Shown: positions 1 through 64,000 of the stretch, piece by piece | Layout of the letters: each line of letters starts with the position of its first letter | Numbering within the stretch: the stretch's first letter is position 1 | DNA from: Candidatus Babeliales bacterium | GTDB taxonomy: Bacteria; Vulcanimicrobiota; Vulcanimicrobiia; Vulcanimicrobiales; Vulcanimicrobiaceae | Length of the DNA stretch: 64,000 nt | Direction: 5' to 3' | Assembly: GCA_035654155.1 (NCBI GenBank) | Contig: DASRXM010000016.1 | Coordinates: forward strand, 10,924 to 74,923 | Program-made: the position numbers and the translations under genes | Notes under the pieces: generated by a model | Databases searched by the model: none | The model's input: only the letters and a program-made list of their open reading frames with translations | Told to the model about the DNA's origin: nothing

Positions 1-975
1 CTCTACGAGCAAGCCGGTGCCTCGTTCGCCGACGATGCGGCATCGCTTACCGATGGCGCCGCCGCCGTCGTGACGGTGGGACGACCGAGCGAGGAGGTGC
101 TGGCGGCGTTGCGCGCCGGAACCGTCGTCGTCGGCTTTTTGAATCCGCTCGGCGATCCGGCTTTCGTCGAACGTCTCGCCGGCGCGCAGCTTACGGCGCT
201 TGCGATGGAAATGATTCCCCGCATCACACGCGCGCAGTCGATGGACGCGCTCTCCTCGCAGAGCAACATCGCCGGATACAAAGCGGTCTTGCTCGCCGCA
301 TCCGCGTTGCCGAAATTCTTTCCGATGCTGACCACCGCGGCCGGCACGATCGCTCCTGCGAAGCTCCTGGTGCTCGGCGCAGGCGTCGCAGGATTGCAGG
401 CGATCGCGACCGCGCGCCGGCTGGGCGCGGTCGTCAGCGGCTACGACGTTCGCGCGGTCGTCAAAGAACAAGTGCTGTCGCTGGGCGCAAGCTTTCTCGC
501 GTTCGATCTGGGCGGCGATGCCGAGGGCGCGGGCGGATACGCGAAGGAGCTGACGCCCGAGCAGCAAGAGCGGCAACGCGCTTGGATGGTCGAGCAGATC
601 GGCGCCAACGACGTGGTGATAACGACCGCGCTCGTCCCTGGTCGCAAGGCGCCCATCCTCATCACGCAAACCGCGGTCGCGGCGATGAAGCCCGGGAGCG
701 TCATCGTCGATCTCGCTGCCGAGGCCGGTGGGAACTGTGCGCTCACCGTTCCCGACCAAGTCGTCACGACGCCCAACGGCGTAACGATCGTCGGTACCAC
801 TAATTTGCCGAGTACGATGCCCGCCGATGCAAGCCGGCTTTACTCGCGCAACGTGTACGCGCTGCTCTCCCCCTGGATTGCGGACGGTGAGCTGCGGATC
901 GATCCCGACGACGACGTGGCAAAGGGCGCGCTGGTCGCGCGCGCGGGAAGCGTTTTAATCGGAGCCGGATCGTGA
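1..975 (+). CDS. pntAA: NAD(P) transhydrogenase alpha subunit, soluble NAD(H)-binding part (PntAA); 5' end cut by window edge
   Basis: Frame 1 is open from nt 1 (LYEQAGASF...) and continuous with track ORF 70..975. It has PNT/alanine-dehydrogenase-like stretches (EMIPRITRAQSMDALSSQSNIAGYKAV; Rossmann VLGAGVAGLQAIATARRLGA). GTGA overlap with the next gene. Confidence 0.9.
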   Translation, partial: LYEQAGASFADDAASLTDGAAAVVTVGRPSEEVLAALRAGTVVVGFLNPLGDPAFVERLAGAQLTALAMEMIPRITRAQSMDALSSQSNIAGYKAVLLAASALPKFFPMLTTAAGTIAPAKLLVLGAGVAGLQAIATARRLGAVVSGYDVRAVVKEQVLSLGASFLAFDLGGDAEGAGGYAKELTPEQQERQRAWMVEQIGANDVVITTALVPGRKAPILITQTAVAAMKPGSVIVDLAAEAGGNCALTVPDQVVTTPNGVTIVGTTNLPSTMPADASRLYSRNVYALLSPWIADGELRIDPDDDVAKGALVARAGSVLIGAGS

Positions 976-1283
976 CCGACGTCGCGCACCTCATCGAGCT
1001 TCTCACGGTGCTCCTGCTGGCGGTCTTCGTTGGATTCGAAGTGATATCCAAGGTGCCGACAACGCTCCACACGCCCTTGATGTCGGCGACCAACGCCATC
1101 CACGGCATCGTGCTGGCCGGCGCCATCGTAGCCGTAGCTCGGCTGTTTGGAGGCAGCGCCGGCGGCGCGCTGACGATTCTTGCAATTGCGGCCGTCACGC
1201 TCGGCGCGATCAACGTTTTCGGCGGCTTCGCCGTGACCGAACGCATGCTCCAGATGTTCAAGCGCAAGGAGCCCGGCAAGTGA
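972..1283 (+). CDS. pntAB: NAD(P) transhydrogenase alpha subunit, membrane part (PntAB)
   Basis: 103-aa hydrophobic protein (TPLMSATNAIHGIVLAGAI) between PntAA and PntB, with GTGA overlaps at both ends. This is the classic split-alpha pnt layout. Confidence 0.9.
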   Translation: MTDVAHLIELLTVLLLAVFVGFEVISKVPTTLHTPLMSATNAIHGIVLAGAIVAVARLFGGSAGGALTILAIAAVTLGAINVFGGFAVTERMLQMFKRKEPGK

Positions 1284-2677
1284 CCGCGACGGCAATCGGA
1301 ACGTCGCTGGCGGATCTGGTTGCGATCGCGCTCTTCATCTACGGACTCCACGAGCTGAACTCACCGGCCACGGCTCGCCGAGGAAACCGCTTTGCGATGG
1401 CCGGCATGGCCATCGCGCTCGTTTCGATCCTTGTTGCAACGTCGGCGGTTGGCTGGTGGGCAGTCGCGATCGGCGTCGCAATCGGCGCGATCGTCGGAAT
1501 CTACGCGGCCCTCAAAGTGAAGATGACCGCGATGCCGCAAATGGTCGCGTTGTACAACGGCGCCGGCGGGGGCGCCGCCGCTTTGATTGCGGTAGTTCAA
1601 TTCTTCATCGCGAGCTCGAACGAGCTCGATCCGGTCGTGGCCGTTTCGCTCGTGCTCTCCGCGATCATCGGCTCGATCAGCTTTGCCGGATCGATTATCG
1701 CGTTTTTGAAGCTGCAGGAAGTGATGACCGGACGGCCGGTCACCTATCCGGGCCAGCAAATCGTCAACGCCGCGGTGCTGGTGGCGATTCTCGGCTTGGC
1801 GGGATGGTTCGTCGCAACGCTCGGAACGCTGCCGGCTTGGGCGTTTTTAACACTGCTGGGCGCGGCGCTGCTGCTCGGCTTGCTTTTCGTCCTGCCGATC
1901 GGCGGCGCCGACATGCCGGTCGTCATCTCGCTGCTCAACTCGTTTACCGGCGTTGCGGTCGCGATCGCAGGATTCGAGCTGGATTCGACGCTGCTCATTA
2001 TCTGCGGAGCGCTGGTCGGCGCCAGCGGCACGATTCTGACGATCGCAATGAGCAAAGCGATGAACCGTCCGCTCACCAACGTGCTCTTCGGCGCGTTCGG
2101 CGCTGCGGGCGGCATAGAACCGGCAACCGCAGGAGGCGGACCGCAGCAGATCCGCAGCACCAGCGCCGACGACGTTGCGGTGATGCTCGCGTACGCGTCG
2201 AAAGTAATTTTCGTTCCCGGTTACGGAATGGCCGTAGCGCAGGCCCAGCACAGCGTAAAGGCGCTCGCCGACCAGCTCGAAAAGCGCGGCGTCAAGGTGC
2301 TGTACGCGATTCACCCGGTTGCAGGGCGCATGCCCGGCCACATGAACGTTTTGCTTGCCGAAGCCAACGTGCCATACAATCAACTGCTCGACATGGAAGA
2401 CGTGAACCCGGAGTTTCCGACCGCCGAGGTCGCGCTGGTCGTCGGCGCCAATGACGTGACCAATCCGGCCGCCCGCAACGTGGTCACTTCGCCGATCTAT
2501 GGCATGCCGATCCTGGACGTCGATAAAGCCTCGAACGTCGTCGTGCTCAAGCGCTCGATGCGCTCCGGCTTTGCGGGCATCGAAAACCCGCTCTACGAGA
2601 TGCCGAACACCTCGATGCTGTTCGGCGACGCGAAAGCCTCGGTCGACTCCCTAACCGCAGCAGTTAAAGCCCTTTGA
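1280..2677 (+). CDS. pntB: NAD(P) transhydrogenase beta subunit (PntB)
   Basis: 465 aa. Polytopic N-terminal membrane domain followed by the dIII NADP(H) domain (VIFVPGYGMAVAQAQH, YAIHPVAGRMPGHMNVLLAEA, VVGANDVTNPAA). Confidence 0.95.
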   Translation: MTATAIGTSLADLVAIALFIYGLHELNSPATARRGNRFAMAGMAIALVSILVATSAVGWWAVAIGVAIGAIVGIYAALKVKMTAMPQMVALYNGAGGGAAALIAVVQFFIASSNELDPVVAVSLVLSAIIGSISFAGSIIAFLKLQEVMTGRPVTYPGQQIVNAAVLVAILGLAGWFVATLGTLPAWAFLTLLGAALLLGLLFVLPIGGADMPVVISLLNSFTGVAVAIAGFELDSTLLIICGALVGASGTILTIAMSKAMNRPLTNVLFGAFGAAGGIEPATAGGGPQQIRSTSADDVAVMLAYASKVIFVPGYGMAVAQAQHSVKALADQLEKRGVKVLYAIHPVAGRMPGHMNVLLAEANVPYNQLLDMEDVNPEFPTAEVALVVGANDVTNPAARNVVTSPIYGMPILDVDKASNVVVLKRSMRSGFAGIENPLYEMPNTSMLFGDAKASVDSLTAAVKAL

Positions 2678-2678
2678 C

Positions 2679-2768
2679 CCCAAGTCGAAATTCGCTCGGG
2701 GTATGCCGCCTCGCTAATTTTCAGGTTAATCGCTCGGCCAGCATACCCGCTCGCGAATTTTACTTGGG
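2679..2768. repeat. Imperfect ~28-nt inverted repeat (long hairpin) between convergent pntB and the RND pump gene; possible bidirectional terminator
   Basis: Left arm cccaagtcgaaattcgctcggggtatgc (2679-2706). Right arm gcatacccgctcgcgaattttacttggg (2741-2768). The arms are complementary except for a few mismatches and 1-nt bulges. There is no clean U-tract. Confidence 0.4.
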
Positions 2769-2777
2769 CGAGAGGGA

Positions 2778-5700
2778 TTAAGGAGAGACCAGCGGCGGTG
2801 GTTCGGAAAGTGGTGGCGGCGGCAGCTTGGAGCTCGGCGGGGCGGAGCGCTTCTTGCGTTCGGTGAGCTCGACCACAACGATGTAGAGCACCGGTACGAT
2901 CGCCAAATTCATGACCGTCGACACCAGCATTCCTCCGAGCACCGCGGTGCCCAGCGAGATGCGCGATTGCGCGCCGTCACCGTGCGCAAAGGCGAGCGGA
3001 ATGATTCCCAGGATAAAGGCAATCGACGTCATCAAGATCGGGCGCAATCGGGTAGCGGCCGCGTGCGCCACCGCCTCGACGGCTTCCATCCCTTGCTCCC
3101 GAAGCTGATTGGCGAACTCGACGATCAAGATCGCGTTCTTCGCCGCCAAACCGATGAGCATCACGTATCCGATCTGCGCGTAGATGTCCGACGATGTGAT
3201 CGGTATCGGGACGGGGTGCCCCGCTAAGATCGAGTGCACGATCTGGCTCAGCAGCTCGGCGAGCCGCCGGATATAGATCGCGCCGATCGCTCCCAGCAGC
3301 GCCACCGGAACCGCCAGCATAATGACGAACGGCGTGGATAGGCTTTCGTATTGCGCGACGAGCACGAGAAAGACGAAGAGCAGGCCCATTGCGAAAACGG
3401 CGACCGTTTGCGGGCCGCTCTGTACTTGCTGACGCGCGATGCCGCTCCATTCGTAGCCCATCCCCTTAGGGAGATTCGCCTGTACGTGACGCTGGATGGC
3501 CGCCAGCGCTTGACCCGAGCTCGCTTGGCTTCCCGGCGCGCCGTCGATCTCGAGCGCGTCGTACTCGTTGAAGCGCGAGATCGCCACGTTATTCGTCGCC
3601 ATTTTGGTAGTGAGGAACTGGCTCACGGGCATCATGTTGCCCGCGCCGTTCTGCACGTAAATGCGCGAAAGGTCGGCGGCTGAGGTCCGCTGGCCCGCGC
3701 CGGCTTGCAGCACCACTTGATACGAGCGGGTTCCGTAATCGAAGAAGTTCACGAACGTCGAGCCCGTCGTGCCGTTGATCGTGTCGAAAAACGCGGTGGG
3801 CGTCACGCCGAACGCAAGGGCTTTGGACCGGTCGAATTCGGTAACCAAGTACGTGCCCGTAAAGATGGTCGGGAGGCGCACCGCAGAGAGCGTGGGATCT
3901 TTGCGCGCCTCGGTCAGGATCGCGTTGCCGACGCGATTGAGCGTCGGCAGACCAAGGTTATTGATATCCTCGACTTGGATGGCAAAGCCGCCCGTCGTTC
4001 CCAAGCCCGGAATGGCGGGCGGGTTCGCCGGCAGTGCGACTACTCCGGGAATCTTTTGAAAGCGCGTGTACAACGCGTACTGAATCGCAAGCGAGGAATT
4101 CTGCGGACCGTGGCGTTCGGAGAGCGGTTTAAGCTGGAGGAAGATCGTGGCTTGGTTCGAGCTGTTGTTGGCGAAGCCGAAGCCGATGCCCGAAGTAGCC
4201 GCTTCCACTTGAGGCATCGCGAGCATGATGCCCTCGAGCTTCTTCACCGCGGCGGTCGTCTGGTCCATCGATGACGCAACCGGCAGCGTCACCAAAACGT
4301 AGAGCAGACTCTGATCTTCGTTGGGAAGAAAGCCCGACGGCGTAATTTTGAACATGACTCCGAGCAGCGCGATCGCACCGACGAAGACGGCGATCATGAG
4401 CTTCTGCCGGCGGATTAGCACCGGCACTTTGGACTGGTACCACGCCGTGGTCGCGTGGATGCGGTCGTTGAACCACACCATGAAGCGATTGGTCGGAGGT
4501 TCGGTCCCGTGCACGAGCTCGTAGGTGAGCACCGGCGCCAAGGTCATCGCCGTGAAGAGCGAGATGCCGATCGATGCTGCCATGGTGAGCGCGAACTGCT
4601 GAAAAAGCAGACCCGTCGTGCCCGGAAGGAACGCGACCGGGATAAAGACCGACATCAGCACCAGCGACGTCGCGACGACGGCGCCACCGATCTCCCTCAT
4701 GGCCCGTGCCGTTGCCTGGAACGGACTGGTCTTATCGTCGACGATATGGCGCACGATGTTTTCAAGCACGACGATCGCATCGTCGACGACCAGACCCGTC
4801 GCCAGAGTCAAGCCGAAGAGCGTGAGCGTGTTGATCGAAAAGCCCAGCAGCTTCAGCGCGGCAAACGTGCCGATCAGCGATACCGGAATCGTGATCGACG
4901 GAATGAGCGTGCTGCGCCAGTTTTGGAGGAAGACGAAGATGACCAGCACGACCAGCAGAATGGCGATGAAGAGCGTGACGATGACTTCCTTGATCGAGTC
5001 GCGCACGAAGTCCGACGTATCGAATGCAATCTTGTACGCGTAGCCCGCCGGCATGGTCTGCGCGATCTGCTCCATCGCCGCCCGTACGTTCTTCGAGATC
5101 TGCAGCGAGTTCGCGGTCGGCTCGCCCTCGATCGCCAGAACGACGGCCGTCTGCCCGTTGTAACGCGCCGACGTGACGTAGTTTTGCGCTCCCAGCTCGA
5201 CCTTCGCGACGTCACCAAGGCGCAGATAGCCACCGTTGGGCTGCGCCGTAATGACGATCTGTTTGAACTCTTGCGGCGATTGCAGCCGGCCGTTGATCGA
5301 GATCGGAATCTGAAACGGCTGCGAGCCGGTCGTGGGCGGCTGGCCGATCGAGCCCGGCGCCACATCGGCATTGTTTTGACGGATCGCATTGAGCAGCGTG
5401 TCAATCGAAACGTTATTGGCCTCGAGCTTATGCGGGTCGACCCAGATTCGCATCCCGTAGGTGCGATCGCCGAGAACCTCGACCTGACCGACGCCTGGGA
5501 CGCGCTTGAGGTTTTCGATCACGTTCAGGTCGGCGTAATTGCTCACGTCGATGTCGGAGACGGCGGAGCTGGTGGACAGCATCGCGACGGCGATCGTGAT
5601 GTTTCCCGAGCTCTTCTGGACGCTCACGCCCTGGTTTTGGACGGCCGTGGGAAGCTGCGACAGCGTCAAGTCGACGCCGTGCTGCACGTTGGTCTGGTCG

Positions 5701-6005
5701 GTCGTCGGATCGGTCCCCAGCGCGAAGGTGCAGGTGATCACGCTCGTGCCGTTAGCGCTGGAATACGATTGCATGTACTGCAGGCCGTCGGCGCCGTTGA
5801 TGTTGATCTCGAGCGGCGTCGTTACCGAGCGCATCACCATCTCCGCGGTTGCGCCCGGGTATTGCGACGTCACGGTCACGGTGGGCGGCGATATTTGCGG
5901 ATACTGCGCGACCGGCAGCGTCGGAATGGTGATCAAGCCTGCCAGCAGGACGACGAAGCTCAGGACTCCGGCAAAGAGCGGACGGCGAAGGAAAAATTCA
6001 ATCAC
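2778..6005 (-). CDS. RND (AcrB/HAE1-type) efflux transporter, inner-membrane component
   Basis: Track ORF 2778..6134 trimmed to the GTG at 6005, which gives VIEFFLRRPLFAG..., a canonical AcrB-family N-terminus. About 1075 aa with 12-TM RND architecture and two large periplasmic loops. Pro-rich C-terminal tail (KLPPPPLSEPPPLVSP). Confidence 0.9.
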   Translation of the reverse strand: MIEFFLRRPLFAGVLSFVVLLAGLITIPTLPVAQYPQISPPTVTVTSQYPGATAEMVMRSVTTPLEININGADGLQYMQSYSSANGTSVITCTFALGTDPTTDQTNVQHGVDLTLSQLPTAVQNQGVSVQKSSGNITIAVAMLSTSSAVSDIDVSNYADLNVIENLKRVPGVGQVEVLGDRTYGMRIWVDPHKLEANNVSIDTLLNAIRQNNADVAPGSIGQPPTTGSQPFQIPISINGRLQSPQEFKQIVITAQPNGGYLRLGDVAKVELGAQNYVTSARYNGQTAVVLAIEGEPTANSLQISKNVRAAMEQIAQTMPAGYAYKIAFDTSDFVRDSIKEVIVTLFIAILLVVLVIFVFLQNWRSTLIPSITIPVSLIGTFAALKLLGFSINTLTLFGLTLATGLVVDDAIVVLENIVRHIVDDKTSPFQATARAMREIGGAVVATSLVLMSVFIPVAFLPGTTGLLFQQFALTMAASIGISLFTAMTLAPVLTYELVHGTEPPTNRFMVWFNDRIHATTAWYQSKVPVLIRRQKLMIAVFVGAIALLGVMFKITPSGFLPNEDQSLLYVLVTLPVASSMDQTTAAVKKLEGIMLAMPQVEAATSGIGFGFANNSSNQATIFLQLKPLSERHGPQNSSLAIQYALYTRFQKIPGVVALPANPPAIPGLGTTGGFAIQVEDINNLGLPTLNRVGNAILTEARKDPTLSAVRLPTIFTGTYLVTEFDRSKALAFGVTPTAFFDTINGTTGSTFVNFFDYGTRSYQVVLQAGAGQRTSAADLSRIYVQNGAGNMMPVSQFLTTKMATNNVAISRFNEYDALEIDGAPGSQASSGQALAAIQRHVQANLPKGMGYEWSGIARQQVQSGPQTVAVFAMGLLFVFLVLVAQYESLSTPFVIMLAVPVALLGAIGAIYIRRLAELLSQIVHSILAGHPVPIPITSSDIYAQIGYVMLIGLAAKNAILIVEFANQLREQGMEAVEAVAHAAATRLRPILMTSIAFILGIIPLAFAHGDGAQSRISLGTAVLGGMLVSTVMNLAIVPVLYIVVVELTERKKRSAPPSSKLPPPPLSEPPPLVSP

Positions 6006-6033
6006 GAGCCGGCTACCGCAAGCGCGCTCATCG

Positions 6034-7737
6034 TCAGCCGTGCGTTCGCGCGTTATCCGTCCGAATTCCTGGCCCGCGGTCGGGCAGGCGCCACTGATAA
6101 GAATTCCACGTCGGCAGGAACGCGTTGGGCGCAAATCCGCGCAACCGCTTTCGATACGCGTAGACGTAGTCGGCGTTGAAAAGGTAGAGAATAGGCACTT
6201 GGTCGGCGACGATCCGTCCGATTTGCGCGTAGATACGCTTGCGCGCGGCGGGCAGCGTTTGCGTCAGCGCGGCCTGCTCGAGCCGCTCGACGCGCGAATC
6301 GCACCAGCGCATGTAGTTCGAGGGCGCGCCGCAGGCGAGCACCGCCGAATCGTCGGGGTCGGCGCCCATCGTCCACGGCACGTAAGCAAGATCGAACGCG
6401 CCCTGCGCGAGCACGCCGGTTCGCGGAAGAAAGAGCTGCGCGTTGCTGACCGATTTTATTGAAACCTCGATGCCGCGCTCGCGCAGCGCCGCCTGAACTG
6501 CCGTCGCGACACGCACGCCGGTAGCCGTTTCGGGAAACTGAACGTAGGTGAGGCGCAGCGGCGTGCCGGCGCGGCGACGCACGCCGTCGGGACCGCGTGG
6601 CCAGCCGGCGCGGTCAAGCAGGTCGTCGGCAGCGTGCGGATCGTACGACGGCTCGCGCACCGACGGGTCGAAGGCCCACGAAAACCTCGGCTGAATCATA
6701 TTCGTCACCGGATAGACGCCGAGCGTGATTTTGCGCGAGATCGCCTCGCGATCGATCGACATCGCAAGCGCCCGCCGAATTCGCGCGTCGCTCACCGGCC
6801 GATGCTCGGTATTGAAAGCGAGCCCCGCGACGACCGCGGTCGGCACGCGCACGAACGCAAGCTGCGGATCGCCGCTGACGACGGCGAGCTGTGCGGGCGC
6901 CAGCAGGTTCCAATCCAGCTCACCCGATTGCAACAGCAATAGATTTGTCGTCGGGTCGGGGATCGTCCGAACGTCGAGCGTTTCGACGCGCGGCTTTCCG
7001 CGCCAATATCGAGGATTGGCAGCGTACCGCAATCCTTCACCGCGCCTCCACCAAAGAAACCGGTACGGACCGTCGCCGACGCTGGGCGCGGCGCTAAACG
7101 CACTGTGCTCCAGCGGAGCCTGCGCGCTCAACACGTGGGCCGGCAACACGAACTGCGCCGATAAGCCGCCGTATGAAAAGTACGTCATGGGCGCCGGCGC
7201 CCAGGCGCGTTTGAGATGAAGGACGACCACCCGCTCACCGATGGCATAGGCTCGGTCGATCAGGTCGTAGCCCGCGTGCGAACGTACCGGATTGCGGGGG
7301 TCGAGGATGGCCCGCAGCGTGAAGAGCACGTCGTGCGCGCTTACCGGCACGCCGTCGCTCCAAGTGACGCCCGTGCGCAAACGGTAGCGAATCGTGCGGC
7401 CGTCCGCGGAGATGCCGCCGTTGCTGCGGGTCGGAAGCTCGGCAAGCAATGCCGGCTGCGCCCGGCCGCCGGCATCAAAGTCGACGAACGGCTCAAAAAC
7501 CAAGCGGGCTGCCTGCTCTTCGACCGACGCGGCATCGGGCGTAAGAAAGAGCGGGTCGAGGTTCCGGGGGTCGGCTGCCAAGTCGAAGCGGACGGCTGAT
7601 ACGGAGGCTCGGTAGGCGGACTGGCCGCACCCGGCCGTGGCGCTCGCGGCCAGCACGATGGCGGCAAGCCATGCCTGCCACCTTGCGCCGAATGGATTTG
7701 TGGTGTTATCCTGGGCAAGCCGAATATTATTCGGCAA
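6034..7737 (-). CDS. ABC-transporter family-5 solute-binding protein (peptide/nickel, DppA/OppA-like), lipoprotein
   Basis: Length and sequence pattern fit SBP_bac_5. Lipobox LAASATAGC. The track start at 7893 would overlap the divergent lrp gene by ~150 nt, so I trimmed to the in-frame TTG at 7737, which is preceded by AGGAGAGG. The start is uncertain. Confidence 0.75.
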   Translation of the reverse strand: MPNNIRLAQDNTTNPFGARWQAWLAAIVLAASATAGCGQSAYRASVSAVRFDLAADPRNLDPLFLTPDAASVEEQAARLVFEPFVDFDAGGRAQPALLAELPTRSNGGISADGRTIRYRLRTGVTWSDGVPVSAHDVLFTLRAILDPRNPVRSHAGYDLIDRAYAIGERVVVLHLKRAWAPAPMTYFSYGGLSAQFVLPAHVLSAQAPLEHSAFSAAPSVGDGPYRFLWWRRGEGLRYAANPRYWRGKPRVETLDVRTIPDPTTNLLLLQSGELDWNLLAPAQLAVVSGDPQLAFVRVPTAVVAGLAFNTEHRPVSDARIRRALAMSIDREAISRKITLGVYPVTNMIQPRFSWAFDPSVREPSYDPHAADDLLDRAGWPRGPDGVRRRAGTPLRLTYVQFPETATGVRVATAVQAALRERGIEVSIKSVSNAQLFLPRTGVLAQGAFDLAYVPWTMGADPDDSAVLACGAPSNYMRWCDSRVERLEQAALTQTLPAARKRIYAQIGRIVADQVPILYLFNADYVYAYRKRLRGFAPNAFLPTWNSYQWRLPDRGPGIRTDNARTHG

Positions 7738-7747
7738 ATCCTCTCCT

Positions 7748-8227
7748 ATGTCGAATATGGTGCTGATCAGCGATGAGCTCGACGAGCTCGATTTGCAACT
7801 GCTCGAGGCGCTGCAACGCAACGCCCGCTCGACCTTTACCGAGCTTGGAGCGATCGTGGGTCTGAAGGCGCCAGCCGTCCACGACCGCGTCAAACGGCTC
7901 GAGCAGCGCGGCTACATCCGTGGCTATTCGGCGCAACTCGACGCCGACCGGCTTGGCTTACACTTAACCGCCTTCATCAGCTGCTACACTTCGCCGGATT
8001 GCACATACGATGATTTTACGCGCCGGTTGAGCGAGATGCCCGAGATCTGCGAAATCCATTCGGTTGCCGGAGAGGAGTCCTTTGTTTGCAAGGTCGTTAC
8101 GCGCTCGACTGCCCATCTCGATGAATTGCTGGCGAGGTTGAAAGCTACGCCCGGGATGGCGCGCACGCGCACCACCGTCGTGTTGAGCGTGCCGTTCGAA
8201 CGCGGCGGTCTCACGGTGCGCTCGTGA
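7748..8227 (+). CDS. Lrp/AsnC-family transcriptional regulator
   Basis: Trimmed to ATG 7748 (MSNMVLISDELDELDLQLLEALQRNARSTFTELG...). HTH_AsnC N-terminus plus a RAM/AsnC_trans_reg C-terminal domain. The TGA overlaps the GTG of the next gene. Confidence 0.85.
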   Translation: MSNMVLISDELDELDLQLLEALQRNARSTFTELGAIVGLKAPAVHDRVKRLEQRGYIRGYSAQLDADRLGLHLTAFISCYTSPDCTYDDFTRRLSEMPEICEIHSVAGEESFVCKVVTRSTAHLDELLARLKATPGMARTRTTVVLSVPFERGGLTVRS

Positions 8228-9291
8228 CGCGCTCGACGTCGCGCTGCCATCCGCTGGGAGCTCACCGCGTGCTCGTGCCCGCAGGCGCCATGCCCCAGGA
8301 TGCGTGGAGGATTGACAATACTCCGATCGCCGGTCCAACCGAGATTCTTTGCGAGGTCGAGGCGCTCAACATCGACTCGGCGTCGTTTCGGCAGCTTCGC
8401 GACTCGTGCGGCAGCGATGCGGAGCGAATCGGGCTGCGGGTTGCCGAAATCGTTGAGGAGCGGGGCAAGCAGCATAATCCGGTCACCGGAAGCGGCGGGA
8501 TGTTCGTCGGCAAGGTTCGCGAGGTCGGCGTCGATCTTTGCGAGCGAGTCGACCTGCGCGCCGGCGATCGCATTGCCTCGCTGGTTTCGCTGACGCTGAC
8601 GCCGTTGTGGATCGACGCAATCGAGAGCGTCGATCTGGTGACCGGACGGATTGGAATCCGCGGAAAGGCCATTCTGTTTGAGAGCGGGCTCTGGGCGCGC
8701 ATTCCGGAGGACATCGACGAAGGCGTCGCGCTGGCCGTGCTCGACGTGGCTGGGGCGCCGGCACAGGTGCGCCGGCTCTGCTCGCCCGGCGACACCGTCG
8801 TGATCGTCGGCGCAGACGGGAAGAGCGGCTTGCTTTCCTGCGCGCAGGCGCAGGATCGCGTTGGCCCGCAGGGCCGCGTGATCGGCATCGTTCCCGACGC
8901 TGCGACCCGCTCGTCGCAGCTGCTGCGCAGCGAGCAGCTGGTGGACGAGCTCGTCGTCGCCGATGCTCGCAATGCGCTCGAAGTGGCCGAGCGGGTCGCG
9001 GCTCTGGCCCCGCAGCTAGCCGATCTGGTCGTCAACTGCGTCAACGTACCGGGAACGGAGCTTGCGTCGATCCTCTGCGCGCGCGACGGCGGGATCGTTT
9101 ACTTCTTTTCGATGTGCACGTCGTTCACTGCCGCTGCGCTGGGAGCCGAAGGCGCCGGCCGCGACGTCAGCATGATGATCGGCAACGGTTATACCAAGGG
9201 GCACGCCGAGATCGCCCTGCAGACGCTGCGTCACCATCCGGCCCTCCAAGACCATTTCAACGTTACTTACGGAACGAGGATACGAGCATGA
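8224..9291 (+). CDS. kdd: L-erythro-3,5-diaminohexanoate dehydrogenase-like protein (Kdd family)
   Basis: 355 aa. The blocks GAHRVLVPAGAMPQ, NPVTGSGGM, KAILFESG, LDVAGAPAQ, YFFSM.TSFT.AALGAEG and GNGYTKGHAE match my recollection of Kdd from lysine-fermenting anaerobes. Translationally coupled to lrp (GTGA) and kamA (ATGA). Confidence 0.65.
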   Translation: MTRSTSRCHPLGAHRVLVPAGAMPQDAWRIDNTPIAGPTEILCEVEALNIDSASFRQLRDSCGSDAERIGLRVAEIVEERGKQHNPVTGSGGMFVGKVREVGVDLCERVDLRAGDRIASLVSLTLTPLWIDAIESVDLVTGRIGIRGKAILFESGLWARIPEDIDEGVALAVLDVAGAPAQVRRLCSPGDTVVIVGADGKSGLLSCAQAQDRVGPQGRVIGIVPDAATRSSQLLRSEQLVDELVVADARNALEVAERVAALAPQLADLVVNCVNVPGTELASILCARDGGIVYFFSMCTSFTAAALGAEGAGRDVSMMIGNGYTKGHAEIALQTLRHHPALQDHFNVTYGTRIRA

Positions 9292-10670
9292 CCACGATGA
9301 CGGCGACCCCGCACCTCAAGGACCCGGTACCGCCGGAACAGTTCGAGTACAAGCGACTCAAGCAGGGCGAGTTCTGGCGTCACATTCCGGCCTACGCCGA
9401 CGTCGACGAAACCACGTTTCTCGATCACCTCTGGCAGCAGCGCCAATCGGTCAAGACTGCCGAGGAACTGCTGCAAACGATTCGCGACGTGTGTTCGCCC
9501 GAGTTCTATCGCGATGCCGAAGCCGGTTTTAGGCGGGCAACGATGGCCGTGAGGGTTTCTCCGTACGCAATATCGCTGATCGATTGGAACGACCCGGTTG
9601 CCGATCCCATTCGCCGGCAGTTCATCCCGCTGGCCTCGACGTTGCTGCCGGATCACCCGCGCTTGACGCTCGATTCGCTGCACGAACAGCAAGATTCGCC
9701 CGTTCCGGGCTTAGTGCACCGCTACGTCGATAAGGCGCTGTTCCTGCCCCTCAACGTCTGCCCGGTCTACTGCCGGTTCTGCACACGCAGCTACGCGATC
9801 GGCCCGGATACCGAGAACGTGGATAAGGTCGCGCTCGCCAAGACGCCCAAGCAATGGCAGGACGCGTTTGCGTACATCGCCGAGCGCCCCGAGCTCGAGG
9901 ACATCGTGATCTCGGGCGGCGACGTTTACCAGCTTCCGCCCAAGAACATCGAATTCGTCGGCAACGCGCTGCTCGATATTCCGCACGTGCGCCGGATGCG
10001 CTTCGCGACCAAAGGGCCGGCGATCATGCCGATGAAGCTGCTCACCCACACCGAATGGCTCGACGCGCTGACCTCGATCGTCGAGCGTGGACGCACGCTC
10101 GGCAAGGAGGTCGTGCTGCACACGCACTTCAACGCACCCGAGGAAATCACGTGGATCACCGAAAAGGCGATGCGCGCCCTCTTCGAGCGCGGAATATTCA
10201 CCCGCAATCAATCCGTGCTGATTCGCGGGGTCAACGATACGCGCGAGCGGATGCAGCTACTGGTCAAGCGGCTCGGGCACCTCAACGTTCATCCCTACTA
10301 TGTCTACATGCACGACATGGTCAAGGGCGTAGAGGAGCTGCGGACGACGATCGCAACCGCAACCGACACCGAGAAGTACGTGCGCGGCAGCACGGCCGGG
10401 TTCAACACTCCCACCTTCGTCTGCGACGCTCCCGGGGGCGGCGGCAAACGCGACGTGCACTCGTACGAGTATTACGATCGCGAGAACGGCATCGCCGTGT
10501 ATGCGGCCCCGAGCGTGAAGCCGGGAAAGGCGTTCGTCTACTTCGATCCGATCGATCAGCTTTCGACCGCAGCCCAAGCTCGCTGGCATTCACCCGCGCT
10601 TGCAGACGATATGATTCGCGATGCGGTCCATAGCGCCGGCGTCGGTGAGAAGCAACTCGTCTTGGCATAA
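9288..10670 (+). CDS. kamA: Lysine 2,3-aminomutase (KamA-family radical SAM/PLP enzyme)
   Basis: Trimmed to ATG 9288, with GAGGA upstream. Radical-SAM cluster motif CPVYCRFCTR plus typical KamA blocks (RVSPYAISLIDW, ISGGD, RFATKGP, VHPYYVY, GFNTPTFV.D.PGGGGK). Confidence 0.88.
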   Translation: MTTMTATPHLKDPVPPEQFEYKRLKQGEFWRHIPAYADVDETTFLDHLWQQRQSVKTAEELLQTIRDVCSPEFYRDAEAGFRRATMAVRVSPYAISLIDWNDPVADPIRRQFIPLASTLLPDHPRLTLDSLHEQQDSPVPGLVHRYVDKALFLPLNVCPVYCRFCTRSYAIGPDTENVDKVALAKTPKQWQDAFAYIAERPELEDIVISGGDVYQLPPKNIEFVGNALLDIPHVRRMRFATKGPAIMPMKLLTHTEWLDALTSIVERGRTLGKEVVLHTHFNAPEEITWITEKAMRALFERGIFTRNQSVLIRGVNDTRERMQLLVKRLGHLNVHPYYVYMHDMVKGVEELRTTIATATDTEKYVRGSTAGFNTPTFVCDAPGGGGKRDVHSYEYYDRENGIAVYAAPSVKPGKAFVYFDPIDQLSTAAQARWHSPALADDMIRDAVHSAGVGEKQLVLA

Positions 10671-10691
10671 CGACCGAGAGAGCGAAGAAGC

Positions 10692-11264
10692 TTGGACGAA
10701 CGGCGGTTTCGGCTCGACTTCGTCATCGCGTTCTTCGCGCTGGTGATCAGCACGGTCGCGGCGTTGGCATCCGTTTACCAGACCCGCGTCATCAGCCAGC
10801 AGCTCAGCGCCACGGTCTGGCCCTACCTCAATTTCGACAACACGTTTGGGCCACAATCGGTTACCCTGTCTCTCACGAACTATGGGCTTGGGCCGGCACT
10901 CGTTCGTTCGGCCGACATGACGCTGAACGGCAAGCACGTGGGATCCTGGGACGATGTCATCGGTGCGTACTTGCAGTTAGCTCGCCGGATGCACGTGAAG
11001 GGAAGAACCCAGATCTCGGATGCCAACCTCGATGCGTCGGTTGTCCTTAGCGCGGGAGTGTCGCGCCGACTACTCGACGTTCGCACGTCCGCCACGACGA
11101 TACGCGCGGTGAGAGCGATTGCGAGAGAGATTTCGCTGCGCGTCTGCTATTGCTCCCTGCTCGGTCAGTGCTGGGAAATCGTATCGCGGCAAAAGGGAGC
11201 GCCGGCGCCGCGCTCGTCGTGCCCGATCGGGGCTGAAATCGCAGCTGAAACTCCCGCGCCCTAG
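10692..11264 (+). CDS. Hypothetical protein with a single N-terminal TM helix
   Basis: 190-aa ORF with a TTG start, 22 nt after kamA. One N-terminal hydrophobic helix (FVIAFFALVISTVAALASV). I recognise no family. Confidence 0.45.
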   Translation: MDERRFRLDFVIAFFALVISTVAALASVYQTRVISQQLSATVWPYLNFDNTFGPQSVTLSLTNYGLGPALVRSADMTLNGKHVGSWDDVIGAYLQLARRMHVKGRTQISDANLDASVVLSAGVSRRLLDVRTSATTIRAVRAIAREISLRVCYCSLLGQCWEIVSRQKGAPAPRSSCPIGAEIAAETPAP

Positions 11265-12553
11265 GGTTCGCGCCGGAGCGCGCGCATCATGACCGGACCG
11301 GCCGGCCGCAGCGTAACGAGCGGCGCGATCTCAACTCGGGCGCCCGGTTCGATCGTAAAGCGAAAGCGCGACACGAGAACCTCCAAGACCATCGTCGCCT
11401 CGTGCAACGCAAACTCATCGCCGATGCAGCGCCGCGCACCGCCGCCGAACGGAACGTACGCAAAGGGCGGCGGCTCGGGGCCAAGCCACCGATCCGGCTC
11501 GAACCGCTGCGGATTCACGAAAAGATCGCTGCGCCGATGCAATAGCAATGGACAGGCAAATACCGTCGTCTTCGCCGGGATGAAACTTCCGTCGGCCAGG
11601 GTTACGTCGCGCAGCGTCTCACGTCCGATGATCCATGCCGGCGGGTAAAGCCTCAGCACTTCCTTGACGACGCGGCCGGCGTACTCCCGATCGCCGGCAC
11701 GCGCAGCCGCCGCGGCGCGCTCTTCGACGTCCGGGTGCTGCGCCAAGAGATAGAGCGCCCAGGTCAGCGCGTTGGCCGTGGTTTCGTGGCCGGCCATGAA
11801 GAGCGTCATGATCTCGTCTCGAATTTGCCGGTCGGACACGGCTGCGGTTTCGGCGTCCTGCGATTTGAGCAGCAACGAGAGCGCGTCGCCGCGATCGGCG
11901 CCGTCGCGGCGACGGCGTTCGATGAGCCCGTAGATAATTTCGTCGAGCTCGCGGTGGGCCCGCCAAAAGCGCCGCGTGTTGCGCAGCGGCAGCCGCTGCC
12001 GCAGAGCGCCCAGAGGCGTGAGCATTGCCGGAAACTCGTTCATCATGAGGCGCAACGCGCCGGCGACGGTTTGCGCCGAAGCGCTCTCGTCGCTGCCGAA
12101 AAGCGTTTCGCTTGCAATGCGAAGCGTCAGCTCGGTCATGGCGGCATGCGCGTCGAACGCGCCGGGCGCCGGGCGCTCGGCAAACTCGAGCGCATCCCGC
12201 TCCATGATGCGCCCGTATTCAGCGATGCGCTCGCGATGAAACGCAGGTTGTACGATACGGCGCATCCGGCGATGTAACGGATCCTCGCTCGTCAGCAGAC
12301 CCTCGCCCAGCAACAGGCGCAGCACGCGCGTTCCCAAGGATTTCGAAAACGCGTGCTGCTGCGTGACCAATACGTCCTTGACGAGTGACGGCTCGTTGAC
12401 GAAAACGTACGAACGCCACGGCAGGGCAAAGGCTACGACGTTGCCGTAGCGCGCGCAAGCTTCGCTCAAGAAGCCGGGAAAGCGACGGAGCGGCTGAGGA
12501 AGAAGCCCGCGCAGCGTCGTCCAACGATTGGGGCCTGGTATGCTACCGCGCAT
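11261..12553 (-). CDS. Cytochrome P450
   Basis: 430 aa. I-helix AGHETT, K-helix EVLRLYPP (ExxR) and the heme-Cys loop FGGGARRCIGDEFA. Confidence 0.92.
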   Translation of the reverse strand: MRGSIPGPNRWTTLRGLLPQPLRRFPGFLSEACARYGNVVAFALPWRSYVFVNEPSLVKDVLVTQQHAFSKSLGTRVLRLLLGEGLLTSEDPLHRRMRRIVQPAFHRERIAEYGRIMERDALEFAERPAPGAFDAHAAMTELTLRIASETLFGSDESASAQTVAGALRLMMNEFPAMLTPLGALRQRLPLRNTRRFWRAHRELDEIIYGLIERRRRDGADRGDALSLLLKSQDAETAAVSDRQIRDEIMTLFMAGHETTANALTWALYLLAQHPDVEERAAAAARAGDREYAGRVVKEVLRLYPPAWIIGRETLRDVTLADGSFIPAKTTVFACPLLLHRRSDLFVNPQRFEPDRWLGPEPPPFAYVPFGGGARRCIGDEFALHEATMVLEVLVSRFRFTIEPGARVEIAPLVTLRPAGPVMMRALRREP

Positions 12554-13961
12554 CTACTGCCCGGTAGGCCGCAACGTTCCCGAAGCGGCACACGATCGTA
12601 TACTCGCCTCGCGCCAATTCCGCCGCCACCTTAGGCTGCACCAGCGCTCGATACGTCGCGTTGGGATAATCGGTGGCGTAAACGAGGTATTCGACCCCGC
12701 GTACCCGGTCGATGGTCGCGTTGGGCCGTTGCGCCGCAACCTTTGAAAACCACTCGTCGTGCGTCGCCATCGAGGCGTTTTTTGGAACGCAGCCGATTGC
12801 GCGGCGCGCATCGTTCAGGTCGCCGTAGTACGAATGAAGGTAGTGCAGCGGATGCAAAGGGTCGAACGCGATCAGAAAGACGCCGCAAAGGATCGTCGCT
12901 GCAACGGTCCATCGCGCGGCGGCGCGTTCGCTCTTGCGCCGCTGCATCGAGGCCACGGCCGCGACGGTCGCGACGAGCAGCCACGGAATCCAAAGCGCGG
13001 CGTAGTGATCGCCCATCCGCCAAACGTAGCCCGAGTTGGCAAGCAAGACGATCCCCCCGCCCGGCAGCGACAACAGCGCCCACGGCGAGCACAGCGGCAG
13101 CAATGCCAGCGGCACGACCGCCTCGAGCACGTACGTCAGGCGGCCGAAAGTAAAGATCGCGTGCGCGAACTCGGACGGATGCAGGAAGGCGGCGCCGACC
13201 AGCGCGAGCGGACCGTTCGCAAACGGATAGACGTAGAAATGGCTTGGGACCCACCCACCCAGACGCGGCGTGATGGTCCCGTAGTAGAGCGCCAGCGCGC
13301 CGGCTGCGCCGAGCGCCAAGCACGCGCCTGCGGTCGCGAGCGCGCGCGGCGCAAGCGCGCGGCCGTCGAGCAATCCCACTCCGGTTGCGTTTCGTCGCAG
13401 CGCGATCGCGACCAAGACCGCTCCGAAGACGACGAGCGTTAGCGCGGCGTCCTCGCGTACGCCAATCGCGAGAATCGCACAGAGCCCAAACCAGATCCAC
13501 CGCCGCCGGTCGGCGCAGAGTATCAGTGCAAGAACCAGCGGCGTAAACAGACCCAACTCGTGAAACTCGTCGAAGCCCAGCGCAAGCAGCGGTGGATAAA
13601 GGAGCGTGAGCAAGCCGAGCCGCTCGGCAAGCCCTTTGGCCACGTACGGACGCGCGAGCGCCGCGATCAAAGGCGCGCAAAGCACGGTCGCCGCGGCTTG
13701 CGCCAGCTGTAAGCCCAACGCGCTGCGCGTAGGCGCGACGAGCGGCCACAGCAGCGCGAGCGTGGGCGACCAATGGTACCGGAAGTGCGATCCCGCCTCC
13801 ACGCCGTTGCGCATGCCGCCAAACGCATCGGCGACGATTTGCGCAAACGTGCCGGTATCCGAACCGTAGGTCCAAAGCTTTGCGCGCGCGATCGCCAACG
13901 CCGCGAGAACGACGAACCCCAGCGCGCTCCACACCCAGACCCTCACGGGCAGGCGCTCCAT
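12543..13961 (-). CDS. Polytopic membrane protein, DUF2079-like (glycosyltransferase-C-like fold suspected)
   Basis: 472 aa with more than 10 hydrophobic segments. The N-terminal DTG.FAQ motif and the C-terminal soluble domain resemble DUF2079 proteins as I remember them. Overlaps the P450 start by 11 nt. Confidence 0.6.
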   Translation of the reverse strand: MERLPVRVWVWSALGFVVLAALAIARAKLWTYGSDTGTFAQIVADAFGGMRNGVEAGSHFRYHWSPTLALLWPLVAPTRSALGLQLAQAAATVLCAPLIAALARPYVAKGLAERLGLLTLLYPPLLALGFDEFHELGLFTPLVLALILCADRRRWIWFGLCAILAIGVREDAALTLVVFGAVLVAIALRRNATGVGLLDGRALAPRALATAGACLALGAAGALALYYGTITPRLGGWVPSHFYVYPFANGPLALVGAAFLHPSEFAHAIFTFGRLTYVLEAVVPLALLPLCSPWALLSLPGGGIVLLANSGYVWRMGDHYAALWIPWLLVATVAAVASMQRRKSERAAARWTVAATILCGVFLIAFDPLHPLHYLHSYYGDLNDARRAIGCVPKNASMATHDEWFSKVAAQRPNATIDRVRGVEYLVYATDYPNATYRALVQPKVAAELARGEYTIVCRFGNVAAYRAVDAR

Positions 13962-13985
13962 AACCGTGCGGTCAAGCGACTCCTA

Positions 13986-14540
13986 ATGAAGCGCATCTGC
14001 GTGTTTTGCGGTTCTCACGTCGGCAACGATCCCTCGTACGCGCGCGTCGCGCGCGAAACCGCCGAAGCGATCGTCGCGGCCGGTTACGGCGTCGTCTACG
14101 GCGGCGGAGGCGTCGGTTTGATGAAGATCGTCGCCGATGCCGCGCTCGCGTGCGGCGGCGAAGTGATCGGCGTGATTCCCCATGCGCTTGCGCGCACCGA
14201 GATGGCCCACGAAGGCCTCACGCAGCTTCACGTCGTGGACACGATGCACGAACGCAAGGCGATGATGGAGGACTTTAGCGACGCTTTCGTTGCGCTTCCC
14301 GGCGGCTTCGGCACGATGGACGAGTTCTGCGAGGTCCTGAGCTGGCGCCAGCTTCGCATCCACGACAAGCCGATTGGGCTGCTCAACTTTCGCGGCTATT
14401 ACGACGCATTGCTTGCGCTGTTCGATTCGATGGTCCGCGATGGCTTCATTGGTCCGTACACGCGCGGGTTGTTCGTCGATGCAGCCACGATTGACGAGCT
14501 CTTAACGCAGATGTTCTCTACTCAGCGAGCGCCGCCGTAA
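13986..14540 (+). CDS. LOG-family (TIGR00730) cytokinin riboside 5'-monophosphate phosphoribohydrolase-like protein
   Basis: Trimmed to ATG 13986 (MKRICVFCGS...). Motifs GGGGVGLM and PGGFGTMDE. Confidence 0.85.
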   Translation: MKRICVFCGSHVGNDPSYARVARETAEAIVAAGYGVVYGGGGVGLMKIVADAALACGGEVIGVIPHALARTEMAHEGLTQLHVVDTMHERKAMMEDFSDAFVALPGGFGTMDEFCEVLSWRQLRIHDKPIGLLNFRGYYDALLALFDSMVRDGFIGPYTRGLFVDAATIDELLTQMFSTQRAPP

Positions 14541-17500
14541 GGATTCGTTCCTGTTCGACCGCGTGCTGGCCCGAGTACCCCTCGCTGGGACTGGCGCGGT
14601 AACCGCGGCCGATGTACTCGATGTCGAAGCCGTCGCGCTTGCCTTCGAGAAGCCGGCGCCGAACGAAGGCGCGCGCTCCCATGTTCTTGGGCTCCTCTTG
14701 CACCCAAACGATCTTCTTTAGGCGAGGGTAGATGCCGATGAGACGATTGATCTCGGCAACCGGCAGCGGCGCGAGCAGCTCGATGCGGGCGATCGCCGTG
14801 CGCTTGAGCGAACCGTAAGCCGCGTGACTAACGAGATCGTGGTAGATTTTTCCGCTGCAAAGAATCAACCGTTCCACCTTTTCCCGGTCGAGCGGTCGCG
14901 GATCGTCGATGACCGGGACGAAGGCACCGGCGGCCAACTCCTCGAGCGTTCCCATCGCACTTTCGGCCCGCAGCAGCGATTTGGGCGTCATGACGACCAG
15001 CGGGACGGCAATCGGCGAGCGGGCCTGCATCCGAAGCAGCTGATAGTAGTTGCTCGCGACCGAGGGAGAGGCGACGCGCAAGTTTCCTTCCGCAACGAGC
15101 TGTAAGAAGCGTTCGGGCCGCGCGCTCGAATGCTCCGGGCCGCCGCCTTCGTATCCGTGCGGAAGCAGCAGCGTCAGTCGCGACGTCTGCCCCCACTTGG
15201 CTTGACCCGCTGCGATGAATTGATCCACGACGATCTCCGCACCGTTGAAAAAGTCGCCGTATTGCGCCTCCCATAAGACCAGCGCGTCGGGTTGTTGCGT
15301 CGAGTACCCGTATTCGAACCCCATGCAGGCGTACTCGGAGAGCGGGCTGTTGCGAATTTCAAATGAAGACTGCGACTGGGCGAGATGCTGCAGCGGAATC
15401 CATACCGCCCGCCGATCGTTCGCAGTCGCGGAGTCTGCCCCGAGCGGAGTCGAAGGGTGGAAGACGGCATGACGATGGCTGAACGTTCCCCGTTCGGTAT
15501 CCTGGCCCGTAAGACGAATCGGCGTACCGCTAGTCAGCAGCGAGGCGAACGCGAGCGACTCCGCCGTTCCCCAATCAACCATGCCGTTTTTCGCGATGGC
15601 GGCGCTTCGCCGCTCGAGCTGAGCCAGCAGCTTGCGATTGAGCGTGAAGCCCTCGGGCACCGCCGTCAACGCCTCGTTCCAGGAAATCAGCGTGGCGCGC
15701 GTCACCGTCGGCAGCACCGTCCCATCGAACGTGTTGCTGCCGGAAAGCTTGCGGCCCGCGATCGGCGAGGGCGCCGATCCTTTCACCGCACGGCGTGCCG
15801 CCTGGAGGCGCTCGGTCGCCCTTTCCACCATCTCGGAAGCGAGCTCGGCGGTGATCGTGCCTTGATTCACCAGCTTGTTGGCGAATAGGTCCCTCACCGT
15901 CGGATGGCTCTTGATTTGCTCGGCCATTTGCGGCTGCGTGTACGCCGGCTCGTCTTGCTCGTTGTGACCGAAGCGCCGATAGCCGATCAGATCGATCAGC
16001 GCGTCGCGGCCGAAAGCGCGGCGAAAATCGATCGCGAGATGAACGGCTGCGATGCAGGCGTCGACGTCGTCGGCATTGACGTGCACGATCGGGACGTCGA
16101 AACCTTTAGCCAAGTCGGAAGCATAGCGAGTCGACCGCGCGTCCGCGGGATCGGTTGTAAATCCGATTTGGTTGTTTGCAATCAGATGGAGCGTGCCTCC
16201 GGTTTCGTACCCCGGCAGCGACTGTAAATTGAAAACTTCCGAGACGATTCCCTGACCGGTAAACGCGGCGTCGCCGTGGATCAGGATCGGCACGGCGCGC
16301 TTGTGGTCTTGGGTCGGCTCGCCGTGCGAATGATCGGTCTGCAACGCGCGCGCGCTTCCTTCGACGACCGGATCGACGGCTTCTAAGTGGCTGGGATTGT
16401 GCGCCAGCGTGACCTCGATCGTTTTGCCCTTCGACGTCGTGAACGTGCCGGTGGCGCCGTGATGGTATTTGACGTCCCCCATCACGTCGTCGTCACCAAG
16501 GTTTCCGCGATACTGGGCCGCCTCGAATTCGCTCATCAGTTCTTCGTACGGAAGATTGACGACGTGCGCGATCACGTTGAGACGGCCGCGATGGGCCATC
16601 CCGAAGACCGCGGCGGAAACGCCATCGTCGGCAAGCATGTCGAGCATCTCCTCGAGCATCGGCACCATCACGTCGAGCCCTTCGCCCGAGAACGTCTTCT
16701 GGCCGAGAAACGTCTTGCGCACGTACCGGTCGAAAGCTTCGACCTGCGTAAGGCGCTCGAGAAAGTCGATTTGGCGCTGCGGCGACAGCTTGATCCGATT
16801 GCGCCCCGACTCGATGTAATCGCGCAGCCAGCTGCGTTGGCTGGCGTTGGAGATGTGCTCGATCTCGTAGGCAATCGTCGAGCTATACGTCTCGCGCAAG
16901 CGCGGGAGCACGTCGGCCAGCGAGTTTCCGGGAACCTTTACGCCCAACACGCCGGCGGGGATCGCGCTTTGCAGCGCCGGCGTCAGCCCGTAGGTTTGAG
17001 GGTCGAGCGAAGGATCGCCGACCGGCTCGCTGCCGAGGGGATCGAGCTGTGCGCCCAAGTGCCCGTGACGGCGATAGGCCGACACGATTGCCATTCCCGC
17101 GGCCACCGCTCGCAGCATCTCGTCGGATGGCGCGGCGGCAGGCGCGGCCGCCGGAATCAAGCCGATCTGCGGCAGCGGCGCCGCCTGCAAGCCGAGCGAT
17201 GCGAAGACCGCTTCGTAAAACTCGTCCTTGCCTTGCAAGAGCTCGTCGACGCGGCGTAGATACTCGCCCGACTGGGCGCCCTGAATCACGCGATGGTCGT
17301 ACGTGCTCGTCACCTGCATCATCTTCGCGACGCCGAGAAGCCGCAGCGATTGTTCGCTGGCCGTCGCAAAGCCCGGCGGGTATCCGATGGCGCCGGTTGC
17401 GATGATTGCGCCTTGACCCGCCATGAGGCGCGGCACCGAAGCCACCGTGCCGATCCCGCCCGGATTGGTCAACGTGAACGAAGCGCCTTGCAGGTCGTCG

Positions 17501-18465
17501 GCAACGAGCTTGTTCTCGCGCGCTTTCACGACCAGCTCCTCGTACTTGATGCGAAACTGCGCGAAGTCGAGCTCCCCTGCATTGCGGATCACCGGCACGA
17601 CCAGCGAGCGCGTGCCGTCCTTGCGTTCGGTGTCGACCGCCAGACCGAGATGGATGCCGGGCTCGAGCCGCGCCGGTGCGCCCGCCGCATCGCGCCGGAA
17701 CGACTGCGTGATGACCGGCATTTCGCGCGCAGCGCGTACGAGCGCGTATGCGATGAGATGCGTGAACGAAATTCGATCCGTGCGGCCGGACGCGCGAACC
17801 GCGCCGTTGAGTTCGCGCCGTCGCGCGTCGAGCACGTCCACGGGTATGCTGCGAAAGCTCGTCGCGGTCGGAATGGAAAGGCTCTGCTCCATGTAGCCGG
17901 CAAGCGCGGCGGCCGGCCCCTTCAACGGCACGAGCGTTGCACCGTCGGGGATCGGGGGTGCCGGCGGCACGGAGGCGGTCGGACGTTGCGCGCTTTGTGC
18001 CTGTGCGAGCACGTCGGAGCGGAGAATTAATCCGTTCGGGCCTGAGCCGTGCACGAGCCCGAGGTCAACGCCCAAACGCTGCGCGATTCGGCGCGCGGGT
18101 GCGTCGGCGAGCCCGTTGCCGTCGGGTTGCGGAACGGCCCGGACCGGCGGCTTCGGCTCCGTCTGCTTGTCGCGCGGCGATGGGGTGACGGCTTGCGCGC
18201 TCTGCTTCGACGTGTCGATTTCGGCGAGCGGCGCGCCTACGGCGACGCTCTCTCCCTCGCGCGCGAGAATGCGCGCGATTACTCCCGCGACGGTAGCGGG
18301 AACCTCGACGTCGACCTTATCGGTCGTCACTTCCACGAGCGGATCGCCCTCGGCAACGAAATCGCCGACGCCTTTGCGCCACTCGACGATCGAGCCTCCG
18401 GTCACCGATTCTCCCATTTCCGGGAGCGTCACGCTGACGAGCGTCTGTTCCAAAGCAGAACTCAT
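14518..18465 (-). CDS. Multifunctional 2-oxoglutarate dehydrogenase: complete E2 (lipoyl + PSBD + succinyltransferase core) fused to E1o (SucA/Kgd-like)
   Basis: 1315 aa. N-terminal lipoyl domain with the TDKV lysine. E3/E1-binding domain (PARRIAQRLGVDLGLVHGSGPNGLI). Acyltransferase core (TLTNPGGIG..., STYDHRVIQGA). The remaining ~880 aa are ThDP-dependent E1o (HRGRLNV, GDAAF.GQG, TGGT.H...NNQIGFTT, RRFGHNE.DEP). Confidence 0.9.
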   Translation of the reverse strand: MSSALEQTLVSVTLPEMGESVTGGSIVEWRKGVGDFVAEGDPLVEVTTDKVDVEVPATVAGVIARILAREGESVAVGAPLAEIDTSKQSAQAVTPSPRDKQTEPKPPVRAVPQPDGNGLADAPARRIAQRLGVDLGLVHGSGPNGLILRSDVLAQAQSAQRPTASVPPAPPIPDGATLVPLKGPAAALAGYMEQSLSIPTATSFRSIPVDVLDARRRELNGAVRASGRTDRISFTHLIAYALVRAAREMPVITQSFRRDAAGAPARLEPGIHLGLAVDTERKDGTRSLVVPVIRNAGELDFAQFRIKYEELVVKARENKLVADDLQGASFTLTNPGGIGTVASVPRLMAGQGAIIATGAIGYPPGFATASEQSLRLLGVAKMMQVTSTYDHRVIQGAQSGEYLRRVDELLQGKDEFYEAVFASLGLQAAPLPQIGLIPAAAPAAAPSDEMLRAVAAGMAIVSAYRRHGHLGAQLDPLGSEPVGDPSLDPQTYGLTPALQSAIPAGVLGVKVPGNSLADVLPRLRETYSSTIAYEIEHISNASQRSWLRDYIESGRNRIKLSPQRQIDFLERLTQVEAFDRYVRKTFLGQKTFSGEGLDVMVPMLEEMLDMLADDGVSAAVFGMAHRGRLNVIAHVVNLPYEELMSEFEAAQYRGNLGDDDVMGDVKYHHGATGTFTTSKGKTIEVTLAHNPSHLEAVDPVVEGSARALQTDHSHGEPTQDHKRAVPILIHGDAAFTGQGIVSEVFNLQSLPGYETGGTLHLIANNQIGFTTDPADARSTRYASDLAKGFDVPIVHVNADDVDACIAAVHLAIDFRRAFGRDALIDLIGYRRFGHNEQDEPAYTQPQMAEQIKSHPTVRDLFANKLVNQGTITAELASEMVERATERLQAARRAVKGSAPSPIAGRKLSGSNTFDGTVLPTVTRATLISWNEALTAVPEGFTLNRKLLAQLERRSAAIAKNGMVDWGTAESLAFASLLTSGTPIRLTGQDTERGTFSHRHAVFHPSTPLGADSATANDRRAVWIPLQHLAQSQSSFEIRNSPLSEYACMGFEYGYSTQQPDALVLWEAQYGDFFNGAEIVVDQFIAAGQAKWGQTSRLTLLLPHGYEGGGPEHSSARPERFLQLVAEGNLRVASPSVASNYYQLLRMQARSPIAVPLVVMTPKSLLRAESAMGTLEELAAGAFVPVIDDPRPLDREKVERLILCSGKIYHDLVSHAAYGSLKRTAIARIELLAPLPVAEINRLIGIYPRLKKIVWVQEEPKNMGARAFVRRRLLEGKRDGFDIEYIGRGYRASPSEGYSGQHAVEQERILTAALAE

Positions 18466-18553
18466 CTTATATTCTCGTGGGCTCGGAGCCTATGACGCCA
18501 CACCAAACATCAGTTCGAGGATTCGGCCGGACGGGAGCCAAACGTGAGTTACG

Positions 18554-19417
18554 ATGAGTGCGGCGGACACCGACCCGACGCAATCGGTTTCCGAAAGGTT
18601 GAACCGCCGCGTTTTCGTCGGCATCTCTACGGCGGCAACGCTAGCGGCGTCCACGCCGGCGCCGGCGCAGGAAACGCTCGGCAAGCCTCACCCGCCGCTG
18701 GTTGCGGAGAACGATCCGGCGATCGTCGTCGACAACGTCCAGCTGAAGCGGCCCGACGCCGTCGTTCCGGCCTACGCGGCCTGGCCCGCGGGAGCCGGCG
18801 CCGGCACTTCCTCCGTCGTCGTGGTCATGCACGTGTGGGGCGTCGATGCGCCGATTCGCGATTTCGTGCGCCGGCTTGCGAAGGCCGGATTTGCGGCAAT
18901 CGCTCCCGATCTCTATGCCCGATCCGGAGCGCCAAGCGGCGACGGCGCGACCGACTATACTATCTTTCGCCCGTACGCGCAAAAGCTGGAACGCCCGCAA
19001 TACGTCGGCGATATCCAAGCCGCCGCAAGTTGGCTGCAGTCCAAGTTTGAGGGAACCAACGTCGGCATCACGGGATTCTGCATGGGCGGCCACCTGGTGC
19101 TGGACACCGTCATCGCCACCGGCACGCTCTTCGCGGTAGCGTGTCCGTTTTACGGACCGCTCGACGAACTCGATCCCAAAGCCATCCGCATTCCGGTTTG
19201 CGGAAGCTACGGCGCACGCGATACCAGCATTCCGGCCGATTCGGTGCGCGCGTTCGCCTCCGCGATGACGGCGCCGAATGATTTTCGAATTTACGACGAC
19301 GCCGGCCATGCCTTTATGGACGATACGCGCCCGCGTTACGTTGCCTCAGCGGCAGCCGACGCTTGGAAGCGCACGATCGCGTGTTTCGAGAAGTATCTTC
19401 GAGGATCGGCGAAGTGA
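18554..19417 (+). CDS. Dienelactone hydrolase-family protein with Tat signal peptide
   Basis: Twin-arginine leader (LNRRVFVGISTAATLAAS...APAQ). DLH nucleophile elbow GFCMGG, later D and H (DAGHAF). Confidence 0.8.
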   Translation: MSAADTDPTQSVSERLNRRVFVGISTAATLAASTPAPAQETLGKPHPPLVAENDPAIVVDNVQLKRPDAVVPAYAAWPAGAGAGTSSVVVVMHVWGVDAPIRDFVRRLAKAGFAAIAPDLYARSGAPSGDGATDYTIFRPYAQKLERPQYVGDIQAAASWLQSKFEGTNVGITGFCMGGHLVLDTVIATGTLFAVACPFYGPLDELDPKAIRIPVCGSYGARDTSIPADSVRAFASAMTAPNDFRIYDDAGHAFMDDTRPRYVASAAADAWKRTIACFEKYLRGSAK

Positions 19418-20508
19418 GCGTAGCCGAAGCCTTCGCGTTCTTCTTGGCCGGGGCGGCGCTCGGGGGCATTCTGGCTTGGCTAGCGGCGCGTTCCGTCCGC
19501 GAGCAGGCGATCGAAGCGCTTTTGGAGCGCGCCAAGAACGAGCTGCGTGAAGCGACTGCGACGCGCGCCAGCGAGCGTGTCGGCGAGCTCGTCTCACCGA
19601 TGGCGACGAAGCTCGGCGAGTTCGACCGGCTTCTCGGCGAGCTCTTAGGACGCACCAATCAGCTCGAGAATGCGACCGCCAATCTTACTACGCAAACTTC
19701 CACGCTGGTAAGCGCGTTGCGCAACCCGGCCGCGCGCGGCAAATGGGGCGAGATGCAGCTGCGCAACGTCGTCGAGAAGGCCGGGATGCTTGCCTACTGC
19801 GATTTTTCGGAGCAGCAGACCGTGGCGCTGGACGAAGCGCGAGTCCGCCCGGATATGACGATCAACCTCCCGGGCGACCGTTGCGTTTTCGTCGACGCCA
19901 AAGCACCGATCGACGCGATGCAGGCGGCTCTGGAAACGCCCGACGACGAGGCTCGCCGGCTTCTCGTCAAACAACACGCCCGCGCTCTGCGCGATCACGT
20001 CGACTCGCTGTCGCGGCGAGCCTATCAGCGGGCGAAAGGTTCGGCGGAATACGTCGTGATGTTCGTGGCGGGCGAAGCGTTTTTGAGCGCGGCCTGCAGC
20101 GAAGATCCGGCGCTCGTCGAGTACGCCATGGATAAGGGCGTGCTCGTCAGCGGGCCGCTTTCATTAATCGGCCTGCTGCGGACTTTCGCTCTCGGCTGGC
20201 AAGCCGTGCGGCAAGAAGAAAACGCAAAGCGGATCGCCTCGATCGGACGCGTGCTCTACGAGCGCGCGCTCAAGTTCTCCGAGCACTTGGGCGAAATTCG
20301 CAAGCACCTGGAGCGATCCGTCGTGGCCTTCAACGGCGCTGTAAGCTCGTACGAATCGAAACTTCTCCCGCAAGGCCGCAAGCTCAAAGACGAAGCCGCG
20401 TTGGCGGGCGACGATCTGGCGGAGATCCCGCCCATCGACGTCGTGCCGCGCGAGATCACCGCGCTCGACGCGGCACCCCGCTCTTCCGAGTTACGGCGTC
20501 GCGCCTGA
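19414..20508 (+). CDS. rmuC: DNA recombination protein RmuC
   Basis: Trimmed to GTG 19414, which forms a GTGA overlap with the DLH stop. N-terminal TM helix, a coiled coil, then the RmuC nuclease-like C-terminal domain (RGKWGE.QL.NV.E..G, VDAK.P, EYVVMFV..E). Confidence 0.85.
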   Translation: MSVAEAFAFFLAGAALGGILAWLAARSVREQAIEALLERAKNELREATATRASERVGELVSPMATKLGEFDRLLGELLGRTNQLENATANLTTQTSTLVSALRNPAARGKWGEMQLRNVVEKAGMLAYCDFSEQQTVALDEARVRPDMTINLPGDRCVFVDAKAPIDAMQAALETPDDEARRLLVKQHARALRDHVDSLSRRAYQRAKGSAEYVVMFVAGEAFLSAACSEDPALVEYAMDKGVLVSGPLSLIGLLRTFALGWQAVRQEENAKRIASIGRVLYERALKFSEHLGEIRKHLERSVVAFNGAVSSYESKLLPQGRKLKDEAALAGDDLAEIPPIDVVPREITALDAAPRSSELRRRA

Positions 20509-21057
20509 AGCGTGGTCGGCCTCCCACGCTTTGAGCGCCGCGAGCGTATTTTGAACGTGCTGCGACGGATCCATGCTCGTATACGTATAGATGATGGTTC
20601 CGTCGGGTGCTATCACGTAAGACGTTCGATTAGCATACTGCGGATGTTGCGCTAGCACCGCGTCGTAGGCTTTGATGACCGTCTCGTCGGTATCGGCTGC
20701 GACCGCAAATTTGCTGCGGCATTCGCTCACGGAGAACTTCTGAAGCTTGTCGAGCGGGTCGTGCGAGACACCGATCACGGTCGCGTTCAGCGCCTTATAC
20801 TCGTCGATCGCGTCGGCGAACTCATGAGCTTCGATCGTGCACCCCGTCGTGAAAGCCGCCGGATAAAAATACAGAACGACCGGACCCTTTTTGAGCGTTG
20901 CGGCCAGATTGAAGGTGAAGGCGTTTCCGCCTTGCGTCGCCTGCAACGTGAAATCGGGCGCCTTGCTGCCGATCGAAAGCGCGGCCAAGGCCGGCGCCGT
21001 CACCGCCGCGACGACGGTGGTTGCGGACAGCCAAAACCGTAGCGATCGAGCCATCAT
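20491..21057 (-). CDS. Secreted peroxiredoxin (AhpC/TSA, Bcp/PrxQ-like)
   Basis: Trimmed to ATG 21057, with AGGAGG upstream. Signal peptide MMARSLRFWLSATTVVAAVTAPALA. Active site FYPAAFTTGCTIE. The 3' end overlaps rmuC by 18 nt (convergent). Confidence 0.85.
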   Translation of the reverse strand: MMARSLRFWLSATTVVAAVTAPALAALSIGSKAPDFTLQATQGGNAFTFNLAATLKKGPVVLYFYPAAFTTGCTIEAHEFADAIDEYKALNATVIGVSHDPLDKLQKFSVSECRSKFAVAADTDETVIKAYDAVLAQHPQYANRTSYVIAPDGTIIYTYTSMDPSQHVQNTLAALKAWEADHASGATP

Positions 21058-21067
21058 TCCAAACCTC

Positions 21068-21610
21068 CTACACTTTGAATTCAATGCCGGTAAATTGCTT
21101 TGGATCGTAGTTGGCGTCACGGGGCGGCCGGGGCGTATCCTTCCACCACGTACTATACATCGCCAGCCACTCGAAGTTTTCGAAAAGATATTCGTTGTCG
21201 CGAACCCGCCGCCATCGCGTGACGAACGGAAGAATGGTGCTCCAGCGCGACCGCAGCATGAACCCGACCGCATCTACCAGCAAGGAGGCATCGAGCACGC
21301 CGCGCCGCGCCAGACATGCGACCGTCTCGACGTACTGCGCGACCAAAACCAAGGCGTGATCGTCGGGCGATCCGCTGAACGCGCCGCGCACGCTGTCGTC
21401 GTTGGGATAGCGCTCGCCGATCCCTTCGAGCTGCTCGAACGCCGCGACGATTGCAGGGTCGGTCAGGCGCGCGATGGCGTCGAGGATCGCAAGCGCGTTT
21501 CGCTCGTGCTCGAGCTGCTTGTTCTGCCGGGTCAATAGAATCGTCGACAGGCCCAGCGCAATCAGCGAAACGACGACCGATGCGGCCGCGAAGGTCTGCT
21601 CGGCGCTCAC
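21068..21610 (-). CDS. Hypothetical N-terminally anchored protein (DUF4760-like)
   Basis: 180 aa. One N-terminal TM helix, then a helical domain. The resemblance to DUF4760 is from memory only. Confidence 0.45.
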   Translation of the reverse strand: MSAEQTFAAASVVVSLIALGLSTILLTRQNKQLEHERNALAILDAIARLTDPAIVAAFEQLEGIGERYPNDDSVRGAFSGSPDDHALVLVAQYVETVACLARRGVLDASLLVDAVGFMLRSRWSTILPFVTRWRRVRDNEYLFENFEWLAMYSTWWKDTPRPPRDANYDPKQFTGIEFKV

Positions 21611-21620
21611 GGCCGATCTA

Positions 21621-22769
21621 TTACAACCCCATCAGGCGCGCGAGAATCAATCGCTGGACTTCGTTGGTGCCTTCGCCGATCTCGTTGATCTTTTGATCGC
21701 GGTACATCCGCGAAATCGGGTATTCGTCCATGAAACCGTAGCCGCCGTGAATCTGCAGCGCGTCGTTGACCACGCGATGCGAGAGCTCGCCGGCGAAGAG
21801 CTTGGCAAAGCTCGCTGCCTGCACGTAGTCGCGGCCTTGATCCTTCTCCCAGGCCGCGCGCAGCATCATCAGCTTCGCGTGCTCGATTTCGGTGAGCATG
21901 TCGACCAGCTTGAACGAGATCGCTTGAAACTTGCTGATCGGCTTGCCGAAGGCGTGGCGTTCTTTGGCGTATGCCAGCGCCTCGTCGTATGCGCCCATCG
22001 CCAGCCCGATCGAGAGCGCCGCGACGGAGATGCGGCCGCCGTCGAGGATCGAAAGAAACTGCCGGTACCCCTCGCCGCGCGGACCGAGCAAGTTCTCCGC
22101 CGGAACTTCTGCGTCGACGAAGGAGAGCTCACGCGTGTCCGACGCGCGCCATCCCATCTTGGCGTACTTCCGGCTGCGCGTGAATCCCGGGGTCTCTTGC
22201 GGTACGATAACGTTCGAAATCTCACGCGAACCGTCGGGGCGGCGTCCCGTCACCGCGGTAATGGTCGTACCGCCTGTGATCTCCGTCCCAGAGTTGGTAA
22301 TAAAGGCCTTGGTCCCGTTGATCACCCAGCTGCCGTCACGCGACTCGGCCTTGGTCTGCACGTTCCCGGCATCGCTGCCGGCGTTGGGCTCGGTCAATCC
22401 GAAGCCCCACAGCCGCTCGCCGCGCGCCAGCGGGACCAGATACTTTTGCTTCTGAGCTTCGGTTCCAAATAGATAGAACGGCGTAGCGCCGAGCGAGACG
22501 TGCGCCGCCAGCGTGATCGCGGTCGACGCATCGGCGCGCGCGATTTCCATGACGGTCAGCGCATAGCTTACCGTATCGCCGCCGGCACCGCCGTACTCTT
22601 CGGGAAACGGCAAGCCCATGAAACCAAGCTCGCCCATTTTTGCGACGAGCTCGTAGGGAAACTGCTCGTTTCGATCCATCTCTTCGGCGCGCGGCTTTAC
22701 CTCTTCGCGCGCAAACTCGCGCGCAAGGCTTTGGATCGCCCGCTGCTCGTCGGTTAAATCGAAGTCCAT
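21621..22769 (-). CDS. Acyl-CoA dehydrogenase
   Basis: Trimmed to ATG 22769 (MDFDLTDEQRAIQ...). Full-length ACAD pattern (GLTEPNAGSD, WVINGTKAFITN, catalytic-base region IHGGYGFMDEYP, QIYEGTNE-like EIGEGTNEVQRL). Confidence 0.92.
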   Translation of the reverse strand: MDFDLTDEQRAIQSLAREFAREEVKPRAEEMDRNEQFPYELVAKMGELGFMGLPFPEEYGGAGGDTVSYALTVMEIARADASTAITLAAHVSLGATPFYLFGTEAQKQKYLVPLARGERLWGFGLTEPNAGSDAGNVQTKAESRDGSWVINGTKAFITNSGTEITGGTTITAVTGRRPDGSREISNVIVPQETPGFTRSRKYAKMGWRASDTRELSFVDAEVPAENLLGPRGEGYRQFLSILDGGRISVAALSIGLAMGAYDEALAYAKERHAFGKPISKFQAISFKLVDMLTEIEHAKLMMLRAAWEKDQGRDYVQAASFAKLFAGELSHRVVNDALQIHGGYGFMDEYPISRMYRDQKINEIGEGTNEVQRLILARLMGL

Positions 22770-22816
22770 GGCGAAGGTATAGCCCCGGCCTGTAGGTAAA
22801 CCTCTTTTCCCAAGCG

Positions 22817-23527
22817 ATGATCTCCCTGCGCGGCGTTTCACTCGTCTATCCAAACGGCGTGCGCGCCCTCGACAACGTGAACCTCGAAATTACAAAGGGC
22901 GACTTCGTCTTCCTCGTCGGCGACTCCGGAACGGGCAAATCGAGTCTCCTGCGGTTGCTTTACCGCGAGGCAAAGCCGACCACGGGTGAAATCACCGTCG
23001 ACGGCATCCGCGTCGACCGGTTGCGCCGTAATCGCGTTCCGGCGTTACGCCGCCACCTCGGCGTAGTCTTTCAAGATTTCAAGCTGCTCGTCGACAAGAC
23101 GGTCTGGGAAAACGTCGCCTTTGCGATGCAAGTGACCGGAGCGCACACCCGCGACGTGATGCGGCAGGTACCGCGCGTTCTCGATTTGGTCGGTCTCTCG
23201 CACAAGAGCCGCATGTACCCGGGCGAGCTGTCCGGCGGCGAGCAGCAGCGCACCGCAATTGCCCGCGCGCTGGTCAACAATCCTAAAATTCTGCTTTGCG
23301 ACGAGCCTACTGGCAATTTGGACCCCGCGAACACGACCGAGATCACCGCGTTGCTGCTGCGCATCAATTTAAAAGGAACGACCGTGGTCGTGGCCACCCA
23401 TAACCAAGCGGTCGTGGACCGCATGCGGCGGCGGGTCGTGCGCCTGGAGGACGGCCGAATCACCACCGACGAGGAGAGAGGCTACTACTATCTTGGACTC
23501 GGGCAAGGTCAAGTTCTTTCTGGGTGA
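22817..23527 (+). CDS. ftsE: Cell-division ABC ATPase FtsE
   Basis: Walker A GDSGTGKSS, signature LSGGEQQR, Walker B LLCDEPTGNLD. Followed directly by ftsX, with a 35-nt overlap. Confidence 0.9.
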   Translation: MISLRGVSLVYPNGVRALDNVNLEITKGDFVFLVGDSGTGKSSLLRLLYREAKPTTGEITVDGIRVDRLRRNRVPALRRHLGVVFQDFKLLVDKTVWENVAFAMQVTGAHTRDVMRQVPRVLDLVGLSHKSRMYPGELSGGEQQRTAIARALVNNPKILLCDEPTGNLDPANTTEITALLLRINLKGTTVVVATHNQAVVDRMRRRVVRLEDGRITTDEERGYYYLGLGQGQVLSG

Positions 23528-24374
23528 GGTTGCGCGAAATTTTTCGCGCAACACCGGGATGCAGATGACGGCAATCGGAACGGTTGCGATCACGATCGTC
23601 TTGCTCGGACTCTTTCTCTTCGTCCGGGCTGCGCTCGCAGCGGTCGGCGCACAACTGCTCGACCAGATCGAGGTGTCGGCTTACCTTCGCCCCGACGCAA
23701 CGCAAGCGCAAGTTGCGGCAATTGCTCGATTTCTTTCGGTCGATCCAATGGTCGCATCGGCCCAGTACGTGCCCAAGCGTCAGGGCCTCGCGGAGCTGCG
23801 CGAACGCACGAAGGGCACCATCGACACCGGTCTGCTTACCGAAAACCCGCTCCCCGATAAGTTTCGGATCAAGACGCGCGTACCCGACGACGTTCCGGCC
23901 GTCGCGGCGAGCGTTCGCCGATTGAGCGGCGTCGACAACGTCGTGTACGGTCAGAAAATCGTGGCGCGGCTATTGCAGCTGGGCGCCGTTCTACGGCGCA
24001 TCGGCATCGGGGTCATCATCGTTTTCTTTGCGGTAGCGGGGATCATCATCTCGAACACGATTCGGTTGACGGTTTTTGCCCGCCGCCGCGAAATCGCGAT
24101 CATGCAGCTCGTCGGCGCTACTAGCACGTACATCCGCCTTCCGTTCATCTGCGAAGGATTGCTAGACGGCGTGCTGGGCGCGCTCCTTGCGGTCGGACTG
24201 CTTGCCGCGGCGCGCGCGGCGCTCTGGCCGCGCTTGCTGGAAGCCCTGCCCTGGGCGCAGCTCGCGGCGGCGCCGGTGGATTTGCGAGTGTTCGCAGCGG
24301 AGCTGATCCTGGTCGGCGCGGCGATTGGTTTCGTGGCTTCGTGGCTCTCGGTCGGCCGGCACCTTCGCACCTAG
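23493..24374 (+). CDS. ftsX: Cell-division permease-like protein FtsX
   Basis: N-terminal ARNFSRN motif, TM1, a periplasmic ECD, then three C-terminal TMs (FtsX fold). Confidence 0.88.
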   Translation: MDSGKVKFFLGEVARNFSRNTGMQMTAIGTVAITIVLLGLFLFVRAALAAVGAQLLDQIEVSAYLRPDATQAQVAAIARFLSVDPMVASAQYVPKRQGLAELRERTKGTIDTGLLTENPLPDKFRIKTRVPDDVPAVAASVRRLSGVDNVVYGQKIVARLLQLGAVLRRIGIGVIIVFFAVAGIIISNTIRLTVFARRREIAIMQLVGATSTYIRLPFICEGLLDGVLGALLAVGLLAAARAALWPRLLEALPWAQLAAAPVDLRVFAAELILVGAAIGFVASWLSVGRHLRT

Positions 24375-24382
24375 TGCACCTC

Positions 24383-25561
24383 ATGCGATCGCGTTTAGCT
24401 GCCGCCGCCGTAGCGCTCGCGCTCGTTCCGGGGTTGACCGGAACCTCGTCGCTCGATGCGCGCATCGCCGCACAGCGCGCAAAACAGCAGCAGATCGAGG
24501 AGCGTCTGCAGGGCAAGCGTGCCGAGCTTCACGCCGCGACCCAGCACTACGACGACTTGGAGCAGCAGCTCGGCGAGACCAACGCGGCGATCGGGGAGGT
24601 CGACGGCCGCATCGACGCGCTTGCAACCCAGCAAAACGCGACGCAGCGCCGCATCGATTGGAATACCGTTCAGCTCGGGGCGGCGCGGAAGTCGCTCGAG
24701 TTGCACGACGCCCTGCTCAAGCGCCGGCTCGTCGATATCTACGAATACGGCGACCTTACGTATTTCAACGCGTTGATTGCGTCGCGCTCGTTCAGCGAGT
24801 TCGTCGAGCGCTGGGAAGATCTGCGGCTGTTAATCGCGGCCAACGAGCGGACGGTCCGGGCGCGTAAGGCGGCCGAAGCCCGCGTCGCCGCCATCGAAGC
24901 CGACCTCGAGCGTACCCGCCTGGAACTGCAGCAGGAAGACGAGGCACAAGAGGAGGCGCGCAGCCAGCTCAATTCCCTCGCCGACGAGCGTCGCAACCTG
25001 GTCGCGCTCGCAGCCGTGCGCCGGCGCAGCGTTGCCTCGGAAGTCGCCGCAATGGAAAGCCTCTCGGCAGCCGAGGAATCCGAGTTAGAGGGCCTGATCC
25101 TCGAACGGGAGCGCGAGCTCGAGGCGCAGCGGCGCGCGCAAGGAATCGCCGGCGGCGTCGAAAGCGGTGGCGGCTCGGGGAGTTTTTCATGGCCGGTGAC
25201 CGGGACGATCACGTCGCCGTTCGGCTGGCGAACCAATCCGTTTGGAGGCGGCCCCGAGTTTCACCAGGGGCTCGACATCGCCGCGCCGTTGGGTACGACG
25301 GTCACGGCTGCCGCAGGCGGGACCGTGATTATGGCGCAATGGTACGGCGGATACGGAAATTATATCCTGATCGACCATGGGGGCGGCTACTCGACCGGAT
25401 ACGGGCACCTCTCAGCCATGTACGTGTCGGCGGGGCAGCAGGTCCAGCGGGGTCAGGCAATCGGAGCGGTCGGATCCACCGGACAATCCACCGGCCCCCA
25501 CCTCCACTTCGAGATCCGGATTGCGGGCAAGCCTGTTGACCCGGCGCCCCGGCTCCATTAA
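24383..25561 (+). CDS. Coiled-coil M23 (LytM-domain) peptidoglycan endopeptidase, EnvC-like partner of FtsEX
   Basis: Trimmed to ATG 24383. Signal peptide, ~230 aa of coiled coil, and a C-terminal M23 domain that keeps its metal ligands (FHQGLDI; GPHLHFEI). Confidence 0.85.
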   Translation: MRSRLAAAAVALALVPGLTGTSSLDARIAAQRAKQQQIEERLQGKRAELHAATQHYDDLEQQLGETNAAIGEVDGRIDALATQQNATQRRIDWNTVQLGAARKSLELHDALLKRRLVDIYEYGDLTYFNALIASRSFSEFVERWEDLRLLIAANERTVRARKAAEARVAAIEADLERTRLELQQEDEAQEEARSQLNSLADERRNLVALAAVRRRSVASEVAAMESLSAAEESELEGLILERERELEAQRRAQGIAGGVESGGGSGSFSWPVTGTITSPFGWRTNPFGGGPEFHQGLDIAAPLGTTVTAAAGGTVIMAQWYGGYGNYILIDHGGGYSTGYGHLSAMYVSAGQQVQRGQAIGAVGSTGQSTGPHLHFEIRIAGKPVDPAPRLH

Positions 25562-25640
25562 GACTTAGCGAGTAGAGTCGAGCCAAAGAAACTTACCGCC
25601 GGTCCGGAGTGTAGTCGAAGGACGGGTAACAAAAGGAAAG

Positions 25641-27047
25641 ATGTACCGCTTCACACGTCTGCTTCTCACCGCACTTCTGCTGGCCGCATTCGCGACGGTC
25701 GCGATACTGCTCGTCGGGTACGGCACCGGCAGAATTGCGCGCGATTCGGTATTCGAAGTTGCCACCACCGGCGACTTGCGCGACCTGTTCGCCCAGCCGC
25801 AACCGGCGGGATCGATGCTGGTCACCTTGGCGTTGCGTAAGCTCGAAAGCGATTACTACAAGCCGATCGATCCGCAGACGCCGTTAATCGGCGAGGCTGC
25901 GGCGCTGCGAACCGTTTTAAGCAGCAAGAAGATCGCCGGCCTCCTTCCGAGCGAAACCGCCAACGGAGACCCGCGGCAGGACGGCGAGCGCGCAGCCGAC
26001 GTGCTGGCGTTCGCGCAAGATCACTACGCCGCCGGCTTCGGCCCGAACGGGCGCGAGGATCTCACCGACGCAGCGCTGCGCGGCATCATGGATTCGGTGC
26101 GCGATCCGTACACCGTCTATCTCTCGCCCCACGAGATTCAAGGCCTCAACGAATCCCTTTCAGGCGGTAACTTCGGAGGCATCGGCGTCTACATCTATCA
26201 ACTCAAAGACGGCCGAATCGTCGTACAGCCGATCGAAGACATGCCTGCGGCTCGCGCCGGAATGAAGCCCGGCGAGGTCGTCGATACCGTCGACGGCAAG
26301 ACCGTGCGCGGTCTTAGCATCGACCGTGTGGAAACGATGATTCGCGGAGAAGCCGGAACGCTCGTTCGTTTGCGCGCCCACGAATACAACAAACCTTCGG
26401 GCGAACGGACCTACGCGATCGTTCGGGAGATCATTCACGTCCCCACGGTGCGCGCAAAAATGGAGAACGGATTCGATTACATCCGGCTCTCGGACTTCGG
26501 AACCACCTCGAGCGACGAGGTTCGCAAAGCCCTGCTCGAAGGACGGGCCCATAACGCCCGCGGGTACATTCTCGATCTTCGCGATAACGGCGGAGGCCTG
26601 CTCGATGCCGCAGTCGAGATTTCCAGTTTCTTCATACCGCAGGGAACGATCGTTTCTACGATCCGTCGCGACGGTCAGAAAACGAGCCAAGAGGCGCTCG
26701 GTGACGCCATCGGCGGCCTGCATCCACTTGTCGTGCTGGTGAACAAATACACGGCCAGCGCCTCCGAGATCACCTCGGGCGCGTTGCAGGATTACCACCT
26801 CGCAACCCTGGTAGGAACGCGCACGTTCGGCAAGGGCGTCGTGCAAAGCATTTTCCCGCTGCCGGATCAAGGGGCGCTCAAGATTACTACCGCGCGTTAT
26901 CTCACGCCCGCCGGGCGAGACATTCAACATCACGGCATCGAGCCCGACGTCGTCGTCGACCAGGATCCGAACCCGGCGATCATCGACACGCCGGCCGACA
27001 AACAGCTGACTGCGGCCAAGGAACACCTCCGAGCCCAGCTTCGTTAA
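25641..27047 (+). CDS. S41 carboxy-terminal processing peptidase (CtpA-like), copy 1, N-terminal TM anchor
   Basis: PDZ domain (GIGV...G.P.A.AG...GD) and S41 catalytic blocks (LDLRDNGGG, VNKYTASASEI, GTRTFGKG). Confidence 0.9.
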   Translation: MYRFTRLLLTALLLAAFATVAILLVGYGTGRIARDSVFEVATTGDLRDLFAQPQPAGSMLVTLALRKLESDYYKPIDPQTPLIGEAAALRTVLSSKKIAGLLPSETANGDPRQDGERAADVLAFAQDHYAAGFGPNGREDLTDAALRGIMDSVRDPYTVYLSPHEIQGLNESLSGGNFGGIGVYIYQLKDGRIVVQPIEDMPAARAGMKPGEVVDTVDGKTVRGLSIDRVETMIRGEAGTLVRLRAHEYNKPSGERTYAIVREIIHVPTVRAKMENGFDYIRLSDFGTTSSDEVRKALLEGRAHNARGYILDLRDNGGGLLDAAVEISSFFIPQGTIVSTIRRDGQKTSQEALGDAIGGLHPLVVLVNKYTASASEITSGALQDYHLATLVGTRTFGKGVVQSIFPLPDQGALKITTARYLTPAGRDIQHHGIEPDVVVDQDPNPAIIDTPADKQLTAAKEHLRAQLR

Positions 27048-27060
27048 CAGTTTGGAGATT

Positions 27061-28416
27061 ATGAAACGCTTATTTTCGCTTCTCTTGGCATGCGGTCTAA
27101 TGGCCGGCGCGGTTTCGGTCGCCGCGGCGGCCCAGACGACGTCGCTTCCCACGCTCGACGCTGCGGAGATCGCCACCAGCTACGACTATCTGCTGGAGAA
27201 TTTCTATAAAAAAGTCGACGCTCAAGCGGTGCTCGATTCGATCCGCGCGCAGCTGCTCTCCGCGATGCGCACCGCGGGCGTCAAGAACGCCGAACTTCCG
27301 ACGATGCACGCCGACCAGAACGCGGTGGCCAACGTTCGCGAGATCGATCGTGAGATCCAGGACGCCGCGACCGAATCGACTCATAAGTTCACGCCCCATG
27401 CGCTTACCTACATCGCCCTCGACGGCATGATGAAGTCGGTCGACGACCGGTACACCGTGTTTATGACGCCTAAAGAGTTCGCGGGACTCAATCAGGGCCT
27501 CGACGGTGGCGACTTCGGCGGAACCGGCATCGTGATCCAGATCGACGATAAGACGAAGTACGTCTCGGTAGAGAACGTGGTGCCGGACGGACCGGCCGAC
27601 AAGGCGGGCATCGTACAAGACGACCTCATCACGACGATCGACGGCGCCTCGACCAAAGGTATGAGCCTCTCCGAAGCCAGCGGAAAACTGCGCGGCAAGG
27701 AAGGCACGAAGGTAACGCTGACCATCGAGCGCGATAGCGCCGCGCTTCCTGCGCCGATCACGATTACGCGCGCAAAAATCCATCAGCTGAGCGTTTATGA
27801 AAAGATGCTGCCCGGAAAGATCGGTTTCATCGCTTTGACCGTCTTCGGCCGGGACACCGGGGACGAGCTCAACGCGGCGCTCGACCGTTTGCAGCAGCAA
27901 GGAGCGCGGGCGCTGATCCTCGATTTGCGCGACAACGGCGGCGGCTATCTCGAAGCCGCGGTTGCGGTCAGCTCTAAATTTATTCCGAGCGGACCGATCG
28001 TATCGGTCGAATCGCGCGCCTCGAACATCACCACGCTGGACGCCGACGACACCGCCATCAATCCGTTGCCGCTCGTCGTTCTCGTAAACGGATATACGGC
28101 CTCGGCATCGGAAATCACGTCGGGCGCCATTCAGGACAGCAGCGTCGGCACGATCATCGGTACGAAAACCTTCGGAAAAGGCGTCGTGCAAACGATCATT
28201 CCGCTACCCGACAAGAGCGCAATCAAAGTCACGACGGCGCGCTATCTGACGCCGCGCAACCGCGACATCAACCATCTCGGAATCACGCCCGACATCGTGG
28301 TGGTCGAAAACAAGCACCCGCAGTTTGGCCAACCGTCCAAAGACGAGCAGCTGGAGCGCGCGATCCAATATCTCGACGACCGGCTCGCGCACCTCAGCGC
28401 GGAGAACGGCGGCTAG
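27061..28416 (+). CDS. S41 carboxy-terminal processing peptidase (CtpA-like), copy 2, cleavable signal peptide
   Basis: Track TTG 27052 trimmed to ATG 27061, with GGAG upstream. Same PDZ and S41 blocks as copy 1 (LDLRDNGGG, VNGYTASASEI, GTKTFGKG). Confidence 0.9.
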   Translation: MKRLFSLLLACGLMAGAVSVAAAAQTTSLPTLDAAEIATSYDYLLENFYKKVDAQAVLDSIRAQLLSAMRTAGVKNAELPTMHADQNAVANVREIDREIQDAATESTHKFTPHALTYIALDGMMKSVDDRYTVFMTPKEFAGLNQGLDGGDFGGTGIVIQIDDKTKYVSVENVVPDGPADKAGIVQDDLITTIDGASTKGMSLSEASGKLRGKEGTKVTLTIERDSAALPAPITITRAKIHQLSVYEKMLPGKIGFIALTVFGRDTGDELNAALDRLQQQGARALILDLRDNGGGYLEAAVAVSSKFIPSGPIVSVESRASNITTLDADDTAINPLPLVVLVNGYTASASEITSGAIQDSSVGTIIGTKTFGKGVVQTIIPLPDKSAIKVTTARYLTPRNRDINHLGITPDIVVVENKHPQFGQPSKDEQLERAIQYLDDRLAHLSAENGG

Positions 28417-28421
28417 GGGAC

Positions 28422-30929
28422 CTAACTCGGCGTCTCGCCCGAGTCCGCGGCGGCCTTTGGCTTGCGCGACCGCTTTGGCTTCGCGCTTGGGTCGTCGGCG
28501 CTCGCACTCTTGCGTGTCCGTCGAGACTTCGGCGCGGGCGTCGGCAACGCCAGCGCGGACGCCGAGCCTTGCAGCTCCTCGGGCTTGCCGGCGGCACCGC
28601 GCGCCCGCCGCTTGCGCGCGGGTTTGGTTCGCTTTGGATCTTGCGGCGGAATCGAAAGGCTTGGCGGCGGGGCTTCAACTGCCGGCGGAGCCTCGCTTAC
28701 CGTCGCGATTGCGCGCGACGGTTCCACCGGTGCGGTCGTCCCGGTGGCGTGGGCTGCTCCGTCGGAGCTGACCTCGAAGATGTGACGATCCGGTGTCGGA
28801 ACGAACGGCGACCCGCCACCCCGGCCGCGACGACCGCGCCGCCGGCGGCGGCGACGGCGGTGCTGGCCTGCACCATCTCCTAAGTTTGGGGGTTCGGTCG
28901 CCGGCGGCGGCATGGCAGGCGCAGCCAGCGTCGTCTCTTCGGCTTCCTCGCGGCCGCGGCCCCGGCGACGGCGGCGGCGCTTGCGGTGACCGTCGCCCTG
29001 GGCGTGCTGCACCGCACCCTGCGCGATGATGATCGCGTCCGGCTGCGCTTCGCCGATGCGTTCGGCCCTCAGCGCTCTGTCTTGCGCCTCTTCCTCTTCG
29101 GTAACCGGCGAGATTCCGATCGGCGGGCGCGAAGCCGACTGGCGCGCCGCATCTTCGGCGAGCTCGCGCAGCTGGCGCGTTTGCTCCGCAGCTGAGACTT
29201 CGGCGCCGCGTACGCGACGCTTGCGGCGCGCCTTGGCACCCGCCGTCACCAGCTCGGCAAGCACGTAATCCTCGCGGTCGGCGACGTCGATAATGCGGAT
29301 GCGAACGAAGTTGCCGGCGTTGTTCGCAGCATTTTCGACTTCCGCCAAGCGCCCCTCGACGACGGCGGCCGCCGAGGTTGGATTCGGCAATCGTCCGGCG
29401 ACCAACTCGACGTCGTGCTCGTCGCCGACGCGGACCGAACGCGCGCCGCGCTCCTTAAAGCCGGCGACCATCTCGATGCGCGACTTCTCCGGATGAATCA
29501 TCGGATCGACGCGCACGTGGATCGGATGTGCGATCGCGCGCGCCAGCTCCCGGCACTCCTCTTCGTACCAGAACTCCATTTGCACCGCGACCGTCGGCGC
29601 GACGTGCACGACCACGTCACCTGCAACGCCGTTGCCGGCCTCGTTGCGAATTCGCCGGAAGGTCTCGATGGCGACCGACTGCGAGGACATCACGCTTCCC
29701 ATTCCCGCGCAGGTCGGACACGCGCCGCGAAGCTGGCTGCCCAGGTCCTTCCCGACGCGCTTGCGGGTGAATTCGAGCAAGCCCAGGTTCGAAAACGACT
29801 GGATCGTCGCGCGCGTGCGATCCTTGCGCAGGCTCTCTTCCATCGTCTGGATGACTTTCTCGCGCGATGCCTCCGAGGCCATGTCGATGAAGTCGACCAC
29901 AACGATGCCGCCGATATCGCGCAGGCGTACCTGGCGCGCGACCTCTTCGGCGGCTTCGATGTTCGTCTTGAGGATCGTGTCCTCGAGGTTGCGGCCCCCG
30001 GTGAACTTGCCCGAGTTGACGTCGATCACCGTCAAGGCCTCGGTGGACTCGATCACGATCGACGCGCCCGAAGGAAGGTTGATTTTCGGCCGCATCAGCT
30101 TCTGCAGCTCGTCGTCGATCTTATAATCGTCGAAGAGCGAGCGCCCGGAATTGTAATACTCGATGCGTCCGATGTACTGCGGGCCCAGCAGCTGCAGGAA
30201 GTCGCGGATCTTCCGGTACTCCTCTTCGTCGTCGATCAGCACCCGCTCGACGTCGGCTGTGATGAAATCTCGCGCGGCCTTGTAGACGAGGTTCATGTCC
30301 TTGTGCAGCAACGACGGCGAAGCGGCGCGCTTGTACATTTCGAGAATGCCGTGCCACATGCGGATCAACACGCCGAGGTCGGCGATCAGCTCGGCTTCGC
30401 TGGCGCCGGCTGCGGCGGTCCGAACGACGGTCGCCATGCCCTCGGGCCGAATCCGCTTCATGACGTTTTTGAGGCGGTTGCGTTCGTCCGCCGTTTCGAT
30501 CTTGCGGGAAACCCCGGAGTATTTGCCGGTCGGCATCAGGATCAGATAACGGCCCGGAAGCGAGATGTTCGTCGAGATTCGCGCTCCCTTGAGACCGCGG
30601 GGCTCTTTGACGATCTGCACCAGCACGTCGTCGCCGCGCTTGACCTTCTCGCTGATGGTGAACCCGCTGTGCCCCTGCGTTATCTCGACGTCGCCGATGT
30701 TCAGCGGCTGCTTGTTAATGTCGTCGACGTAAAGAAAGGCGTTGCGGCCCAGGCCGATGTCGACGAACGCCGCGCCCATCCCCGGGAGCACGTTCTGCAC
30801 CTTGCCTTTGTAAATCGAGCCGATGACCCGCTCTTCGCGCTCGATGTAGAGTTCGGCTAACCCGCCGTCCTCGAGTATGGCGACCCGGTTTTCCCAAGGG
30901 TCGCTCGAGATCAATATCTCGCTCGACAA
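28422..30929 (-). CDS. rne: Ribonuclease E (RNase E/G-family catalytic N-terminal half plus Arg/Pro-rich disordered C-terminal half)
   Basis: TTG start. S1 domain (GSIYKGKVQNVLPGMGAAFVDIG), DNase-I-like and Zn-link regions (VIDVNSGKF, IVVDFIDM, CPTC.G.G). The C-terminal ~330 aa are low-complexity with poly-Arg runs (KRRRRRRGRG; HRRRRRRRRGRRGRGGG). Confidence 0.9.
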   Translation of the reverse strand: MSSEILISSDPWENRVAILEDGGLAELYIEREERVIGSIYKGKVQNVLPGMGAAFVDIGLGRNAFLYVDDINKQPLNIGDVEITQGHSGFTISEKVKRGDDVLVQIVKEPRGLKGARISTNISLPGRYLILMPTGKYSGVSRKIETADERNRLKNVMKRIRPEGMATVVRTAAAGASEAELIADLGVLIRMWHGILEMYKRAASPSLLHKDMNLVYKAARDFITADVERVLIDDEEEYRKIRDFLQLLGPQYIGRIEYYNSGRSLFDDYKIDDELQKLMRPKINLPSGASIVIESTEALTVIDVNSGKFTGGRNLEDTILKTNIEAAEEVARQVRLRDIGGIVVVDFIDMASEASREKVIQTMEESLRKDRTRATIQSFSNLGLLEFTRKRVGKDLGSQLRGACPTCAGMGSVMSSQSVAIETFRRIRNEAGNGVAGDVVVHVAPTVAVQMEFWYEEECRELARAIAHPIHVRVDPMIHPEKSRIEMVAGFKERGARSVRVGDEHDVELVAGRLPNPTSAAAVVEGRLAEVENAANNAGNFVRIRIIDVADREDYVLAELVTAGAKARRKRRVRGAEVSAAEQTRQLRELAEDAARQSASRPPIGISPVTEEEEAQDRALRAERIGEAQPDAIIIAQGAVQHAQGDGHRKRRRRRRGRGREEAEETTLAAPAMPPPATEPPNLGDGAGQHRRRRRRRRGRRGRGGGSPFVPTPDRHIFEVSSDGAAHATGTTAPVEPSRAIATVSEAPPAVEAPPPSLSIPPQDPKRTKPARKRRARGAAGKPEELQGSASALALPTPAPKSRRTRKSASADDPSAKPKRSRKPKAAADSGETPS

Positions 30930-30996
30930 ATTTTCCTCAAACTCGGAAGCCTGCCTATCGCCGCGCTCTCGGTGACCGGTGCGCCCGCGTGGCCGC

Positions 30997-31066
30997 TCCC
31001 TGGTAAAAACTTTTTTCTTAAAAAACTCTGCCGGCGGCCCTCGTCCCGGGGACGGTGCCTGCCGGC
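30997..31066 (-). promoter_or_regulatory. GC-rich hairpin followed by T-runs in the rne upstream/leader region (terminator- or attenuator-like, or part of the promoter)
   Basis: Stem gccggc(31030-35)...cgtcc/ggacg...gccggc(31061-66). On the minus strand it is followed by AGAG TTTTTT AAG AAAAAA G TTTTT (31004-31029), the only strongly AT-rich patch in this neighbourhood. Confidence 0.3.
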
Positions 31067-31201
31067 TTAGCCTTCGATGTGTTCCCGCCGCCCGGGAAGC
31101 GGACCTGCGCCGGGCGTTTTATTCTAACTCTCGTCAACATTTCGGGCGAATTTTCAAACTTTGGCTAGCCCGTGGAAGGGCTTCGTTCTCAATCGAACGG
31201 A

Positions 31202-31215
31202 AATCGAGCGAGCCC
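31202..31215 (+). promoter_or_regulatory. Conserved box AATCGAGCG[A/G]GCCC upstream of lipoprotein cassette 1
   Basis: aatcgagcgagccc lies 31 nt before ATG 31247. A near copy, aatcgaacg, sits 11 nt upstream (31191-31199). The same box occurs before cassette 2. Confidence 0.35.
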
Positions 31216-31246
31216 AAGCTACACTGCGAGGCGCCAAGAGTTTATT

Positions 31247-32413
31247 ATGAAGAGAGCGGATTTCATTTTTTGCAGCCTCGTGTTAGCGGCATGCTCGCGC
31301 ACCCCGGGTGCGTCCGCGCTACCTCCGTTCACGCCGAATCAATCGAAGACGAGCAGCTCCAACTTTGAAACGCTCTTCCGTTTCACGGCCCGCACCGACG
31401 GCCACGTCCCCGTCGGCGTTCTACTGCCGCTCAACGGCGTGTTTTTCGGCACGACCTACTTTGCCGGCAACGCAAACACATCGCACGGAGTCGTCTTCGA
31501 AATCACCACGTCTGGGTTCGAGACGATTCTCCACCTCTTCAAGGGTAAGAGCGATGGGTTAGGACCGTACGCCGGGCTGATCGACGTCAACGGGACGCTC
31601 TACGGAACGACGCAAGAAGGCGGGAAGCACCACCTGGGAACGGTGTATGCGATCACGACGGCGGGCTCGGAAAAGGTTCTTCTTTCCTTTGGTGGCGCAA
31701 ACGGCAGCTACCCCCGCGCGAATCTCCTCGACGTCAACGGCGTGCTCTACGGTACGACGTACTTCGGCGGTTCGCACGGCTACGGAACCGTCTTCTCGAT
31801 GACAACCGCAGGCGCCGAAACCGTGCTCCATAGCTTCAAAGCCGGAACCGATGGCTCCGAGCCGCTCGACCCTTTGATTCTGGTCAAGGGAAAGTTGTAC
31901 GGCACGACTTCGCGGGGCGGCGCAAACGACGATGGAACGGTCTTTGCGATCGACACCAATGGCAAGGAAGAAATACTTTACAGTTTCAAAGGTGGGAAGG
32001 ACGGCATCGAGCCGTTCGGGGGGCTCACCAGCGTCAATGGCACGCTTTACGGCACGACGTTTTACGGCGGCGCCTATTACAAGGGCACTGCCTACAAGAT
32101 CACGACTGCCGGCGCGGAGAGCGTGGTTCATTCATTCGGGAGCGGCACCGACGGTGCCGCTCCCACTGCCGGTCTAACCCTTTATAACGGTGAGCTCTAC
32201 GGCGACACCGAACGCGGCGGGGCAAACGGCAAGGGCACGATCTACGAAATCAGTCCTTCAGGCAGCGAGAGCATCCTGTACAGCTTCACCGGTGGCGATT
32301 CCGGCGATCAGCCCTACGCTGACCTCACCGCATCGGACGGCGCGCTCTACGGCACGACTCTATTCGGCGGCGGACCCAAAAACTTTGGTACCGCCTTCAG
32401 GTTCTCACTCTGA
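31247..32413 (+). CDS. Lipoprotein with ~8 tandem GloVer-type (Gloeo_Verruco, TIGR03803-like) repeats, predicted beta-propeller (G1)
   Basis: Trimmed to ATG 31247. Lipobox LVLAAC. A ~48-aa unit is repeated: G.LYGTT..GG....GTVF.I...G.E..L.SF.GG.DG..P. Confidence 0.75.
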   Translation: MKRADFIFCSLVLAACSRTPGASALPPFTPNQSKTSSSNFETLFRFTARTDGHVPVGVLLPLNGVFFGTTYFAGNANTSHGVVFEITTSGFETILHLFKGKSDGLGPYAGLIDVNGTLYGTTQEGGKHHLGTVYAITTAGSEKVLLSFGGANGSYPRANLLDVNGVLYGTTYFGGSHGYGTVFSMTTAGAETVLHSFKAGTDGSEPLDPLILVKGKLYGTTSRGGANDDGTVFAIDTNGKEEILYSFKGGKDGIEPFGGLTSVNGTLYGTTFYGGAYYKGTAYKITTAGAESVVHSFGSGTDGAAPTAGLTLYNGELYGDTERGGANGKGTIYEISPSGSESILYSFTGGDSGDQPYADLTASDGALYGTTLFGGGPKNFGTAFRFSL

Positions 32414-32440
32414 GCGGTCTTAAGTAAGGGAGCTGCAACG

Positions 32441-33577
32441 ATGTCATTGCATCGTTATCGATGGATAGTACCAACGTTAATCCTTTTTGCGTCGGCGGCC
32501 TGCGGTACGCAGACCGTTCCGTCCAACGCCGGCGCGGGGATGCAGATCTCCGGCATGCCCAAAGCCGGCCTCGGCGCGACCGACAACACGTCAATCCTGA
32601 AGAACCTCAAGAAGGACGTCGTGATCGGATCGACCATCGATTCGAAGAATGGTGACAAAGGCCCGGGAGCCATCTCGATCGTTCCAGGAAAGCAGCGTTT
32701 AAAAACCGGCGACCTGGTTGTCTGCAACTTTGAGGATTCGGCCGGTAAAGCGGGCGCCGGAACGACGATTGAAATCCTCGCTCCGCAGCAAGGCTCTTCG
32801 CCGACGCGCTTCACTCAAAGCGATTCGATCGAAGGTTGCGACGCGAATGCGTTGGCACGACCGAACTACTTGTGGGCCGGCGGCCAGACCAGCGGGGAGG
32901 TCGTGAGGTTCTCTTCGAGCGGAAAACTGCTGAAGGTTTACAAGGGTTCGCCGGTTGCCGCACCGCTTTCGGACGTCAATGCCGGCGCGGCGCAAGAGTT
33001 CGCTCCGAATTATATATTCGTCGGCGCCACGACGTCGGGGGGTATCGTCAGCATCAGCACCGGTTTTTATGGCGACGGCATCGCAACGCAGGTCGCTGAG
33101 GGATTTGCGGTGGGATCCGGTTCGGAGTACAAGCTCGGTCCGACTGGGCTGCAGTACGATCGCCGCATCGATACTCTCTACATCGTCGACGGCGTCACCA
33201 GCACGATCGTCGCATTCTCGCACGCAAGCGATCTGATCGAGAAAGATGAAATTGTCGTCGAGTCCGGCGGCAAGAAATTCAAATGCAAGGAACCCAAGGT
33301 AACGTGCGCTAGCCTCGTCTACAGCGGATCGCCGCTCGATGCGCCCTACGCTTCGGCTCTCTTGCCCAACGGTAATCTCGTCGTGGCGAACACGCAAGGA
33401 ACCGCCAATGCCCTGGTCGAGCTGACGCCGCAGGGCCAAGTGCTCGACACGAAGGTCGTCGACTCCAGCAAGACGCAAGGCGTCTTTGGCCTGGTTGCGG
33501 CCGGAACGAACGACGACAATACCGTCCTCTTCTTCGCGGATGCCAATTCAAACGACGTGCAAGAACTCGAGCCGTAA
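32441..33577 (+). CDS. Lipoprotein, NHL/YncE-like beta-propeller, uncharacterised (N1)
   Basis: Lipobox LFASAAC. AAGGGAG RBS 27 nt after G1. NHL-like strands (LLPNGNLVVANTQGTANALVELTPQGQVLD; LYIVDGVTSTIVAF). Clear paralog of 34965..36140. Confidence 0.7.
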   Translation: MSLHRYRWIVPTLILFASAACGTQTVPSNAGAGMQISGMPKAGLGATDNTSILKNLKKDVVIGSTIDSKNGDKGPGAISIVPGKQRLKTGDLVVCNFEDSAGKAGAGTTIEILAPQQGSSPTRFTQSDSIEGCDANALARPNYLWAGGQTSGEVVRFSSSGKLLKVYKGSPVAAPLSDVNAGAAQEFAPNYIFVGATTSGGIVSISTGFYGDGIATQVAEGFAVGSGSEYKLGPTGLQYDRRIDTLYIVDGVTSTIVAFSHASDLIEKDEIVVESGGKKFKCKEPKVTCASLVYSGSPLDAPYASALLPNGNLVVANTQGTANALVELTPQGQVLDTKVVDSSKTQGVFGLVAAGTNDDNTVLFFADANSNDVQELEP

Positions 33578-33653
33578 CGCATAAACTTTTCTTAACGCTT
33601 TCGGAGGCCACGCGCCAAACGGCCGGCGGCAGGGATTCGATCGTTTCCCCAAG

Positions 33654-33667
33654 AATCGAGCGGGCCC
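33654..33667 (+). promoter_or_regulatory. Conserved box AATCGAGCG[A/G]GCCC upstream of lipoprotein cassette 2
   Basis: aatcgagcgggccc lies 18 nt before ATG 33686. It matches the box at 31202-31215 at 13 of 14 positions. Confidence 0.35.
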
Positions 33668-33685
33668 GTCAGAGGATACTTCTCC

Positions 33686-34957
33686 ATGCGCGCACTTTGT
33701 TTAATTCTATGCACCGCCGTTTTGGCCGGTTGCTCCCGTTGGGCAGCCCCGTCCGTGCTCCCGGGCGACACACCGAGTCAGACCCGGCCGCAGCAGAGCT
33801 CGAACTTCGCAACGATCTATCAGTTTCCTAAAAACGTGGACGGCTCCAATCCGGTCGGCGGATTGCTGAACCTCAACGACGTTCTTTACGGAACGACCTA
33901 TTTCGGCGGTACCAAAGCACCCGGTATGGGCGTTGCTTACCAACTCTCCCTACCAACCTCGGGCAAACCAAAAGAAATCGTGATGCATAAATTCGCCGGC
34001 GGCAGCTACGACGCGGCGAAGCCGTACGCCGGGCTTACGCCGGCGGACTGCACGGCCTCGATGAGCTGCACGCTCTACGGAACGAGCCAGGAAGGCGGTA
34101 CGTATAGCGACGGCACGGTTTACTCGCTCGTGCCCGGCGATCAAGGCAGTGAAGGCGTGACCTACTCGTTCAGCGGCCCACCGAACGACGGTAAGAACCC
34201 GCGGGCGAGTTTGTTGAACGTCGACGGCGTGCTCTACGGCACGACCTACTACGGCGGAGCAGCCGATTTAGGCACGGTCTTTGCGATTACTACCGGAAGC
34301 AGCAGCGTTACCGAGACGGTAATCCACAGCTTTACCGGCGGCAGCGGCGACGGCGCCCTGCCGCTTGGCCCGCTGATCAACGTCAACGGCGCCCTCTACG
34401 GAACGACGTCGGAGGGCGGTCCGAACGACGACGGAACCGTCTTCGAAATTCCGTTGTCGACTTCCGGCGGAGGCGAACAACTGCTCTATAGCTTTACGGG
34501 CGCACCGGACGGGGCTAAGCCGTATGCCGGACTGACCGCCGTCAACGGCTCGCCTTCCGGCGCGCTCTACGGAACGACGTATGAAGGCGGCGTCCACAAC
34601 AAAGGCACGATTTTTGAGCTCAGCACGTCCGGGGCCGAGAGCGTGCTCTACAGTTTCGCCGGCGAACCCGACGGCAAATTACCGACTGCCGGCCTAACCC
34701 TTCTCAACGGGATTCTTTACGGCGCAACGGCCCACGGAGGCGCGCACAACAAAGGCACGATCTTTGAAGTCCTCCCGTCGGGCGGAGAGAACGTGCTCTA
34801 CAGCTTTACCGGCGGAGCCGACGGCTACAATCCATACAATACGCTGATAGCATCCGGCGGCGCGCTCTACGGAACGACGCTGTTTGGCGGAGCGGGCACC
34901 GGCGCAATGGGCACCGTCTTTGAATATTTCGCCTCGAGTAGCTCGCATCGGAGGTAA
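33686..34957 (+). CDS. Lipoprotein with tandem GloVer-type repeats, predicted beta-propeller (G2)
   Basis: Lipobox AVLAGC. Same LYGTT..GG...GTVF repeat unit as G1, with some longer inter-repeat loops. Confidence 0.75.
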   Translation: MRALCLILCTAVLAGCSRWAAPSVLPGDTPSQTRPQQSSNFATIYQFPKNVDGSNPVGGLLNLNDVLYGTTYFGGTKAPGMGVAYQLSLPTSGKPKEIVMHKFAGGSYDAAKPYAGLTPADCTASMSCTLYGTSQEGGTYSDGTVYSLVPGDQGSEGVTYSFSGPPNDGKNPRASLLNVDGVLYGTTYYGGAADLGTVFAITTGSSSVTETVIHSFTGGSGDGALPLGPLINVNGALYGTTSEGGPNDDGTVFEIPLSTSGGGEQLLYSFTGAPDGAKPYAGLTAVNGSPSGALYGTTYEGGVHNKGTIFELSTSGAESVLYSFAGEPDGKLPTAGLTLLNGILYGATAHGGAHNKGTIFEVLPSGGENVLYSFTGGADGYNPYNTLIASGGALYGTTLFGGAGTGAMGTVFEYFASSSSHRR

Positions 34958-34964
34958 CGACGCG

Positions 34965-36140
34965 GTGCTTTGCTTGCCTCGCCTGACGGTCGCGATCGTT
35001 GTAGCGAGCCTCGTTGCTTCGGCCTGCGCAGCTCAGACGGTTGCGCCGAACTCCGGATCCGTGGCGCCGGCTTCGAGAACTCGGGCAATTAGCCCGCGGC
35101 CGGTTGATACAACTTCGATTCTTAAGCAAGACACTAAAGAGGTCACGATCGGCTCGACCGTCGATGCCACGAACGGCGACATGGGGCCGACTGCGATTTC
35201 GATTGTCCCCGGCAAGGTTAAGAAGGGGCTCCAAAAGGGTAACCTCGTGGTCTGCAACTTTGAGAATTCGGCCGGCTACCAGGGTCAGGGAACGACGCTG
35301 GAAATCCTAGAGCCGGCAGCAAACTCGCCGACGAAACAGTTCGCTCAAAATGACGCGTTTGAAGGCTGCGATGCCGTCGCGCTCAACACTGCGAACGACG
35401 TTTATGCTGGTGGCCTTACCAGCGGCGAGATGGCCGTCTTCTCACCCACTGGCGGAGTGCCCATAAAGACGTACGGCTCAAGCTCGCCAGTTGGCGCACC
35501 GCTTTCGGATACCAATGCGCCTCCTGTAAAGGCCTTTGATCCAGCGTACGTGTACGTTGGCGCGACGACTTCCGGCGGGATCGCAAGTATCTCCGACGGC
35601 GAATACGGCGACGGCCAGGCGACGCAGGTCGCGGAAGGCTTCGCGGTGAGCCAAGGCTCGGGACAACCGCTGGGACCGAGTGGGCTGCAATACAGCAAAT
35701 CGCTCGACGTCCTCTACATCGTCGACGGCGTTACGAATACGATCGTAGGGTTTACGAACGCCAGCAAACTCCTGGTGCAGGACGAGATCGTCGTCGAGCC
35801 CGGCGGCCAGACGTTCCAGTGCCTGTACCCCAGCGTCACGTGCGGGTTTCTCGTCTTCGCCGACACGTCGAGCTACTCGCCGCTCAATGCGCCGGTGGCA
35901 TCCGCATTGTTGCCCAACGGCAATCTCATCGTGGCCAACACCCAGGGAACGCCCAACACGCTGGTCGAGCTGACCCCAACGGGTCAGATTCTGGATACGG
36001 CCGTCATCAATTCCAACGACACAACGCCGGGGATCTACGGGCTCGTCGCGGCCGGAACCAAGGACGCGAACACCGTTATCTACTTCACCGACATGAACAC
36101 GAACGAGGTCTACGAACTCGAGAAGCCGCCGAAAAAGTGA
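34965..36140 (+). CDS. Lipoprotein, NHL/YncE-like beta-propeller, uncharacterised (N2)
   Basis: Track ORF 34884 trimmed to GTG 34965, because GGAGG lies in the last codons of G2. Lipobox LVASAC. Collinear with N1 (DTSILK..K.V.IGST.D..NGD.GP.AISIVPGK, LVVCNFE.SAG, GLQY...D.LYIVDGV, ALLPNGNL.VANTQGT.N.LVELTP.GQ.LDT). Confidence 0.7.
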   Translation: MLCLPRLTVAIVVASLVASACAAQTVAPNSGSVAPASRTRAISPRPVDTTSILKQDTKEVTIGSTVDATNGDMGPTAISIVPGKVKKGLQKGNLVVCNFENSAGYQGQGTTLEILEPAANSPTKQFAQNDAFEGCDAVALNTANDVYAGGLTSGEMAVFSPTGGVPIKTYGSSSPVGAPLSDTNAPPVKAFDPAYVYVGATTSGGIASISDGEYGDGQATQVAEGFAVSQGSGQPLGPSGLQYSKSLDVLYIVDGVTNTIVGFTNASKLLVQDEIVVEPGGQTFQCLYPSVTCGFLVFADTSSYSPLNAPVASALLPNGNLIVANTQGTPNTLVELTPTGQILDTAVINSNDTTPGIYGLVAAGTKDANTVIYFTDMNTNEVYELEKPPKK

Positions 36141-36149
36141 GCTGACGGC

Positions 36150-37256
36150 TTAGGCGTTCCCGAGAACGTCGCGATCCTTCTGCGAGTAAACATTGAGAAG
36201 AATTCCGATTGCGACGAAATCGGTGAGCATCGCCGATCCGCCGTACGACATGAACGGCAGCGGAATTCCAGTGATCGGCATGATCCCCACGGTCATCCCG
36301 ATATTGACCAGCACGTGAAAGAACAGCATCCCGACTAACCCGGCGGCCAACAGGAAACCGAAACGATCCCGGGCCACCAGCATCGTGCGGATGCCGCCCC
36401 ACAGGATCGCCGCGTAGAGTGCTAGCAGCGCGAGCGCTCCGACGAAGCCCCACTCTTCCGCCAACACCGTAAAAATGAAATCGCGCGAGTGCTCCGGCAC
36501 GAAGTTGAGCTGCGTTTGGGTGCCGTGGTAGAGTCCACGACCGAACCATTCGCCGTTGCCGACCGCGATCTTTGACTGATCGAGGTTGTAACCCGCGCCC
36601 TGCGGATCCGCTTTGGGATTGAGAAAAACGAACAGCCGCGACCGCTGAAAGGGCTTGAGAACCGCGTTGGTGCCGAGGGCCGCCGCCGCAACCACTAGCA
36701 CGCCGAGGGCGTAAATGCCGAAGTCGCCCAGCTTGGGCAGCGCGAAGAAAAGCTCGACGCTCAGAATTGCAAGCAGCACGAGCGACGTGCCCAAATCGGG
36801 CTGCTTGAGAATTAGCAGCGCCGGCACCGCGACGGTTGCCAGCGGCTTCCACAGCTCTTGCAAATTCTGATAGGTGCCGCGGCAGAGAACGGCGGCCAAG
36901 GCGATGGCGATCACGAGCTTTGCCGGCTCAGAGGGCTGAAACGTCCCCAACGGGCCCAGCGAAATCCACCGCTGGGCGCCCATCGCGCTATGGCCGCCGC
37001 GCAGGATGAAGATCAGCATCAGCAAGTTGATCGCGTACAGTCCCGGCGCCCAGCGCTGCCACGTGCGATAATCGACTAGCGAGATTCCGAACATTGCGAA
37101 AATTCCCAGCAGCAGATAGAGTATCTGCTTTTTGAATTCTCCGCTAGCGTCGGGCGAGTGAAGCCCTGCCGAACGAACGCAAACGATGCCGAGCAGCGAG
37201 ATGGCGACTCCGGCAACGGCCAGCGTCCAGTTGAAGTTGCGCAGGTAGCGTTTCAC
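36150..37256 (-). CDS. rodA: SEDS-family peptidoglycan glycosyltransferase (FtsW/RodA family; RodA by context)
   Basis: 368 aa, 10-TM SEDS pattern (QPSE.AK, LQPDLGT, SDFIF....EE.GF.G, GG.P..G.PLPF.SYGGS). Lies immediately downstream of minE. Confidence 0.8.
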   Translation of the reverse strand: MKRYLRNFNWTLAVAGVAISLLGIVCVRSAGLHSPDASGEFKKQILYLLLGIFAMFGISLVDYRTWQRWAPGLYAINLLMLIFILRGGHSAMGAQRWISLGPLGTFQPSEPAKLVIAIALAAVLCRGTYQNLQELWKPLATVAVPALLILKQPDLGTSLVLLAILSVELFFALPKLGDFGIYALGVLVVAAAALGTNAVLKPFQRSRLFVFLNPKADPQGAGYNLDQSKIAVGNGEWFGRGLYHGTQTQLNFVPEHSRDFIFTVLAEEWGFVGALALLALYAAILWGGIRTMLVARDRFGFLLAAGLVGMLFFHVLVNIGMTVGIMPITGIPLPFMSYGGSAMLTDFVAIGILLNVYSQKDRDVLGNA

Positions 37257-37271
37257 CTGCGGCCTTTGTTT

Positions 37272-37655
37272 CTACCGAGCGGGCACCGGAGCCGCTGCCG
37301 CGGCCGCAGCAACCTTTTTACGGCGACGCCGTTTGCGAACGGGGGGCTTTGCCGGCGGCTGCTCCGCTTGCGGGGGACCCTCGTGGGTCGCGCTTCCGTT
37401 CGGCCGGTTGACCGAAAGTATTGGGATATTTGCAAGCATGGCCAGCGTCCGGTCTTGCCGCTCGAACGTGACGTCGATGCGGTCCCGGTCGACCTCGACG
37501 TAGCGTGAGATCACGTCGACCAGCTCGCGCTTCATAGTTTCGATCATCTCCGGCGCGAGCTCGAGGTGATCGGTCATTAGCACGAGTCGCAATCGTTCCT
37601 TTGCCGTCGCGCTCGAGCCGGATTGGCCAAACAGCCGCTTGAGAAACTCGATCAT
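37272..37655 (-). CDS. minE: Cell-division topological specificity factor MinE, with a basic C-terminal extension
   Basis: The N-terminal ~90 aa are typical MinE (MIEFLKRLFG...SATAKERL.LVL..DH). About 40 extra residues follow (PPAKPPVRKRRRRKKVAAAAAAAPVPAR). ATGA overlap with the upstream minD. Confidence 0.9.
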   Translation of the reverse strand: MIEFLKRLFGQSGSSATAKERLRLVLMTDHLELAPEMIETMKRELVDVISRYVEVDRDRIDVTFERQDRTLAMLANIPILSVNRPNGSATHEGPPQAEQPPAKPPVRKRRRRKKVAAAAAAAPVPAR

Positions 37656-38578
37656 CGCCGCTTCCCTCCCAACAGCGATCCGAGCCGCTCGAACAGCGAA
37701 TCCTTTGCCGCGGCCGGCATGGGCGCGGGCACGTCCTCACCGGCGACCCGCGCCGCGATCGCGTGATACGCCGCACCGGTTGGGGTTGCCGCCTGCAGCG
37801 CGAGCGGCTCGCCGCGATTGGTCGTTACGATAATCTCGGGTTCGTCGGCGATCACGCCCAACAGCGGAAGCCGCAGAATTCCGTTCACGTCGTCGACCGA
37901 GAGCATCTTGCCTTTCTTTACTAAGTGGGGACGAAGCCGATTGATGACCAGCTGCGGCCGGAAACGGTTGCCGAGCAATCCGACGACGCGGTCGACGTCG
38001 CGCACCGCCGCCACTTCCGGCGTGCAGACGACGATCGCTTCGTCGGCGCCGGCGACGGCGTTTTTGAAGCCCAGTTCAATTCCAGCCGGGCTGTCGATCA
38101 GCACGTAATCGAAGCGCTCGCGCAGATTCGAGACCAGGGCCTGCATTTTGACGGTCTCGACATCGTCTTTCTCTCGCGCCTGCGCGGCGGCCAGCAAGGA
38201 GAGCCTCTCGGTGTGCTTGTCCGCAACGAGGGCATCCTCAACCGGAACGCGATCCTCGAGCACGTCGAGCAAGTGATGCCTGACGCGGTTCTCCAAGCCC
38301 AACACGATGTCCAAATTGCGCAAACCGACGTCGGCGTCCACCAGCACGACGCTCGCACCCCGATTTGCGAGCGCCGTGCCGAGGTTTGCGGTCGTCGTAG
38401 TCTTGCCGACGCCGCCTTTGCCCGACGTGATTACGATGGCGCGGCCGCCCTTCGCCTTTTGTCCTTCGACTACGCTCCCCTTCGACTCCACTTCGACTCG
38501 CTGCGCTCGCTCAGTGTCGCTCAAGGTCGTTCCGCTCAGGATGACACCGCTGTCGTCGTCTTCTTGCCGTTGATGCAC
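37652..38578 (-). CDS. minD: Septum-site-determining ATPase MinD, paralog 1 (possible N-terminal extension)
   Basis: Deviant Walker A SGKGGVGKTTTTANLG, DADVGLRNLD, DSPAGIE and a C-terminal amphipathic helix (SLFERLGSLLGGKRR). The GTG start at 38578 gives a ~45-aa acidic leader. The true start could be downstream. Confidence 0.88.
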   Translation of the reverse strand: MHQRQEDDDSGVILSGTTLSDTERAQRVEVESKGSVVEGQKAKGGRAIVITSGKGGVGKTTTTANLGTALANRGASVVLVDADVGLRNLDIVLGLENRVRHHLLDVLEDRVPVEDALVADKHTERLSLLAAAQAREKDDVETVKMQALVSNLRERFDYVLIDSPAGIELGFKNAVAGADEAIVVCTPEVAAVRDVDRVVGLLGNRFRPQLVINRLRPHLVKKGKMLSVDDVNGILRLPLLGVIADEPEIIVTTNRGEPLALQAATPTGAAYHAIAARVAGEDVPAPMPAAAKDSLFERLGSLLGGKRR

Positions 38579-38584
38579 GCTACG

Positions 38585-39376
38585 TTACCCCGCTTTCAAC
38601 GCGTCGAGAATGCGTCCGAAGAACGTTTGATTGTCGAAGGTCGTAAACGGAACGAGCTCGCCTTCGAGCCGGCGTGCGATCTTGTCGTAGATTGCGCGCA
38701 GCCGATTGGCGTCGTTCAAGACGATCGGCTCTCCGCGGTTGGTGGTGTCGATGATCTCCTCGTCGTCGGGCACGATCCCGAGCAGCTCGATCGAGAGCAC
38801 TTCGCAAACGTCCTCGACCGAGAGCATATCGCCGCTGCGCACCATCTCGGGGCGCAACCGGTTGACGATCAAACGAATCGGCTTGCCCGCGCCGGCGATC
38901 TTACCGACGACGCGGTCCGCATCCCGAATCGCGCTCACCTCGGGGGTGGTGACGACGATCGCTTCGCTTGCGCCCGCCACCGCATTTCGAAAGCCCGTTT
39001 CGATTCCCGCTGGCGAGTCGATCAGCACGTAATCGGCTTGTTCGGCCGCGCGATCTACGATTGCGGCGAACTGCTCGGCCGTGATCGCGTCTTTTTCGCG
39101 GGTCTGTGCCGCCGGCAGAATCGAGAGCGAATCGAAGCGCTTGTCTTTGATCAGCGCCTGACGAAGCTGGCAACGCCCTTCGGCGACCTCGACCAAATCG
39201 AAGACGATTCGTTTTTCGAGCCCAAGCACCAAGTCGAGATTGCGCAAGCCGATGTCGGCGTCGATCAGAATGACTTGCTTGCCGCGTTTGGCAAGGGTTG
39301 CACCGAGATTGGCGGTGGTGGTCGTCTTGCCGACGCCGCCCTTGCCCGAGGTGACCACGATTTTACGCGCGTTCAT
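38585..39376 (-). CDS. minD: Septum-site-determining ATPase MinD, paralog 2
   Basis: Trimmed to ATG 39376 (MNARKIVVTSGKGGVGKTTTTANLG), an ATGA overlap with minC. DADIGLRNLD, DSPAGIE, C-terminal amphipathic helix FFGRILDALKAG. Confidence 0.92.
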   Translation of the reverse strand: MNARKIVVTSGKGGVGKTTTTANLGATLAKRGKQVILIDADIGLRNLDLVLGLEKRIVFDLVEVAEGRCQLRQALIKDKRFDSLSILPAAQTREKDAITAEQFAAIVDRAAEQADYVLIDSPAGIETGFRNAVAGASEAIVVTTPEVSAIRDADRVVGKIAGAGKPIRLIVNRLRPEMVRSGDMLSVEDVCEVLSIELLGIVPDDEEIIDTTNRGEPIVLNDANRLRAIYDKIARRLEGELVPFTTFDNQTFFGRILDALKAG

Positions 39377-40236
39377 GAAAGCGACGACCTCGCGTCGTTG
39401 CACTCAGCCAAGCTGTTCAGCGGCAGGATCACGATCTGTCCGGCGCGCACCAGGGCTGCCTCGGGTCCCCTCCCGACGCTCGGGCGCGCGCTATCTTCGA
39501 CGGCAATGAAGGTGGCGATGCGCAGCTGGGTCGCTGCGAGATCGAGCGCGTAAATGTGCGCGGCTTCATCGCCCTGCGCGCCGGCGTGCGCGGTTCCCGC
39601 CAGCCTCCCGAAGACGAGAACGTCGCCGGTTGCAATCAACTCGGCGCCGGGATTGACGTCGCCGACCACGACGATGTTTCCGGTGTGATGCAAGGCTTGT
39701 CCGCCACGCAGGGTCGCGGCGTGATAGAGCGTAGTGGGTAACGCCTCAACCAGCCGCAGCTCGGGATGCGGACGCGGTTGCGTTTCGAACTTGGCACGCC
39801 GCACGCTTGCCTCGCCTCTTTTTCGGCGCTGCGCGATGTCGGTGCGAGCGCCGGCGAAATCGGCCACCAGCGACTGCGCCGACTCGGAAAGGCGGGTCGT
39901 AGCCGGGACTTCGAACTGCAGGCCCTCGGCCGCGGCGAGCGCCTCGAGGCCCTGGCCCGTGCCGCAAAGCGCTCGCAGCGTGATCCCGGCTTGAGAGAGC
40001 AGGCCGCGCAGCCGCGCGAGGTCCTGCGCCGCTGGTACCGTCGCGCCGAAACTGGCTACGGCGCGAGCCCCCTGATAAAAGCTCGGCTGGCGAGCAAGCC
40101 GAGCCTCCAGCTCGCCGAAAGCCTCCTCCAAATCGCGGCCGGAGAGCGTGACTTCAAGGCCGTCCAGCCTCCCTCGCAAGAGTGTCACGCTGCGCTGTGC
40201 GCGAAGAAAGCGTCGCAGTCCCTTCGCCATCCACAA
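39373..40236 (-). CDS. minC: Septum-site-determining protein MinC
   Basis: The C-terminal beta-helix region is typical of MinC (LRGGQ.L.H.GN.VVVGDVNPGAE.IA.GD..VFG.L.G.AHAG). The N-terminal domain is separated from it by a basic linker. Confidence 0.85.
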   Translation of the reverse strand: MWMAKGLRRFLRAQRSVTLLRGRLDGLEVTLSGRDLEEAFGELEARLARQPSFYQGARAVASFGATVPAAQDLARLRGLLSQAGITLRALCGTGQGLEALAAAEGLQFEVPATTRLSESAQSLVADFAGARTDIAQRRKRGEASVRRAKFETQPRPHPELRLVEALPTTLYHAATLRGGQALHHTGNIVVVGDVNPGAELIATGDVLVFGRLAGTAHAGAQGDEAAHIYALDLAATQLRIATFIAVEDSARPSVGRGPEAALVRAGQIVILPLNSLAECNDARSSLS

Positions 40237-40330
40237 AAGACTCGCAACTTCTTGACCTTCTCCACATATAATACACAGCGAGCCGGCGTAGCCTGGTTCG
40301 GTTAGTAACGCAAAGGAAGACTAAAGACGT

Positions 40331-42391
40331 ATGCTCCGCCGCACGGTTCCGGTCTTGACGATCATCTCGCTGCTTTGCGCCGTTTGCCCCGCGCGGGTCT
40401 CTGCCATGTCGACGCAGGCCGAGATCGCGATGGGGCAATCGTACGACCAACAGGTCGTCGCCGCCAGCGTGATCGAGACCGACCCATTGTTGAATGCTTA
40501 CGTTCAGGGCATTGCCGGCAACCTTTGGAATCAGGTCGCTCGCAAGGATCTACCCTATAACGTTAAGATCATCAAGGACGATCAGATCAATTCGTTTGCG
40601 ACCATGGGCGGATTCGTCTACATCAACGAAGGTCTGATCGATTTCGTGCAATCGGATGACGAGCTGGCCAGCGTCATCGGTCACGAAACCGGTCACATCG
40701 AGCGCAGGCACGTCATCTCGACCAATTCAAAAGCGCAGATCCTCGACATTCTCTTCGGAATCGCTTCGATGTTCTCGCCGATCATCTACGAGCTGGGCGG
40801 TTTAGCCGAAGCCGGCCTGATTGCCAAGATGGAGCGCGGTAACGAACTGCAGGCCGATCGCTACGGTCTGCAGCTGATGTCGCGCGCGGGCTACGACCCT
40901 GAATCGATGGTCACGATGATGGCGCACTTAGGCGTCTTGGAAGACGAGCACAACGATGCCGTTAGCAAATACCTCGAGGATCACCCCGATCCGGCAGCGC
41001 GCGTTTCGCATCTAATGGGATACCCCGAGCTCGATCCCAGCGTCGTAACGCCGGCCCAGGAACTGGTCCAAGCCTCGAGCGACGAGGAGCGCGCGCGATA
41101 CTCGTTTGCGCGCCTGCGGCTCGATCAGGTGCTCAAGGGCGACCCGAACAGTGCCGAGGCATTGCTCGAGTTAAGCCAATCCGAGCTCGCGCTCGGCTTA
41201 CCGAACAAAAGCGAGCAGACCCTCGCGGAGGCCGCGCAGCTCGGTTCGTCCGCGACGCGCGCGACTGCGAACCAACGGATCGCAGCGCTGCGCCAGATGG
41301 AGGTCCAAGAGGTCAGGCTGAGCCACGTGGATCCGCCGAATCTTCAGCAGGCGGTGACGTCCGCACAAGCGATGCATCTTCAAAACGCCACCGAGATTGC
41401 GGCCCGCGTTCAGGAAGGCAAGGACCAGCTCAAGTCGGTTCAAAGCCGTATCGAGACGCTGCAGTACGAGGTGCCCGATCTCAGCCGCATCAACATCCGC
41501 CGCGGCTCGCGAGTCGAAGCGATCGCAAAAAATTTGACCTCGATGGCGCGCTCGCTCAATAGCGCGATCCAGGATGCGGGCGGCAACTCCAGCCCGATTC
41601 AAGGCGTCGGATCGCTCGAACGAGACAAGGAGAGCGGTTTGCTCAAGGAGACGGCCGACATCTACGAAGAGATGCTTGGTCCGTTTGCGATGAAACCCGT
41701 TCCGACTGAATCGGTGGCCCTCTTTCCCGCGTATCCACAGATGATGGGCGAGCTGTCGCGCGCCGACGGCGAGATGCTGCGCTCCGTCGATGCGGCGCGC
41801 GCCGCCTTAACACAGGTCGATCAGTCGCTCGGTGACGTCGACGAATTTCTCAAGGAGCTCGACCACGCGTCGGTCGGATATGGCGGCGACGTCAGCCCCA
41901 ACGAGTATGCGACGCTCACCCCGATGATGCGCAAATGCGTAGACGAGCTCAATGCCGCCGCGACCTCCGCGTCGGAGGGCGCGCAGCTCTTCAATTTGGC
42001 TCGCTCGCGTCAGCTCTCCACTCGAATCACGCTGCTGGGTCTGGGCACGTCGCCGCAGCTTTATTCGACCTTGCAGTACGCGCTCCAACAACGCTTCGGA
42101 TCGAGCGGCATCGATTACCGCACGATGCTGCGCGACGGCCTAACTCCCGGCGACGTAGCCGCGGCCACCATTATCGCGGCCGATATCAAGAGCACTCCCG
42201 AGAGCGTCATCGCCGAAGCAAAGAGCTCCGGCCAAACTATCATCGACGTCGCCAACGCGCACAAGATGCACGCCTGGCCCTTGGAGATCTTCATGGGGCT
42301 CGTGTACCTCGACTACACCGACGACCCGATCAAAGAGCTGCGTAAAGCCGATGGCACGCTCGCCGTCGATCTCGACAAGCTCGGGCTGTAA
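40331..42391 (+). CDS. Secreted M48-family Zn metalloprotease with a long (~450 aa) helical C-terminal extension
   Basis: Signal peptide. HExxH (IGHETGHIERRH) and a downstream E (GNELQADRYG), as in the BepA/LoiP-like M48 group. I do not recognise the C-terminal part. Confidence 0.8.
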   Translation: MLRRTVPVLTIISLLCAVCPARVSAMSTQAEIAMGQSYDQQVVAASVIETDPLLNAYVQGIAGNLWNQVARKDLPYNVKIIKDDQINSFATMGGFVYINEGLIDFVQSDDELASVIGHETGHIERRHVISTNSKAQILDILFGIASMFSPIIYELGGLAEAGLIAKMERGNELQADRYGLQLMSRAGYDPESMVTMMAHLGVLEDEHNDAVSKYLEDHPDPAARVSHLMGYPELDPSVVTPAQELVQASSDEERARYSFARLRLDQVLKGDPNSAEALLELSQSELALGLPNKSEQTLAEAAQLGSSATRATANQRIAALRQMEVQEVRLSHVDPPNLQQAVTSAQAMHLQNATEIAARVQEGKDQLKSVQSRIETLQYEVPDLSRINIRRGSRVEAIAKNLTSMARSLNSAIQDAGGNSSPIQGVGSLERDKESGLLKETADIYEEMLGPFAMKPVPTESVALFPAYPQMMGELSRADGEMLRSVDAARAALTQVDQSLGDVDEFLKELDHASVGYGGDVSPNEYATLTPMMRKCVDELNAAATSASEGAQLFNLARSRQLSTRITLLGLGTSPQLYSTLQYALQQRFGSSGIDYRTMLRDGLTPGDVAAATIIAADIKSTPESVIAEAKSSGQTIIDVANAHKMHAWPLEIFMGLVYLDYTDDPIKELRKADGTLAVDLDKLGL

Positions 42392-42408
42392 GGAACCGGA
42401 GAGCGAGC

Positions 42409-43398
42409 ATGGCTGCAACCGCCGACGCGCGAAACATCTTCACCCTCGTTCGCAAGGGTATCGACGCGCGTTCGGTGCGCGCGCACGTCCGCAAGCCGTT
42501 CCGTTTCCTGCTTTGCGGCGATCCCGCGCTGGTCGCCGAGTTTCGCGCGCTGCTGCTCTCGGGACACGACGAGAGCGTTCCGCTGCAGGCCGCGGCGTGC
42601 TTGGAGACGATCCGCTCGCACTCGCCGCTCGTCACCAATCCCCAGGAAGCGCGAGCCGTCGTGTTCCTCGGACGGCCCGGCGATGCGGCAAGCGCCGATT
42701 TCGAGGCGCTGCGTGGCTTGCGCGTCCCGATTTTGGCCTTGACGGTCGACGCAGCAGCGGCGGCGTCCGGGCCGGTCACGCCGCCGGCGCCGGGGACCTG
42801 GGCCGAATACTTCACACCGGCAATTGCGCGCGAGCCGCTGCGCAGCCGCTTCTTTCCGCACCTGATCGATTGCACCGGCGGGGTGGAGATCGCCGTCGGA
42901 CGGCACTTGCCGGTGCTGCGCGAAACCGTCGCCGCAAAACTGACGCGCGACGCCGCTAACAACGCGTTCAAAGTCGCGCTGGCCAGCTCCGTCGTCGATC
43001 AAATCCCACTGCTCGGGGTCGTGCTGAGCCCGTTTGCGTCGGCCGGTGACATGGTTGCGATCACCGGCATTCAAGTAATGCTGATGCTGCATATCGACGC
43101 GGCCTACGGACGCGACCCCGACATGCAGCGCGCCTGGCAACTGCTTCCGGTGATCGGCGGCGGCTTCGGCTGGCGCACCCTGGCGCGCGAGCTCGTTGGT
43201 TTCGTTCCCGTGGCGGGTATTGCAATCAAAGGCGCGATCGCATACGCGGGCACCGTCGTCGTCGGAGAGGGCGTGACGTTTTTTCACGAGCACGGACGCG
43301 AGATGACGAAGGGTCAAGCCGCCGCGCTCTACGAGCATGCCAAAAGCGACGCGCTGCGCTTTGCCCGCGATTTGCTGGGCAAGCTGCGCAAAAAATAA
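42409..43398 (+). CDS. DUF697-like protein (C-terminal membrane-associated DUF697 region; N-terminal domain resembles a GTPase fold without a P-loop)
   Basis: The C-terminal IPLLGVVLSPFASAGDMVAITGIQVMLMLHIDAAYG...VPVAGIAIKGAIAYAGTVVVG pattern resembles DUF697/YcjF-type proteins. No GxxxxGK[ST] is visible. Confidence 0.45.
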   Translation: MAATADARNIFTLVRKGIDARSVRAHVRKPFRFLLCGDPALVAEFRALLLSGHDESVPLQAAACLETIRSHSPLVTNPQEARAVVFLGRPGDAASADFEALRGLRVPILALTVDAAAAASGPVTPPAPGTWAEYFTPAIAREPLRSRFFPHLIDCTGGVEIAVGRHLPVLRETVAAKLTRDAANNAFKVALASSVVDQIPLLGVVLSPFASAGDMVAITGIQVMLMLHIDAAYGRDPDMQRAWQLLPVIGGGFGWRTLARELVGFVPVAGIAIKGAIAYAGTVVVGEGVTFFHEHGREMTKGQAAALYEHAKSDALRFARDLLGKLRKK

Positions 43399-43406
43399 AG
43401 CTGCCC

Positions 43407-44495
43407 TTACAACCGCTCCAGTAGCGACTCGTCGTCCAAGCGGCGCAGCTCCTCGGGTACGCGCGCTCTGACCGGTTCGGCCAAGCGCGCTGCAATTTGG
43501 CGCCGCCGTTGCACCGCCAGCGATTCGCGGCGTTCGAGGAACCGTTTGATCAGCACGCGTTCTTCACCGGAGAGGTACGCGGTCGGCGCATAGGCCGGTT
43601 CGTCCGAAGGGGCTTCCAAGTCGAAGCCTTCGTGCCGTATGCGGACGTCGAAGTAGTAGACGCTCAGAACTATCGCCACGAACGGGATCAAGAGCGAGCG
43701 CGCGATCGCGTCGGCCGCCACGTACGCAGCGGTCCAACGAGCCAGAGCAAAAAAGGCCGCCTGCGCAAGAACCGATCCGGCAAAGACGATCGTGCCGACT
43801 GCCAGTGCGCAGAGCACCGTCCTTCCGAATTCGTTTCTATTGAATATCCGCGAAACCGTCGACCGCAGCGCCGCGCTCGCCGGCTGGTCTTCGACGACGA
43901 CGCCGAAGAATGCGCAGGTGCCGGCGACCAGCAGCATTACGATGCAAAACGTCATCGCGAACAGCAGGATCGTGGTGGCTACGAGCGTCAGCAGCGGAAG
44001 GACCGGCGCGAACAGCGCGCCCAGCACGAGTGGGATCGTGGCGATTAGAATCAACGCTACGTAGCAGACGAGCAGGACTGCGAGCGCGGCGATCAAGAGC
44101 TCGACGATCGGCACCAAACGGGCGAGTACGGCGGCGTAGCAAGCAGCCGGGAATACCGGCTCGGCGCGATAGATTCGCGCTACGCCTGCTCCGACCGCAC
44201 TGACCGCGACCGCCAATAAGAAGTACGAGAGCAGGACCGATACAAGCGTGATCGTCAGCGCACCCGGCGAATCCAACAGGGTGGGAGCGTGCGCGCCGTG
44301 CACCGGCTGCGGTTGCGACAAGCTGCGCAGCGTCGCTTCGATTTCGGGCTGGGCCGCGAGCGTGACGAAGTACTCCACCAACGCCAGCGGCACGACCGTG
44401 ACGAGAACGATAGCGAAGAACGCTCGGAAATTGCGCAGATACAGCAGGATCGCGCGGTTGAAGATTTCGCCGAGACTCAGCGGGCGCAGCTCCAT
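43407..44495 (-). CDS. Polytopic membrane protein of unknown function
   Basis: Trimmed to ATG 44495 (MELRPLSLGEIFNRAILLYLRNF...). The upstream part of the track ORF would run into the divergent MOSC gene. Six to eight TM segments and a charged C-terminal tail. Confidence 0.6.
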   Translation of the reverse strand: MELRPLSLGEIFNRAILLYLRNFRAFFAIVLVTVVPLALVEYFVTLAAQPEIEATLRSLSQPQPVHGAHAPTLLDSPGALTITLVSVLLSYFLLAVAVSAVGAGVARIYRAEPVFPAACYAAVLARLVPIVELLIAALAVLLVCYVALILIATIPLVLGALFAPVLPLLTLVATTILLFAMTFCIVMLLVAGTCAFFGVVVEDQPASAALRSTVSRIFNRNEFGRTVLCALAVGTIVFAGSVLAQAAFFALARWTAAYVAADAIARSLLIPFVAIVLSVYYFDVRIRHEGFDLEAPSDEPAYAPTAYLSGEERVLIKRFLERRESLAVQRRRQIAARLAEPVRARVPEELRRLDDESLLERL

Positions 44496-44543
44496 CGCGC
44501 GCGGCTTCGGGCCAGGTAATCCCGGCACCCCTACTGAAGGCGC

Positions 44544-45218
44544 GTGCTGATGCTCGTCGGTACGCTCGACGCCGTGCGCCGCTATCCCGTCAAGAGCCTG
44601 CGCGGCGAAGCGCTCGATCGCGTAGAGCTTGCTCCGGATGGTATTCCCGGCGACCGAGTTGCTGCGCTCGTCGTTCGAACGGGAAACGCCCGCGTCGGGA
44701 AGACGTATCGCGGAAAAGAAAACGACCGCCTCCATTTATTCAATCACGCGGAGACGGCTCAAGGTTGCGCGAGGACGCGAGGTGTCGAAGTCGAGTTACG
44801 CGGAGGCGATCGCTTCTTCGACGACGCTCCCATATCGTTGCTGGTCGATCGCTGGCTGGACGAACTCTCCGGTGCGGTCGGCTACGAGGTGCAGTGGGAA
44901 CGGTTCCGGCCGAACCTCTTCGTGCGCGCGTCCTCGGAGTTCGCGCAAACTGAAAGCGAACTCATCGGCGCGACGATGCTGTTGGGAACCGCGGTGCTTC
45001 GCGCCCGCTCGCCGATCGAGCGCTGTGTCACCGTGACCTACCATCCAAGCGGCGACGAAAGCGATCCGCGAATCCTGCGCTTCCTTGCGCAGCATCGCAA
45101 CACGTGGATGGGCGTGTACTGCGACGTGATGCAACCGGGCACGGTGGGCGTCGGCGACGCTCTGACGCTCCAAAGGAAAGAGGCGCCGCTTGACGGCGCC
45201 TCGGCCCACACCCGGTGA
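44544..45218 (+). CDS. MOSC-domain protein (with N-terminal beta-barrel domain)
   Basis: RYPVKSLRGE N-terminus, RFRPNLFV block and the conserved Cys (IERCVTVT). Confidence 0.78.
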   Translation: MLMLVGTLDAVRRYPVKSLRGEALDRVELAPDGIPGDRVAALVVRTGNARVGKTYRGKENDRLHLFNHAETAQGCARTRGVEVELRGGDRFFDDAPISLLVDRWLDELSGAVGYEVQWERFRPNLFVRASSEFAQTESELIGATMLLGTAVLRARSPIERCVTVTYHPSGDESDPRILRFLAQHRNTWMGVYCDVMQPGTVGVGDALTLQRKEAPLDGASAHTR

Positions 45219-45281
45219 TCGCAAGCGTACTAAAACGCCGGGCCGCGGCGCCTACCTAAATCCGACTAGACTGGAGATCTT

Positions 45282-45881
45282 TTACAGCGCGCGCCGGCCT
45301 TCCAAGGCCTTAGCGATGGTCATTTCGTCGGCGTAGTCGAGGTCGCCGCCGATCGGAAGGCCATAGGCCAGTCGGGTCACGGCCACGCCCAACGGAGCGA
45401 GCAGGCGGGCGAGGTAAAGCGCCGTCGCCTCGCCCTCGGCATTCGGATTCGTCGCCAAAATTATCTCGCTTGGGTGCTCGCGCCCGATTCGCTCGACGAG
45501 CTCTTTTACGTGGAGCTGCGCCGGGCCGATGCCGTCCATCGGTGAGATCAGCCCGCCCAACACGTGGTAGCGTCCTTTGAACGCGCCGGCCCGCTCGATT
45601 GCATAAACGTCCTTTGCTTCGGCGACGACGCAGATGGTAGCGGCGTCACGGCGGTCGTCGGTGCAAAACTCGCACGGGTCGCCTTCAGACAGGCAGTAGC
45701 AATTCGAACAGAAACGGACGTTGTCTTTGACGGCGAGGATGGCATCGGCAAGGCTTTGCGCTTCGTGGCGCGGCCGGTTCAACAGGTAAAAGACCAATCG
45801 GGCCGCCGTTTTGGGACCGATCGTCGGCAGTTTGCTGAGCTCGTTGATCAGCCGCGCGACGGGGCTCGCGACGGACGTCAC
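45282..45881 (-). CDS. recR: Recombination protein RecR
   Basis: HhH (LPTIGPKTAARL), a C4 zinc finger (C..C....C.FC) and a Toprim domain. Confidence 0.95.
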   Translation of the reverse strand: MTSVASPVARLINELSKLPTIGPKTAARLVFYLLNRPRHEAQSLADAILAVKDNVRFCSNCYCLSEGDPCEFCTDDRRDAATICVVAEAKDVYAIERAGAFKGRYHVLGGLISPMDGIGPAQLHVKELVERIGREHPSEIILATNPNAEGEATALYLARLLAPLGVAVTRLAYGLPIGGDLDYADEMTIAKALEGRRAL

Positions 45882-46186
45882 ATCAGTCCGGGAATGCGCA
45901 TGCCTCCCGTCACGGAAGCCATTCGTTTTTGAGAGGTCTGCGCCGCCTTTGCCAACGCGTCGTTGACCGCGACGGCGACGAGATCCTCAAGCGTCTCGAC
46001 GTCGTCGGGATCGACGGCTTCCTTGCCGATTTTCACCCGCTTGACGCGCTGATCGCAGCTTACGTCAACCGACACGGTTCCGCCGGCGGCGCTTCCGGAA
46101 ACGATCGTGTTTGCAAGCTCCTCTTGAGCCTTCTGCATTTCGGCTTGCATCTTTTTGAATTGTGCCATCAAATGGGCTTGATTCAT
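45878..46186 (-). CDS. ybaB: Nucleoid-associated protein YbaB/EbfC
   Basis: 102 aa. MQ....Q.EL......G.AGGG.V.V...G...V..V.I pattern. Lies in the canonical dnaX-ybaB-recR order. Confidence 0.9.
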   Translation of the reverse strand: MNQAHLMAQFKKMQAEMQKAQEELANTIVSGSAAGGTVSVDVSCDQRVKRVKIGKEAVDPDDVETLEDLVAVAVNDALAKAAQTSQKRMASVTGGMRIPGLM

Positions 46187-46204
46187 TGCCGAGACCTCGC
46201 AGCC

Positions 46205-47749
46205 TTAACGTATTCGCTCGTTCGCATAATCGAAGAGCGCGTCGGGCCCCTCCTCCTGGCGCGGCCTGGACGGCGCCGCGTTGCCGTCGACGCGAAGCCG
46301 AACCTTGAGCGGCACGCCGAGCACGTCGGCAATGGCCGCTTCGATGAGCGCCAGGTGCTCCCGCAGCGCGTCGGCGCGCCAGTTATCCGGCAGCTTGAGC
46401 ACGACCGCGTTGCCGTCCAACGCCTCGATCTCCGTTCGCGAAAGCGGAACGCGCAACGACTGCCGCTGCCCTTCCACCTTACTGCGAATGGTTTGCCATG
46501 CGGCGCGAATTTGTTGCAATGAAAGTGCCGGCGCGGCCTCGACGCCGTTTCGTTCGGCACTCCGCCGCGCGGATGCGCGCGGGACCTCGCTCGGGTGTTC
46601 GCCCGACGCTCGTCCTTCGAGGGCGGCCACGCGTGCGGCGAGCGCGTCGAGCGTTGGGTCTTCGCCCGCGTATATGAACCGCAGTAGCGCCGTCTCCAGC
46701 TCGAGCCGCGCGTTGCCGCCCGCGCGGCCCAGCGAAAGCGCCTCGCCGAAGGTACGCAAAGCGCGCAGAATCGCCGGCTGCGAGATGCTTTGCGCTTGAC
46801 CCACCGTCGCTTGTACGTCTTCCGGCGCTAAGTCGCGCTCCAGTAGCGCAGGATCGACGTGCGCGACGAGCAGGTGACGAAACGACGAAATCAGGGCGCG
46901 GATGAGCACGGTAAAGTCGGCGCCGGCGTCGCTGGCTTCGCCGACGGCGGCAAGTGCCGCGCTGCCGTCTCGCGCAATCGCCGCATCGACGAGCTTTTGC
47001 GCGAAGCTCCGTCCGGTCGATCCGAACGCCAAGTCGAGCGTCTCCGCGGTCGCCCGCTTCCCGCCTGAGAACGCAGCCAGTTGCTCGAGCATCGTCAGCG
47101 CGTCCCGCAGACCCCCGTCGGCGCGATACGCGATCGCCGCCAACGCGTCGTCGCCGACGGCAATCTTTTCAGCCTTTGCGATCTGCTTCATCTTTTCGAT
47201 CATCACCGGCACGGCTATTCGGGCAAACGAATAACGCTGACAGCGCGACAAGATCGTCACCGGAAGCCGCTCGGGTTCGGTCGTCGCAAGAATAAACACG
47301 GCGTGCGCCGGCGGCTCTTCGAGCGTTTTTAAAAAGGCGTTCGCGCCCTCTTTGGTCAGCATGTGCGCCTCGTCGATGATATAGATCTTCATCCGCATCG
47401 TTGCCGGCGCAAATTTCACAGCTTCGCGAAGGGCGCGTATCTCCTCGATCCCGCGGTTGCTGGCGGCATCGATCTCGAGCACGTCCAGCGCCGTCCCGGC
47501 CAGCATGGCCCGACAATTATCGCAGGTGTTGTCGGGAACGGCCGTCGGCCCGTTCTCACAATTGATGCAACGTGCTAGAATCTTGGCAGCCGAGGTTTTC
47601 CCTGAGCCCCGTGGCCCGGAGAAAAGATATGCGTGGGCGAGCTTTCCGCTTTCGAGCGCTGCGGTAAGCGTACGGACGACGGCGTCTTGACCCACCAGAT
47701 CGGCAAAAGTCAGGGGGCGCCAGGTACGGTAGAGGGACACGGCGCTCAC
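46205..47749 (-). CDS. dnaX: DNA polymerase III subunit gamma/tau
   Basis: YRTWRP..F..LVGQ, Walker A GPRGSGKTS, Zn module C..C..C, DEAHML, SRCQ. Confidence 0.95.
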   Translation of the reverse strand: MSAVSLYRTWRPLTFADLVGQDAVVRTLTAALESGKLAHAYLFSGPRGSGKTSAAKILARCINCENGPTAVPDNTCDNCRAMLAGTALDVLEIDAASNRGIEEIRALREAVKFAPATMRMKIYIIDEAHMLTKEGANAFLKTLEEPPAHAVFILATTEPERLPVTILSRCQRYSFARIAVPVMIEKMKQIAKAEKIAVGDDALAAIAYRADGGLRDALTMLEQLAAFSGGKRATAETLDLAFGSTGRSFAQKLVDAAIARDGSAALAAVGEASDAGADFTVLIRALISSFRHLLVAHVDPALLERDLAPEDVQATVGQAQSISQPAILRALRTFGEALSLGRAGGNARLELETALLRFIYAGEDPTLDALAARVAALEGRASGEHPSEVPRASARRSAERNGVEAAPALSLQQIRAAWQTIRSKVEGQRQSLRVPLSRTEIEALDGNAVVLKLPDNWRADALREHLALIEAAIADVLGVPLKVRLRVDGNAAPSRPRQEEGPDALFDYANERIR

Positions 47750-47876
47750 ACTTTAGCAGGTTGTTTGGCTGCGCCTGCCGGAGGGTACGCTTGCAACATC
47801 CTACCTGGATAGCGGTTTATGGTATTTGCTTCCCAGGCGGTAGCTTTGGGTTAATTTTGGAATAAGAAAGACGTCC

Positions 47877-49517
47877 GTGGACCTGCGCGCAGCGCTTAAA
47901 GAGAAGTTCGGATTTGCCGGTTTTTACCCGGGCCAAGAAGAGGTCGTGTCACGCGTCCTTAGCGGTCAGGATACCCTTGCAATTCTCGCCACGGGAGCAG
48001 GCAAGAGCCTGACGTACCAGCTTCCGGCGCTGCTGATGGAAGGTACGACGGTCGTGGTAAGCCCGTTGATCGCGCTGATGAAGGACCAGCTCGACATGCT
48101 GCGCGACCGAGGCATCACCGACGTCGTGGCGCTCAACTCGACGCTCTCCGAAGATCAGGAGATCCGGGCCCGCGAACGGATCCGCTCCGGCACCGTGCGG
48201 ATCGCATACACGACTCCCGAGAAGTTGGAAGACGAGAGCTTTCTTCGGCTGCTTCAGTCGATTCGCGTTCCATTGTTCGTCGTCGACGAGGCGCACTGCA
48301 TCAGTCAGTGGGGCCACGATTTTCGACCGGCTTATCTTGGGCTGGGCGCGGTGATCGCCAAGCTCGGCCATCCGCCGGTTCTCGCCTTGACGGCAACCGC
48401 GACGCCCTCCGTGCGCGAGGACATCCTGCACCAGCTCGGCATCGATCAAGTCAAGCCCATCGTTCGGGGCTTCGATCGGCCAAATCTGATTTACGAAGCG
48501 CGCAAAGCCGACAAGGAAGCCGACAAGCTGAAAATCCTTACCGCGCTTTTCACGGGCGAACAGGCCCTCGAAGGCACCGGCATCATTTACACCGCGACCA
48601 TCAAGAACGCGCTCGAGGTGCAACGCTACCTCACCCACGAGCTAGCCATTCCGGCGGCGGTCTATCACTCGAAGCTTCACAAAGAAGACCGCACCCTGGT
48701 TCACAACCTGTTCATGGACGAAGCGATTCGGGCGGTCGTCGCGACCAATGCGTTCGGCCTGGGCATCGATAAGCCCAACATCCGTTTCGTCGTGCACTAC
48801 GATCTACCGGGATCGCTCGAAGCGTATACGCAAGAAGCCGGCCGTGCCGGGCGCGATGGCTTGGCGTCGCGCTGCATTCTCATTTACCGTATGAGCGACA
48901 CGCGGGTCCAGAACTACTTCCTCACCGGCAAATATCCCGACGTTGAAGAGGTCCAGCGGGTGTTTGGAACGATCGAGGTCTTTGCGGATCAGGACGGCGG
49001 CGTTTCGATGGTAGATCTCCGTAAGATTCTTCAACTTCCGTTAACCAAACTGAAAGTTATTCTCGCGCTGCTCAAAAAATCCGGATATATCGAGCACGTT
49101 GGAAAGGCTGCATACGGGCTAACGGAAGCGGTGCGCAAGCATCGCGACTTGATGCTGAATCTCGCGAACTACGAAACGAAAAAATCCTACGACCAAAGCA
49201 AGCTCGCCATGATGCTGCAGTACGCCGAAACGACTGCCTGCCGCCGCCGTTTCATCCTCAACTATTTCGGCGAGGATTTCAACGCGACGAACTGCGGCGC
49301 GTGCGACAACTGCCTGCGGGCCCTTCACCAGGGTCTCGACGAGCGCGTCGCCACCGGCGGATTCAAGATCGCCGACGTCGTGTATCACGCCAAGTTCGGC
49401 GTCGGCACGGTCGAGCGCGCCGAGCGCGACTTGGTCACCGTGCTCTTTCCGAGCGTCGGGTATAAGACGCTGCTGGCCTCGGCGGTCCGACACGCCGCCG
49501 CAGCGCAAATTGCCTAG
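47877..49517 (+). CDS. recQ: RecQ-family ATP-dependent DNA helicase (no HRDC; short C-terminal Tudor-like tail)
   Basis: GTG start. Motifs TGAGKSL, DEAHCISQWGHDFRPAY, TATAT, and the RecQ Zn-binding region (CRRRFILNYFGE....CGACDNC). The C-terminus reads FKIADVVYHAKFGVGTVE. Confidence 0.9.
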   Translation: MDLRAALKEKFGFAGFYPGQEEVVSRVLSGQDTLAILATGAGKSLTYQLPALLMEGTTVVVSPLIALMKDQLDMLRDRGITDVVALNSTLSEDQEIRARERIRSGTVRIAYTTPEKLEDESFLRLLQSIRVPLFVVDEAHCISQWGHDFRPAYLGLGAVIAKLGHPPVLALTATATPSVREDILHQLGIDQVKPIVRGFDRPNLIYEARKADKEADKLKILTALFTGEQALEGTGIIYTATIKNALEVQRYLTHELAIPAAVYHSKLHKEDRTLVHNLFMDEAIRAVVATNAFGLGIDKPNIRFVVHYDLPGSLEAYTQEAGRAGRDGLASRCILIYRMSDTRVQNYFLTGKYPDVEEVQRVFGTIEVFADQDGGVSMVDLRKILQLPLTKLKVILALLKKSGYIEHVGKAAYGLTEAVRKHRDLMLNLANYETKKSYDQSKLAMMLQYAETTACRRRFILNYFGEDFNATNCGACDNCLRALHQGLDERVATGGFKIADVVYHAKFGVGTVERAERDLVTVLFPSVGYKTLLASAVRHAAAAQIA

Positions 49518-51111
49518 GGTACTGTTGCTCGCGGCGCTCGCCGCGATCTACGCTGCCGCTTCCGGACAAGTCCCCGCGCCATCGCCTTCCCCCATGCCCT
49601 CGGCGACGCCGGTCGCGACGCCGCCAGGCCCCAGCGGAGCGCCGACCGCCACGCCGCCGCCCATCGTCGTTACGCCGGAAGCCGCCTCGGTGCCGCTGGG
49701 CTCGCCGATCGATCTGACGGTCGGTTCGGCGATCAGTCCGATCGCCGCGGTCGTCGTCGACCCATCCATTGCCGCCGTCGAAGTGAATCAAAACACTTCG
49801 CGCGTCACCATCATCGGCAAAGCGCCAGGGACCACCGTTGTAACGATTAGCGACGCGCGCGGCTTGCGGCGCGACGTCCCAGTACGGGTCGCCTATTACG
49901 CCGGTGCGATCGCTTCCAAAGTCAACCTACCGTTGACCGGAAACCCGGCTTCGGGAGAATTCGTGCGCGAGCAGGTCGCACAGGCGGTTAAAGAGGCGGC
50001 CCAAGCGCGCCCCGGCGCGCAGGTGCTCGTAACGTCCGACGACGTTCCTTTGCACCACGCGCTCGCGCAGGATGACGTGGCCTCGTTCGACGTGCCAGTG
50101 CTGATTCAAGGAAACCAGTTTTTCGAGGTAGACGGCGCAACGCACGTCGACGTGCAGAACGTCGCGGTCCCGCGCATCTCGCCCGATTCCCTAATGGTCA
50201 GCGATTACCCGGAACGCTTGACCGAAAACGGCACGCTCTTTACCGCCGATCTGCAATACCAGCAGCCGTCGCGCTTTCTTTACTTCCATTACAATCCACC
50301 CGGTCAGCCGGACCGGCGCATCGTGCTTCGAGCGCAGAATCCTTCGCGCGAACCTTCGATCGTGCAGTTTATCAGCGGGCGCGGCGGTCCGTCGCCGAAC
50401 GAGATGACGGCCGGTCATGCTGCTACGGAGCGCTTTTTAGTGAACGTCGTGCAGAACCAAGGGCGGTTGCTGACCTTGCCAGCGAACAGCTCGACCGACA
50501 TCGTAACTCAGGAGTTGCCGGCCGGTGACGTCGTCTGCAACCTCCTGCAGCTTCGCGTGCTTTCCGGTGGAAACGTCCATTTGACGCTGTTCGCTCAAAA
50601 CGCCGACGAGAGTCCCGAAGCGACCCTCGCCGACACGGAGCTGCTGGAGAGCACCCATCAACATGCTCGGGGCATTTATCCGATCGCCGAGTTTCATTTC
50701 GCGGCGCAATGGCGAGTCGAGGATGAGTATCTCGAGCTGCCGGTCGGCCAGCTCCCGTTACCCAACCACATGCGCGGGCAGGCGCTGTCGGGCGACTACG
50801 GGGTTCTGCAGTCGTTCGTAGTCAACGTTGAGAACCCGTCGGGTACGCCGCAGGCCGTTGCGCTTTACGAAAACCCGCGGGGCGGTCGCGCGACCGGCAC
50901 GTATCTAATCGACGGCGTCCTCGTCCAATCGCACCAAGTCCCGCCCTACTCGCGCTACAAGGTCCGCCAGTACATCGTTCCGTCGCACGGTTTTGTACGG
51001 GTGACGATCGTCACGATGCCGGAAGCCGGCTCGAACCTCCCGGTGCACTTGATCTTCGCGCCCGACGACGGCAGCGTCGCGCCCGGCGCACCCGGGTCAC
51101 CCGTCTATTGA
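49510..51111 (+). CDS. Secreted protein of unknown function (N-terminal Pro/Thr linker and a pilus-N/BIG-like beta domain)
   Basis: TTG start overlapping the recQ stop by 8 nt. Signal peptide, PSPSPMPSATPVATPP linker, then a VTIIGKAPGTTVVTISDARG beta-sandwich-like unit. I do not recognise the remaining ~400 aa. Confidence 0.6.
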   Translation: MPRVLLLAALAAIYAAASGQVPAPSPSPMPSATPVATPPGPSGAPTATPPPIVVTPEAASVPLGSPIDLTVGSAISPIAAVVVDPSIAAVEVNQNTSRVTIIGKAPGTTVVTISDARGLRRDVPVRVAYYAGAIASKVNLPLTGNPASGEFVREQVAQAVKEAAQARPGAQVLVTSDDVPLHHALAQDDVASFDVPVLIQGNQFFEVDGATHVDVQNVAVPRISPDSLMVSDYPERLTENGTLFTADLQYQQPSRFLYFHYNPPGQPDRRIVLRAQNPSREPSIVQFISGRGGPSPNEMTAGHAATERFLVNVVQNQGRLLTLPANSSTDIVTQELPAGDVVCNLLQLRVLSGGNVHLTLFAQNADESPEATLADTELLESTHQHARGIYPIAEFHFAAQWRVEDEYLELPVGQLPLPNHMRGQALSGDYGVLQSFVVNVENPSGTPQAVALYENPRGGRATGTYLIDGVLVQSHQVPPYSRYKVRQYIVPSHGFVRVTIVTMPEAGSNLPVHLIFAPDDGSVAPGAPGSPVY

Positions 51112-52113
51112 TTCGTAAGCGCGTTGCGCCGTCAGCGCGCCGTCTGCCCACGAGAATCGAGCGATACACCGCGCGCGAGCGAGCTCCGTCGTGGGCTCAT
51201 CGCGGCTGTTCAGCGCTGATGTGAGCGCGTCCGCCCAGGCGCCGGGGTCTTGCGCCGCAACCACGCGCGCGTCGCTCCCGGCGATCTCGGGAAGCGAGCT
51301 TCGATCCGAAACGACGCAGGGAACGCCGGCGCAGAGCGCTTGCGCGGCGGCGTAACCGAAACCCTCATAGAGCGACGGAACCGCCGCCGCCGCACAACTC
51401 CCATACAGCGCCAAGAGCTGCTCGCGCGACACGTAGCCCGGCATCTCGAGGCGCTGCGCAACGCCCAGCCGCTGTGCGAGCGCAGCGCACTCGCCGGCGT
51501 ATGGCGTGTGGGGACCGACCGCAATCACTCGCGCGGCTTGTAGTTTCGAAAGCGCGCGAACGAGCACTTCGAGATTCTTGCGCGGTTCCACCGTGCCGAC
51601 CGCCAGAATGGTCCGCCCGTCGCTTTGTCGTCGGACCGTGCTGAAATCGTCGGCCACTCCGGGATAAAGAACCTCAACCCGGGCGGGATCGAGGTCGCAG
51701 AGCGCCAGCAGCCGCCGGCGCGAAAAATCGGAATCTACGAAGACTTTGCGCGCGCGGCGGTATTGCCGCAGCGAAAAGCGGCCGAAGTACAATCGCGCGT
51801 AAAGGGGTGCATGGCTTTGCGCTTCGTGCCAAGCGAGATCGTGCACGGTCACGACGATCGGGAGCGCGCTTGCCGCGGGCATCGTTCCCGACGCGCAGTG
51901 CAACAATTGGGCACCGGAAGCTCGGGCGCGGCGCGGAAGGAGCACCTGATCCCAAAATACGCGGCGGTCGAACCGCCATGGATCGAGTCCAGCCTCGCGC
52001 AATTCGACCACGTCGAGGCCGCGCGCACGTAACGCGCCGGCGAGCCCGCGAACGTACTCGCCGATTCCGGTTGCCGTTCCGACGGTCAGCTGAGCGTCGA
52101 GCGCCGCCCTCAC
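51097..52113 (-). CDS. Glycosyltransferase, GT4 (GT-B, Glycos_transf_1)
   Basis: GTG start (GTGA overlap with the TPR gene). C-terminal EGFGYAAAQALCAGVPCVVSD....E motif. Confidence 0.85.
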   Translation of the reverse strand: MRAALDAQLTVGTATGIGEYVRGLAGALRARGLDVVELREAGLDPWRFDRRVFWDQVLLPRRARASGAQLLHCASGTMPAASALPIVVTVHDLAWHEAQSHAPLYARLYFGRFSLRQYRRARKVFVDSDFSRRRLLALCDLDPARVEVLYPGVADDFSTVRRQSDGRTILAVGTVEPRKNLEVLVRALSKLQAARVIAVGPHTPYAGECAALAQRLGVAQRLEMPGYVSREQLLALYGSCAAAAVPSLYEGFGYAAAQALCAGVPCVVSDRSSLPEIAGSDARVVAAQDPGAWADALTSALNSRDEPTTELARARCIARFSWADGALTAQRAYESIDG

Positions 52114-52958
52114 CGCAAATCACGTTCCAGCGCCCGCACCATCAGCGATCCCTGATCGATCGCGCGAGCACGCGCGAGGTAGCGTTGCGCGCCGGCACGA
52201 TCTCCGCTCTCCCAAGCGACTACGCCGAGGCCGGCGATTGCATCCGCGCTCAGCGGATCGATCTCGGCCGCCCGGCCGAAAAGTTGCTGCGCCCGGCGAC
52301 GATCGCCGGCGAGATCGGCCTGATTCGCGGCAGCAACGAGATAGCGCTCTGAAAACGGCGCGAGCGCGACCGCAGCATCGAAATCGCGAAAGCCGCGTTG
52401 CAGCCACGCGCGTTGAAGCGCGCTGCCCGGAATCTGCCGCCAGGCTTGGCGGTTTGCGAATAAGCCCATTTCCCAATCTGCTTGCGCGACCGCATCGGGG
52501 TGGGTTCGGTCGTGGGCAAGACGCGTTCGCAGCAGGCCTTCCAGCGCGTACGCGGCCGCCGGGTCGCGAAATGCCAGCGCCTGCGCTTGACTGTTGATTG
52601 CATCGGGGTCGGGTGCCGCGAGGAAGTACTCTTGCGCCAGCAATGGCCGGCCGCGCAGGAGCGCCACGCGCGCCAAGAGTTCGTCGCGCATCGGCGACGC
52701 CGGCAGTCGCACGGCGTAGCGTTGCGCGGCATCGGCGTCGCCTCGGTCAAGCGCTTGGGCTGCGAGTGCCTCCTCGACGTACGGCGCCGGCGCCAGGCGG
52801 TCCAGCGCGCGATAGACGGCAATCCCCAACGCGGGCGAAACGGCGCGCGGGATCGTTCCCTCTGCCGCCGCGTTTCGACTGAGCGCATCGGAAGCGAGTT
52901 GAACGATGCCCAGCGCCACGAGCGTCACCGCTACGATCGCGCCCAGCGCCCACCGCAA
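52110..52958 (-). CDS. TPR-repeat protein with an N-terminal TM anchor
   Basis: N-terminal hydrophobic helix, then repeated Ala/Leu-rich 34-aa-type units (e.g. RRRAQQLFGRAAEIDPLSADAIAGLGVVAWESGDRAGAQRYLARARAID). Confidence 0.7.
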   Translation of the reverse strand: MRWALGAIVAVTLVALGIVQLASDALSRNAAAEGTIPRAVSPALGIAVYRALDRLAPAPYVEEALAAQALDRGDADAAQRYAVRLPASPMRDELLARVALLRGRPLLAQEYFLAAPDPDAINSQAQALAFRDPAAAYALEGLLRTRLAHDRTHPDAVAQADWEMGLFANRQAWRQIPGSALQRAWLQRGFRDFDAAVALAPFSERYLVAAANQADLAGDRRRAQQLFGRAAEIDPLSADAIAGLGVVAWESGDRAGAQRYLARARAIDQGSLMVRALERDLR

Positions 52959-52992
52959 GAACGCGTAGCGCCGAGGCGCGGCCGCAGCGGTA

Positions 52993-54084
52993 TCAGAATT
53001 TAACGGTAAAGTTTACGTCCTCGCGGGTTTGCGTGCTTCCGTTGATCGGCAGCAGGCTATCTTGGAAGCGATCTTGGAACGCCGAGATCGAGAGCGAGCT
53101 GGACATCCGAGGAATGTCGAACGTGAGCCCTCCGCCGTAGGAATTGTTGATCGTGTCGAGATTGGCCAAACCCGGCAAACCGTATGCGCCATACAGCCGC
53201 TGCGCGTCGTAATTCAGATTCAAGGTCAATCCGTGTACGACCGGGACCGAGACTCCGGCGCCAAGCGAAAGCAGATTAACGTCCGCGTAGTTTGGAACGG
53301 CCAGCGACGCACCAACGCCCGGAACTTGCCACGCCGGCGCATTAGGCGCCGGGTTTAGCGAGGCGCTATCGCTGGCGCTTGCGACGTGCTCGTACTCGCT
53401 TGAAAGGTTCAGGTTCAGATTGCGCTTGCCGGCCCGCAGGTCGAAGTTTGCGCCACCGTCGTACGACGCATCGTGCGACGCAATGTCGACGGTCTGCGTC
53501 GCGTTGTCACGTGAATCGAACTGCGCCAGGCCGGTCTGCGCCGGCGTCGAGAGGAAGTCCGCTCCGTGAAGCTGTGGAGGCGCGAATGCGATCGTTCCCG
53601 GTGCGGGCGAAATGTTCGGGGCCGGCGGCTCCGGCTCGTACGGCGCAGCGAAGAGAGCCGTCGAAGGCGTCGCCGCGGCCGTGCCGATTGCAATTGACGG
53701 CTGGGAGAAACGCACCGCGCTCGAGATCGTACCGAACCGTCCGGCGTCGTTGGCGGGCGAACCTTGCGTGGCGAGATCGCGCATCGTCAACTGGTCCTGC
53801 GCGAACTGCGCAGCCGTTGAGATGCCATAGGATTTCGCCTCCGGAGCGGCGACCTGCAGCGCTAACTCGCGAAACGGAGACTCGCTGATTCGATCCCCGA
53901 GCGTGGCCGCAAATGAAGCGCGCGAGTCGCTCGTCTCGCCGAAAACCCGCAGCATGAGTGCCGAGCCCATATCGATTCCGCTGCCTCCGGCGGGTAGCTC
54001 GGCTCCCGCGACCGCGGCACAACAAAGCGCTAGCGTAAGCAGCGTGAGCGCTGAAGCTTCCGCAACGCCGGTGTAACGACGCAC
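52993..54084 (-). CDS. Putative outer-membrane beta-barrel protein
   Basis: Signal peptide. Alternating-hydrophobicity, Gly/Asn/Ser/Tyr-rich C-terminal half. The terminal ...VNFTVKF ends in Phe, as in a typical OMP beta-signal. Confidence 0.5.
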   Translation of the reverse strand: MRRYTGVAEASALTLLTLALCCAAVAGAELPAGGSGIDMGSALMLRVFGETSDSRASFAATLGDRISESPFRELALQVAAPEAKSYGISTAAQFAQDQLTMRDLATQGSPANDAGRFGTISSAVRFSQPSIAIGTAAATPSTALFAAPYEPEPPAPNISPAPGTIAFAPPQLHGADFLSTPAQTGLAQFDSRDNATQTVDIASHDASYDGGANFDLRAGKRNLNLNLSSEYEHVASASDSASLNPAPNAPAWQVPGVGASLAVPNYADVNLLSLGAGVSVPVVHGLTLNLNYDAQRLYGAYGLPGLANLDTINNSYGGGLTFDIPRMSSSLSISAFQDRFQDSLLPINGSTQTREDVNFTVKF

Positions 54085-54109
54085 CTCTCCTCCTTTTGCT
54101 GCGGGCTTC

Positions 54110-54532
54110 TTAGCTTGGAGGTCGGGCAGCTTCTCCCCTTGCGAGAAACCGCCGAGCGATCAAGATTGCGGCGTAATCGTCGATCGGCCGGGGCGGCAGC
54201 TGAAGCCCAATGGGGACCAGCCGGCGCCAGCCACGGGGCGGATGGTCGGCAAAGTAGAGGATGCGAGCCGCCCGGCTGGTCTCGTACTCGTCAACTAGGT
54301 GGATAGGGAGGCGCAGGCCCTCCAGCGCAGCTCTGATGGGCCGCGAGTTCGTGCCTCGGCCTAGCGCTATCGCTCGGATCGCTCGCCGCGCCGCCAGCCA
54401 CTGCAAGCGCGGCCCGAGACAGTCGACCGGCTCGATTCCGGAGTCGATGACGGCGCCTGAGGCGTCGAGAAGCGCGTACCCGGCCTTCGTCCGGCCCGGG
54501 TCGACCCCGATGACCGCCTGACCCGCGGTCAC
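54110..54532 (-). CDS. YqgF/RuvX-like (RNase H-fold) putative nuclease
   Basis: 140 aa. VIGVDPGRTKAGYALLD N-terminal acidic motif and a later VDEYETS acidic motif. GTGA overlap with the upstream gene. Confidence 0.5.
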   Translation of the reverse strand: MTAGQAVIGVDPGRTKAGYALLDASGAVIDSGIEPVDCLGPRLQWLAARRAIRAIALGRGTNSRPIRAALEGLRLPIHLVDEYETSRAARILYFADHPPRGWRRLVPIGLQLPPRPIDDYAAILIARRFLARGEAARPPS

Positions 54533-55470
54533 GGGCGCTGGGTCAGGACGATAACTACGGGGATCGCGCCGACGTGAGGATAGTAATCCTCTGCTGCAAA
54601 CGCCGTGAGCAGATACGTTCCGGACTTGTTGATGCGTTGCTGCATCTGTTGCGCGTCGGGAATCAGCTGCAGCGGAGCGAAAGTTTCCGAAAGGAAGGGC
54701 GGCAAGTCGGCCCGCCGCGCCGCGATCGTCACGTAGTTTTGCAGCTGGCTGAGCGCGATATTGATGCTCGCCCCGCTCTTGCCGGGAATAACGAGTTCTG
54801 CGATGACTTCGTTCTTCCGAAAGTACAGTGTATCGGCGATCACCTGAATCGCAAAGTGAATTTGATCGTTCTCGAACAGGTTCTGATCGGACGTCACCGT
54901 CAGCATAACGTTGGTTTGAGAAAGCTTCGCGCGAGTCGTCAGGTCGTTGGCTAAGCCGCTGAGCTTTTTATCGGCGTCGGGCGGAATCGCGTACGCCCTC
55001 AGACCGAAGCGCGGATACGTGGCATTCACGTACTTGACCGCAAAAAAGTAATAATCCCGGATGGTCGCTAAACGCTGCGCGGGCGTCGCCGACTGCGCGA
55101 TGATGCGATAGAACGGAACCATCAGCGTATCGACCGGTAAAACCAGCCGTCCAGTATTAACTTTGGTTTCCAAGTCGCGCTGGCGCGCCTGCAGTTCGCC
55201 GATCTGCGCGTTGAGGGAGTTGAGCTTGAAAAATGCGGTCTTAACCTCCTGCGACGCCAGGATCGCGACGAGCGAAACGACCAGCGCGATCACCATGCCG
55301 GTCGCGATGGCGACGATCGTCGACGTATACCGCGGGCGAATTCCGAACAAGCTCAAGCGCCGCCGTCCGACCTGGTGGCCGACGCGATCCCCGACGTAGG
55401 CGACGGCGCCGGCAAGCGCCATTACCGCGGCGATGTTTCCGATCCCACGGATGAACTCGACGAAGTTCAT
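54529..55470 (-). CDS. Membrane-anchored coiled-coil protein, DUF3084-like
   Basis: Trimmed to ATG 55470 (ATGA overlap with the lptF/G stop). Two N-terminal TM helices flank a basic loop, then a coiled coil (LNAQIGELQARQRDLETK). The family assignment is from memory of cyanobacterial DUF3084 proteins. Confidence 0.45.
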   Translation of the reverse strand: MNFVEFIRGIGNIAAVMALAGAVAYVGDRVGHQVGRRRLSLFGIRPRYTSTIVAIATGMVIALVVSLVAILASQEVKTAFFKLNSLNAQIGELQARQRDLETKVNTGRLVLPVDTLMVPFYRIIAQSATPAQRLATIRDYYFFAVKYVNATYPRFGLRAYAIPPDADKKLSGLANDLTTRAKLSQTNVMLTVTSDQNLFENDQIHFAIQVIADTLYFRKNEVIAELVIPGKSGASINIALSQLQNYVTIAARRADLPPFLSETFAPLQLIPDAQQMQQRINKSGTYLLTAFAAEDYYPHVGAIPVVIVLTQRP

Positions 55471-56570
55471 ACCGAAGCCGCGCGCCTCAAGCGGCTCAAT
55501 CCGATTGCGGTGAAGAGCAGGTTCGGAACCCAGGCCCAAAAAGCCGCAAACGAGAGAAACGCCTCGCCCGCAAACGAGCAGATCGTCATGACCACGTAGT
55601 ACACGAAGACGATCGCCAGCGATAAACCGAAGCCTAAGCTGGTACTTCCACTCGAGCCGATCGAGCGCAAGCCAAACGGGATGGCGATCAGAATGAACAC
55701 GAAGCACGCGAACGGTCGAGCCAGCTTTTCCTGATATGTCGTCACGTACTTACGAACTTCGGGCTCGGTCAACTGGCCGGAATGCACGACGTCGGCGATC
55801 TCGGCGCGGCTCATATTCTCAGGATCGTCGTTGCTCATGCGCTTCATCAGGTCCGTTGGCCTCTCGCCGATTTCGACCTCCTGTTGCGGGACGTGCGGTT
55901 CCGCCAACGTCGAGCCATCGGGATTGAAGCGATAGACGCTCGAATTCTGCAGCGTCCACTTATCGGCCGTGAACTCGGCCCGATCCGCGAAGACGACCTG
56001 GCGCGGATCGTTGTGGTTGTCGTACTGAATCAACGTCACGTGCAGCAGTGCTCGCGAGTTCGGCTCGTAAGCGGTCGCTATCGTTACCTGTCGCCCCCCG
56101 CCCGGAAGCGGCGCCGAGACGGTCAGGTCGCGACTGAAGGCGCTGACGTGATTGATGACGTTGTTCTCGATCTCGGTAAGCTGATCGTTGGCATACGGAA
56201 CCAAGCCTTCTTGTAAATAGAGCGTCACGAACGACATCAGAATTCCAATCGCGAGCAGCGGCGCGACGATCCGCGCGAACGTGATGCCGGCAGCTTTGAG
56301 CGCCGTGAGCTCGCTTTCGCCCGAGAGCCTTTGAATCGCGAGCAGCGTGCCCAGGAGCAGCGCCATCGGAATCACCAACACGATGTCGGCCGGCAACGAC
56401 CACACGAAAATCGCCAGCGCCGCCCAAAGCGGAGCATGCTCGTTGCTGACGAGCTTGCCGATGTTGAGAATCTCGGTCGCCGCAAAGATCAGCATGAACG
56501 CCGATAATCCAAACACGAACGGACCCGTCAGCTCGGCGAGCATGTACCGGTCGAGAATCGTAAATCTCAT
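55467..56570 (-). CDS. LPS export ABC permease, LptF/LptG (YjgP/YjgQ) family
   Basis: Trimmed to ATG 56570 (MRFTILDRYMLAELTGPFVFG...). Six-TM pattern with a periplasmic beta-jellyroll insert. Confidence 0.85.
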   Translation of the reverse strand: MRFTILDRYMLAELTGPFVFGLSAFMLIFAATEILNIGKLVSNEHAPLWAALAIFVWSLPADIVLVIPMALLLGTLLAIQRLSGESELTALKAAGITFARIVAPLLAIGILMSFVTLYLQEGLVPYANDQLTEIENNVINHVSAFSRDLTVSAPLPGGGRQVTIATAYEPNSRALLHVTLIQYDNHNDPRQVVFADRAEFTADKWTLQNSSVYRFNPDGSTLAEPHVPQQEVEIGERPTDLMKRMSNDDPENMSRAEIADVVHSGQLTEPEVRKYVTTYQEKLARPFACFVFILIAIPFGLRSIGSSGSTSLGFGLSLAIVFVYYVVMTICSFAGEAFLSFAAFWAWVPNLLFTAIGLSRLRRAASV

Positions 56571-56594
56571 CTGTGTCGGCTCTTGCCGCCACCC

Positions 56595-56658
56595 TGACAT
56601 TCCGCCTCGGGGACGCTCCCTTCAGACATCCTTGTCTTCCGGTCGCTCGGCTCGATTT
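56595..56658. repeat. Copy A of a ~62-nt intergenic repeat (lptB-lptF/G spacer)
   Basis: The reverse complement of 56595-56658 aligns with 62398-62459. By hand alignment, 57 positions are identical, with 3 substitutions and two short indels. Contains the small hairpin ggga-gcg-tccc. Confidence 0.8.
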
Positions 56659-56709
56659 TTGGGAGAACAAAGTTTTGAAGAACGCATCCTGCGTTGCCCA
56701 AAAATCGAG
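56651..56709. repeat. Perfect 13-nt inverted repeat (ctcgatttttggg / cccaaaaatcgag) enclosing a second hairpin
   Basis: Arms at 56651-56663 and 56697-56709. The inner stem is aacgca(56681-86)/tgcgtt(56690-95). The left arm overlaps the end of repeat copy A. Confidence 0.7.
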
Positions 56710-56754
56710 ACGCCCCGCGGCGGAACGTCAGGGCGCCAGCCGGAGCCGACGGTT

Positions 56755-57498
56755 TTATAGTCTGAATCCTTCACCAAGATAGAATTGTCGAGCGATTGGA
56801 GAGTCAAGGACTTCTTGCGCGGTTCCGGATACTTCGATGCGGCCGTTGTTCAGGATGTAGGCGCGATCCACGATGGCGAGCGTTTCGCGCACTTGATGGT
56901 CGGTGATTAGGATGCCCAGACCGCGATCGCGCAATTGACGGATCATGGCTTGAATGTCGGCGACGGCGATCGGATCGATTCCCGTAAACGGCTCGTCGAG
57001 TAAGAGGAACGCCGGTTGAATTGCCAGCGCTCGGGCGATCTCGACGCGGCGCCGTTCGCCGCCCGAGAGACTGTCCCCGCGCGCGTCGACGAAGGCGCGC
57101 AGTCCGAACTCTTCGAGCAGCGCCGGCAGCCGCCGTTCGCGTTCGTCGTGCGAGATGCCGTTTTGCTCCCAAATGAGCCGAATGTTGTCGCCCACCGATA
57201 GCTTTCTGAATATCGAGTTCTCTTGCGACAAGTATCCGATGCCGTTGCGGGCGCGTGCATACATCGGTGCGCCGGTAAGATCGATCTCTCCGCTCGAGTT
57301 TGACAGCAGGACGGTGCCGCCGTCCGGTTTGACGAGTCCGACGACCATGTAGAACGTCGTCGTCTTGCCGGCTCCGTTAGGACCGAGCAGCCCGACGACC
57401 TCGCCCGTCTCCACCTGCGCGGTTACGCCGTTGACGACGGTTCGCTCGCCGTAGCGTTTGACGAGTCCGCGCATTTTGATCGCAGGTTTGTGATTCAT
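56755..57498 (-). CDS. lptB: LPS export ABC transporter ATPase LptB
   Basis: Walker [10 protein letters not shown], signature LSGGERRR, Walker B LLLDEPF.GIDP, H-loop ITDH. LptB-type C-terminal tail. Confidence 0.9.
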
Positions 57499-58052
57499 CG
57501 CATTCGCATGTGGGTGAGTGAAATATCGGAGTCAAAGCTCGAACCGGTCGCTCGAAAACCCTTGGGATCGGTAACCACGACGTTCCCATTCCCGTGCAGC
57601 ATGCCGGTGGCTCGCTGATAGACCAGCTGGGTGCACCGCAACGTCATTCCGGTCGACGTTCTGGCCGAAACGCCATCGAGCAGCGTAACGGTATCGGCAC
57701 TCTGATCTACCACCGCTTGCGGTGAGATTGCCGAAATCGTCGATCCGTTCCGGTCGCGAAACGTCACCCGCGCGTCTTGGAAGACCGCGCGCTCACCGCC
57801 CCGAGGGCCCTTGCTCTCGTACGAGCTCGCCAGCAAATCGTAATCGATGCGGTTGTGGACTTCCTGAATGAGATGAACCGGCCGGTTTGGCGTACCCTGC
57901 CCGCGGATCTCCAAGACGAGCGGAGTCGGCGCGCTGCGCGCCGCGCTGGAAGCGCGAGCGGCCGGAGCGGGCGCGTTCTTGGGCGGCTGAGGATTGCAGC
58001 CGGCCGCCGCGAAGCAGGCTGCCGCCGCGACGTACGAAAAACGCACCATCAT
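57495..58052 (-). CDS. LptC/LptA-like (OstA-fold) periplasmic LPS transport protein, lipoprotein form
   Basis: Lipobox FAAAGC. A ~130-aa beta-jellyroll-like region sits immediately upstream of lptB, with ATGA overlaps on both sides. Weak, context-driven call. Confidence 0.5.
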
Positions 58053-59251
58053 CCGGTCGTTGGGCTAGGCTCGCCGCCCTTGGCTGCCGCGAGCGCAAGC
58101 GCCAGCATCGGGAACCACAGCCCGAAAATCACCACGCTCACCGTGTCGATGAGCCCTTGCACGGCAACGCCGAACAGTCCCGCCGTTACGCTCAGCGCTA
58201 AGAGCGCGTCGGGCGCCGGCGCGGTCGCAACGCGGCGCCGCAGTTCGGTGGCGAAGCGCCACATCGTCCATAGGACCGCGCTTGCCCCGACGATCCCAAA
58301 CTCGGCGAGAAAGGTCAGGTAGAGGCTATGCGCGTGAAAGGCGCTGGGGTCGCCGTCGGGAGCGCGGACCAACGGGTAGACGCGAGAAAAATTGAACGGC
58401 CCGACGCCGGTGAGCGGGTAGCGATCGGCGATTTGCACCGCCGCGCGCCAGATCGACAATCGAGTGTAATCCTCGCTGGGATCGTGATGCGCGTTGAAGA
58501 GGACCAATACGGCCAATGCACCCGCGACCACGACCGCGATGGCGGCACCGCGCCGCGCGCGCACGGCGAAGAGAAATGCGAACGCCGCCACGCCGCCGAT
58601 CCAGCCTGCGCGCGAATAACTCAATCCGATTGCGGCCAGTCCGACCAGCAACCCGGCCCGGGCCAGGACCCGTAGCCCGGGCGACACTCCGGAGCGCGCC
58701 AGCGTATACGCGATCGGCAAGAAGACGATGAAGTAGCCCGCAAGCTCCCCGGGCAGAATGAACGCGCCCGTTGCTCGGCCGTGCTGCGCGACGTACTGCG
58801 CGGCGGGCACTCGCGCGATCGCCATTGCGATTGCGGCTGCACCCGCAAGCGTTCCCGAGGCCAAATAGGCAGCGAAGACCGAGAGTGCGGCATAACGGTC
58901 GGAATAGAAACGCATGATGGAGCAGTGCCATATGATTCCGAGACCGCCGATGCCGGTGAAGAGCAGGCCCGCGACCGGATTGAAGCCGAGGCAACCCGCA
59001 ACCAACCCCGCACCGAAGATCGCGAGCAGCGGCGCCAGCAATGGCTGCGAACCTTTGGCGGGGTAACGCGAAAGCACCAGCAGCGCATAGATCGCAAGCC
59101 ACGCGCAGACCGCGAGGACCGCCAACGTAAGCGGTTGCGGCAGCAACGAAATGCCGGGAAACTGCACGCCCGCAAGCGCGATGAAGCTCGGAAAGAGCGG
59201 CACGAGCGCAAAAACGAGGCCGAGTGCGGCCGGCATCGCGCGCCGCATCAT
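58049..59251 (-). CDS. O-antigen ligase/polymerase-family (Wzy_C) membrane protein
   Basis: Trimmed to ATG 59251 (MMRRAMPAALGLVFALV...). More than 10 TM segments, with SYSRAGWIGG in the large periplasmic loop region typical of Wzy_C proteins. Confidence 0.7.
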   Translation of the reverse strand: MMRRAMPAALGLVFALVPLFPSFIALAGVQFPGISLLPQPLTLAVLAVCAWLAIYALLVLSRYPAKGSQPLLAPLLAIFGAGLVAGCLGFNPVAGLLFTGIGGLGIIWHCSIMRFYSDRYAALSVFAAYLASGTLAGAAAIAMAIARVPAAQYVAQHGRATGAFILPGELAGYFIVFLPIAYTLARSGVSPGLRVLARAGLLVGLAAIGLSYSRAGWIGGVAAFAFLFAVRARRGAAIAVVVAGALAVLVLFNAHHDPSEDYTRLSIWRAAVQIADRYPLTGVGPFNFSRVYPLVRAPDGDPSAFHAHSLYLTFLAEFGIVGASAVLWTMWRFATELRRRVATAPAPDALLALSVTAGLFGVAVQGLIDTVSVVIFGLWFPMLALALAAAKGGEPSPTTG

Positions 59252-60405
59252 GCTCGGGCTAACAACGCGGCGATGCGCTGCGCGATTTGCCGCGCTCCGC
59301 CTGCGTCTCCCATCCTCGCGCGCCCGGCCTCTGCCATGCGTTCGCGCCGGTGCTGGTCGTCCAAGAGCGCCTCGATGCCGGCAACGGCGTCGTTCCGATT
59401 TCCGCCGAAAACCTCCAGCGCATCGCCCAGCAGCCCTCGCTGACGCCGGCGATACCAGTGCGCCGTTCGATCGTGCTCGCGTTCGAACGCAACGACCGGA
59501 ACGCCGGCGGCAGCGGCCGCTTCGTTCGCGGTTCCGGCTTGTCCGAGAACGAGCGCAACGCGAGCGAGCAACGGCCCAAGCGTTCCGCGCCAGGCGCGGA
59601 CGATGTCGCGCGAGTCGCTGCCCAGTACGAACGGCAAAAGATCGTCGTCTGCAACGCGTACGCGCCATCCGTCGCGCCGTGCATCCTCCGCGAATCGATC
59701 TGCATCGAGACCGGGCGCGATCGAGAGCACTCCGCCAAGACCCGGGCGCCGCACCGCTAAGTCGCGCGTCAGCCCGAGCAGAAACCGCGCGTCGTCATAC
59801 GCCTCCTGCCGGCTTCCCGGAAAGAGCGCCAACGCGGGCTCGAAGCCCTCGACCGCGCGGGCAGCATTGGGATCGTCGTCCGTTTTAAAAAGGTCCACGA
59901 TCGCGTTGGCAACCTCGGCCCGCAAACCGTGTCGGCGCAAAGCCGACGCGGTGGCTTCGTCGCGCACGAAGCAGGCCGATGCGCGCGCGAGCCAGCGCTC
60001 TTCGACCGGACCGTAAGGAGCGACATTTACGCTCTTCGCACTGCCGACGAAAACGGTCGGAGCACGCGCCAGGCGCGTCATCGCCAACGCATAGACGTCG
60101 CCGACGGCAACGGCCGCATCGTATCGTCCGCGAACGCTCCGCAAAAAACTCAGTTGCGCCCACGTTAGCGGAACTAGACCGGCGCGCACGTCGCGCACCA
60201 GGTTGCGCACGTTTCCCATCGCGACAAGGCCGCCGCTCGGCATAACGCGCCGCGGCCCGACGTCGCGCATCGCGCCGCCCGGTCCCTCTCCGACGAGCGC
60301 GAGGTGATCGATGCGCGCGTCCGGCGTAAGCACGCGAAGTTCCGAGGCGATCCGGTCGGCAATCGCCGCCTCTCCGTGGCCGTTGGTGACGAACAGAACG
60401 CTCAC
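59248..60405 (-). CDS. Lipid-A-disaccharide synthase-related protein (TIGR03492-like, GT-B fold)
   Basis: Trimmed to GTG 60405 (VSVLFVTNGHGEAAIADRIA...), a GTGA overlap with the upstream gene. The NGHGE N-terminus and C-terminal QAGTANE...G.PV block resemble the cyanobacterial LpxB-related family as I recall it. Confidence 0.65.
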   Translation of the reverse strand: MSVLFVTNGHGEAAIADRIASELRVLTPDARIDHLALVGEGPGGAMRDVGPRRVMPSGGLVAMGNVRNLVRDVRAGLVPLTWAQLSFLRSVRGRYDAAVAVGDVYALAMTRLARAPTVFVGSAKSVNVAPYGPVEERWLARASACFVRDEATASALRRHGLRAEVANAIVDLFKTDDDPNAARAVEGFEPALALFPGSRQEAYDDARFLLGLTRDLAVRRPGLGGVLSIAPGLDADRFAEDARRDGWRVRVADDDLLPFVLGSDSRDIVRAWRGTLGPLLARVALVLGQAGTANEAAAAAGVPVVAFEREHDRTAHWYRRRQRGLLGDALEVFGGNRNDAVAGIEALLDDQHRRERMAEAGRARMGDAGGARQIAQRIAALLARA

Positions 60406-61145
60406 GCTGCCGGCAGCAACGGGACGAGCGCGAAATCCGCAAGCGCAAAGCGCCGCTTCGCCGGATCGTATTCCAGCGCGCTGCTGGAGACGAACCGGCC
60501 GTACGGCCCGGCGTGAACGATCGGCACGCCGCCGACGTACTGCGGCTCGTGAAGCGTGTGGTGGCTGTGACCGCCCAGAATCAGGTCGATGCGTGGGATG
60601 CGCTCCGCGAGCTCGCGGTCGAGCGCTAGACCGATGTGCGACAGCACGACCACCATGTCGCCCTCCGCAACGTTTTGCACGTGCGGGGCGAGCGCCGTCC
60701 ACGGTTCCAAGAAGCGCCAGCCGAAAACGCTTTCCCAAGGGCTTTTAACCGGATACTGCATGATCAGGAGACCGAATACGTGTATTCGCGCGCCGGCCGC
60801 GCCATCGCCCCGCGCATCGAAGCGCAGCGAGGTGGCAAACGGGAGTGTTCTACCTTTTGTATCCAGCAAGTTGGTGCACACCAGCGGATGGCGCATCCGC
60901 GCCGCTCTCGCACGTAGCAAGCCGAACAGATAATGGAACTCGCGGTTTCCAATCGCTTGCGCGTCGTAACCGGCCGCATCCATCTCGCCGACGATCGGCT
61001 CGTTTCGGTAAAAGACGCTCTGGCTTCCACGCAGCGAATCGCCGCAGTCGAAGAGCAGACCGGGATTGAGCGCCCGCAGCTCGCGCAGCCGCGGCGCGAT
61101 ACCGCGGCGATCGTGCAGATCCGAGGTGTGATAGATTCGGATCAC
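60402..61145 (-). CDS. Calcineurin-like metallophosphoesterase (5'-nucleotidase/CpdB-type motifs)
   Basis: Trimmed to GTG 61145 (MIRIYHTSDLHD...), 2 nt after the lpxB stop. Motifs DLHD, CGDS, GNREF, LSHIG and GGHSHH. Confidence 0.8.
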   Translation of the reverse strand: MIRIYHTSDLHDRRGIAPRLRELRALNPGLLFDCGDSLRGSQSVFYRNEPIVGEMDAAGYDAQAIGNREFHYLFGLLRARAARMRHPLVCTNLLDTKGRTLPFATSLRFDARGDGAAGARIHVFGLLIMQYPVKSPWESVFGWRFLEPWTALAPHVQNVAEGDMVVVLSHIGLALDRELAERIPRIDLILGGHSHHTLHEPQYVGGVPIVHAGPYGRFVSSSALEYDPAKRRFALADFALVPLLPAA

Positions 61146-61147
61146 GA

Positions 61148-62263
61148 CTACGCAGTCTTCGAACGCGCAAGGTCCACGGCGTATCGCGCGCAGCGTTCGA
61201 GCGCGTCGGAAGGACCGAGCGCCTCGCGCATGCGGGTAAACTCCTCGCGCTGCGCGACCGGATCCATCATCAAGGCTTCGAGAGAATCGGCGAGGCGTTC
61301 GGGGGTCGCATCGTCTTGGAGCAGTTCCGGCACGACCTCGCGGCCGAGCACTAGATTCGGCAGCGTAATGAACCGGTGCCTTATCATACGATGACCGTAC
61401 CATATTAGAATGCGTGGGATCACGTAAACTGCGACGGCCGGCACGCCGGCAAGAGCCGTCTCGAGCACGGCGGTACCTGAAGCGACCCACGCGCCGTCGG
61501 CCGATTCCAGCGCGGACGCAACCCCCGCAACGATCGCAACGTCGCCGGCCCCTGCACGATTCAAGTACCGCCGAATCGTGCGATGCGCGCGCTCGTCGGC
61601 GGCGCCGACGACTGCGCGCAAGCGAGGCCGCCGTTGCCGCAGCGCGCGATAAGCAGCCAAAAGAACGGGGAGATGGCGGCGCAGTTCGCCCGAGCGGCTT
61701 CCCGGCAGCATCGCGACCAGGCCGCCGTCCGGCGGCGGCGCCGGGTTGCGCGCGCGCATTTGGTATCGGCTCGCGAGCGGATGCCCGAAATACTCGATTC
61801 GGCATCCCAGGCTACGATAGAATTCGTACTGGTGCGCAAACGCCGTGACCGGAAAAGCGACCGCGCTGACGTTGCGCGCCTTCTCCGGGTCGTCCAGCCA
61901 CGTCCCGGGAGGAAAAAGATCCATGATCGGCCCGGCGTATCCAAAGCGCCGAACCGTATTGGCTAAGCGCAGATTGAAGACGCCGAAATCGACCAGCACG
62001 ACCAAATCCGGTTTCGACCCTGCGATATGAAACGCCGTGCGCAGCATCGCGTCGAGCAGCTTCGGAATTCTCGGGATCGCTGCCAACGGACCCATGCTCG
62101 CCCATCCCCGATGATTCCGCCAGAGGCCAAACCCGGCGGCCCGCATACGCTCGCTCCCGATCCCTTCAAACTGCGCTTCCGGATCCAATTTCTTAATAGC
62201 TTGCGCCAGCAAGATCGCCATCGCCTCGCCACTCGGCTCGCCCGTCGAAAAGAAATATCTCAC
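61148..62263 (-). CDS. lpxB: Lipid-A-disaccharide synthase LpxB
   Basis: GTG start. FFSTGEPSGE N-terminus, DFP.FNLRLA-like block, and a C-terminal GTA.LE.AL.G.P.VV.Y block. Confidence 0.9.
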   Translation of the reverse strand: MRYFFSTGEPSGEAMAILLAQAIKKLDPEAQFEGIGSERMRAAGFGLWRNHRGWASMGPLAAIPRIPKLLDAMLRTAFHIAGSKPDLVVLVDFGVFNLRLANTVRRFGYAGPIMDLFPPGTWLDDPEKARNVSAVAFPVTAFAHQYEFYRSLGCRIEYFGHPLASRYQMRARNPAPPPDGGLVAMLPGSRSGELRRHLPVLLAAYRALRQRRPRLRAVVGAADERAHRTIRRYLNRAGAGDVAIVAGVASALESADGAWVASGTAVLETALAGVPAVAVYVIPRILIWYGHRMIRHRFITLPNLVLGREVVPELLQDDATPERLADSLEALMMDPVAQREEFTRMREALGPSDALERCARYAVDLARSKTA

Positions 62264-62397
62264 TCAGGAGCCTGTATAGTTAGTCCCTCGTATTCGGTGC
62301 CGATTTTTGTCCGAAGACGAGGCGCGATGAGGGAACGAAGCCGTAAACTTCGTGACCGAAGAGCAACGAAGTATTCGGGCAAAGCGGCCCGAAGACG

Positions 62398-62459
62398 AAA
62401 TCGAGCCGAGCGACCGGAGGACAGGACGTCTCGGGGAGCGTCCCCGTGGCGGAATGTCA
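62398..62459. repeat. Copy B of the ~62-nt intergenic repeat (lpxA-lpxB spacer), inverted relative to copy A
   Basis: aaatcgagccgagcgaccggaggacaggacgtctcggggagcgtccccgtggcggaatgtca. Contains the hairpin cgggga-gcg-tccccg. Confidence 0.8.
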
Positions 62460-62483
62460 CCCCGCACGCGCGAGCAAGCTCCC

Positions 62484-63251
62484 TTACTTCAGCACTCCTC
62501 GCTGTGAAGGCGCTTCGAGAAAGGCGACGATCTCTAAGCCTGGGCCGGTGGCAGCCTGCTCCTTCATCGCCTCGATCGCCTGCGAAACGTTGAGCTTCGG
62601 ATCGTAGAGCAGCTTGTAGCAGCGCTTGATCTCGTTGCGCTCGTCGGCCGAGAAGCCCGCGCGTCGCAAGCCGACGCTGTTGAGACCGTAAGGCTGGCAC
62701 GGGTTACCCTCGACTAGGAAGAACGGCGGAACGTCTTTCGTGCATTTGCTCATGCCTCCGATCATCGCGTGGCGACCGATCCGAGTGAATTGATGAACGC
62801 CGGTTTGTCCGCCGATGGTAACGTAATCGCCGACATGCACGTGTCCGGCGAGCTGTGCCAGATTGCTCATCGTCACGCCGTTACCGAGCGCGCAATTGTG
62901 AGCGATGTGGACGTATGCAAGCAACAGGCAATCGTCGCCGACCGAGGTGACCTCGTCGTAGCCGGTCGCTCGTTGGATGCTGACGTACTCGCGAAGGATC
63001 GTGCGGTTGCCGACGCGCGTGAAGGCCCGCTCGCCGCCGTACTTGCGGTCCTGCGACGCCGCACCGATGGTCGAGAACGGATAGATCAAGCAATCTTCTC
63101 CGATCTCGGTCCAGCCGTTGACGACGACGTGCGCTTGAAGCGTCGTTCTCGCACCGATCGAAACGTGCTCCCCGACGATGCAATAGGGCCCAATCTCTGC
63201 GTTCTTACCGATCTCTGCGCTCGGGTGAACGATGGCGGTCGGATGGAGCAC
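62484..63251 (-). CDS. lpxA: UDP-N-acetylglucosamine acyltransferase LpxA
   Basis: 255 aa. Left-handed beta-helix hexapeptide repeats, then the LpxA C-terminal helical domain (G.N..GLRR.GFS......I...Y..LY). Confidence 0.95.
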   Translation of the reverse strand: MLHPTAIVHPSAEIGKNAEIGPYCIVGEHVSIGARTTLQAHVVVNGWTEIGEDCLIYPFSTIGAASQDRKYGGERAFTRVGNRTILREYVSIQRATGYDEVTSVGDDCLLLAYVHIAHNCALGNGVTMSNLAQLAGHVHVGDYVTIGGQTGVHQFTRIGRHAMIGGMSKCTKDVPPFFLVEGNPCQPYGLNSVGLRRAGFSADERNEIKRCYKLLYDPKLNVSQAIEAMKEQAATGPGLEIVAFLEAPSQRGVLK

Positions 63252-63265
63252 GAGCGTTGGGCTCC

Positions 63266-63739
63266 CTAAACGTGAAGGACGCTTGAGTCGGCGCCGAACA
63301 TCCGCGGATCGGAGACGATCGAGAACATGATCTCGGCCGAGCAGGCGAACTGCCCGTCAACGGTCGCTTCGGCGCTGACCCATCCGATGTTGCGCTTGTG
63401 GCGCAGCATAACCACTTCCATGTCGAGGCGATCGCCGGGAATGACCGGCCGCCGGAACTTCGCCTTGTCGATCCCGGCCAGATAGGGCGTCTTGCGCGAA
63501 AACTCGCCCGGCTCGAGAATCATCGCGCCGCCCAGCTGCGCCAGCGCTTCGATCATGTAGACTCCCGGCAGCACGGGATTGTCCGGAAAATGCCCGGCAA
63601 AGATCTGCTCGTTGTACGTGATGTTCTTGTAGCCGCGCACCCGCACCATCGGCTCGAACTCGAGGATGCGATCGACCAGCAGCATCGGGTAGCGGTGCGG
63701 CAAAACCTCAAAAATCTTGCGAATGTCTAATTCCGTCAC
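63266..63739 (-). CDS. fabZ: 3-hydroxyacyl-ACP dehydratase FabZ
   Basis: Trimmed to GTG 63739, with AAGGAG upstream. LPHRYPMLLVDRI, FAGHFP..PVLPGV...EALAQ. Confidence 0.95.
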   Translation of the reverse strand: MTELDIRKIFEVLPHRYPMLLVDRILEFEPMVRVRGYKNITYNEQIFAGHFPDNPVLPGVYMIEALAQLGGAMILEPGEFSRKTPYLAGIDKAKFRRPVIPGDRLDMEVVMLRHKRNIGWVSAEATVDGQFACSAEIMFSIVSDPRMFGADSSVLHV

Positions 63740-63740
63740 G

Positions 63741-64000
63741 TCATCTCCTTGCGGATGGTATGCTCGGCCGCGAACGCAGCGCACGAGCCAGCGACGCGTG
63801 CAGCTCGTGTCCGCTCTTGAAAGCCACGACCTCGAAGCACGGCCAAGCACCGAGCAGCGCGAGGTCGCCGATCAGGTCGAGCACTTTGTGCCGGACGGCT
63901 TCATCCGGCCAACGCAGCGGCTGCATCGGTCCGTCGGGCGTGAAGATGAGCGCATTCTCCAAACTGCCGCCGCGGCCCAAGCCGCGCGCCCAGAGAGCTT
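63741..64000 (-). CDS. lpxC: UDP-3-O-acyl-GlcNAc deacetylase LpxC, C-terminal part (5' end beyond the window)
   Basis: The frame is open to the window edge. GGSLENA, DE.VRHKVLDLIGDLALLG and FKSGHELH are LpxC C-terminal signatures. Confidence 0.88.
   Translation of the reverse strand, partial: ALWARGLGRGGSLENALIFTPDGPMQPLRWPDEAVRHKVLDLIGDLALLGAWPCFEVVAFKSGHELHASLARALRSRPSIPSARR

Follow-up and report, generated by a model that had tools for sequence, protein, structure and literature searches.

The 64-kb window, meaning the whole stretch of DNA analysed here, comes from a soil-dwelling member of the Eremiobacterota (Vulcanimicrobiota), a phylum about which little is known, and carries two tandem copies of a two-gene unit, G-N, between two housekeeping genes, rne and rodA (Table 1). 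The four plus-strand open reading frames listed in a preliminary description of this DNA are all present, and an independent gene caller, from a public copy of the contig, gives products of the same lengths. The start codons of G1 and N2 are backed by the N-termini of homologues. Gene calls also agree with that description in placing the block between minus-strand rne and a minus-strand rodA-minE-minD-minD-minC series (36150-40236) to its right. No further G or N copies occur elsewhere in the window. The tight coupling reported earlier can be read in the sequence: between the G1 stop codon (32411-32413) and the ATG of N1 lie 27 nt that include AAGGGAG, and the G2 TAA stop (34955-34957) is abutted by GGAGG, with the GTG of N2 lying 7 nt on. 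On sequence grounds, the G and N genes of each unit are thus translationally coupled. No sigma-70-like promoter was called in the region 5' of G1 (31135-31246), and no terminator-like site in the spacer between N1 and G2.

Table 1. Features of the two-pair G-N array and its flanks (positions in the window)
Feature	Position	Strand	Basis or remark
rne/rng (RNase E/G)	28422..30929	-	ORF and Pfam RNase_E_G; left flank of the insertion site, outside the module
Left junction and G1 5' region	31135..31246	+	Absent from empty rodA-rne intergenic regions
G1, GloVer-repeat lipoprotein, 388 aa	31247..32413	+	TIGR03803, 266.6 bits; putative lipobox VLAAC16
G1-N1 spacer, 27 nt	32414..32440	+	Shine-Dalgarno AAGGGAG, 32426-32432
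N1, lipoprotein, 378 aa	32441..33577	+	ATG at 32441; predicted 6-bladed NHL-like propeller; putative lipobox ASAAC21
N1-G2 spacer, 108 nt	33578..33685	+	Similar to the Nb-Gc spacer of a three-pair relative (sequence comparison)
G2, GloVer-repeat lipoprotein, G1 paralog, 423 aa	33686..34957	+	TIGR03803, 213.1 bits; putative lipobox LAGC16
G2-N2 spacer, 7 nt	34958..34964	+	Shine-Dalgarno GGAGG, 34950-34954, within the end of G2
N2, lipoprotein, N1 paralog, 391 aa	34965..36140	+	GTG start; putative lipobox ASAC21
Right junction, 9 nt	36141..36149	.	N2 stop to convergent rodA stop
rodA	36150..37256	-	Pfam FTSW_RODA_SPOVE; right flank of the insertion site, outside the module

The assignment of G1 and G2 to the Gloeo_Verruco/GloVer repeat lipoproteins is confirmed by scores far above the curated cutoff (44 bits) of the NCBIfam GloVer family, TIGR03803, whose full name is 'choice-of-anchor tandem repeat GloVer-containing protein'. 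Each protein contains seven repeat stretches of ~48-50 aa, whose periodicity of 147-150 nt (~150 nt) is also visible in the DNA, and the two are 53% identical (E 2e-120). The AlphaFold2 (AF2) model of G1 (pLDDT 87.2, pTM 0.85) shows seven repeats of about 50 residues, and G1 is predicted to form a seven-bladed beta-propeller on a disordered tether of ~22 residues. Its structural matches in Foldseek are generic propellers only, with BamB on top (TM ~0.55; overall TM ~0.5-0.57, identity 10-14%). The literature searched contains no mention of TIGR03803 or Gloeo_Verruco, and no function, solved structure or publication was found for the GloVer family, in keeping with the earlier remark that no function had been described for a GloVer protein with a partner of this kind.

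N1 and N2 are collinear paralogs whose identity, judged by eye to be roughly half or more, is 58% over their full length (E 2e-142); N1 matches a public protein (P0001) exactly. The N family is unannotated, neither protein exceeding the cutoff of any Pfam or NCBIfam family: for NHL (PF01436, cutoff 20 bits) N1 gives no match and N2 16.2 bits, and for SGL (PF08450, SMP-30/gluconolactonase/LRE-like Ca-dependent hydrolases; cutoff 26.3 bits) N1 reaches 18.5 bits, over residues 122-168 only. A few N homologues bear a precomputed PF08450 tag, and three distant ones (P0130, P0266 and P0235) score above the NHL cutoff, at 33-61 bits. A search of the PDB by sequence found nothing. The NHL-like propeller proposed from the sequence is nevertheless supported by the AF2 model of N1 (pLDDT 81.7, pTM 0.83), whose best PDB matches in Foldseek are NHL domains and the NHL-derived Pizza6 (E ~1e-10, target-normalised TM 0.7-0.85, ~0.8 for NHL matches). 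N1 is thus predicted to be a six-bladed NHL-type beta-propeller on a disordered tether of ~30 residues.

About 85 positions of the N core are nearly invariant across the family. They are accompanied by family-specific features, including an IGSTxDxxNGDxGP motif, a conserved tether motif and four invariant cysteines (C95, C133, C282 and C289 in N1 numbering), which probably form two disulfides. Many D, N and E residues are invariant as well, making up a strongly conserved acidic/amide set. In SGL hydrolases, metal is bound by E/N/N/D residues that line the central tunnel. Non-enzymatic NHL repeats, too, have conserved D/N residues after strand B, where they are part of the structure. No catalytic signature was recognised in N, the SGL and NHL scores both falling below their cutoffs, and no known catalytic residues could be placed on it.

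All four N-termini, read by eye against a PROSITE PS51257-type rule, fit that rule, with a positively charged n-region, a hydrophobic h-region and a lipobox ([LVI..][AST..][AGS]C) whose cysteine falls at about position 15-35 (Table 1). Of 96 N homologues, 92 retain the lipobox cysteine, as do all 62 G homologues that could be aligned. The lipoboxes noted in the preliminary description therefore stand, and the pattern supports G1, N1, G2 and N2 as putative lipid-anchored extracytoplasmic proteins. Eremiobacterota possess an outer membrane (PMC6664022; PMC9758169).

G and N are also neighbours in other genomes. A G gene lies beside 37 N genes, compared with 7.8 ± 2.4 expected under random placement (2000 trials, maximum 17 adjacencies). 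About 48 of the 54 members of one N clade adjoin G, and no genes other than G and N are common to all 24 full-length divergent-pair loci, where the flanking genes differ. Three gene orders are seen: divergent G<>N in 33 loci, a single such pair being the form in most species; G→N in the window, L081, L034/L037/L045 and L167; and N→G in L166 and L165. As a rule, the pair is not a G→N bicistron. Co-directional pairs have spacers of 7-29 nt, and G and N are equally numerous in the arrays (2:2, 3:3, 4:4 and 2:2). Partner clades in the N and G families mirror one another: divergent-pair G proteins form a clade with 100% bootstrap, and partnered G proteins together with three tandem G paralogs form one with a weak 67%. 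Adjacency kept in three gene orders, its excess over random placement and the mirrored clades make a functional coupling of G and N, as first suggested from the duplication, well supported at the level of sequence.

The coupling concerns one part of each family. Most N paralogs in the examined genomes have no G neighbour, and apparently most, if not nearly all, GloVer proteins have no N partner, TIGR03803 being a very large family, far larger than that of N; N would therefore act without G in most cases. The many N paralogs that lack a G neighbour also favour an alternative that we consider improbable but worth weighing, in which G and N are functionally independent and were brought together incidentally, by segmental duplication in lipoprotein-rich, paralog-rich islands. 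Expanded lipoprotein families do crowd the 20-kb surroundings of N genes (94 N, 83 X, 75 G and 50 PF04185 members), the clustering families being G, N, PF04185, family X, and NHL and Vgb-lyase-like propellers. Moreover, orthology links many of the 33 divergent-pair loci; the adjacency counts are therefore not independent events, and many G-linked loci may stem from one ancestral juxtaposition. However, independence accounts poorly for a clade that stays beside G while its other neighbours change, for adjacency that survives three gene orders, tight co-directional coupling among them, for the mirrored partner clades and for array numbers that are always equal.

The block had been taken for an insertion or expansion, and empty-site relatives bear this out. 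In L084, L085 and L087, whose RodA is 87-89% identical, rodA is directly followed by rne without G or N and the minCDDE-rodA-rne region is intact. By local alignment, the rne-G1 spacer loses homology to their intergenic regions at about 31110-31135. Relatives carry 0, 3 or 4 pairs at the rodA 3' end, compared with two in the window; the arrays of the window, L081 and L166 abut rodA. The direct rodA-rne junction in close relatives and the 3 or 4 pairs elsewhere thus identify the block as an insertion with a copy number of 0, 2, 3 or 4. Three of the populations that differ in the presence or number of pairs come from one sample.

G1/N1 are orthologous to Ga/Na of L081 (79/80% identity) and G2/N2 to Gc/Nc (66/72% identity), each with 100% bootstrap. 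The N proteins of the two arrays are monophyletic (91% bootstrap), and the G tree does not recover the G proteins of these arrays as a clade (25% bootstrap). The proposal that the pair duplicated as a unit holds insofar as each pair has its own orthologous pair in L081; the G tree alone does not resolve it. The array genes have dN/dS values of 0.13-0.25 and are under purifying selection.

This variability could also be that of a surface-variation or contingency locus, with exposed pairs diversified, gained and lost in response to phages or predators or for adhesion switching, and with no enzymatic role needed. Such an origin would fit the differences in copy number between close populations, the strong divergence of the paralogs (53-58% identity) and the 66-80% identity of orthologues, which have changed faster than RodA (97% identical to the partial L081 sequence); the name given to the family in NCBIfam likewise points to the surface, as do the surface-anchor domains (SLH or Big_7) fused to distant N homologues. 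It is nonetheless somewhat less credible than independence of the two proteins: selection is purifying overall, the N core is highly conserved, most species keep a single-copy divergent pair, neither hypervariable segments nor phase-variation repeats nor invertible elements were detected, and none of the four proteins matches a PADLOC anti-phage defence model.

The preliminary description also set the block within a cell-shape and division neighbourhood, which is correct for the site but gives no clue to function: in other genomes, rne, rodA and min are absent from the neighbourhood of all 80 N loci, and the neighbourhood is an insertion site only. A role for G and N in envelope biogenesis or cell shape, together with RodA, Min or FtsEX and with G serving as a BamB-like scaffold, is very hard to credit, because the arrays that abut rodA, the BamB match of G1 and the glycosyltransferase and Wzy-type genes flanking L165 and L166 are set against the absence of such neighbours elsewhere, the generic nature of that match and the intact minCDDE-rodA-rne region of close relatives, which makes the cassette dispensable there. 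The G-N finding has no bearing on cell shape or division. A different association is seen with PF04185 phosphoesterase genes, which lie within 700 bp of 24 N units (5.8 ± 2.0 expected); the window contains none.

Nothing among enzyme families, solved structures, defence models or papers was found to account for the G-N pair. The explanation that we favour, and hold to be reasonably probable, is that a conserved two-gene Eremiobacterota module, in which lipid-anchored G and N act together, forms a lineage-specific tandem array here, with a copy number that varies by population. In this population the module would have entered the chromosome between rodA and rne, and unequal recombination would have expanded or contracted the array to the 0, 2, 3 or 4 pairs of related populations. 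G and N may be produced 1:1 and cooperate at the cell surface or in the periplasm, a putative heterodimer being their most likely form. The conserved ligand-binding or catalytic site would lie on N and be common to all its paralogs, G-partnered or not, and G would be an accessory or substrate-capture subunit specific to its clade. Different specificities might be served by the diverged pairs of paralogs. A phosphoester or polymer of the environment or the envelope may be the ligand, a guess that is the weakest step and is prompted by the more-than-chance adjacency of N to PF04185 lipoprotein genes.

A bolder extension of the module reading, which we regard as doubtful, is that N represents a new class of lipid-anchored periplasmic or surface enzymes built on an NHL-type six-bladed propeller, one clade of which recruited a GloVer propeller as an obligate partner subunit. 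Such an enzyme would possibly be a metal-dependent hydrolase or lyase acting, alongside PF04185 proteins, on phosphoesters or on envelope or soil polymers. If so, the very large, uncharacterised GloVer family would gain its first functional context, and peat and soil Eremiobacterota would tune their substrate range by amplifying the pair in tandem.

GloVer proteins number many thousands across soil phyla, and the strict co-inheritance of N with one GloVer subclade offers a concrete experimental handle on the family. Peat and oligotrophic soils harbour abundant Eremiobacterota, of which only one cultured isolate appears in the literature searched; thus, their envelope biology is almost uncharted. 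The 0/2/3/4-copy polymorphism at one chromosomal site, with co-occurring populations in one sample, is a natural example of tandem-array dynamics and could mark strain-level adaptation.

Compared with known systems, G1 and G2 are clear GloVer members in repeat number and length, but their anchor is a lipobox, and the tie to an NHL-like partner is a property of one subclade rather than of GloVer proteins in general. The predicted fold of N1 resembles NHL propellers (PF01436; the NHL domains of TRIM71 and Brat, and the Pizza designs) and the related propeller enzymes Vgb lyase and peptidyl-alpha-hydroxyglycine alpha-amidating lyase. However, identity between solved NHL structures and N1/N2 is 9-16%, and N has its own motif, invariant cysteines, lipobox and tether motif. 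Like G, BamB of the BAM complex is a lipid-anchored propeller, and it serves as a periplasmic scaffold in a protein complex; it differs in having eight blades and no sequence relationship to G, and G loci have no genomic link to BAM genes. SusC/SusD-like pairs of Bacteroidota are side-by-side envelope genes duplicated many times as pairs, with diverged specificities. Unlike them, G-N pairs come without a TonB-dependent transporter, linked glycoside hydrolases or a regulator, and the protein families are unrelated; the analogy is one of genomic logic only.

Four lipoprotein genes had been described on the plus strand of the window, two encoding propellers of GloVer repeats (G1 and G2) and two encoding NHL-like propellers (N1 and N2), and an ORF check of the window bore out all four. 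The same products, of 388, 378, 423 and 391 aa, appear in an independent gene call made on the contig's public copy (ENA ERZ27251333 k141_2309064), flanked there by an RNase E/G gene and by rodA-minE-minD. The GloVer-type assignment of G1 and G2 holds in an NCBIfam search, in which TIGR03803 (cutoff, 44 bits) scores 266.6 and 213.1 bits, respectively, with seven repeat stretches in each protein. N1 and N2 fall below every Pfam and NCBIfam cutoff (SGL, 18.5 bits; NHL, 16.2 bits). They are indeed collinear paralogs, with 58% identity over their full length; G1 and G2 share 53% identity over theirs, and no further G or N copy is present elsewhere in the 64-kb window. Reading of the sequence also agrees with the spacers and Shine-Dalgarno motifs reported between the genes, and a signal peptide with a lipobox is found at all four N-termini. 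Of 96 N homologues, 92 keep the lipobox cysteine, as do all 62 G homologues that could be aligned. No Rfam match at E <= 1 occurs between positions 28000 and 38000 of the window, a promoter and terminator scan gave no useful call in the spacers, and none of the four proteins matches a PADLOC anti-phage defence model.

The nearest relatives of every gene examined belong to Eremiobacterota (Vulcanimicrobiota) MAGs bearing the names Candidatus Cybelea or Baltobacteraceae, obtained from palsa, SPRUCE and MFD (Microflora Danica). The source MAG bears the NCBI label 'Candidatus Babeliales bacterium' (N1 is the public protein P0001, locus tag VFF63_02350). This is probably a mislabelled bin because all homologues, together with synteny, point to Eremiobacterota. 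The phylum is diderm (PMC6664022), an envelope type also seen by electron microscopy of a cultured isolate (PMC9758169). Thus, the G and N lipoproteins should be periplasmic or surface-exposed.

The preliminary description took the four genes for a likely insertion or expansion, and comparison with relatives sustains an insertion. Three metagenomic contigs (L084, L085 and L087), whose RodA is 87-89% identical to that of the window, have the order minC-minD-minD-minE-rodA-rne-S41-S41 without any G or N gene and with rodA ~200-250 bp from rne; alignment to these empty sites sets the boundaries of the insertion. A repeat search for mobile-element signatures gave short low-identity pairs, none of which brackets the boundaries, and otherwise the in-gene GloVer periodicity. 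A link of the cassette to rodA and cell shape is rejected: among the 80 N loci of other genomes, not one has rne, rodA or min as a neighbour, and the cassette is absent from close relatives. As such neighbours are missing elsewhere, the cell-shape context is a mere landing place.

The rodA-rne slot, which in other lineages holds differing small unrelated genes, appears to receive insertions repeatedly. Around it, the tandem minD arrangement, in which the first paralog has a ~70-residue N-terminal extension, is kept in all Eremiobacterota relatives examined, and the ftsEX-M23-S41-S41 order before rne is conserved in relatives.

Coordinates of the cassette, its flanking genes and comparison loci (L164 is the public copy of the window's contig; other L numbers are N loci of other genomes or related contigs)
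Feature	Window	Other contigs
ftsE-ftsX, PcsB-like M23 peptidase and two tandem S41 (Ctp-type, PDZ) genes ahead of rne	25641-28416 and upstream	L164:379-5978
Left insertion boundary	~31110-31135	
G1 (plus strand)	31247-32413	
N1 (plus strand)	32441-33577	
G2 (plus strand)	33686-34957	
N2 (plus strand)	34965-36140	
Right insertion boundary	36141-36149	
Two tandem minD paralogs between minE and minC	37652-38578, 38585-39403	
Small unrelated genes in the rodA-rne slot		L088:1651-2268, L089:10904-12601, L099:5450-6064, L106:5791-7226
Array of four N-G pairs		L166:7593-17112
G-N-N-G block		L165:7588-12381
PF04185 genes near N (examples)		L001:5739-8636, L038:4725-6158, L047:10234-13155
Expanded families around N (examples)		L001:4462-5658, L008:3289-4341, L020:18709-19800

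Contig L081, from the same sample as the window's contig, has the same ftsEX-M23-S41-S41-rne context and carries three successive pairs, Ga-Na-Gb-Nb-Gc-Nc, ahead of rodA. Duplication of the pair as a unit, as proposed, is upheld by this array: G1/N1 correspond to Ga/Na (79%/80% identity) and G2/N2 to Gc/Nc (66%/72%), and each of the groupings G1-Ga, N1-Na, G2-Gc and N2-Nc has a bootstrap of 100%. On the N side the phylogeny concurs, the five N proteins of the window and L081 being monophyletic (91%), but the matching G clade reaches only 25%. The middle pair, Gb-Nb, is absent from the window, where the spacer between N1 and G2 is similar to the one between Nb and Gc in L081; in a sliding-window chimera test for a mark of middle-pair deletion, N1 is Na-like throughout. 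A third population from this sample (L166; RodA 87% identical; ENA ERZ27251333 k141_1784155) has four pairs at the rodA 3' end in the order N-G-N-G-N-G-N-G, with 19-29-nt spacers and one 4-nt overlap. Glycosyltransferase genes lie on the side of that array away from rodA. A single metagenome (ERZ27251333) contains contigs with two (L164), three (L081) and four (L166) pairs beside rodA, and the array is a copy-number-polymorphic insertion. The dN/dS between orthologues of the pair genes is 0.13-0.25.

Scanning of one genome per species identified 80 N loci, all in Eremiobacterota and often several in one genome. The expected co-occurrence of the two families was confirmed: G lies within 700 bp of 37 N genes, versus 7.8 ± 2.4 when the same G genes are placed at random inside their own loci (2000 trials; maximum, 17), counts that do not represent independent events because many loci are orthologous. 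Linkage is limited to one N clade (n = 54): ~48 of its members are linked to a G gene, and a further two are located where a contig ends. Elsewhere, N paralogs mostly lack a neighbouring G or stand in N-N tandems. In 33 species there is one divergent pair (G<>N), its lipobox codons ~250-400 bp apart, and G and N are the sole genes common to all 24 full-length divergent-pair loci. G precedes N (G→N) in the window and in L081, L034/L037/L045 and L167; the reverse order (N→G) is found in L166 and, in part, in L165, whose G-N-N-G block lies amid GT2/GT4/Wzy_C genes. In arrays, the copy number of G always equals that of N. The partnered G proteins and three tandem paralogs form one clade (NJ bootstrap 67%), within which those of divergent pairs cluster at 100%, and the G clade of partners mirrors the N tree. 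Taken as a whole, the comparisons argue strongly that G and N are functionally coupled. The earlier interpretation of two proteins working together was essentially right, but the conserved unit is better defined as a G gene beside an N gene, in any orientation and in one subclade only. Some blocks are conserved in alignments of the divergent intergenic regions; a regulator site is not inferable from them, the loci being orthologous.

The AlphaFold2 model of G1 (pLDDT 87.2, pTM 0.85; 34-sequence alignment) comprises a disordered tether (residues 1-36) and seven ~50-residue four-stranded repeats, and its Foldseek matches are generic propellers only (TM 0.5-0.6), BamB, lactonases, Kelch and WD40 among these. 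In the N1 model (pLDDT 81.7, pTM 0.83; 30 sequences), a six-bladed propeller follows disordered residues 1-45. The best Foldseek matches of N1 are NHL domains, NHL-derived Pizza6 proteins, Vgb lyase and PAL (E ~1e-10, target-normalised TM up to 0.85, identity 9-16%). Searches of the PDB by sequence gave nothing meaningful for N1, the N profile or the G profile, and a viral fold library yielded generic propellers only. Homology between G and N is rejected: with a profile-profile probability of 7%, the families are not detectably homologous, and a 31-nt DNA similarity between the genes is chance or generic blade composition.

The GloVer family is vastly larger than the N family, which amounts to 304 clusters at 50% identity (E <= 1e-3; full scan of 1.8 billion representatives). 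Distant N members score above the NHL cutoff and bear SLH, Big_7 or DUF4214 domains, which point to the cell surface. Alignment of all members reveals ~85 near-invariant positions. Among them are the cysteines C95, C133, C282 and C289, the motif IGSTxDxxNGDxGP and numerous D, N and E residues, those invariant throughout the family being D67, N70, D72, N96, E111, D134, D178, D250, E270, N310, N312, N317, N323, E327, D358 and D367. The core does not differ between N proteins with and without an adjacent G gene.

A gene of the PF04185 phosphoesterase family (phospholipase C/acid phosphatase) lies within 700 bp of 24 of 96 N units, versus 5.8 ± 2.0 expected. This proximity extends to N clades that lack a G partner. 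The phosphoesterase gene frequently converges on N, a lipobox is present in the one inspected as an example, and none is present in the 64-kb window. N genes are also surrounded by other expanded families, several of which have N-termini resembling those of lipoproteins: NHL-repeat proteins, Vgb-lyase-like propellers (PF24684) and an unannotated family, X (~340 aa; 83 members across 43 loci). Such clustering suggests that the genomes contain large islands of lipoprotein propellers.

Rfam, defence-model and GloVer literature searches identified no biochemical activity for G or N; we found no literature on the GloVer family (TIGR03803, Gloeo_Verruco) and none of relevance on propeller proteins in Eremiobacterota. 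In the model with the best support, N would contain a binding or catalytic site conserved and used throughout its family, and G would be a clade-specific partner subunit; the two would be co-expressed at ~1:1, each anchored to an envelope membrane. Both a physical interaction between G and N and a substrate are what we infer. As a type of system, the G-N pair is unsurprising; it is an uncharacterised conserved gene pair from an under-studied phylum, and it offers a useful way in to the GloVer family.

Follow-up and report, generated by a model that had tools for sequence, protein, structure and literature searches.

A short metallophosphoesterase encoded in the lipid A operon of Eremiobacterota is a candidate for the missing UDP-2,3-diacylglucosamine pyrophosphatase

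UshA splits the pyrophosphate bond of UDP-sugars, giving UMP and a sugar-1-phosphate, and belongs with the 5'-nucleotidases (E. coli UshA, 1USH; CD73) to a family of periplasmic or extracellular enzymes whose catalytic N-domain is followed by a C-terminal substrate-binding domain. The same bond is cleaved in UDP-2,3-diacylglucosamine by LpxH, LpxI or LpxG at the fourth step of lipid A synthesis. LpxH (PDB 5B49 family) is a cytoplasmic, calcineurin-like binuclear metallophosphoesterase of about 240 aa found in a lipid A gene context. Its GNRD motif carries a rare change of the histidine of GNH(D/E) to arginine, which according to Okada et al. is confined to LpxH, where Arg80 contacts the lipid X phosphate (PMC5016852). 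LpxG of Chlamydia (Ct461) is a metallophosphoesterase like LpxH and replaces it where both LpxH and LpxI are absent; it has about 330 aa (about 37 kDa), an N-terminal transmembrane helix and the motifs GDXXDR and GNHD (PMC4807358). LpxG is the precedent for non-orthologous displacement within the metallophosphoesterase superfamily. LpxI (DUF1009; PF17930 and PF06230) performs the same step with a fold and mechanism unrelated to those of metallophosphoesterases (PMC4807358).

The locus described here lies in a window of 64,000 nucleotides, the whole stretch of DNA that was analysed, and reads on the minus strand (lpxD)-lpxC-fabZ-lpxA-lpxB-MPE-TIGR03492-like-Wzy_C-like-lptC-lptB-lptFG, where MPE stands for a metallophosphoesterase of 247 aa. 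Only the 3' end of lpxC (63741-64000) is in the window; in contig coordinates, an LpxC-like ORF of 275 aa (74667-75491) and, beyond it, an LpxD-like ORF of 338 aa (75501-76514) were assigned from their position and their likeness to related clusters. The fabZ ORF (63266-63739), kept as fabZ in all related clusters, starts with GTG at 63739 behind an AAGGAG Shine-Dalgarno sequence. lpxA (62484-63251, 255 aa) matches NF003657 above its cut-off (1.4e-102, 342 bits), and is set apart by 220 nt from lpxB, the lipid-A-disaccharide synthase gene (61148-62263, 371 aa; PF02684 at 3e-53, TIGR00215 at 1e-44). The TAG stop of lpxB (61150-61148) is followed, after a gap of 2 nt, by the GTG start of the MPE gene at 61145 (60402-61145). 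The TGA of the latter (60404-60402) overlaps, as GTGA, the GTG start (60405-60403) of a gene for a 385-aa GT-B protein annotated as 'lipid-A-disaccharide synthase-related' (59248-60405), whose TGA in turn overlaps, as ATGA, the ATG start (59251) of a Wzy_C / O-antigen-ligase-like membrane protein gene (58049-59251; PF04932 at 1.9e-19, with a weak IctB-family match). Both overlaps predict translational coupling. The LPS export block (55467-58052) comprises a lptC-like gene (57495-58052; TIGR04409, weak), lptB (56755-57498; TIGR04406 at 1.6e-99) and a single lptF/G gene (55467-56600; TIGR04408/TIGR04407). ORF junctions and family matches bear out the initial annotation, which had given the order lpxC-fabZ-lpxA-lpxB-MPE-LpxB-related with a 2-nt gap and a GTGA overlap at the last two junctions, found here at 61145-61148 and 60405-60402.

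PF00149 (3e-6) is the only Pfam match of MPE. Its best NCBIfam matches are to SoxB (1e-22), UshA-like and CpdB-type models, and cover only the N-terminal metallophosphatase part of these models. The 27-kDa protein, with neither signal peptide nor transmembrane segment, begins straight at the beta1-DxH motif and carries DLHD (residues 9-12), GD (35-36), GNRE (66-69), SH (169-170) and GGHSHH (191-196), as well as GDSLRG; D9, H11, D36, N67, H170, H193 and H195 are invariant across the family, whose short members have 230-260 aa. The best Foldseek matches to its AF2 model (pLDDT 96) are the N-domains of UshA, CD73 and YunD (TMq 0.77-0.81); TMt reaches only about 0.4, the targets having about 520 aa. 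A PDB profile search retrieves 5'-nucleotidases at 1e-27 to 1e-30. The complete set of metal motifs, of the 5'-nucleotidase/CpdB type, had been read from the letters at first and is confirmed by the NCBIfam and Foldseek matches. By sequence and structure, then, the closest relatives of MPE are the catalytic N-domains of the UshA family. MPE differs from these enzymes in being half their size, with a chain that stops at residue 247 and no C-terminal substrate-binding domain, in having no signal peptide, which places it in the cytoplasm, in replacing the catalytic histidine of GNHE by arginine, and in forming a clade of its own. It is best described as a predicted cytoplasmic binuclear metallophosphoesterase whose probable ancestor is the catalytic N-domain of a UDP-sugar hydrolase/5'-nucleotidase of UshA type.

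The arginine of GNRE (R68, encoded by CGC at 60944-60942) is invariant in a 31-sequence alignment from the phylum. GNR[ED] is present in 120/120 close matches and 112/113 profile matches of the short family, whereas 38 of the 44 long two-domain relatives carry GNH; in the PDB profile search, GNRE aligns to GNHE in 5'-nucleotidases from Thermus and from snake venom. In a tree, the 67 short GNR representatives group together in a single clade (support 0.93), outside which lie all 37 long GNH proteins. MPE thus has the arginine-for-histidine change regarded as distinctive of LpxH (PMC5016852), and replacement of the general-acid histidine in this way fits an LpxH-type pyrophosphatase.

MPE also resembles LpxH in superfamily, size, location, gene context and, as proposed here, reaction, but the two proteins have no detectable sequence-family relationship. 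MPE was rejected as an LpxH ortholog: its NCBIfam matches (E<=0.01) include neither LpxH model (TIGR01854, cut-off 190 bits; NF003743, cut-off 134 bits). The PDB profile search (E<=1) and the best 50 Foldseek matches to its model likewise contain no LpxH. Two observations count against a role at the LpxH step: the fold is nearest to UshA/CD73 N-domains and not to LpxH, and, judged from the fold matches, the helical lipid-binding cap or insertion of LpxH is not evident. Identity with LpxG was rejected on length (247 aa), on the missing N-terminal transmembrane helix and on motifs (GDSLRG and GNRE versus GDXXDR and GNHD), and identity with LpxI because PF00149 is matched alone, without PF06230 or PF17930.

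The initial annotation had noted that no LpxH, LpxI or LpxG was recognisable. In 151 Eremiobacterota genomes, 120 of them at least 90% complete, HMM searches found no match to LpxH (TIGR01854, E<=1e-3) or to LpxI (PF06230), so that the search for a copy elsewhere came back empty and this part of the claim stands. The genome to which the window belongs has no match to either model even at E<=10; as this MAG is only 77.5% complete, the weight lies on the phylum-wide searches. The LpxG part stands as far as one inventory of metallophosphoesterases goes: a complete genome of the same genus encodes six PF00149 proteins in all, namely two of YfcE type, one CpdA-like with a Tat signal, one TIGR00282, one secreted and anchored protein of 467 aa, and MPE. 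None of the six is like LpxH or LpxG, and there is no cytoplasmic candidate for the LpxH step among them besides MPE. Eremiobacterota clusters do contain lpxD, lpxC, lpxA, lpxB and lpt genes, and a cultured member of the phylum, Vulcanimicrobium alpinus, has an outer membrane covered with LPS and abundant 3-OH fatty acids (PMC9758169). The profile searches therefore point to a real gap at the LpxH/LpxI step. LpxK and WaaA are essentially absent from the phylum too, which makes its lipid A pathway non-canonical; in such a pathway, phosphoesters might be cleaved at other steps too.

MPE is present in 150 of the 151 genomes and in 71/71 genera. Its linkage to lipid A genes holds phylum-wide: in 29/31 related loci it lies inside the lpx cluster, with lpxB upstream on the same strand. 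The distance from lpxB is 0-60 nt throughout the class Eremiobacteria and 0.4-3.8 kb in distant families. MPE is better conserved than LpxB in 26/29 loci. It lies directly upstream of a co-directional TIGR03492-like gene in 30/31 loci across the phylum, and two diverged natural MPE::TIGR03492 fusions were found (in one of them, P0145, TIGR03492 scores 305 bits). The pair recurs more than by chance. Linkage to LPS genes extends to a second phylum: about 115 of 151 Armatimonadota genomes have the short form, in a different LPS setting (kdsD-kdsC-MPE-ArnT-like-GT2 operons); LpxI is found there in 0/151 and LpxH nowhere above cut-off. About 25 genomes are without MPE, and ten have both MPE and an LpxH-related protein (35-55 bits, GNHD), both of which count against a role at the LpxH step. 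In distant relatives, an ICMT/LmtA-like methyltransferase gene directly precedes MPE. Some distant short-form homologues lie in non-LPS contexts, for example secG-MPE beside lgt. In a Firmicutes-labelled MAG, a syntenic supercluster has the order lpxC-fabZ-lpxA-lpxI-lpxB-...-msbA-TIGR03492-...-lptB-lptFG-DUF3084-YqgF; over its 20.8 kb there is no MPE and LpxI is found instead, apparently in the equivalent role, which points to the LpxH step.

With moderate confidence, we propose that MPE is a non-orthologous UDP-2,3-diacylglucosamine pyrophosphatase, a candidate for the step carried out elsewhere by LpxH, LpxI or LpxG. The initial annotation had thought such a hydrolase plausible; the absence of LpxH and LpxI and the phylum-wide linkage to lipid A genes support it, as does the pattern in Armatimonadota, and the arginine shared with LpxH, the cluster with LpxI in place of MPE and the fusions add to what that annotation could draw on. 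The chemistry would fit, since the bond is the one that UshA splits in UDP-sugars and LpxH and LpxG are themselves metallophosphoesterases. The substrate, products and role of Arg68 that we infer are as follows. MPE would supply the otherwise missing fourth step by hydrolysing UDP-2,3-diacylglucosamine at its pyrophosphate into UMP and lipid X, and LpxB, encoded immediately upstream, would join lipid X to another molecule of UDP-2,3-diacylglucosamine; where relatives have a gnnA-like gene, the substrate may be the GlcN3N analogue. Two metals, presumably bound by the seven invariant residues listed above, would activate a water molecule for attack on the alpha-phosphate. Arg68, replacing the usual catalytic histidine, would bind the beta-phosphate, the future 1-phosphate of lipid X, as in LpxH. 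[quoted passage not shown]

The neighbouring 385-aa protein had been called LpxB-related and TIGR03492-like. The likeness extends over the full length of the model (2.8e-61, profile positions 1-394 of 396), with a score just under the curated cut-off (207.4 versus 219.2 bits) that relatives at the same gene position exceed. At E<=0.01 it has no Pfam match, including to the LpxB model PF02684, and as a bona fide LpxB is encoded alongside, identity with LpxB was rejected. It shares with LpxB (GT19) a GT-B architecture, a near-equal length and a PGSR-type motif: in a sequence search of the PDB, E. coli LpxB (5W8S) comes first, with a marginal match (E=0.0025) located at PGSR. The motifs SNGxGED, PGSR, GQAGTANEQ and WYRxRQKGLLG are strongly conserved, and the AF2 model (pLDDT 91) has a GT-B fold, UDP-GlcNAc 2-epimerases and GT4 enzymes being the best matches. 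We know of no characterised member of the TIGR03492 family. In Eremiobacterota, in Halanaerobiales and in genomes labelled as Armatimonadota or as other Firmicutes, it is encoded in LPS clusters, its adjacency to Wzy_C also being seen in a Halanaerobiales contig. Among control genomes it matches in Synechococcus elongatus and in Deinococcus radiodurans; the latter is not known as a lipid A producer, so that acceptors other than lipid A precursors are conceivable. Sequence and model suggest a GT-B enzyme linked to LPS and separate from LpxB, which would act beside MPE as a glycosyltransferase-type partner in the LPS pathway, fused to it in some lineages.

MPE is tied more tightly to TIGR03492 than to lpxB, which leaves room for a role of the pair at another step. 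One such possibility, which we regard as unlikely, is that both proteins act downstream of LpxB on a phosphate or pyrophosphate of the disaccharide, for example by removing the 1-phosphate, which would yield a phosphate-free lipid A of the cyanobacterial type, or by cleaving a UDP-linked disaccharide if the LpxB acceptor here is UDP-diacylglucosamine. The near-constant adjacency and the fusions agree with this, as does the fact that the 5'-nucleotidase relatives of MPE are phosphomonoesterases as well. A phylum without LpxK and WaaA also recalls the 'four-enzyme' Cyanobacteria, in which LPS reportedly contains neither phosphate nor Kdo (PMC3087551). Such a role would leave lipid X formation unexplained, unless the LpxB acceptor is altered, and the ICMT/LmtA-like gene before MPE hints that the 1-phosphate is kept, perhaps methylated. 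The phosphatases known to act on lipid A belong to the PAP2 enzymes and work in the periplasm. The arginine of MPE and the occurrence of TIGR03492 without MPE where LpxI is present speak against this role as well.

It is doubtful, and less probable again, that the pair serves some other LPS glycosylation, with MPE hydrolysing a soluble UDP-sugar or a UDP/UMP by-product and an unrecognised enzyme carrying out the LpxH step. The closest characterised relatives of MPE do act on soluble UDP-sugars and nucleotides, MPE is coupled or fused to a UDP-sugar-binding GT-B protein, and in Armatimonadota its gene lies with ArnT-like and GT2 genes and not beside lpxB. A cytoplasmic UDP-sugar hydrolase would nevertheless be wasteful, known GT-B enzymes need none, MPE has lost the UshA-type C-domain for nucleotide specificity, neither the cluster nor the metallophosphoesterases of the genome offer another candidate for the LpxH step, and the swap with LpxI points to that step. 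That MPE does ordinary housekeeping as a nucleotide or cyclic-nucleotide phosphodiesterase, its operon position being incidental, as source annotations (2',3'-cyclic-nucleotide 2'-phosphodiesterase or 5'-nucleotidase) and the non-LPS contexts of some distant homologues might suggest, is highly improbable given the phylum-wide lpx/lpt synteny with translational coupling, the second LPS context in Armatimonadota, the fusion to an LPS-cluster protein and the loss of both the canonical catalytic histidine and the nucleotide-binding domain.

Formation of lipid X thus remains our preferred role for MPE, which appears to be the best candidate for this step of the endotoxin pathway in Eremiobacterota. 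More speculatively, and with little confidence, the short GNR metallophosphoesterases might represent a fourth class of lipid X-forming enzymes, one that evolved independently and serves outer-membrane-bearing Terrabacteria without LpxH, LpxI and LpxG, working with TIGR03492 as a two-part enzyme. The GT-B partner, binding UDP-sugar or lipid, would then stand in for the lost 5'-nucleotidase C-domain in presenting the substrate, and would channel lipid X towards LpxB. If so, the MPE-TIGR03492 module might explain how the LpxB acceptor is supplied in the 'four-enzyme' lipid A pathway of Cyanobacteria, to which the TIGR03492 matches in S. elongatus would extend it, and of similar lineages.

The lipid A genes of the window lie on the minus strand. 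The 3′ end of lpxC reaches the window edge (a full-length lpxC and then lpxD continue on the contig beyond it) and is followed by fabZ (63266-63739; GTG start with AAGGAG ahead of it), by lpxA (62484-63251), upstream of lpxB, and by lpxB itself (61148-62263), which ends in TAG. Two bases past this stop, a GTG at 61145 opens a 247-aa ORF encoding a metallophosphoesterase, hereafter MPE (60402-61145). Its TGA is overlapped (GTGA) by the GTG start of a 385-aa ORF (59248-60405), whose own TGA is overlapped (ATGA) by the ATG at 59251 of a gene for a Wzy_C-type membrane protein (58049-59251). An lptC-like gene, lptB and a single gene for an LptF/G-family permease (55467-56600) are located downstream, also on the minus strand. 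The 2-nt gap and the GTGA overlap on either side of MPE, reported in the initial annotation, agree with these ORF coordinates, and the motifs then listed (DLHD, GD, GNRE, SH and GGHSHH) are all found in the protein. In HMM scans, which confirmed the gene names, the 385-aa protein matched TIGR03492 ("lipid-A-disaccharide synthase-related protein") from end to end with 207 bits, slightly below the 219-bit cut-off, and had no Pfam match. The lpxA-lpxB spacer is 220 nt long (62264-62483) and contains no ORF in an operon otherwise tightly packed; in same-genus relatives it measures about 20 to 190 nt. This locus and related ones carry one LptF/G-family gene instead of the separate lptF and lptG genes of E. 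coli. Genes for DUF3084 and YqgF-like proteins follow it (54110-55470 in the window; also in related loci L013-L017, L026 and L143), and this tail of the LPS export operon is conserved, including in one Firmicutes-labelled cluster.

The window originates from a 1.93-Mb Eremiobacterota MAG of the Candidatus Cybelea group that is only 77.5% complete. Because absence from such a genome proves little, the whole phylum was searched (151 genomes from 71 genera, 120 of them at least 90% complete). Neither LpxH (TIGR01854) nor LpxI_C (PF06230) was detected at E≤1e-3 in any of the 151 genomes, so that the absence of both enzymes, first claimed from the window, holds for the phylum. LpxK (PF02606) gave three marginal matches only in the same genomes, and the Kdo transferase N-domain (PF04413) one convincing match, in a MAG with 9% contamination. 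LpxK and WaaA are thus missing besides LpxH and LpxI, both in the window (51097-64000) and in the phylum. Eremiobacterota appear to make no Kdo-lipid A, and their lipid A probably lacks the 4′-phosphate as well as Kdo. They possess the "four-enzyme" lipid A gene set (lpxA, lpxC, lpxD and lpxB) described for Cyanobacteria and Dictyoglomi by Opiyo et al. (PMC3087551), in the same lpxD-lpxC-fabZ-lpxA-lpxB cluster. This set leaves a gap at the LpxH step, the conversion of UDP-2,3-diacylglucosamine to UMP and lipid X. Attention was drawn to it in 2010 for Cyanobacteria and Dictyoglomi (PMC3087551), and the searchable literature has not closed it since. In Vulcanimicrobium alpinus, the only cultured member of the phylum, the outer membrane is labelled as covered by LPS, and 3-hydroxy fatty acids amount to 27% (PMC9758169). 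Lipid A is thus evidently made in this group, and the pathway has a genuine gap at this step.

Other metallophosphoesterases that might fill this gap were sought in a same-genus genome (G097) that is complete in one contig and encodes six PF00149 proteins including MPE. None of the six matches an LpxH model or resembles LpxG, a protein of about 330 aa with an N-terminal transmembrane helix and a GNHD motif (PMC4807358); LpxG is excluded indirectly, by setting this inventory against its description. The five others were set aside for the LpxH step on the basis of their types and signals. Two are generic YfcE-type proteins, the third is of the TIGR00282/YmdB type, the fourth is CpdA-like with a twin-arginine signal and the fifth, of 467 aa, carries a signal peptide and a C-terminal anchor. 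Given these signals, the last two are probably not cytoplasmic. The TIGR00282-type, CpdA-like and 467-aa proteins had no tblastn match in the window's own incomplete genome. The 467-aa protein (G097:C1:223382-224782, or L131:583-1983) displays a GNND motif, starts with what looks like a cleavable signal peptide, ends in a membrane anchor and has only a weak SpdA-like match as family assignment.

MPE was found in 150/151 genomes and in all 71 genera of the phylum. We compared 31 related loci: 11 belong to the genus of the window, and the remaining 20 sample further families, orders and classes within the phylum. MPE is located immediately upstream of the TIGR03492-like gene, in the same direction, in 30 of these loci, and lpxB lies upstream on the same strand in 29, confirming in other genomes the linkage to lipid A genes seen in the window. 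Across the class Eremiobacteria, 0-60 nt separate lpxB from MPE; elsewhere, the distance is 0.4-3.8 kb. In 26 of 29 loci, conservation is higher for MPE than for LpxB, which fits an indispensable function. In distant families, genes for a further LpxB-like paralogue and for a methyltransferase of the ICMT/LmtA type are inserted between lpxB and MPE, and a gnnA-like UDP-GlcNAc 3-dehydrogenase gene between fabZ and lpxA; the whole block in these families concerns lipid A. The inserted genes point tentatively to lipid A built on GlcN3N, whose 1-phosphate may be methylated as in Leptospira. Examples of these extra genes are present at L022:2575-7881, L142:4207-9168 and L138:4542-8143, including in an Armatimonadetes-labelled MAG.

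The AlphaFold2 model of MPE (pLDDT 96, pTM 0.93) is closest in the PDB to the catalytic N-domains of E. coli UshA, human CD73 and B. subtilis YunD, with TMq values of about 0.8 and TMt values of about 0.4, the targets being twice the length. In a profile search of PDB sequences, UshA/CD73/YunD-type families appeared with E-values of 1e-27 to 1e-30, and LpxH did not appear at E≤1; no structural kinship with LpxH was found in the structure comparison either. MPE matches PF00149, and its top NCBIfam models (SoxB, UshA-like and CpdB-type) are matched over their N-terminal metallophosphatase part only. The "5′-nucleotidase/CpdB type" of the initial annotation can thus be kept, with SoxB and UshA-like models beside CpdB and with UshA, CD73 and YunD as closest folds. 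The protein begins directly at the first beta-strand with its DxH motif, hence without signal peptide, and terminates where the substrate-binding C-domain of 5′-nucleotidases starts. MPE is thus a single-domain derivative of the UshA/5′-nucleotidase family, predicted to be cytoplasmic. UshA, the best-known bacterial member, converts UDP-sugars into UMP and sugar-1-phosphate, and the bond that it cuts is the one cut by LpxH in UDP-2,3-diacylglucosamine. One of the two main alternatives to an LpxH-type function is that MPE, like UshA, acts on a soluble nucleotide-sugar.

The fourth metallophosphoesterase motif in the MPE family alignment is GNRE instead of GNHE, and its arginine (R68) is invariant across the phylum. 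The residue after GN is Arg in 120/120 close hits, in 112 of 113 profile hits and in 79 of 97 short representatives (the remainder being mostly fragments without the motif), whereas it is His in 38 of 44 long two-domain relatives. In a tree of 114 representatives, the 67 short GNR proteins all group in one clade (support 0.93) that includes none of the 37 long GNH proteins. [quoted passage not shown] The presence of GNRE in the MPEs of lipid A operons indicates that an unrelated metallophosphoesterase lineage made the same substitution. The shared arginine is taken as convergent evidence, suggestive but not proof, for a substrate of the LpxH kind.

The model of the TIGR03492-like protein displays a GT-B fold (pLDDT 91), with UDP-GlcNAc 2-epimerases and GT4 transferases as nearest structures; by sequence, its closest PDB entry is E. 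coli LpxB, matched at the PGSR motif. Judging from its conserved motifs (SNGxGED, PGSR, GQAGTANEQ and WYRxRQKGLLG), it is likely to be an active UDP-sugar-binding enzyme. MPE and TIGR03492 are fused in two proteins of 650 and 653 aa, which consist of MPE (GNRE at residue 68), a short linker and a full TIGR03492 domain. Both fusions belong to lpxC-fabZ-gnnA-lpxA-lpxB-methyltransferase-[fusion]-lptC operons; they share 55.5% identity, and their contigs are 64-70% identical in DNA. Two fusions so diverged in the same type of operon argue for a natural and conserved arrangement. They are encoded at L138:8144-10096 and L141:5986-7947, on low-GC (39-40%) contigs from two related samples. Four apparent LpxB-MPE fusions were rejected as artefacts, P0224 because its contig has many fragmented genes, and P0130, P0147 and P0154 because they join partial LpxB C-termini to MPE in lineages with 0-20 nt between the two genes. 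MPE and the TIGR03492-like protein evidently act close together, and the other main alternative is that they do so at a later phosphoester-cleaving step. The best 80 loci in a profile scan of contigs with the TIGR03492 alignment all belong to Eremiobacterota. The family also exists without MPE, and among the control genomes (Synechococcus elongatus, Deinococcus radiodurans and Bacteroides thetaiotaomicron) two give matches above its cut-off, so that it is not merely an MPE subunit. A role in glycosylation of the lipid A disaccharide where LpxK and WaaA are absent is only a guess. Like the Wzy_C gene coupled to the TIGR03492-like gene in the window, a Wzy_C gene directly follows TIGR03492 in a Halanaerobiales contig (L140:11196-12329); in a Bacillota contig (L144:5691-6905), the cluster has a Wzy_C gene two genes upstream of TIGR03492. 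This association suggests a role for the pair in attaching core or O-antigen.

Returning to MPE as the candidate enzyme of the LpxH step, genomes with LpxI offer a comparison. The labels of TIGR03492 proteins further include Halanaerobiales, Limnochordia and other Firmicutes MAGs. One Firmicutes-labelled supercluster, lpxC-fabZ-lpxA-lpxI-lpxB-(LpxB-like)-msbA-TIGR03492-GT2-...-lptB-lptF/G-DUF3084-porin-YqgF, is plainly homologous to the cluster of the window; it contains lpxI, and no MPE is present within 20.8 kb. MPE is likewise missing from the lpxB-msbA-TIGR03492-Wzy_C cluster of the Halanaerobiales contig and from the Wzy_C-(LpxB-like)-msbA-TIGR03492 cluster of the Bacillota contig, and LpxI use has been reported for Halanaerobiales (PMC5007114). 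MPE is thus missing from a cluster of otherwise conserved layout where LpxI is present and found where LpxI is absent, the direction predicted by non-orthologous displacement, in a small sample with one clear case.

A profile of distant members retrieved thousands of GNR proteins of 235-260 aa, the named ones being labelled Armatimonadota. The short form occurs in about 115 of 151 Armatimonadota genomes and is lacking from about 25; none of the 151 has LpxI or an LpxH match above the family cut-off. Ten of them encode LpxH-related proteins with full-length TIGR01854/NF003743 coverage at only 35-66 bits (35-55 bits for TIGR01854, cut-off 190), and all ten also carry the short GNR MPE. The four LpxH-related sequences examined (L134-L137, from genomes G253, G282, G176 and G271) all contain GNHD, not GNRD. 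Low bits and GNHD rule them out as bona fide LpxH; they may nevertheless be active hydrolases. In four contigs carrying members from this part of the family, two of them labelled Armatimonadota, the MPE gene is preceded by kdsD, with kdsC in between in three; in three, genes for a membrane glycosyltransferase of ArnT type and for a GT2 come next, the stop codons overlapping the start codons. These contigs represent a second, different LPS neighbourhood. The Eremiobacterota and kdsD contexts have the lipid A backbone in common, and of its reactions only the LpxH step is unassigned. One distant homologue lies outside any LPS context, after secG and near lgt, and not every short GNR protein need act at the LpxH step.

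The initial proposal that MPE is a candidate LpxH-type hydrolase has withstood both in silico attempts at refutation: LpxH and LpxI were not found elsewhere (LpxG being excluded indirectly) and linkage to lipid A genes is not confined to the window. The arginine, the displacement and the fusion add three further lines of support. We consider it somewhat better than an even chance that MPE is the UDP-2,3-diacylglucosamine pyrophosphatase of Eremiobacterota and Armatimonadota. The protein is outside the LpxH, LpxI and LpxG families. A literature search found no description of MPE, of a fourth hydrolase class or of TIGR03492.

The Raetz pathway is among the best-studied bacterial routes, and its fourth step is the one for which repeated invention is known, with LpxH, LpxI and LpxG, the last reportedly found by a complementation screen of E. 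coli lpxH. If its function holds, MPE would be a fourth class of enzyme for this known reaction and a second, convergent case of a His-to-Arg change for binding a sugar-1-phosphate leaving group. It would also complete the lipid A reconstructions of Eremiobacterota and Armatimonadota, abundant phyla of soil and cryosphere, and would provide an annotation marker for LPS capacity in metagenomes.
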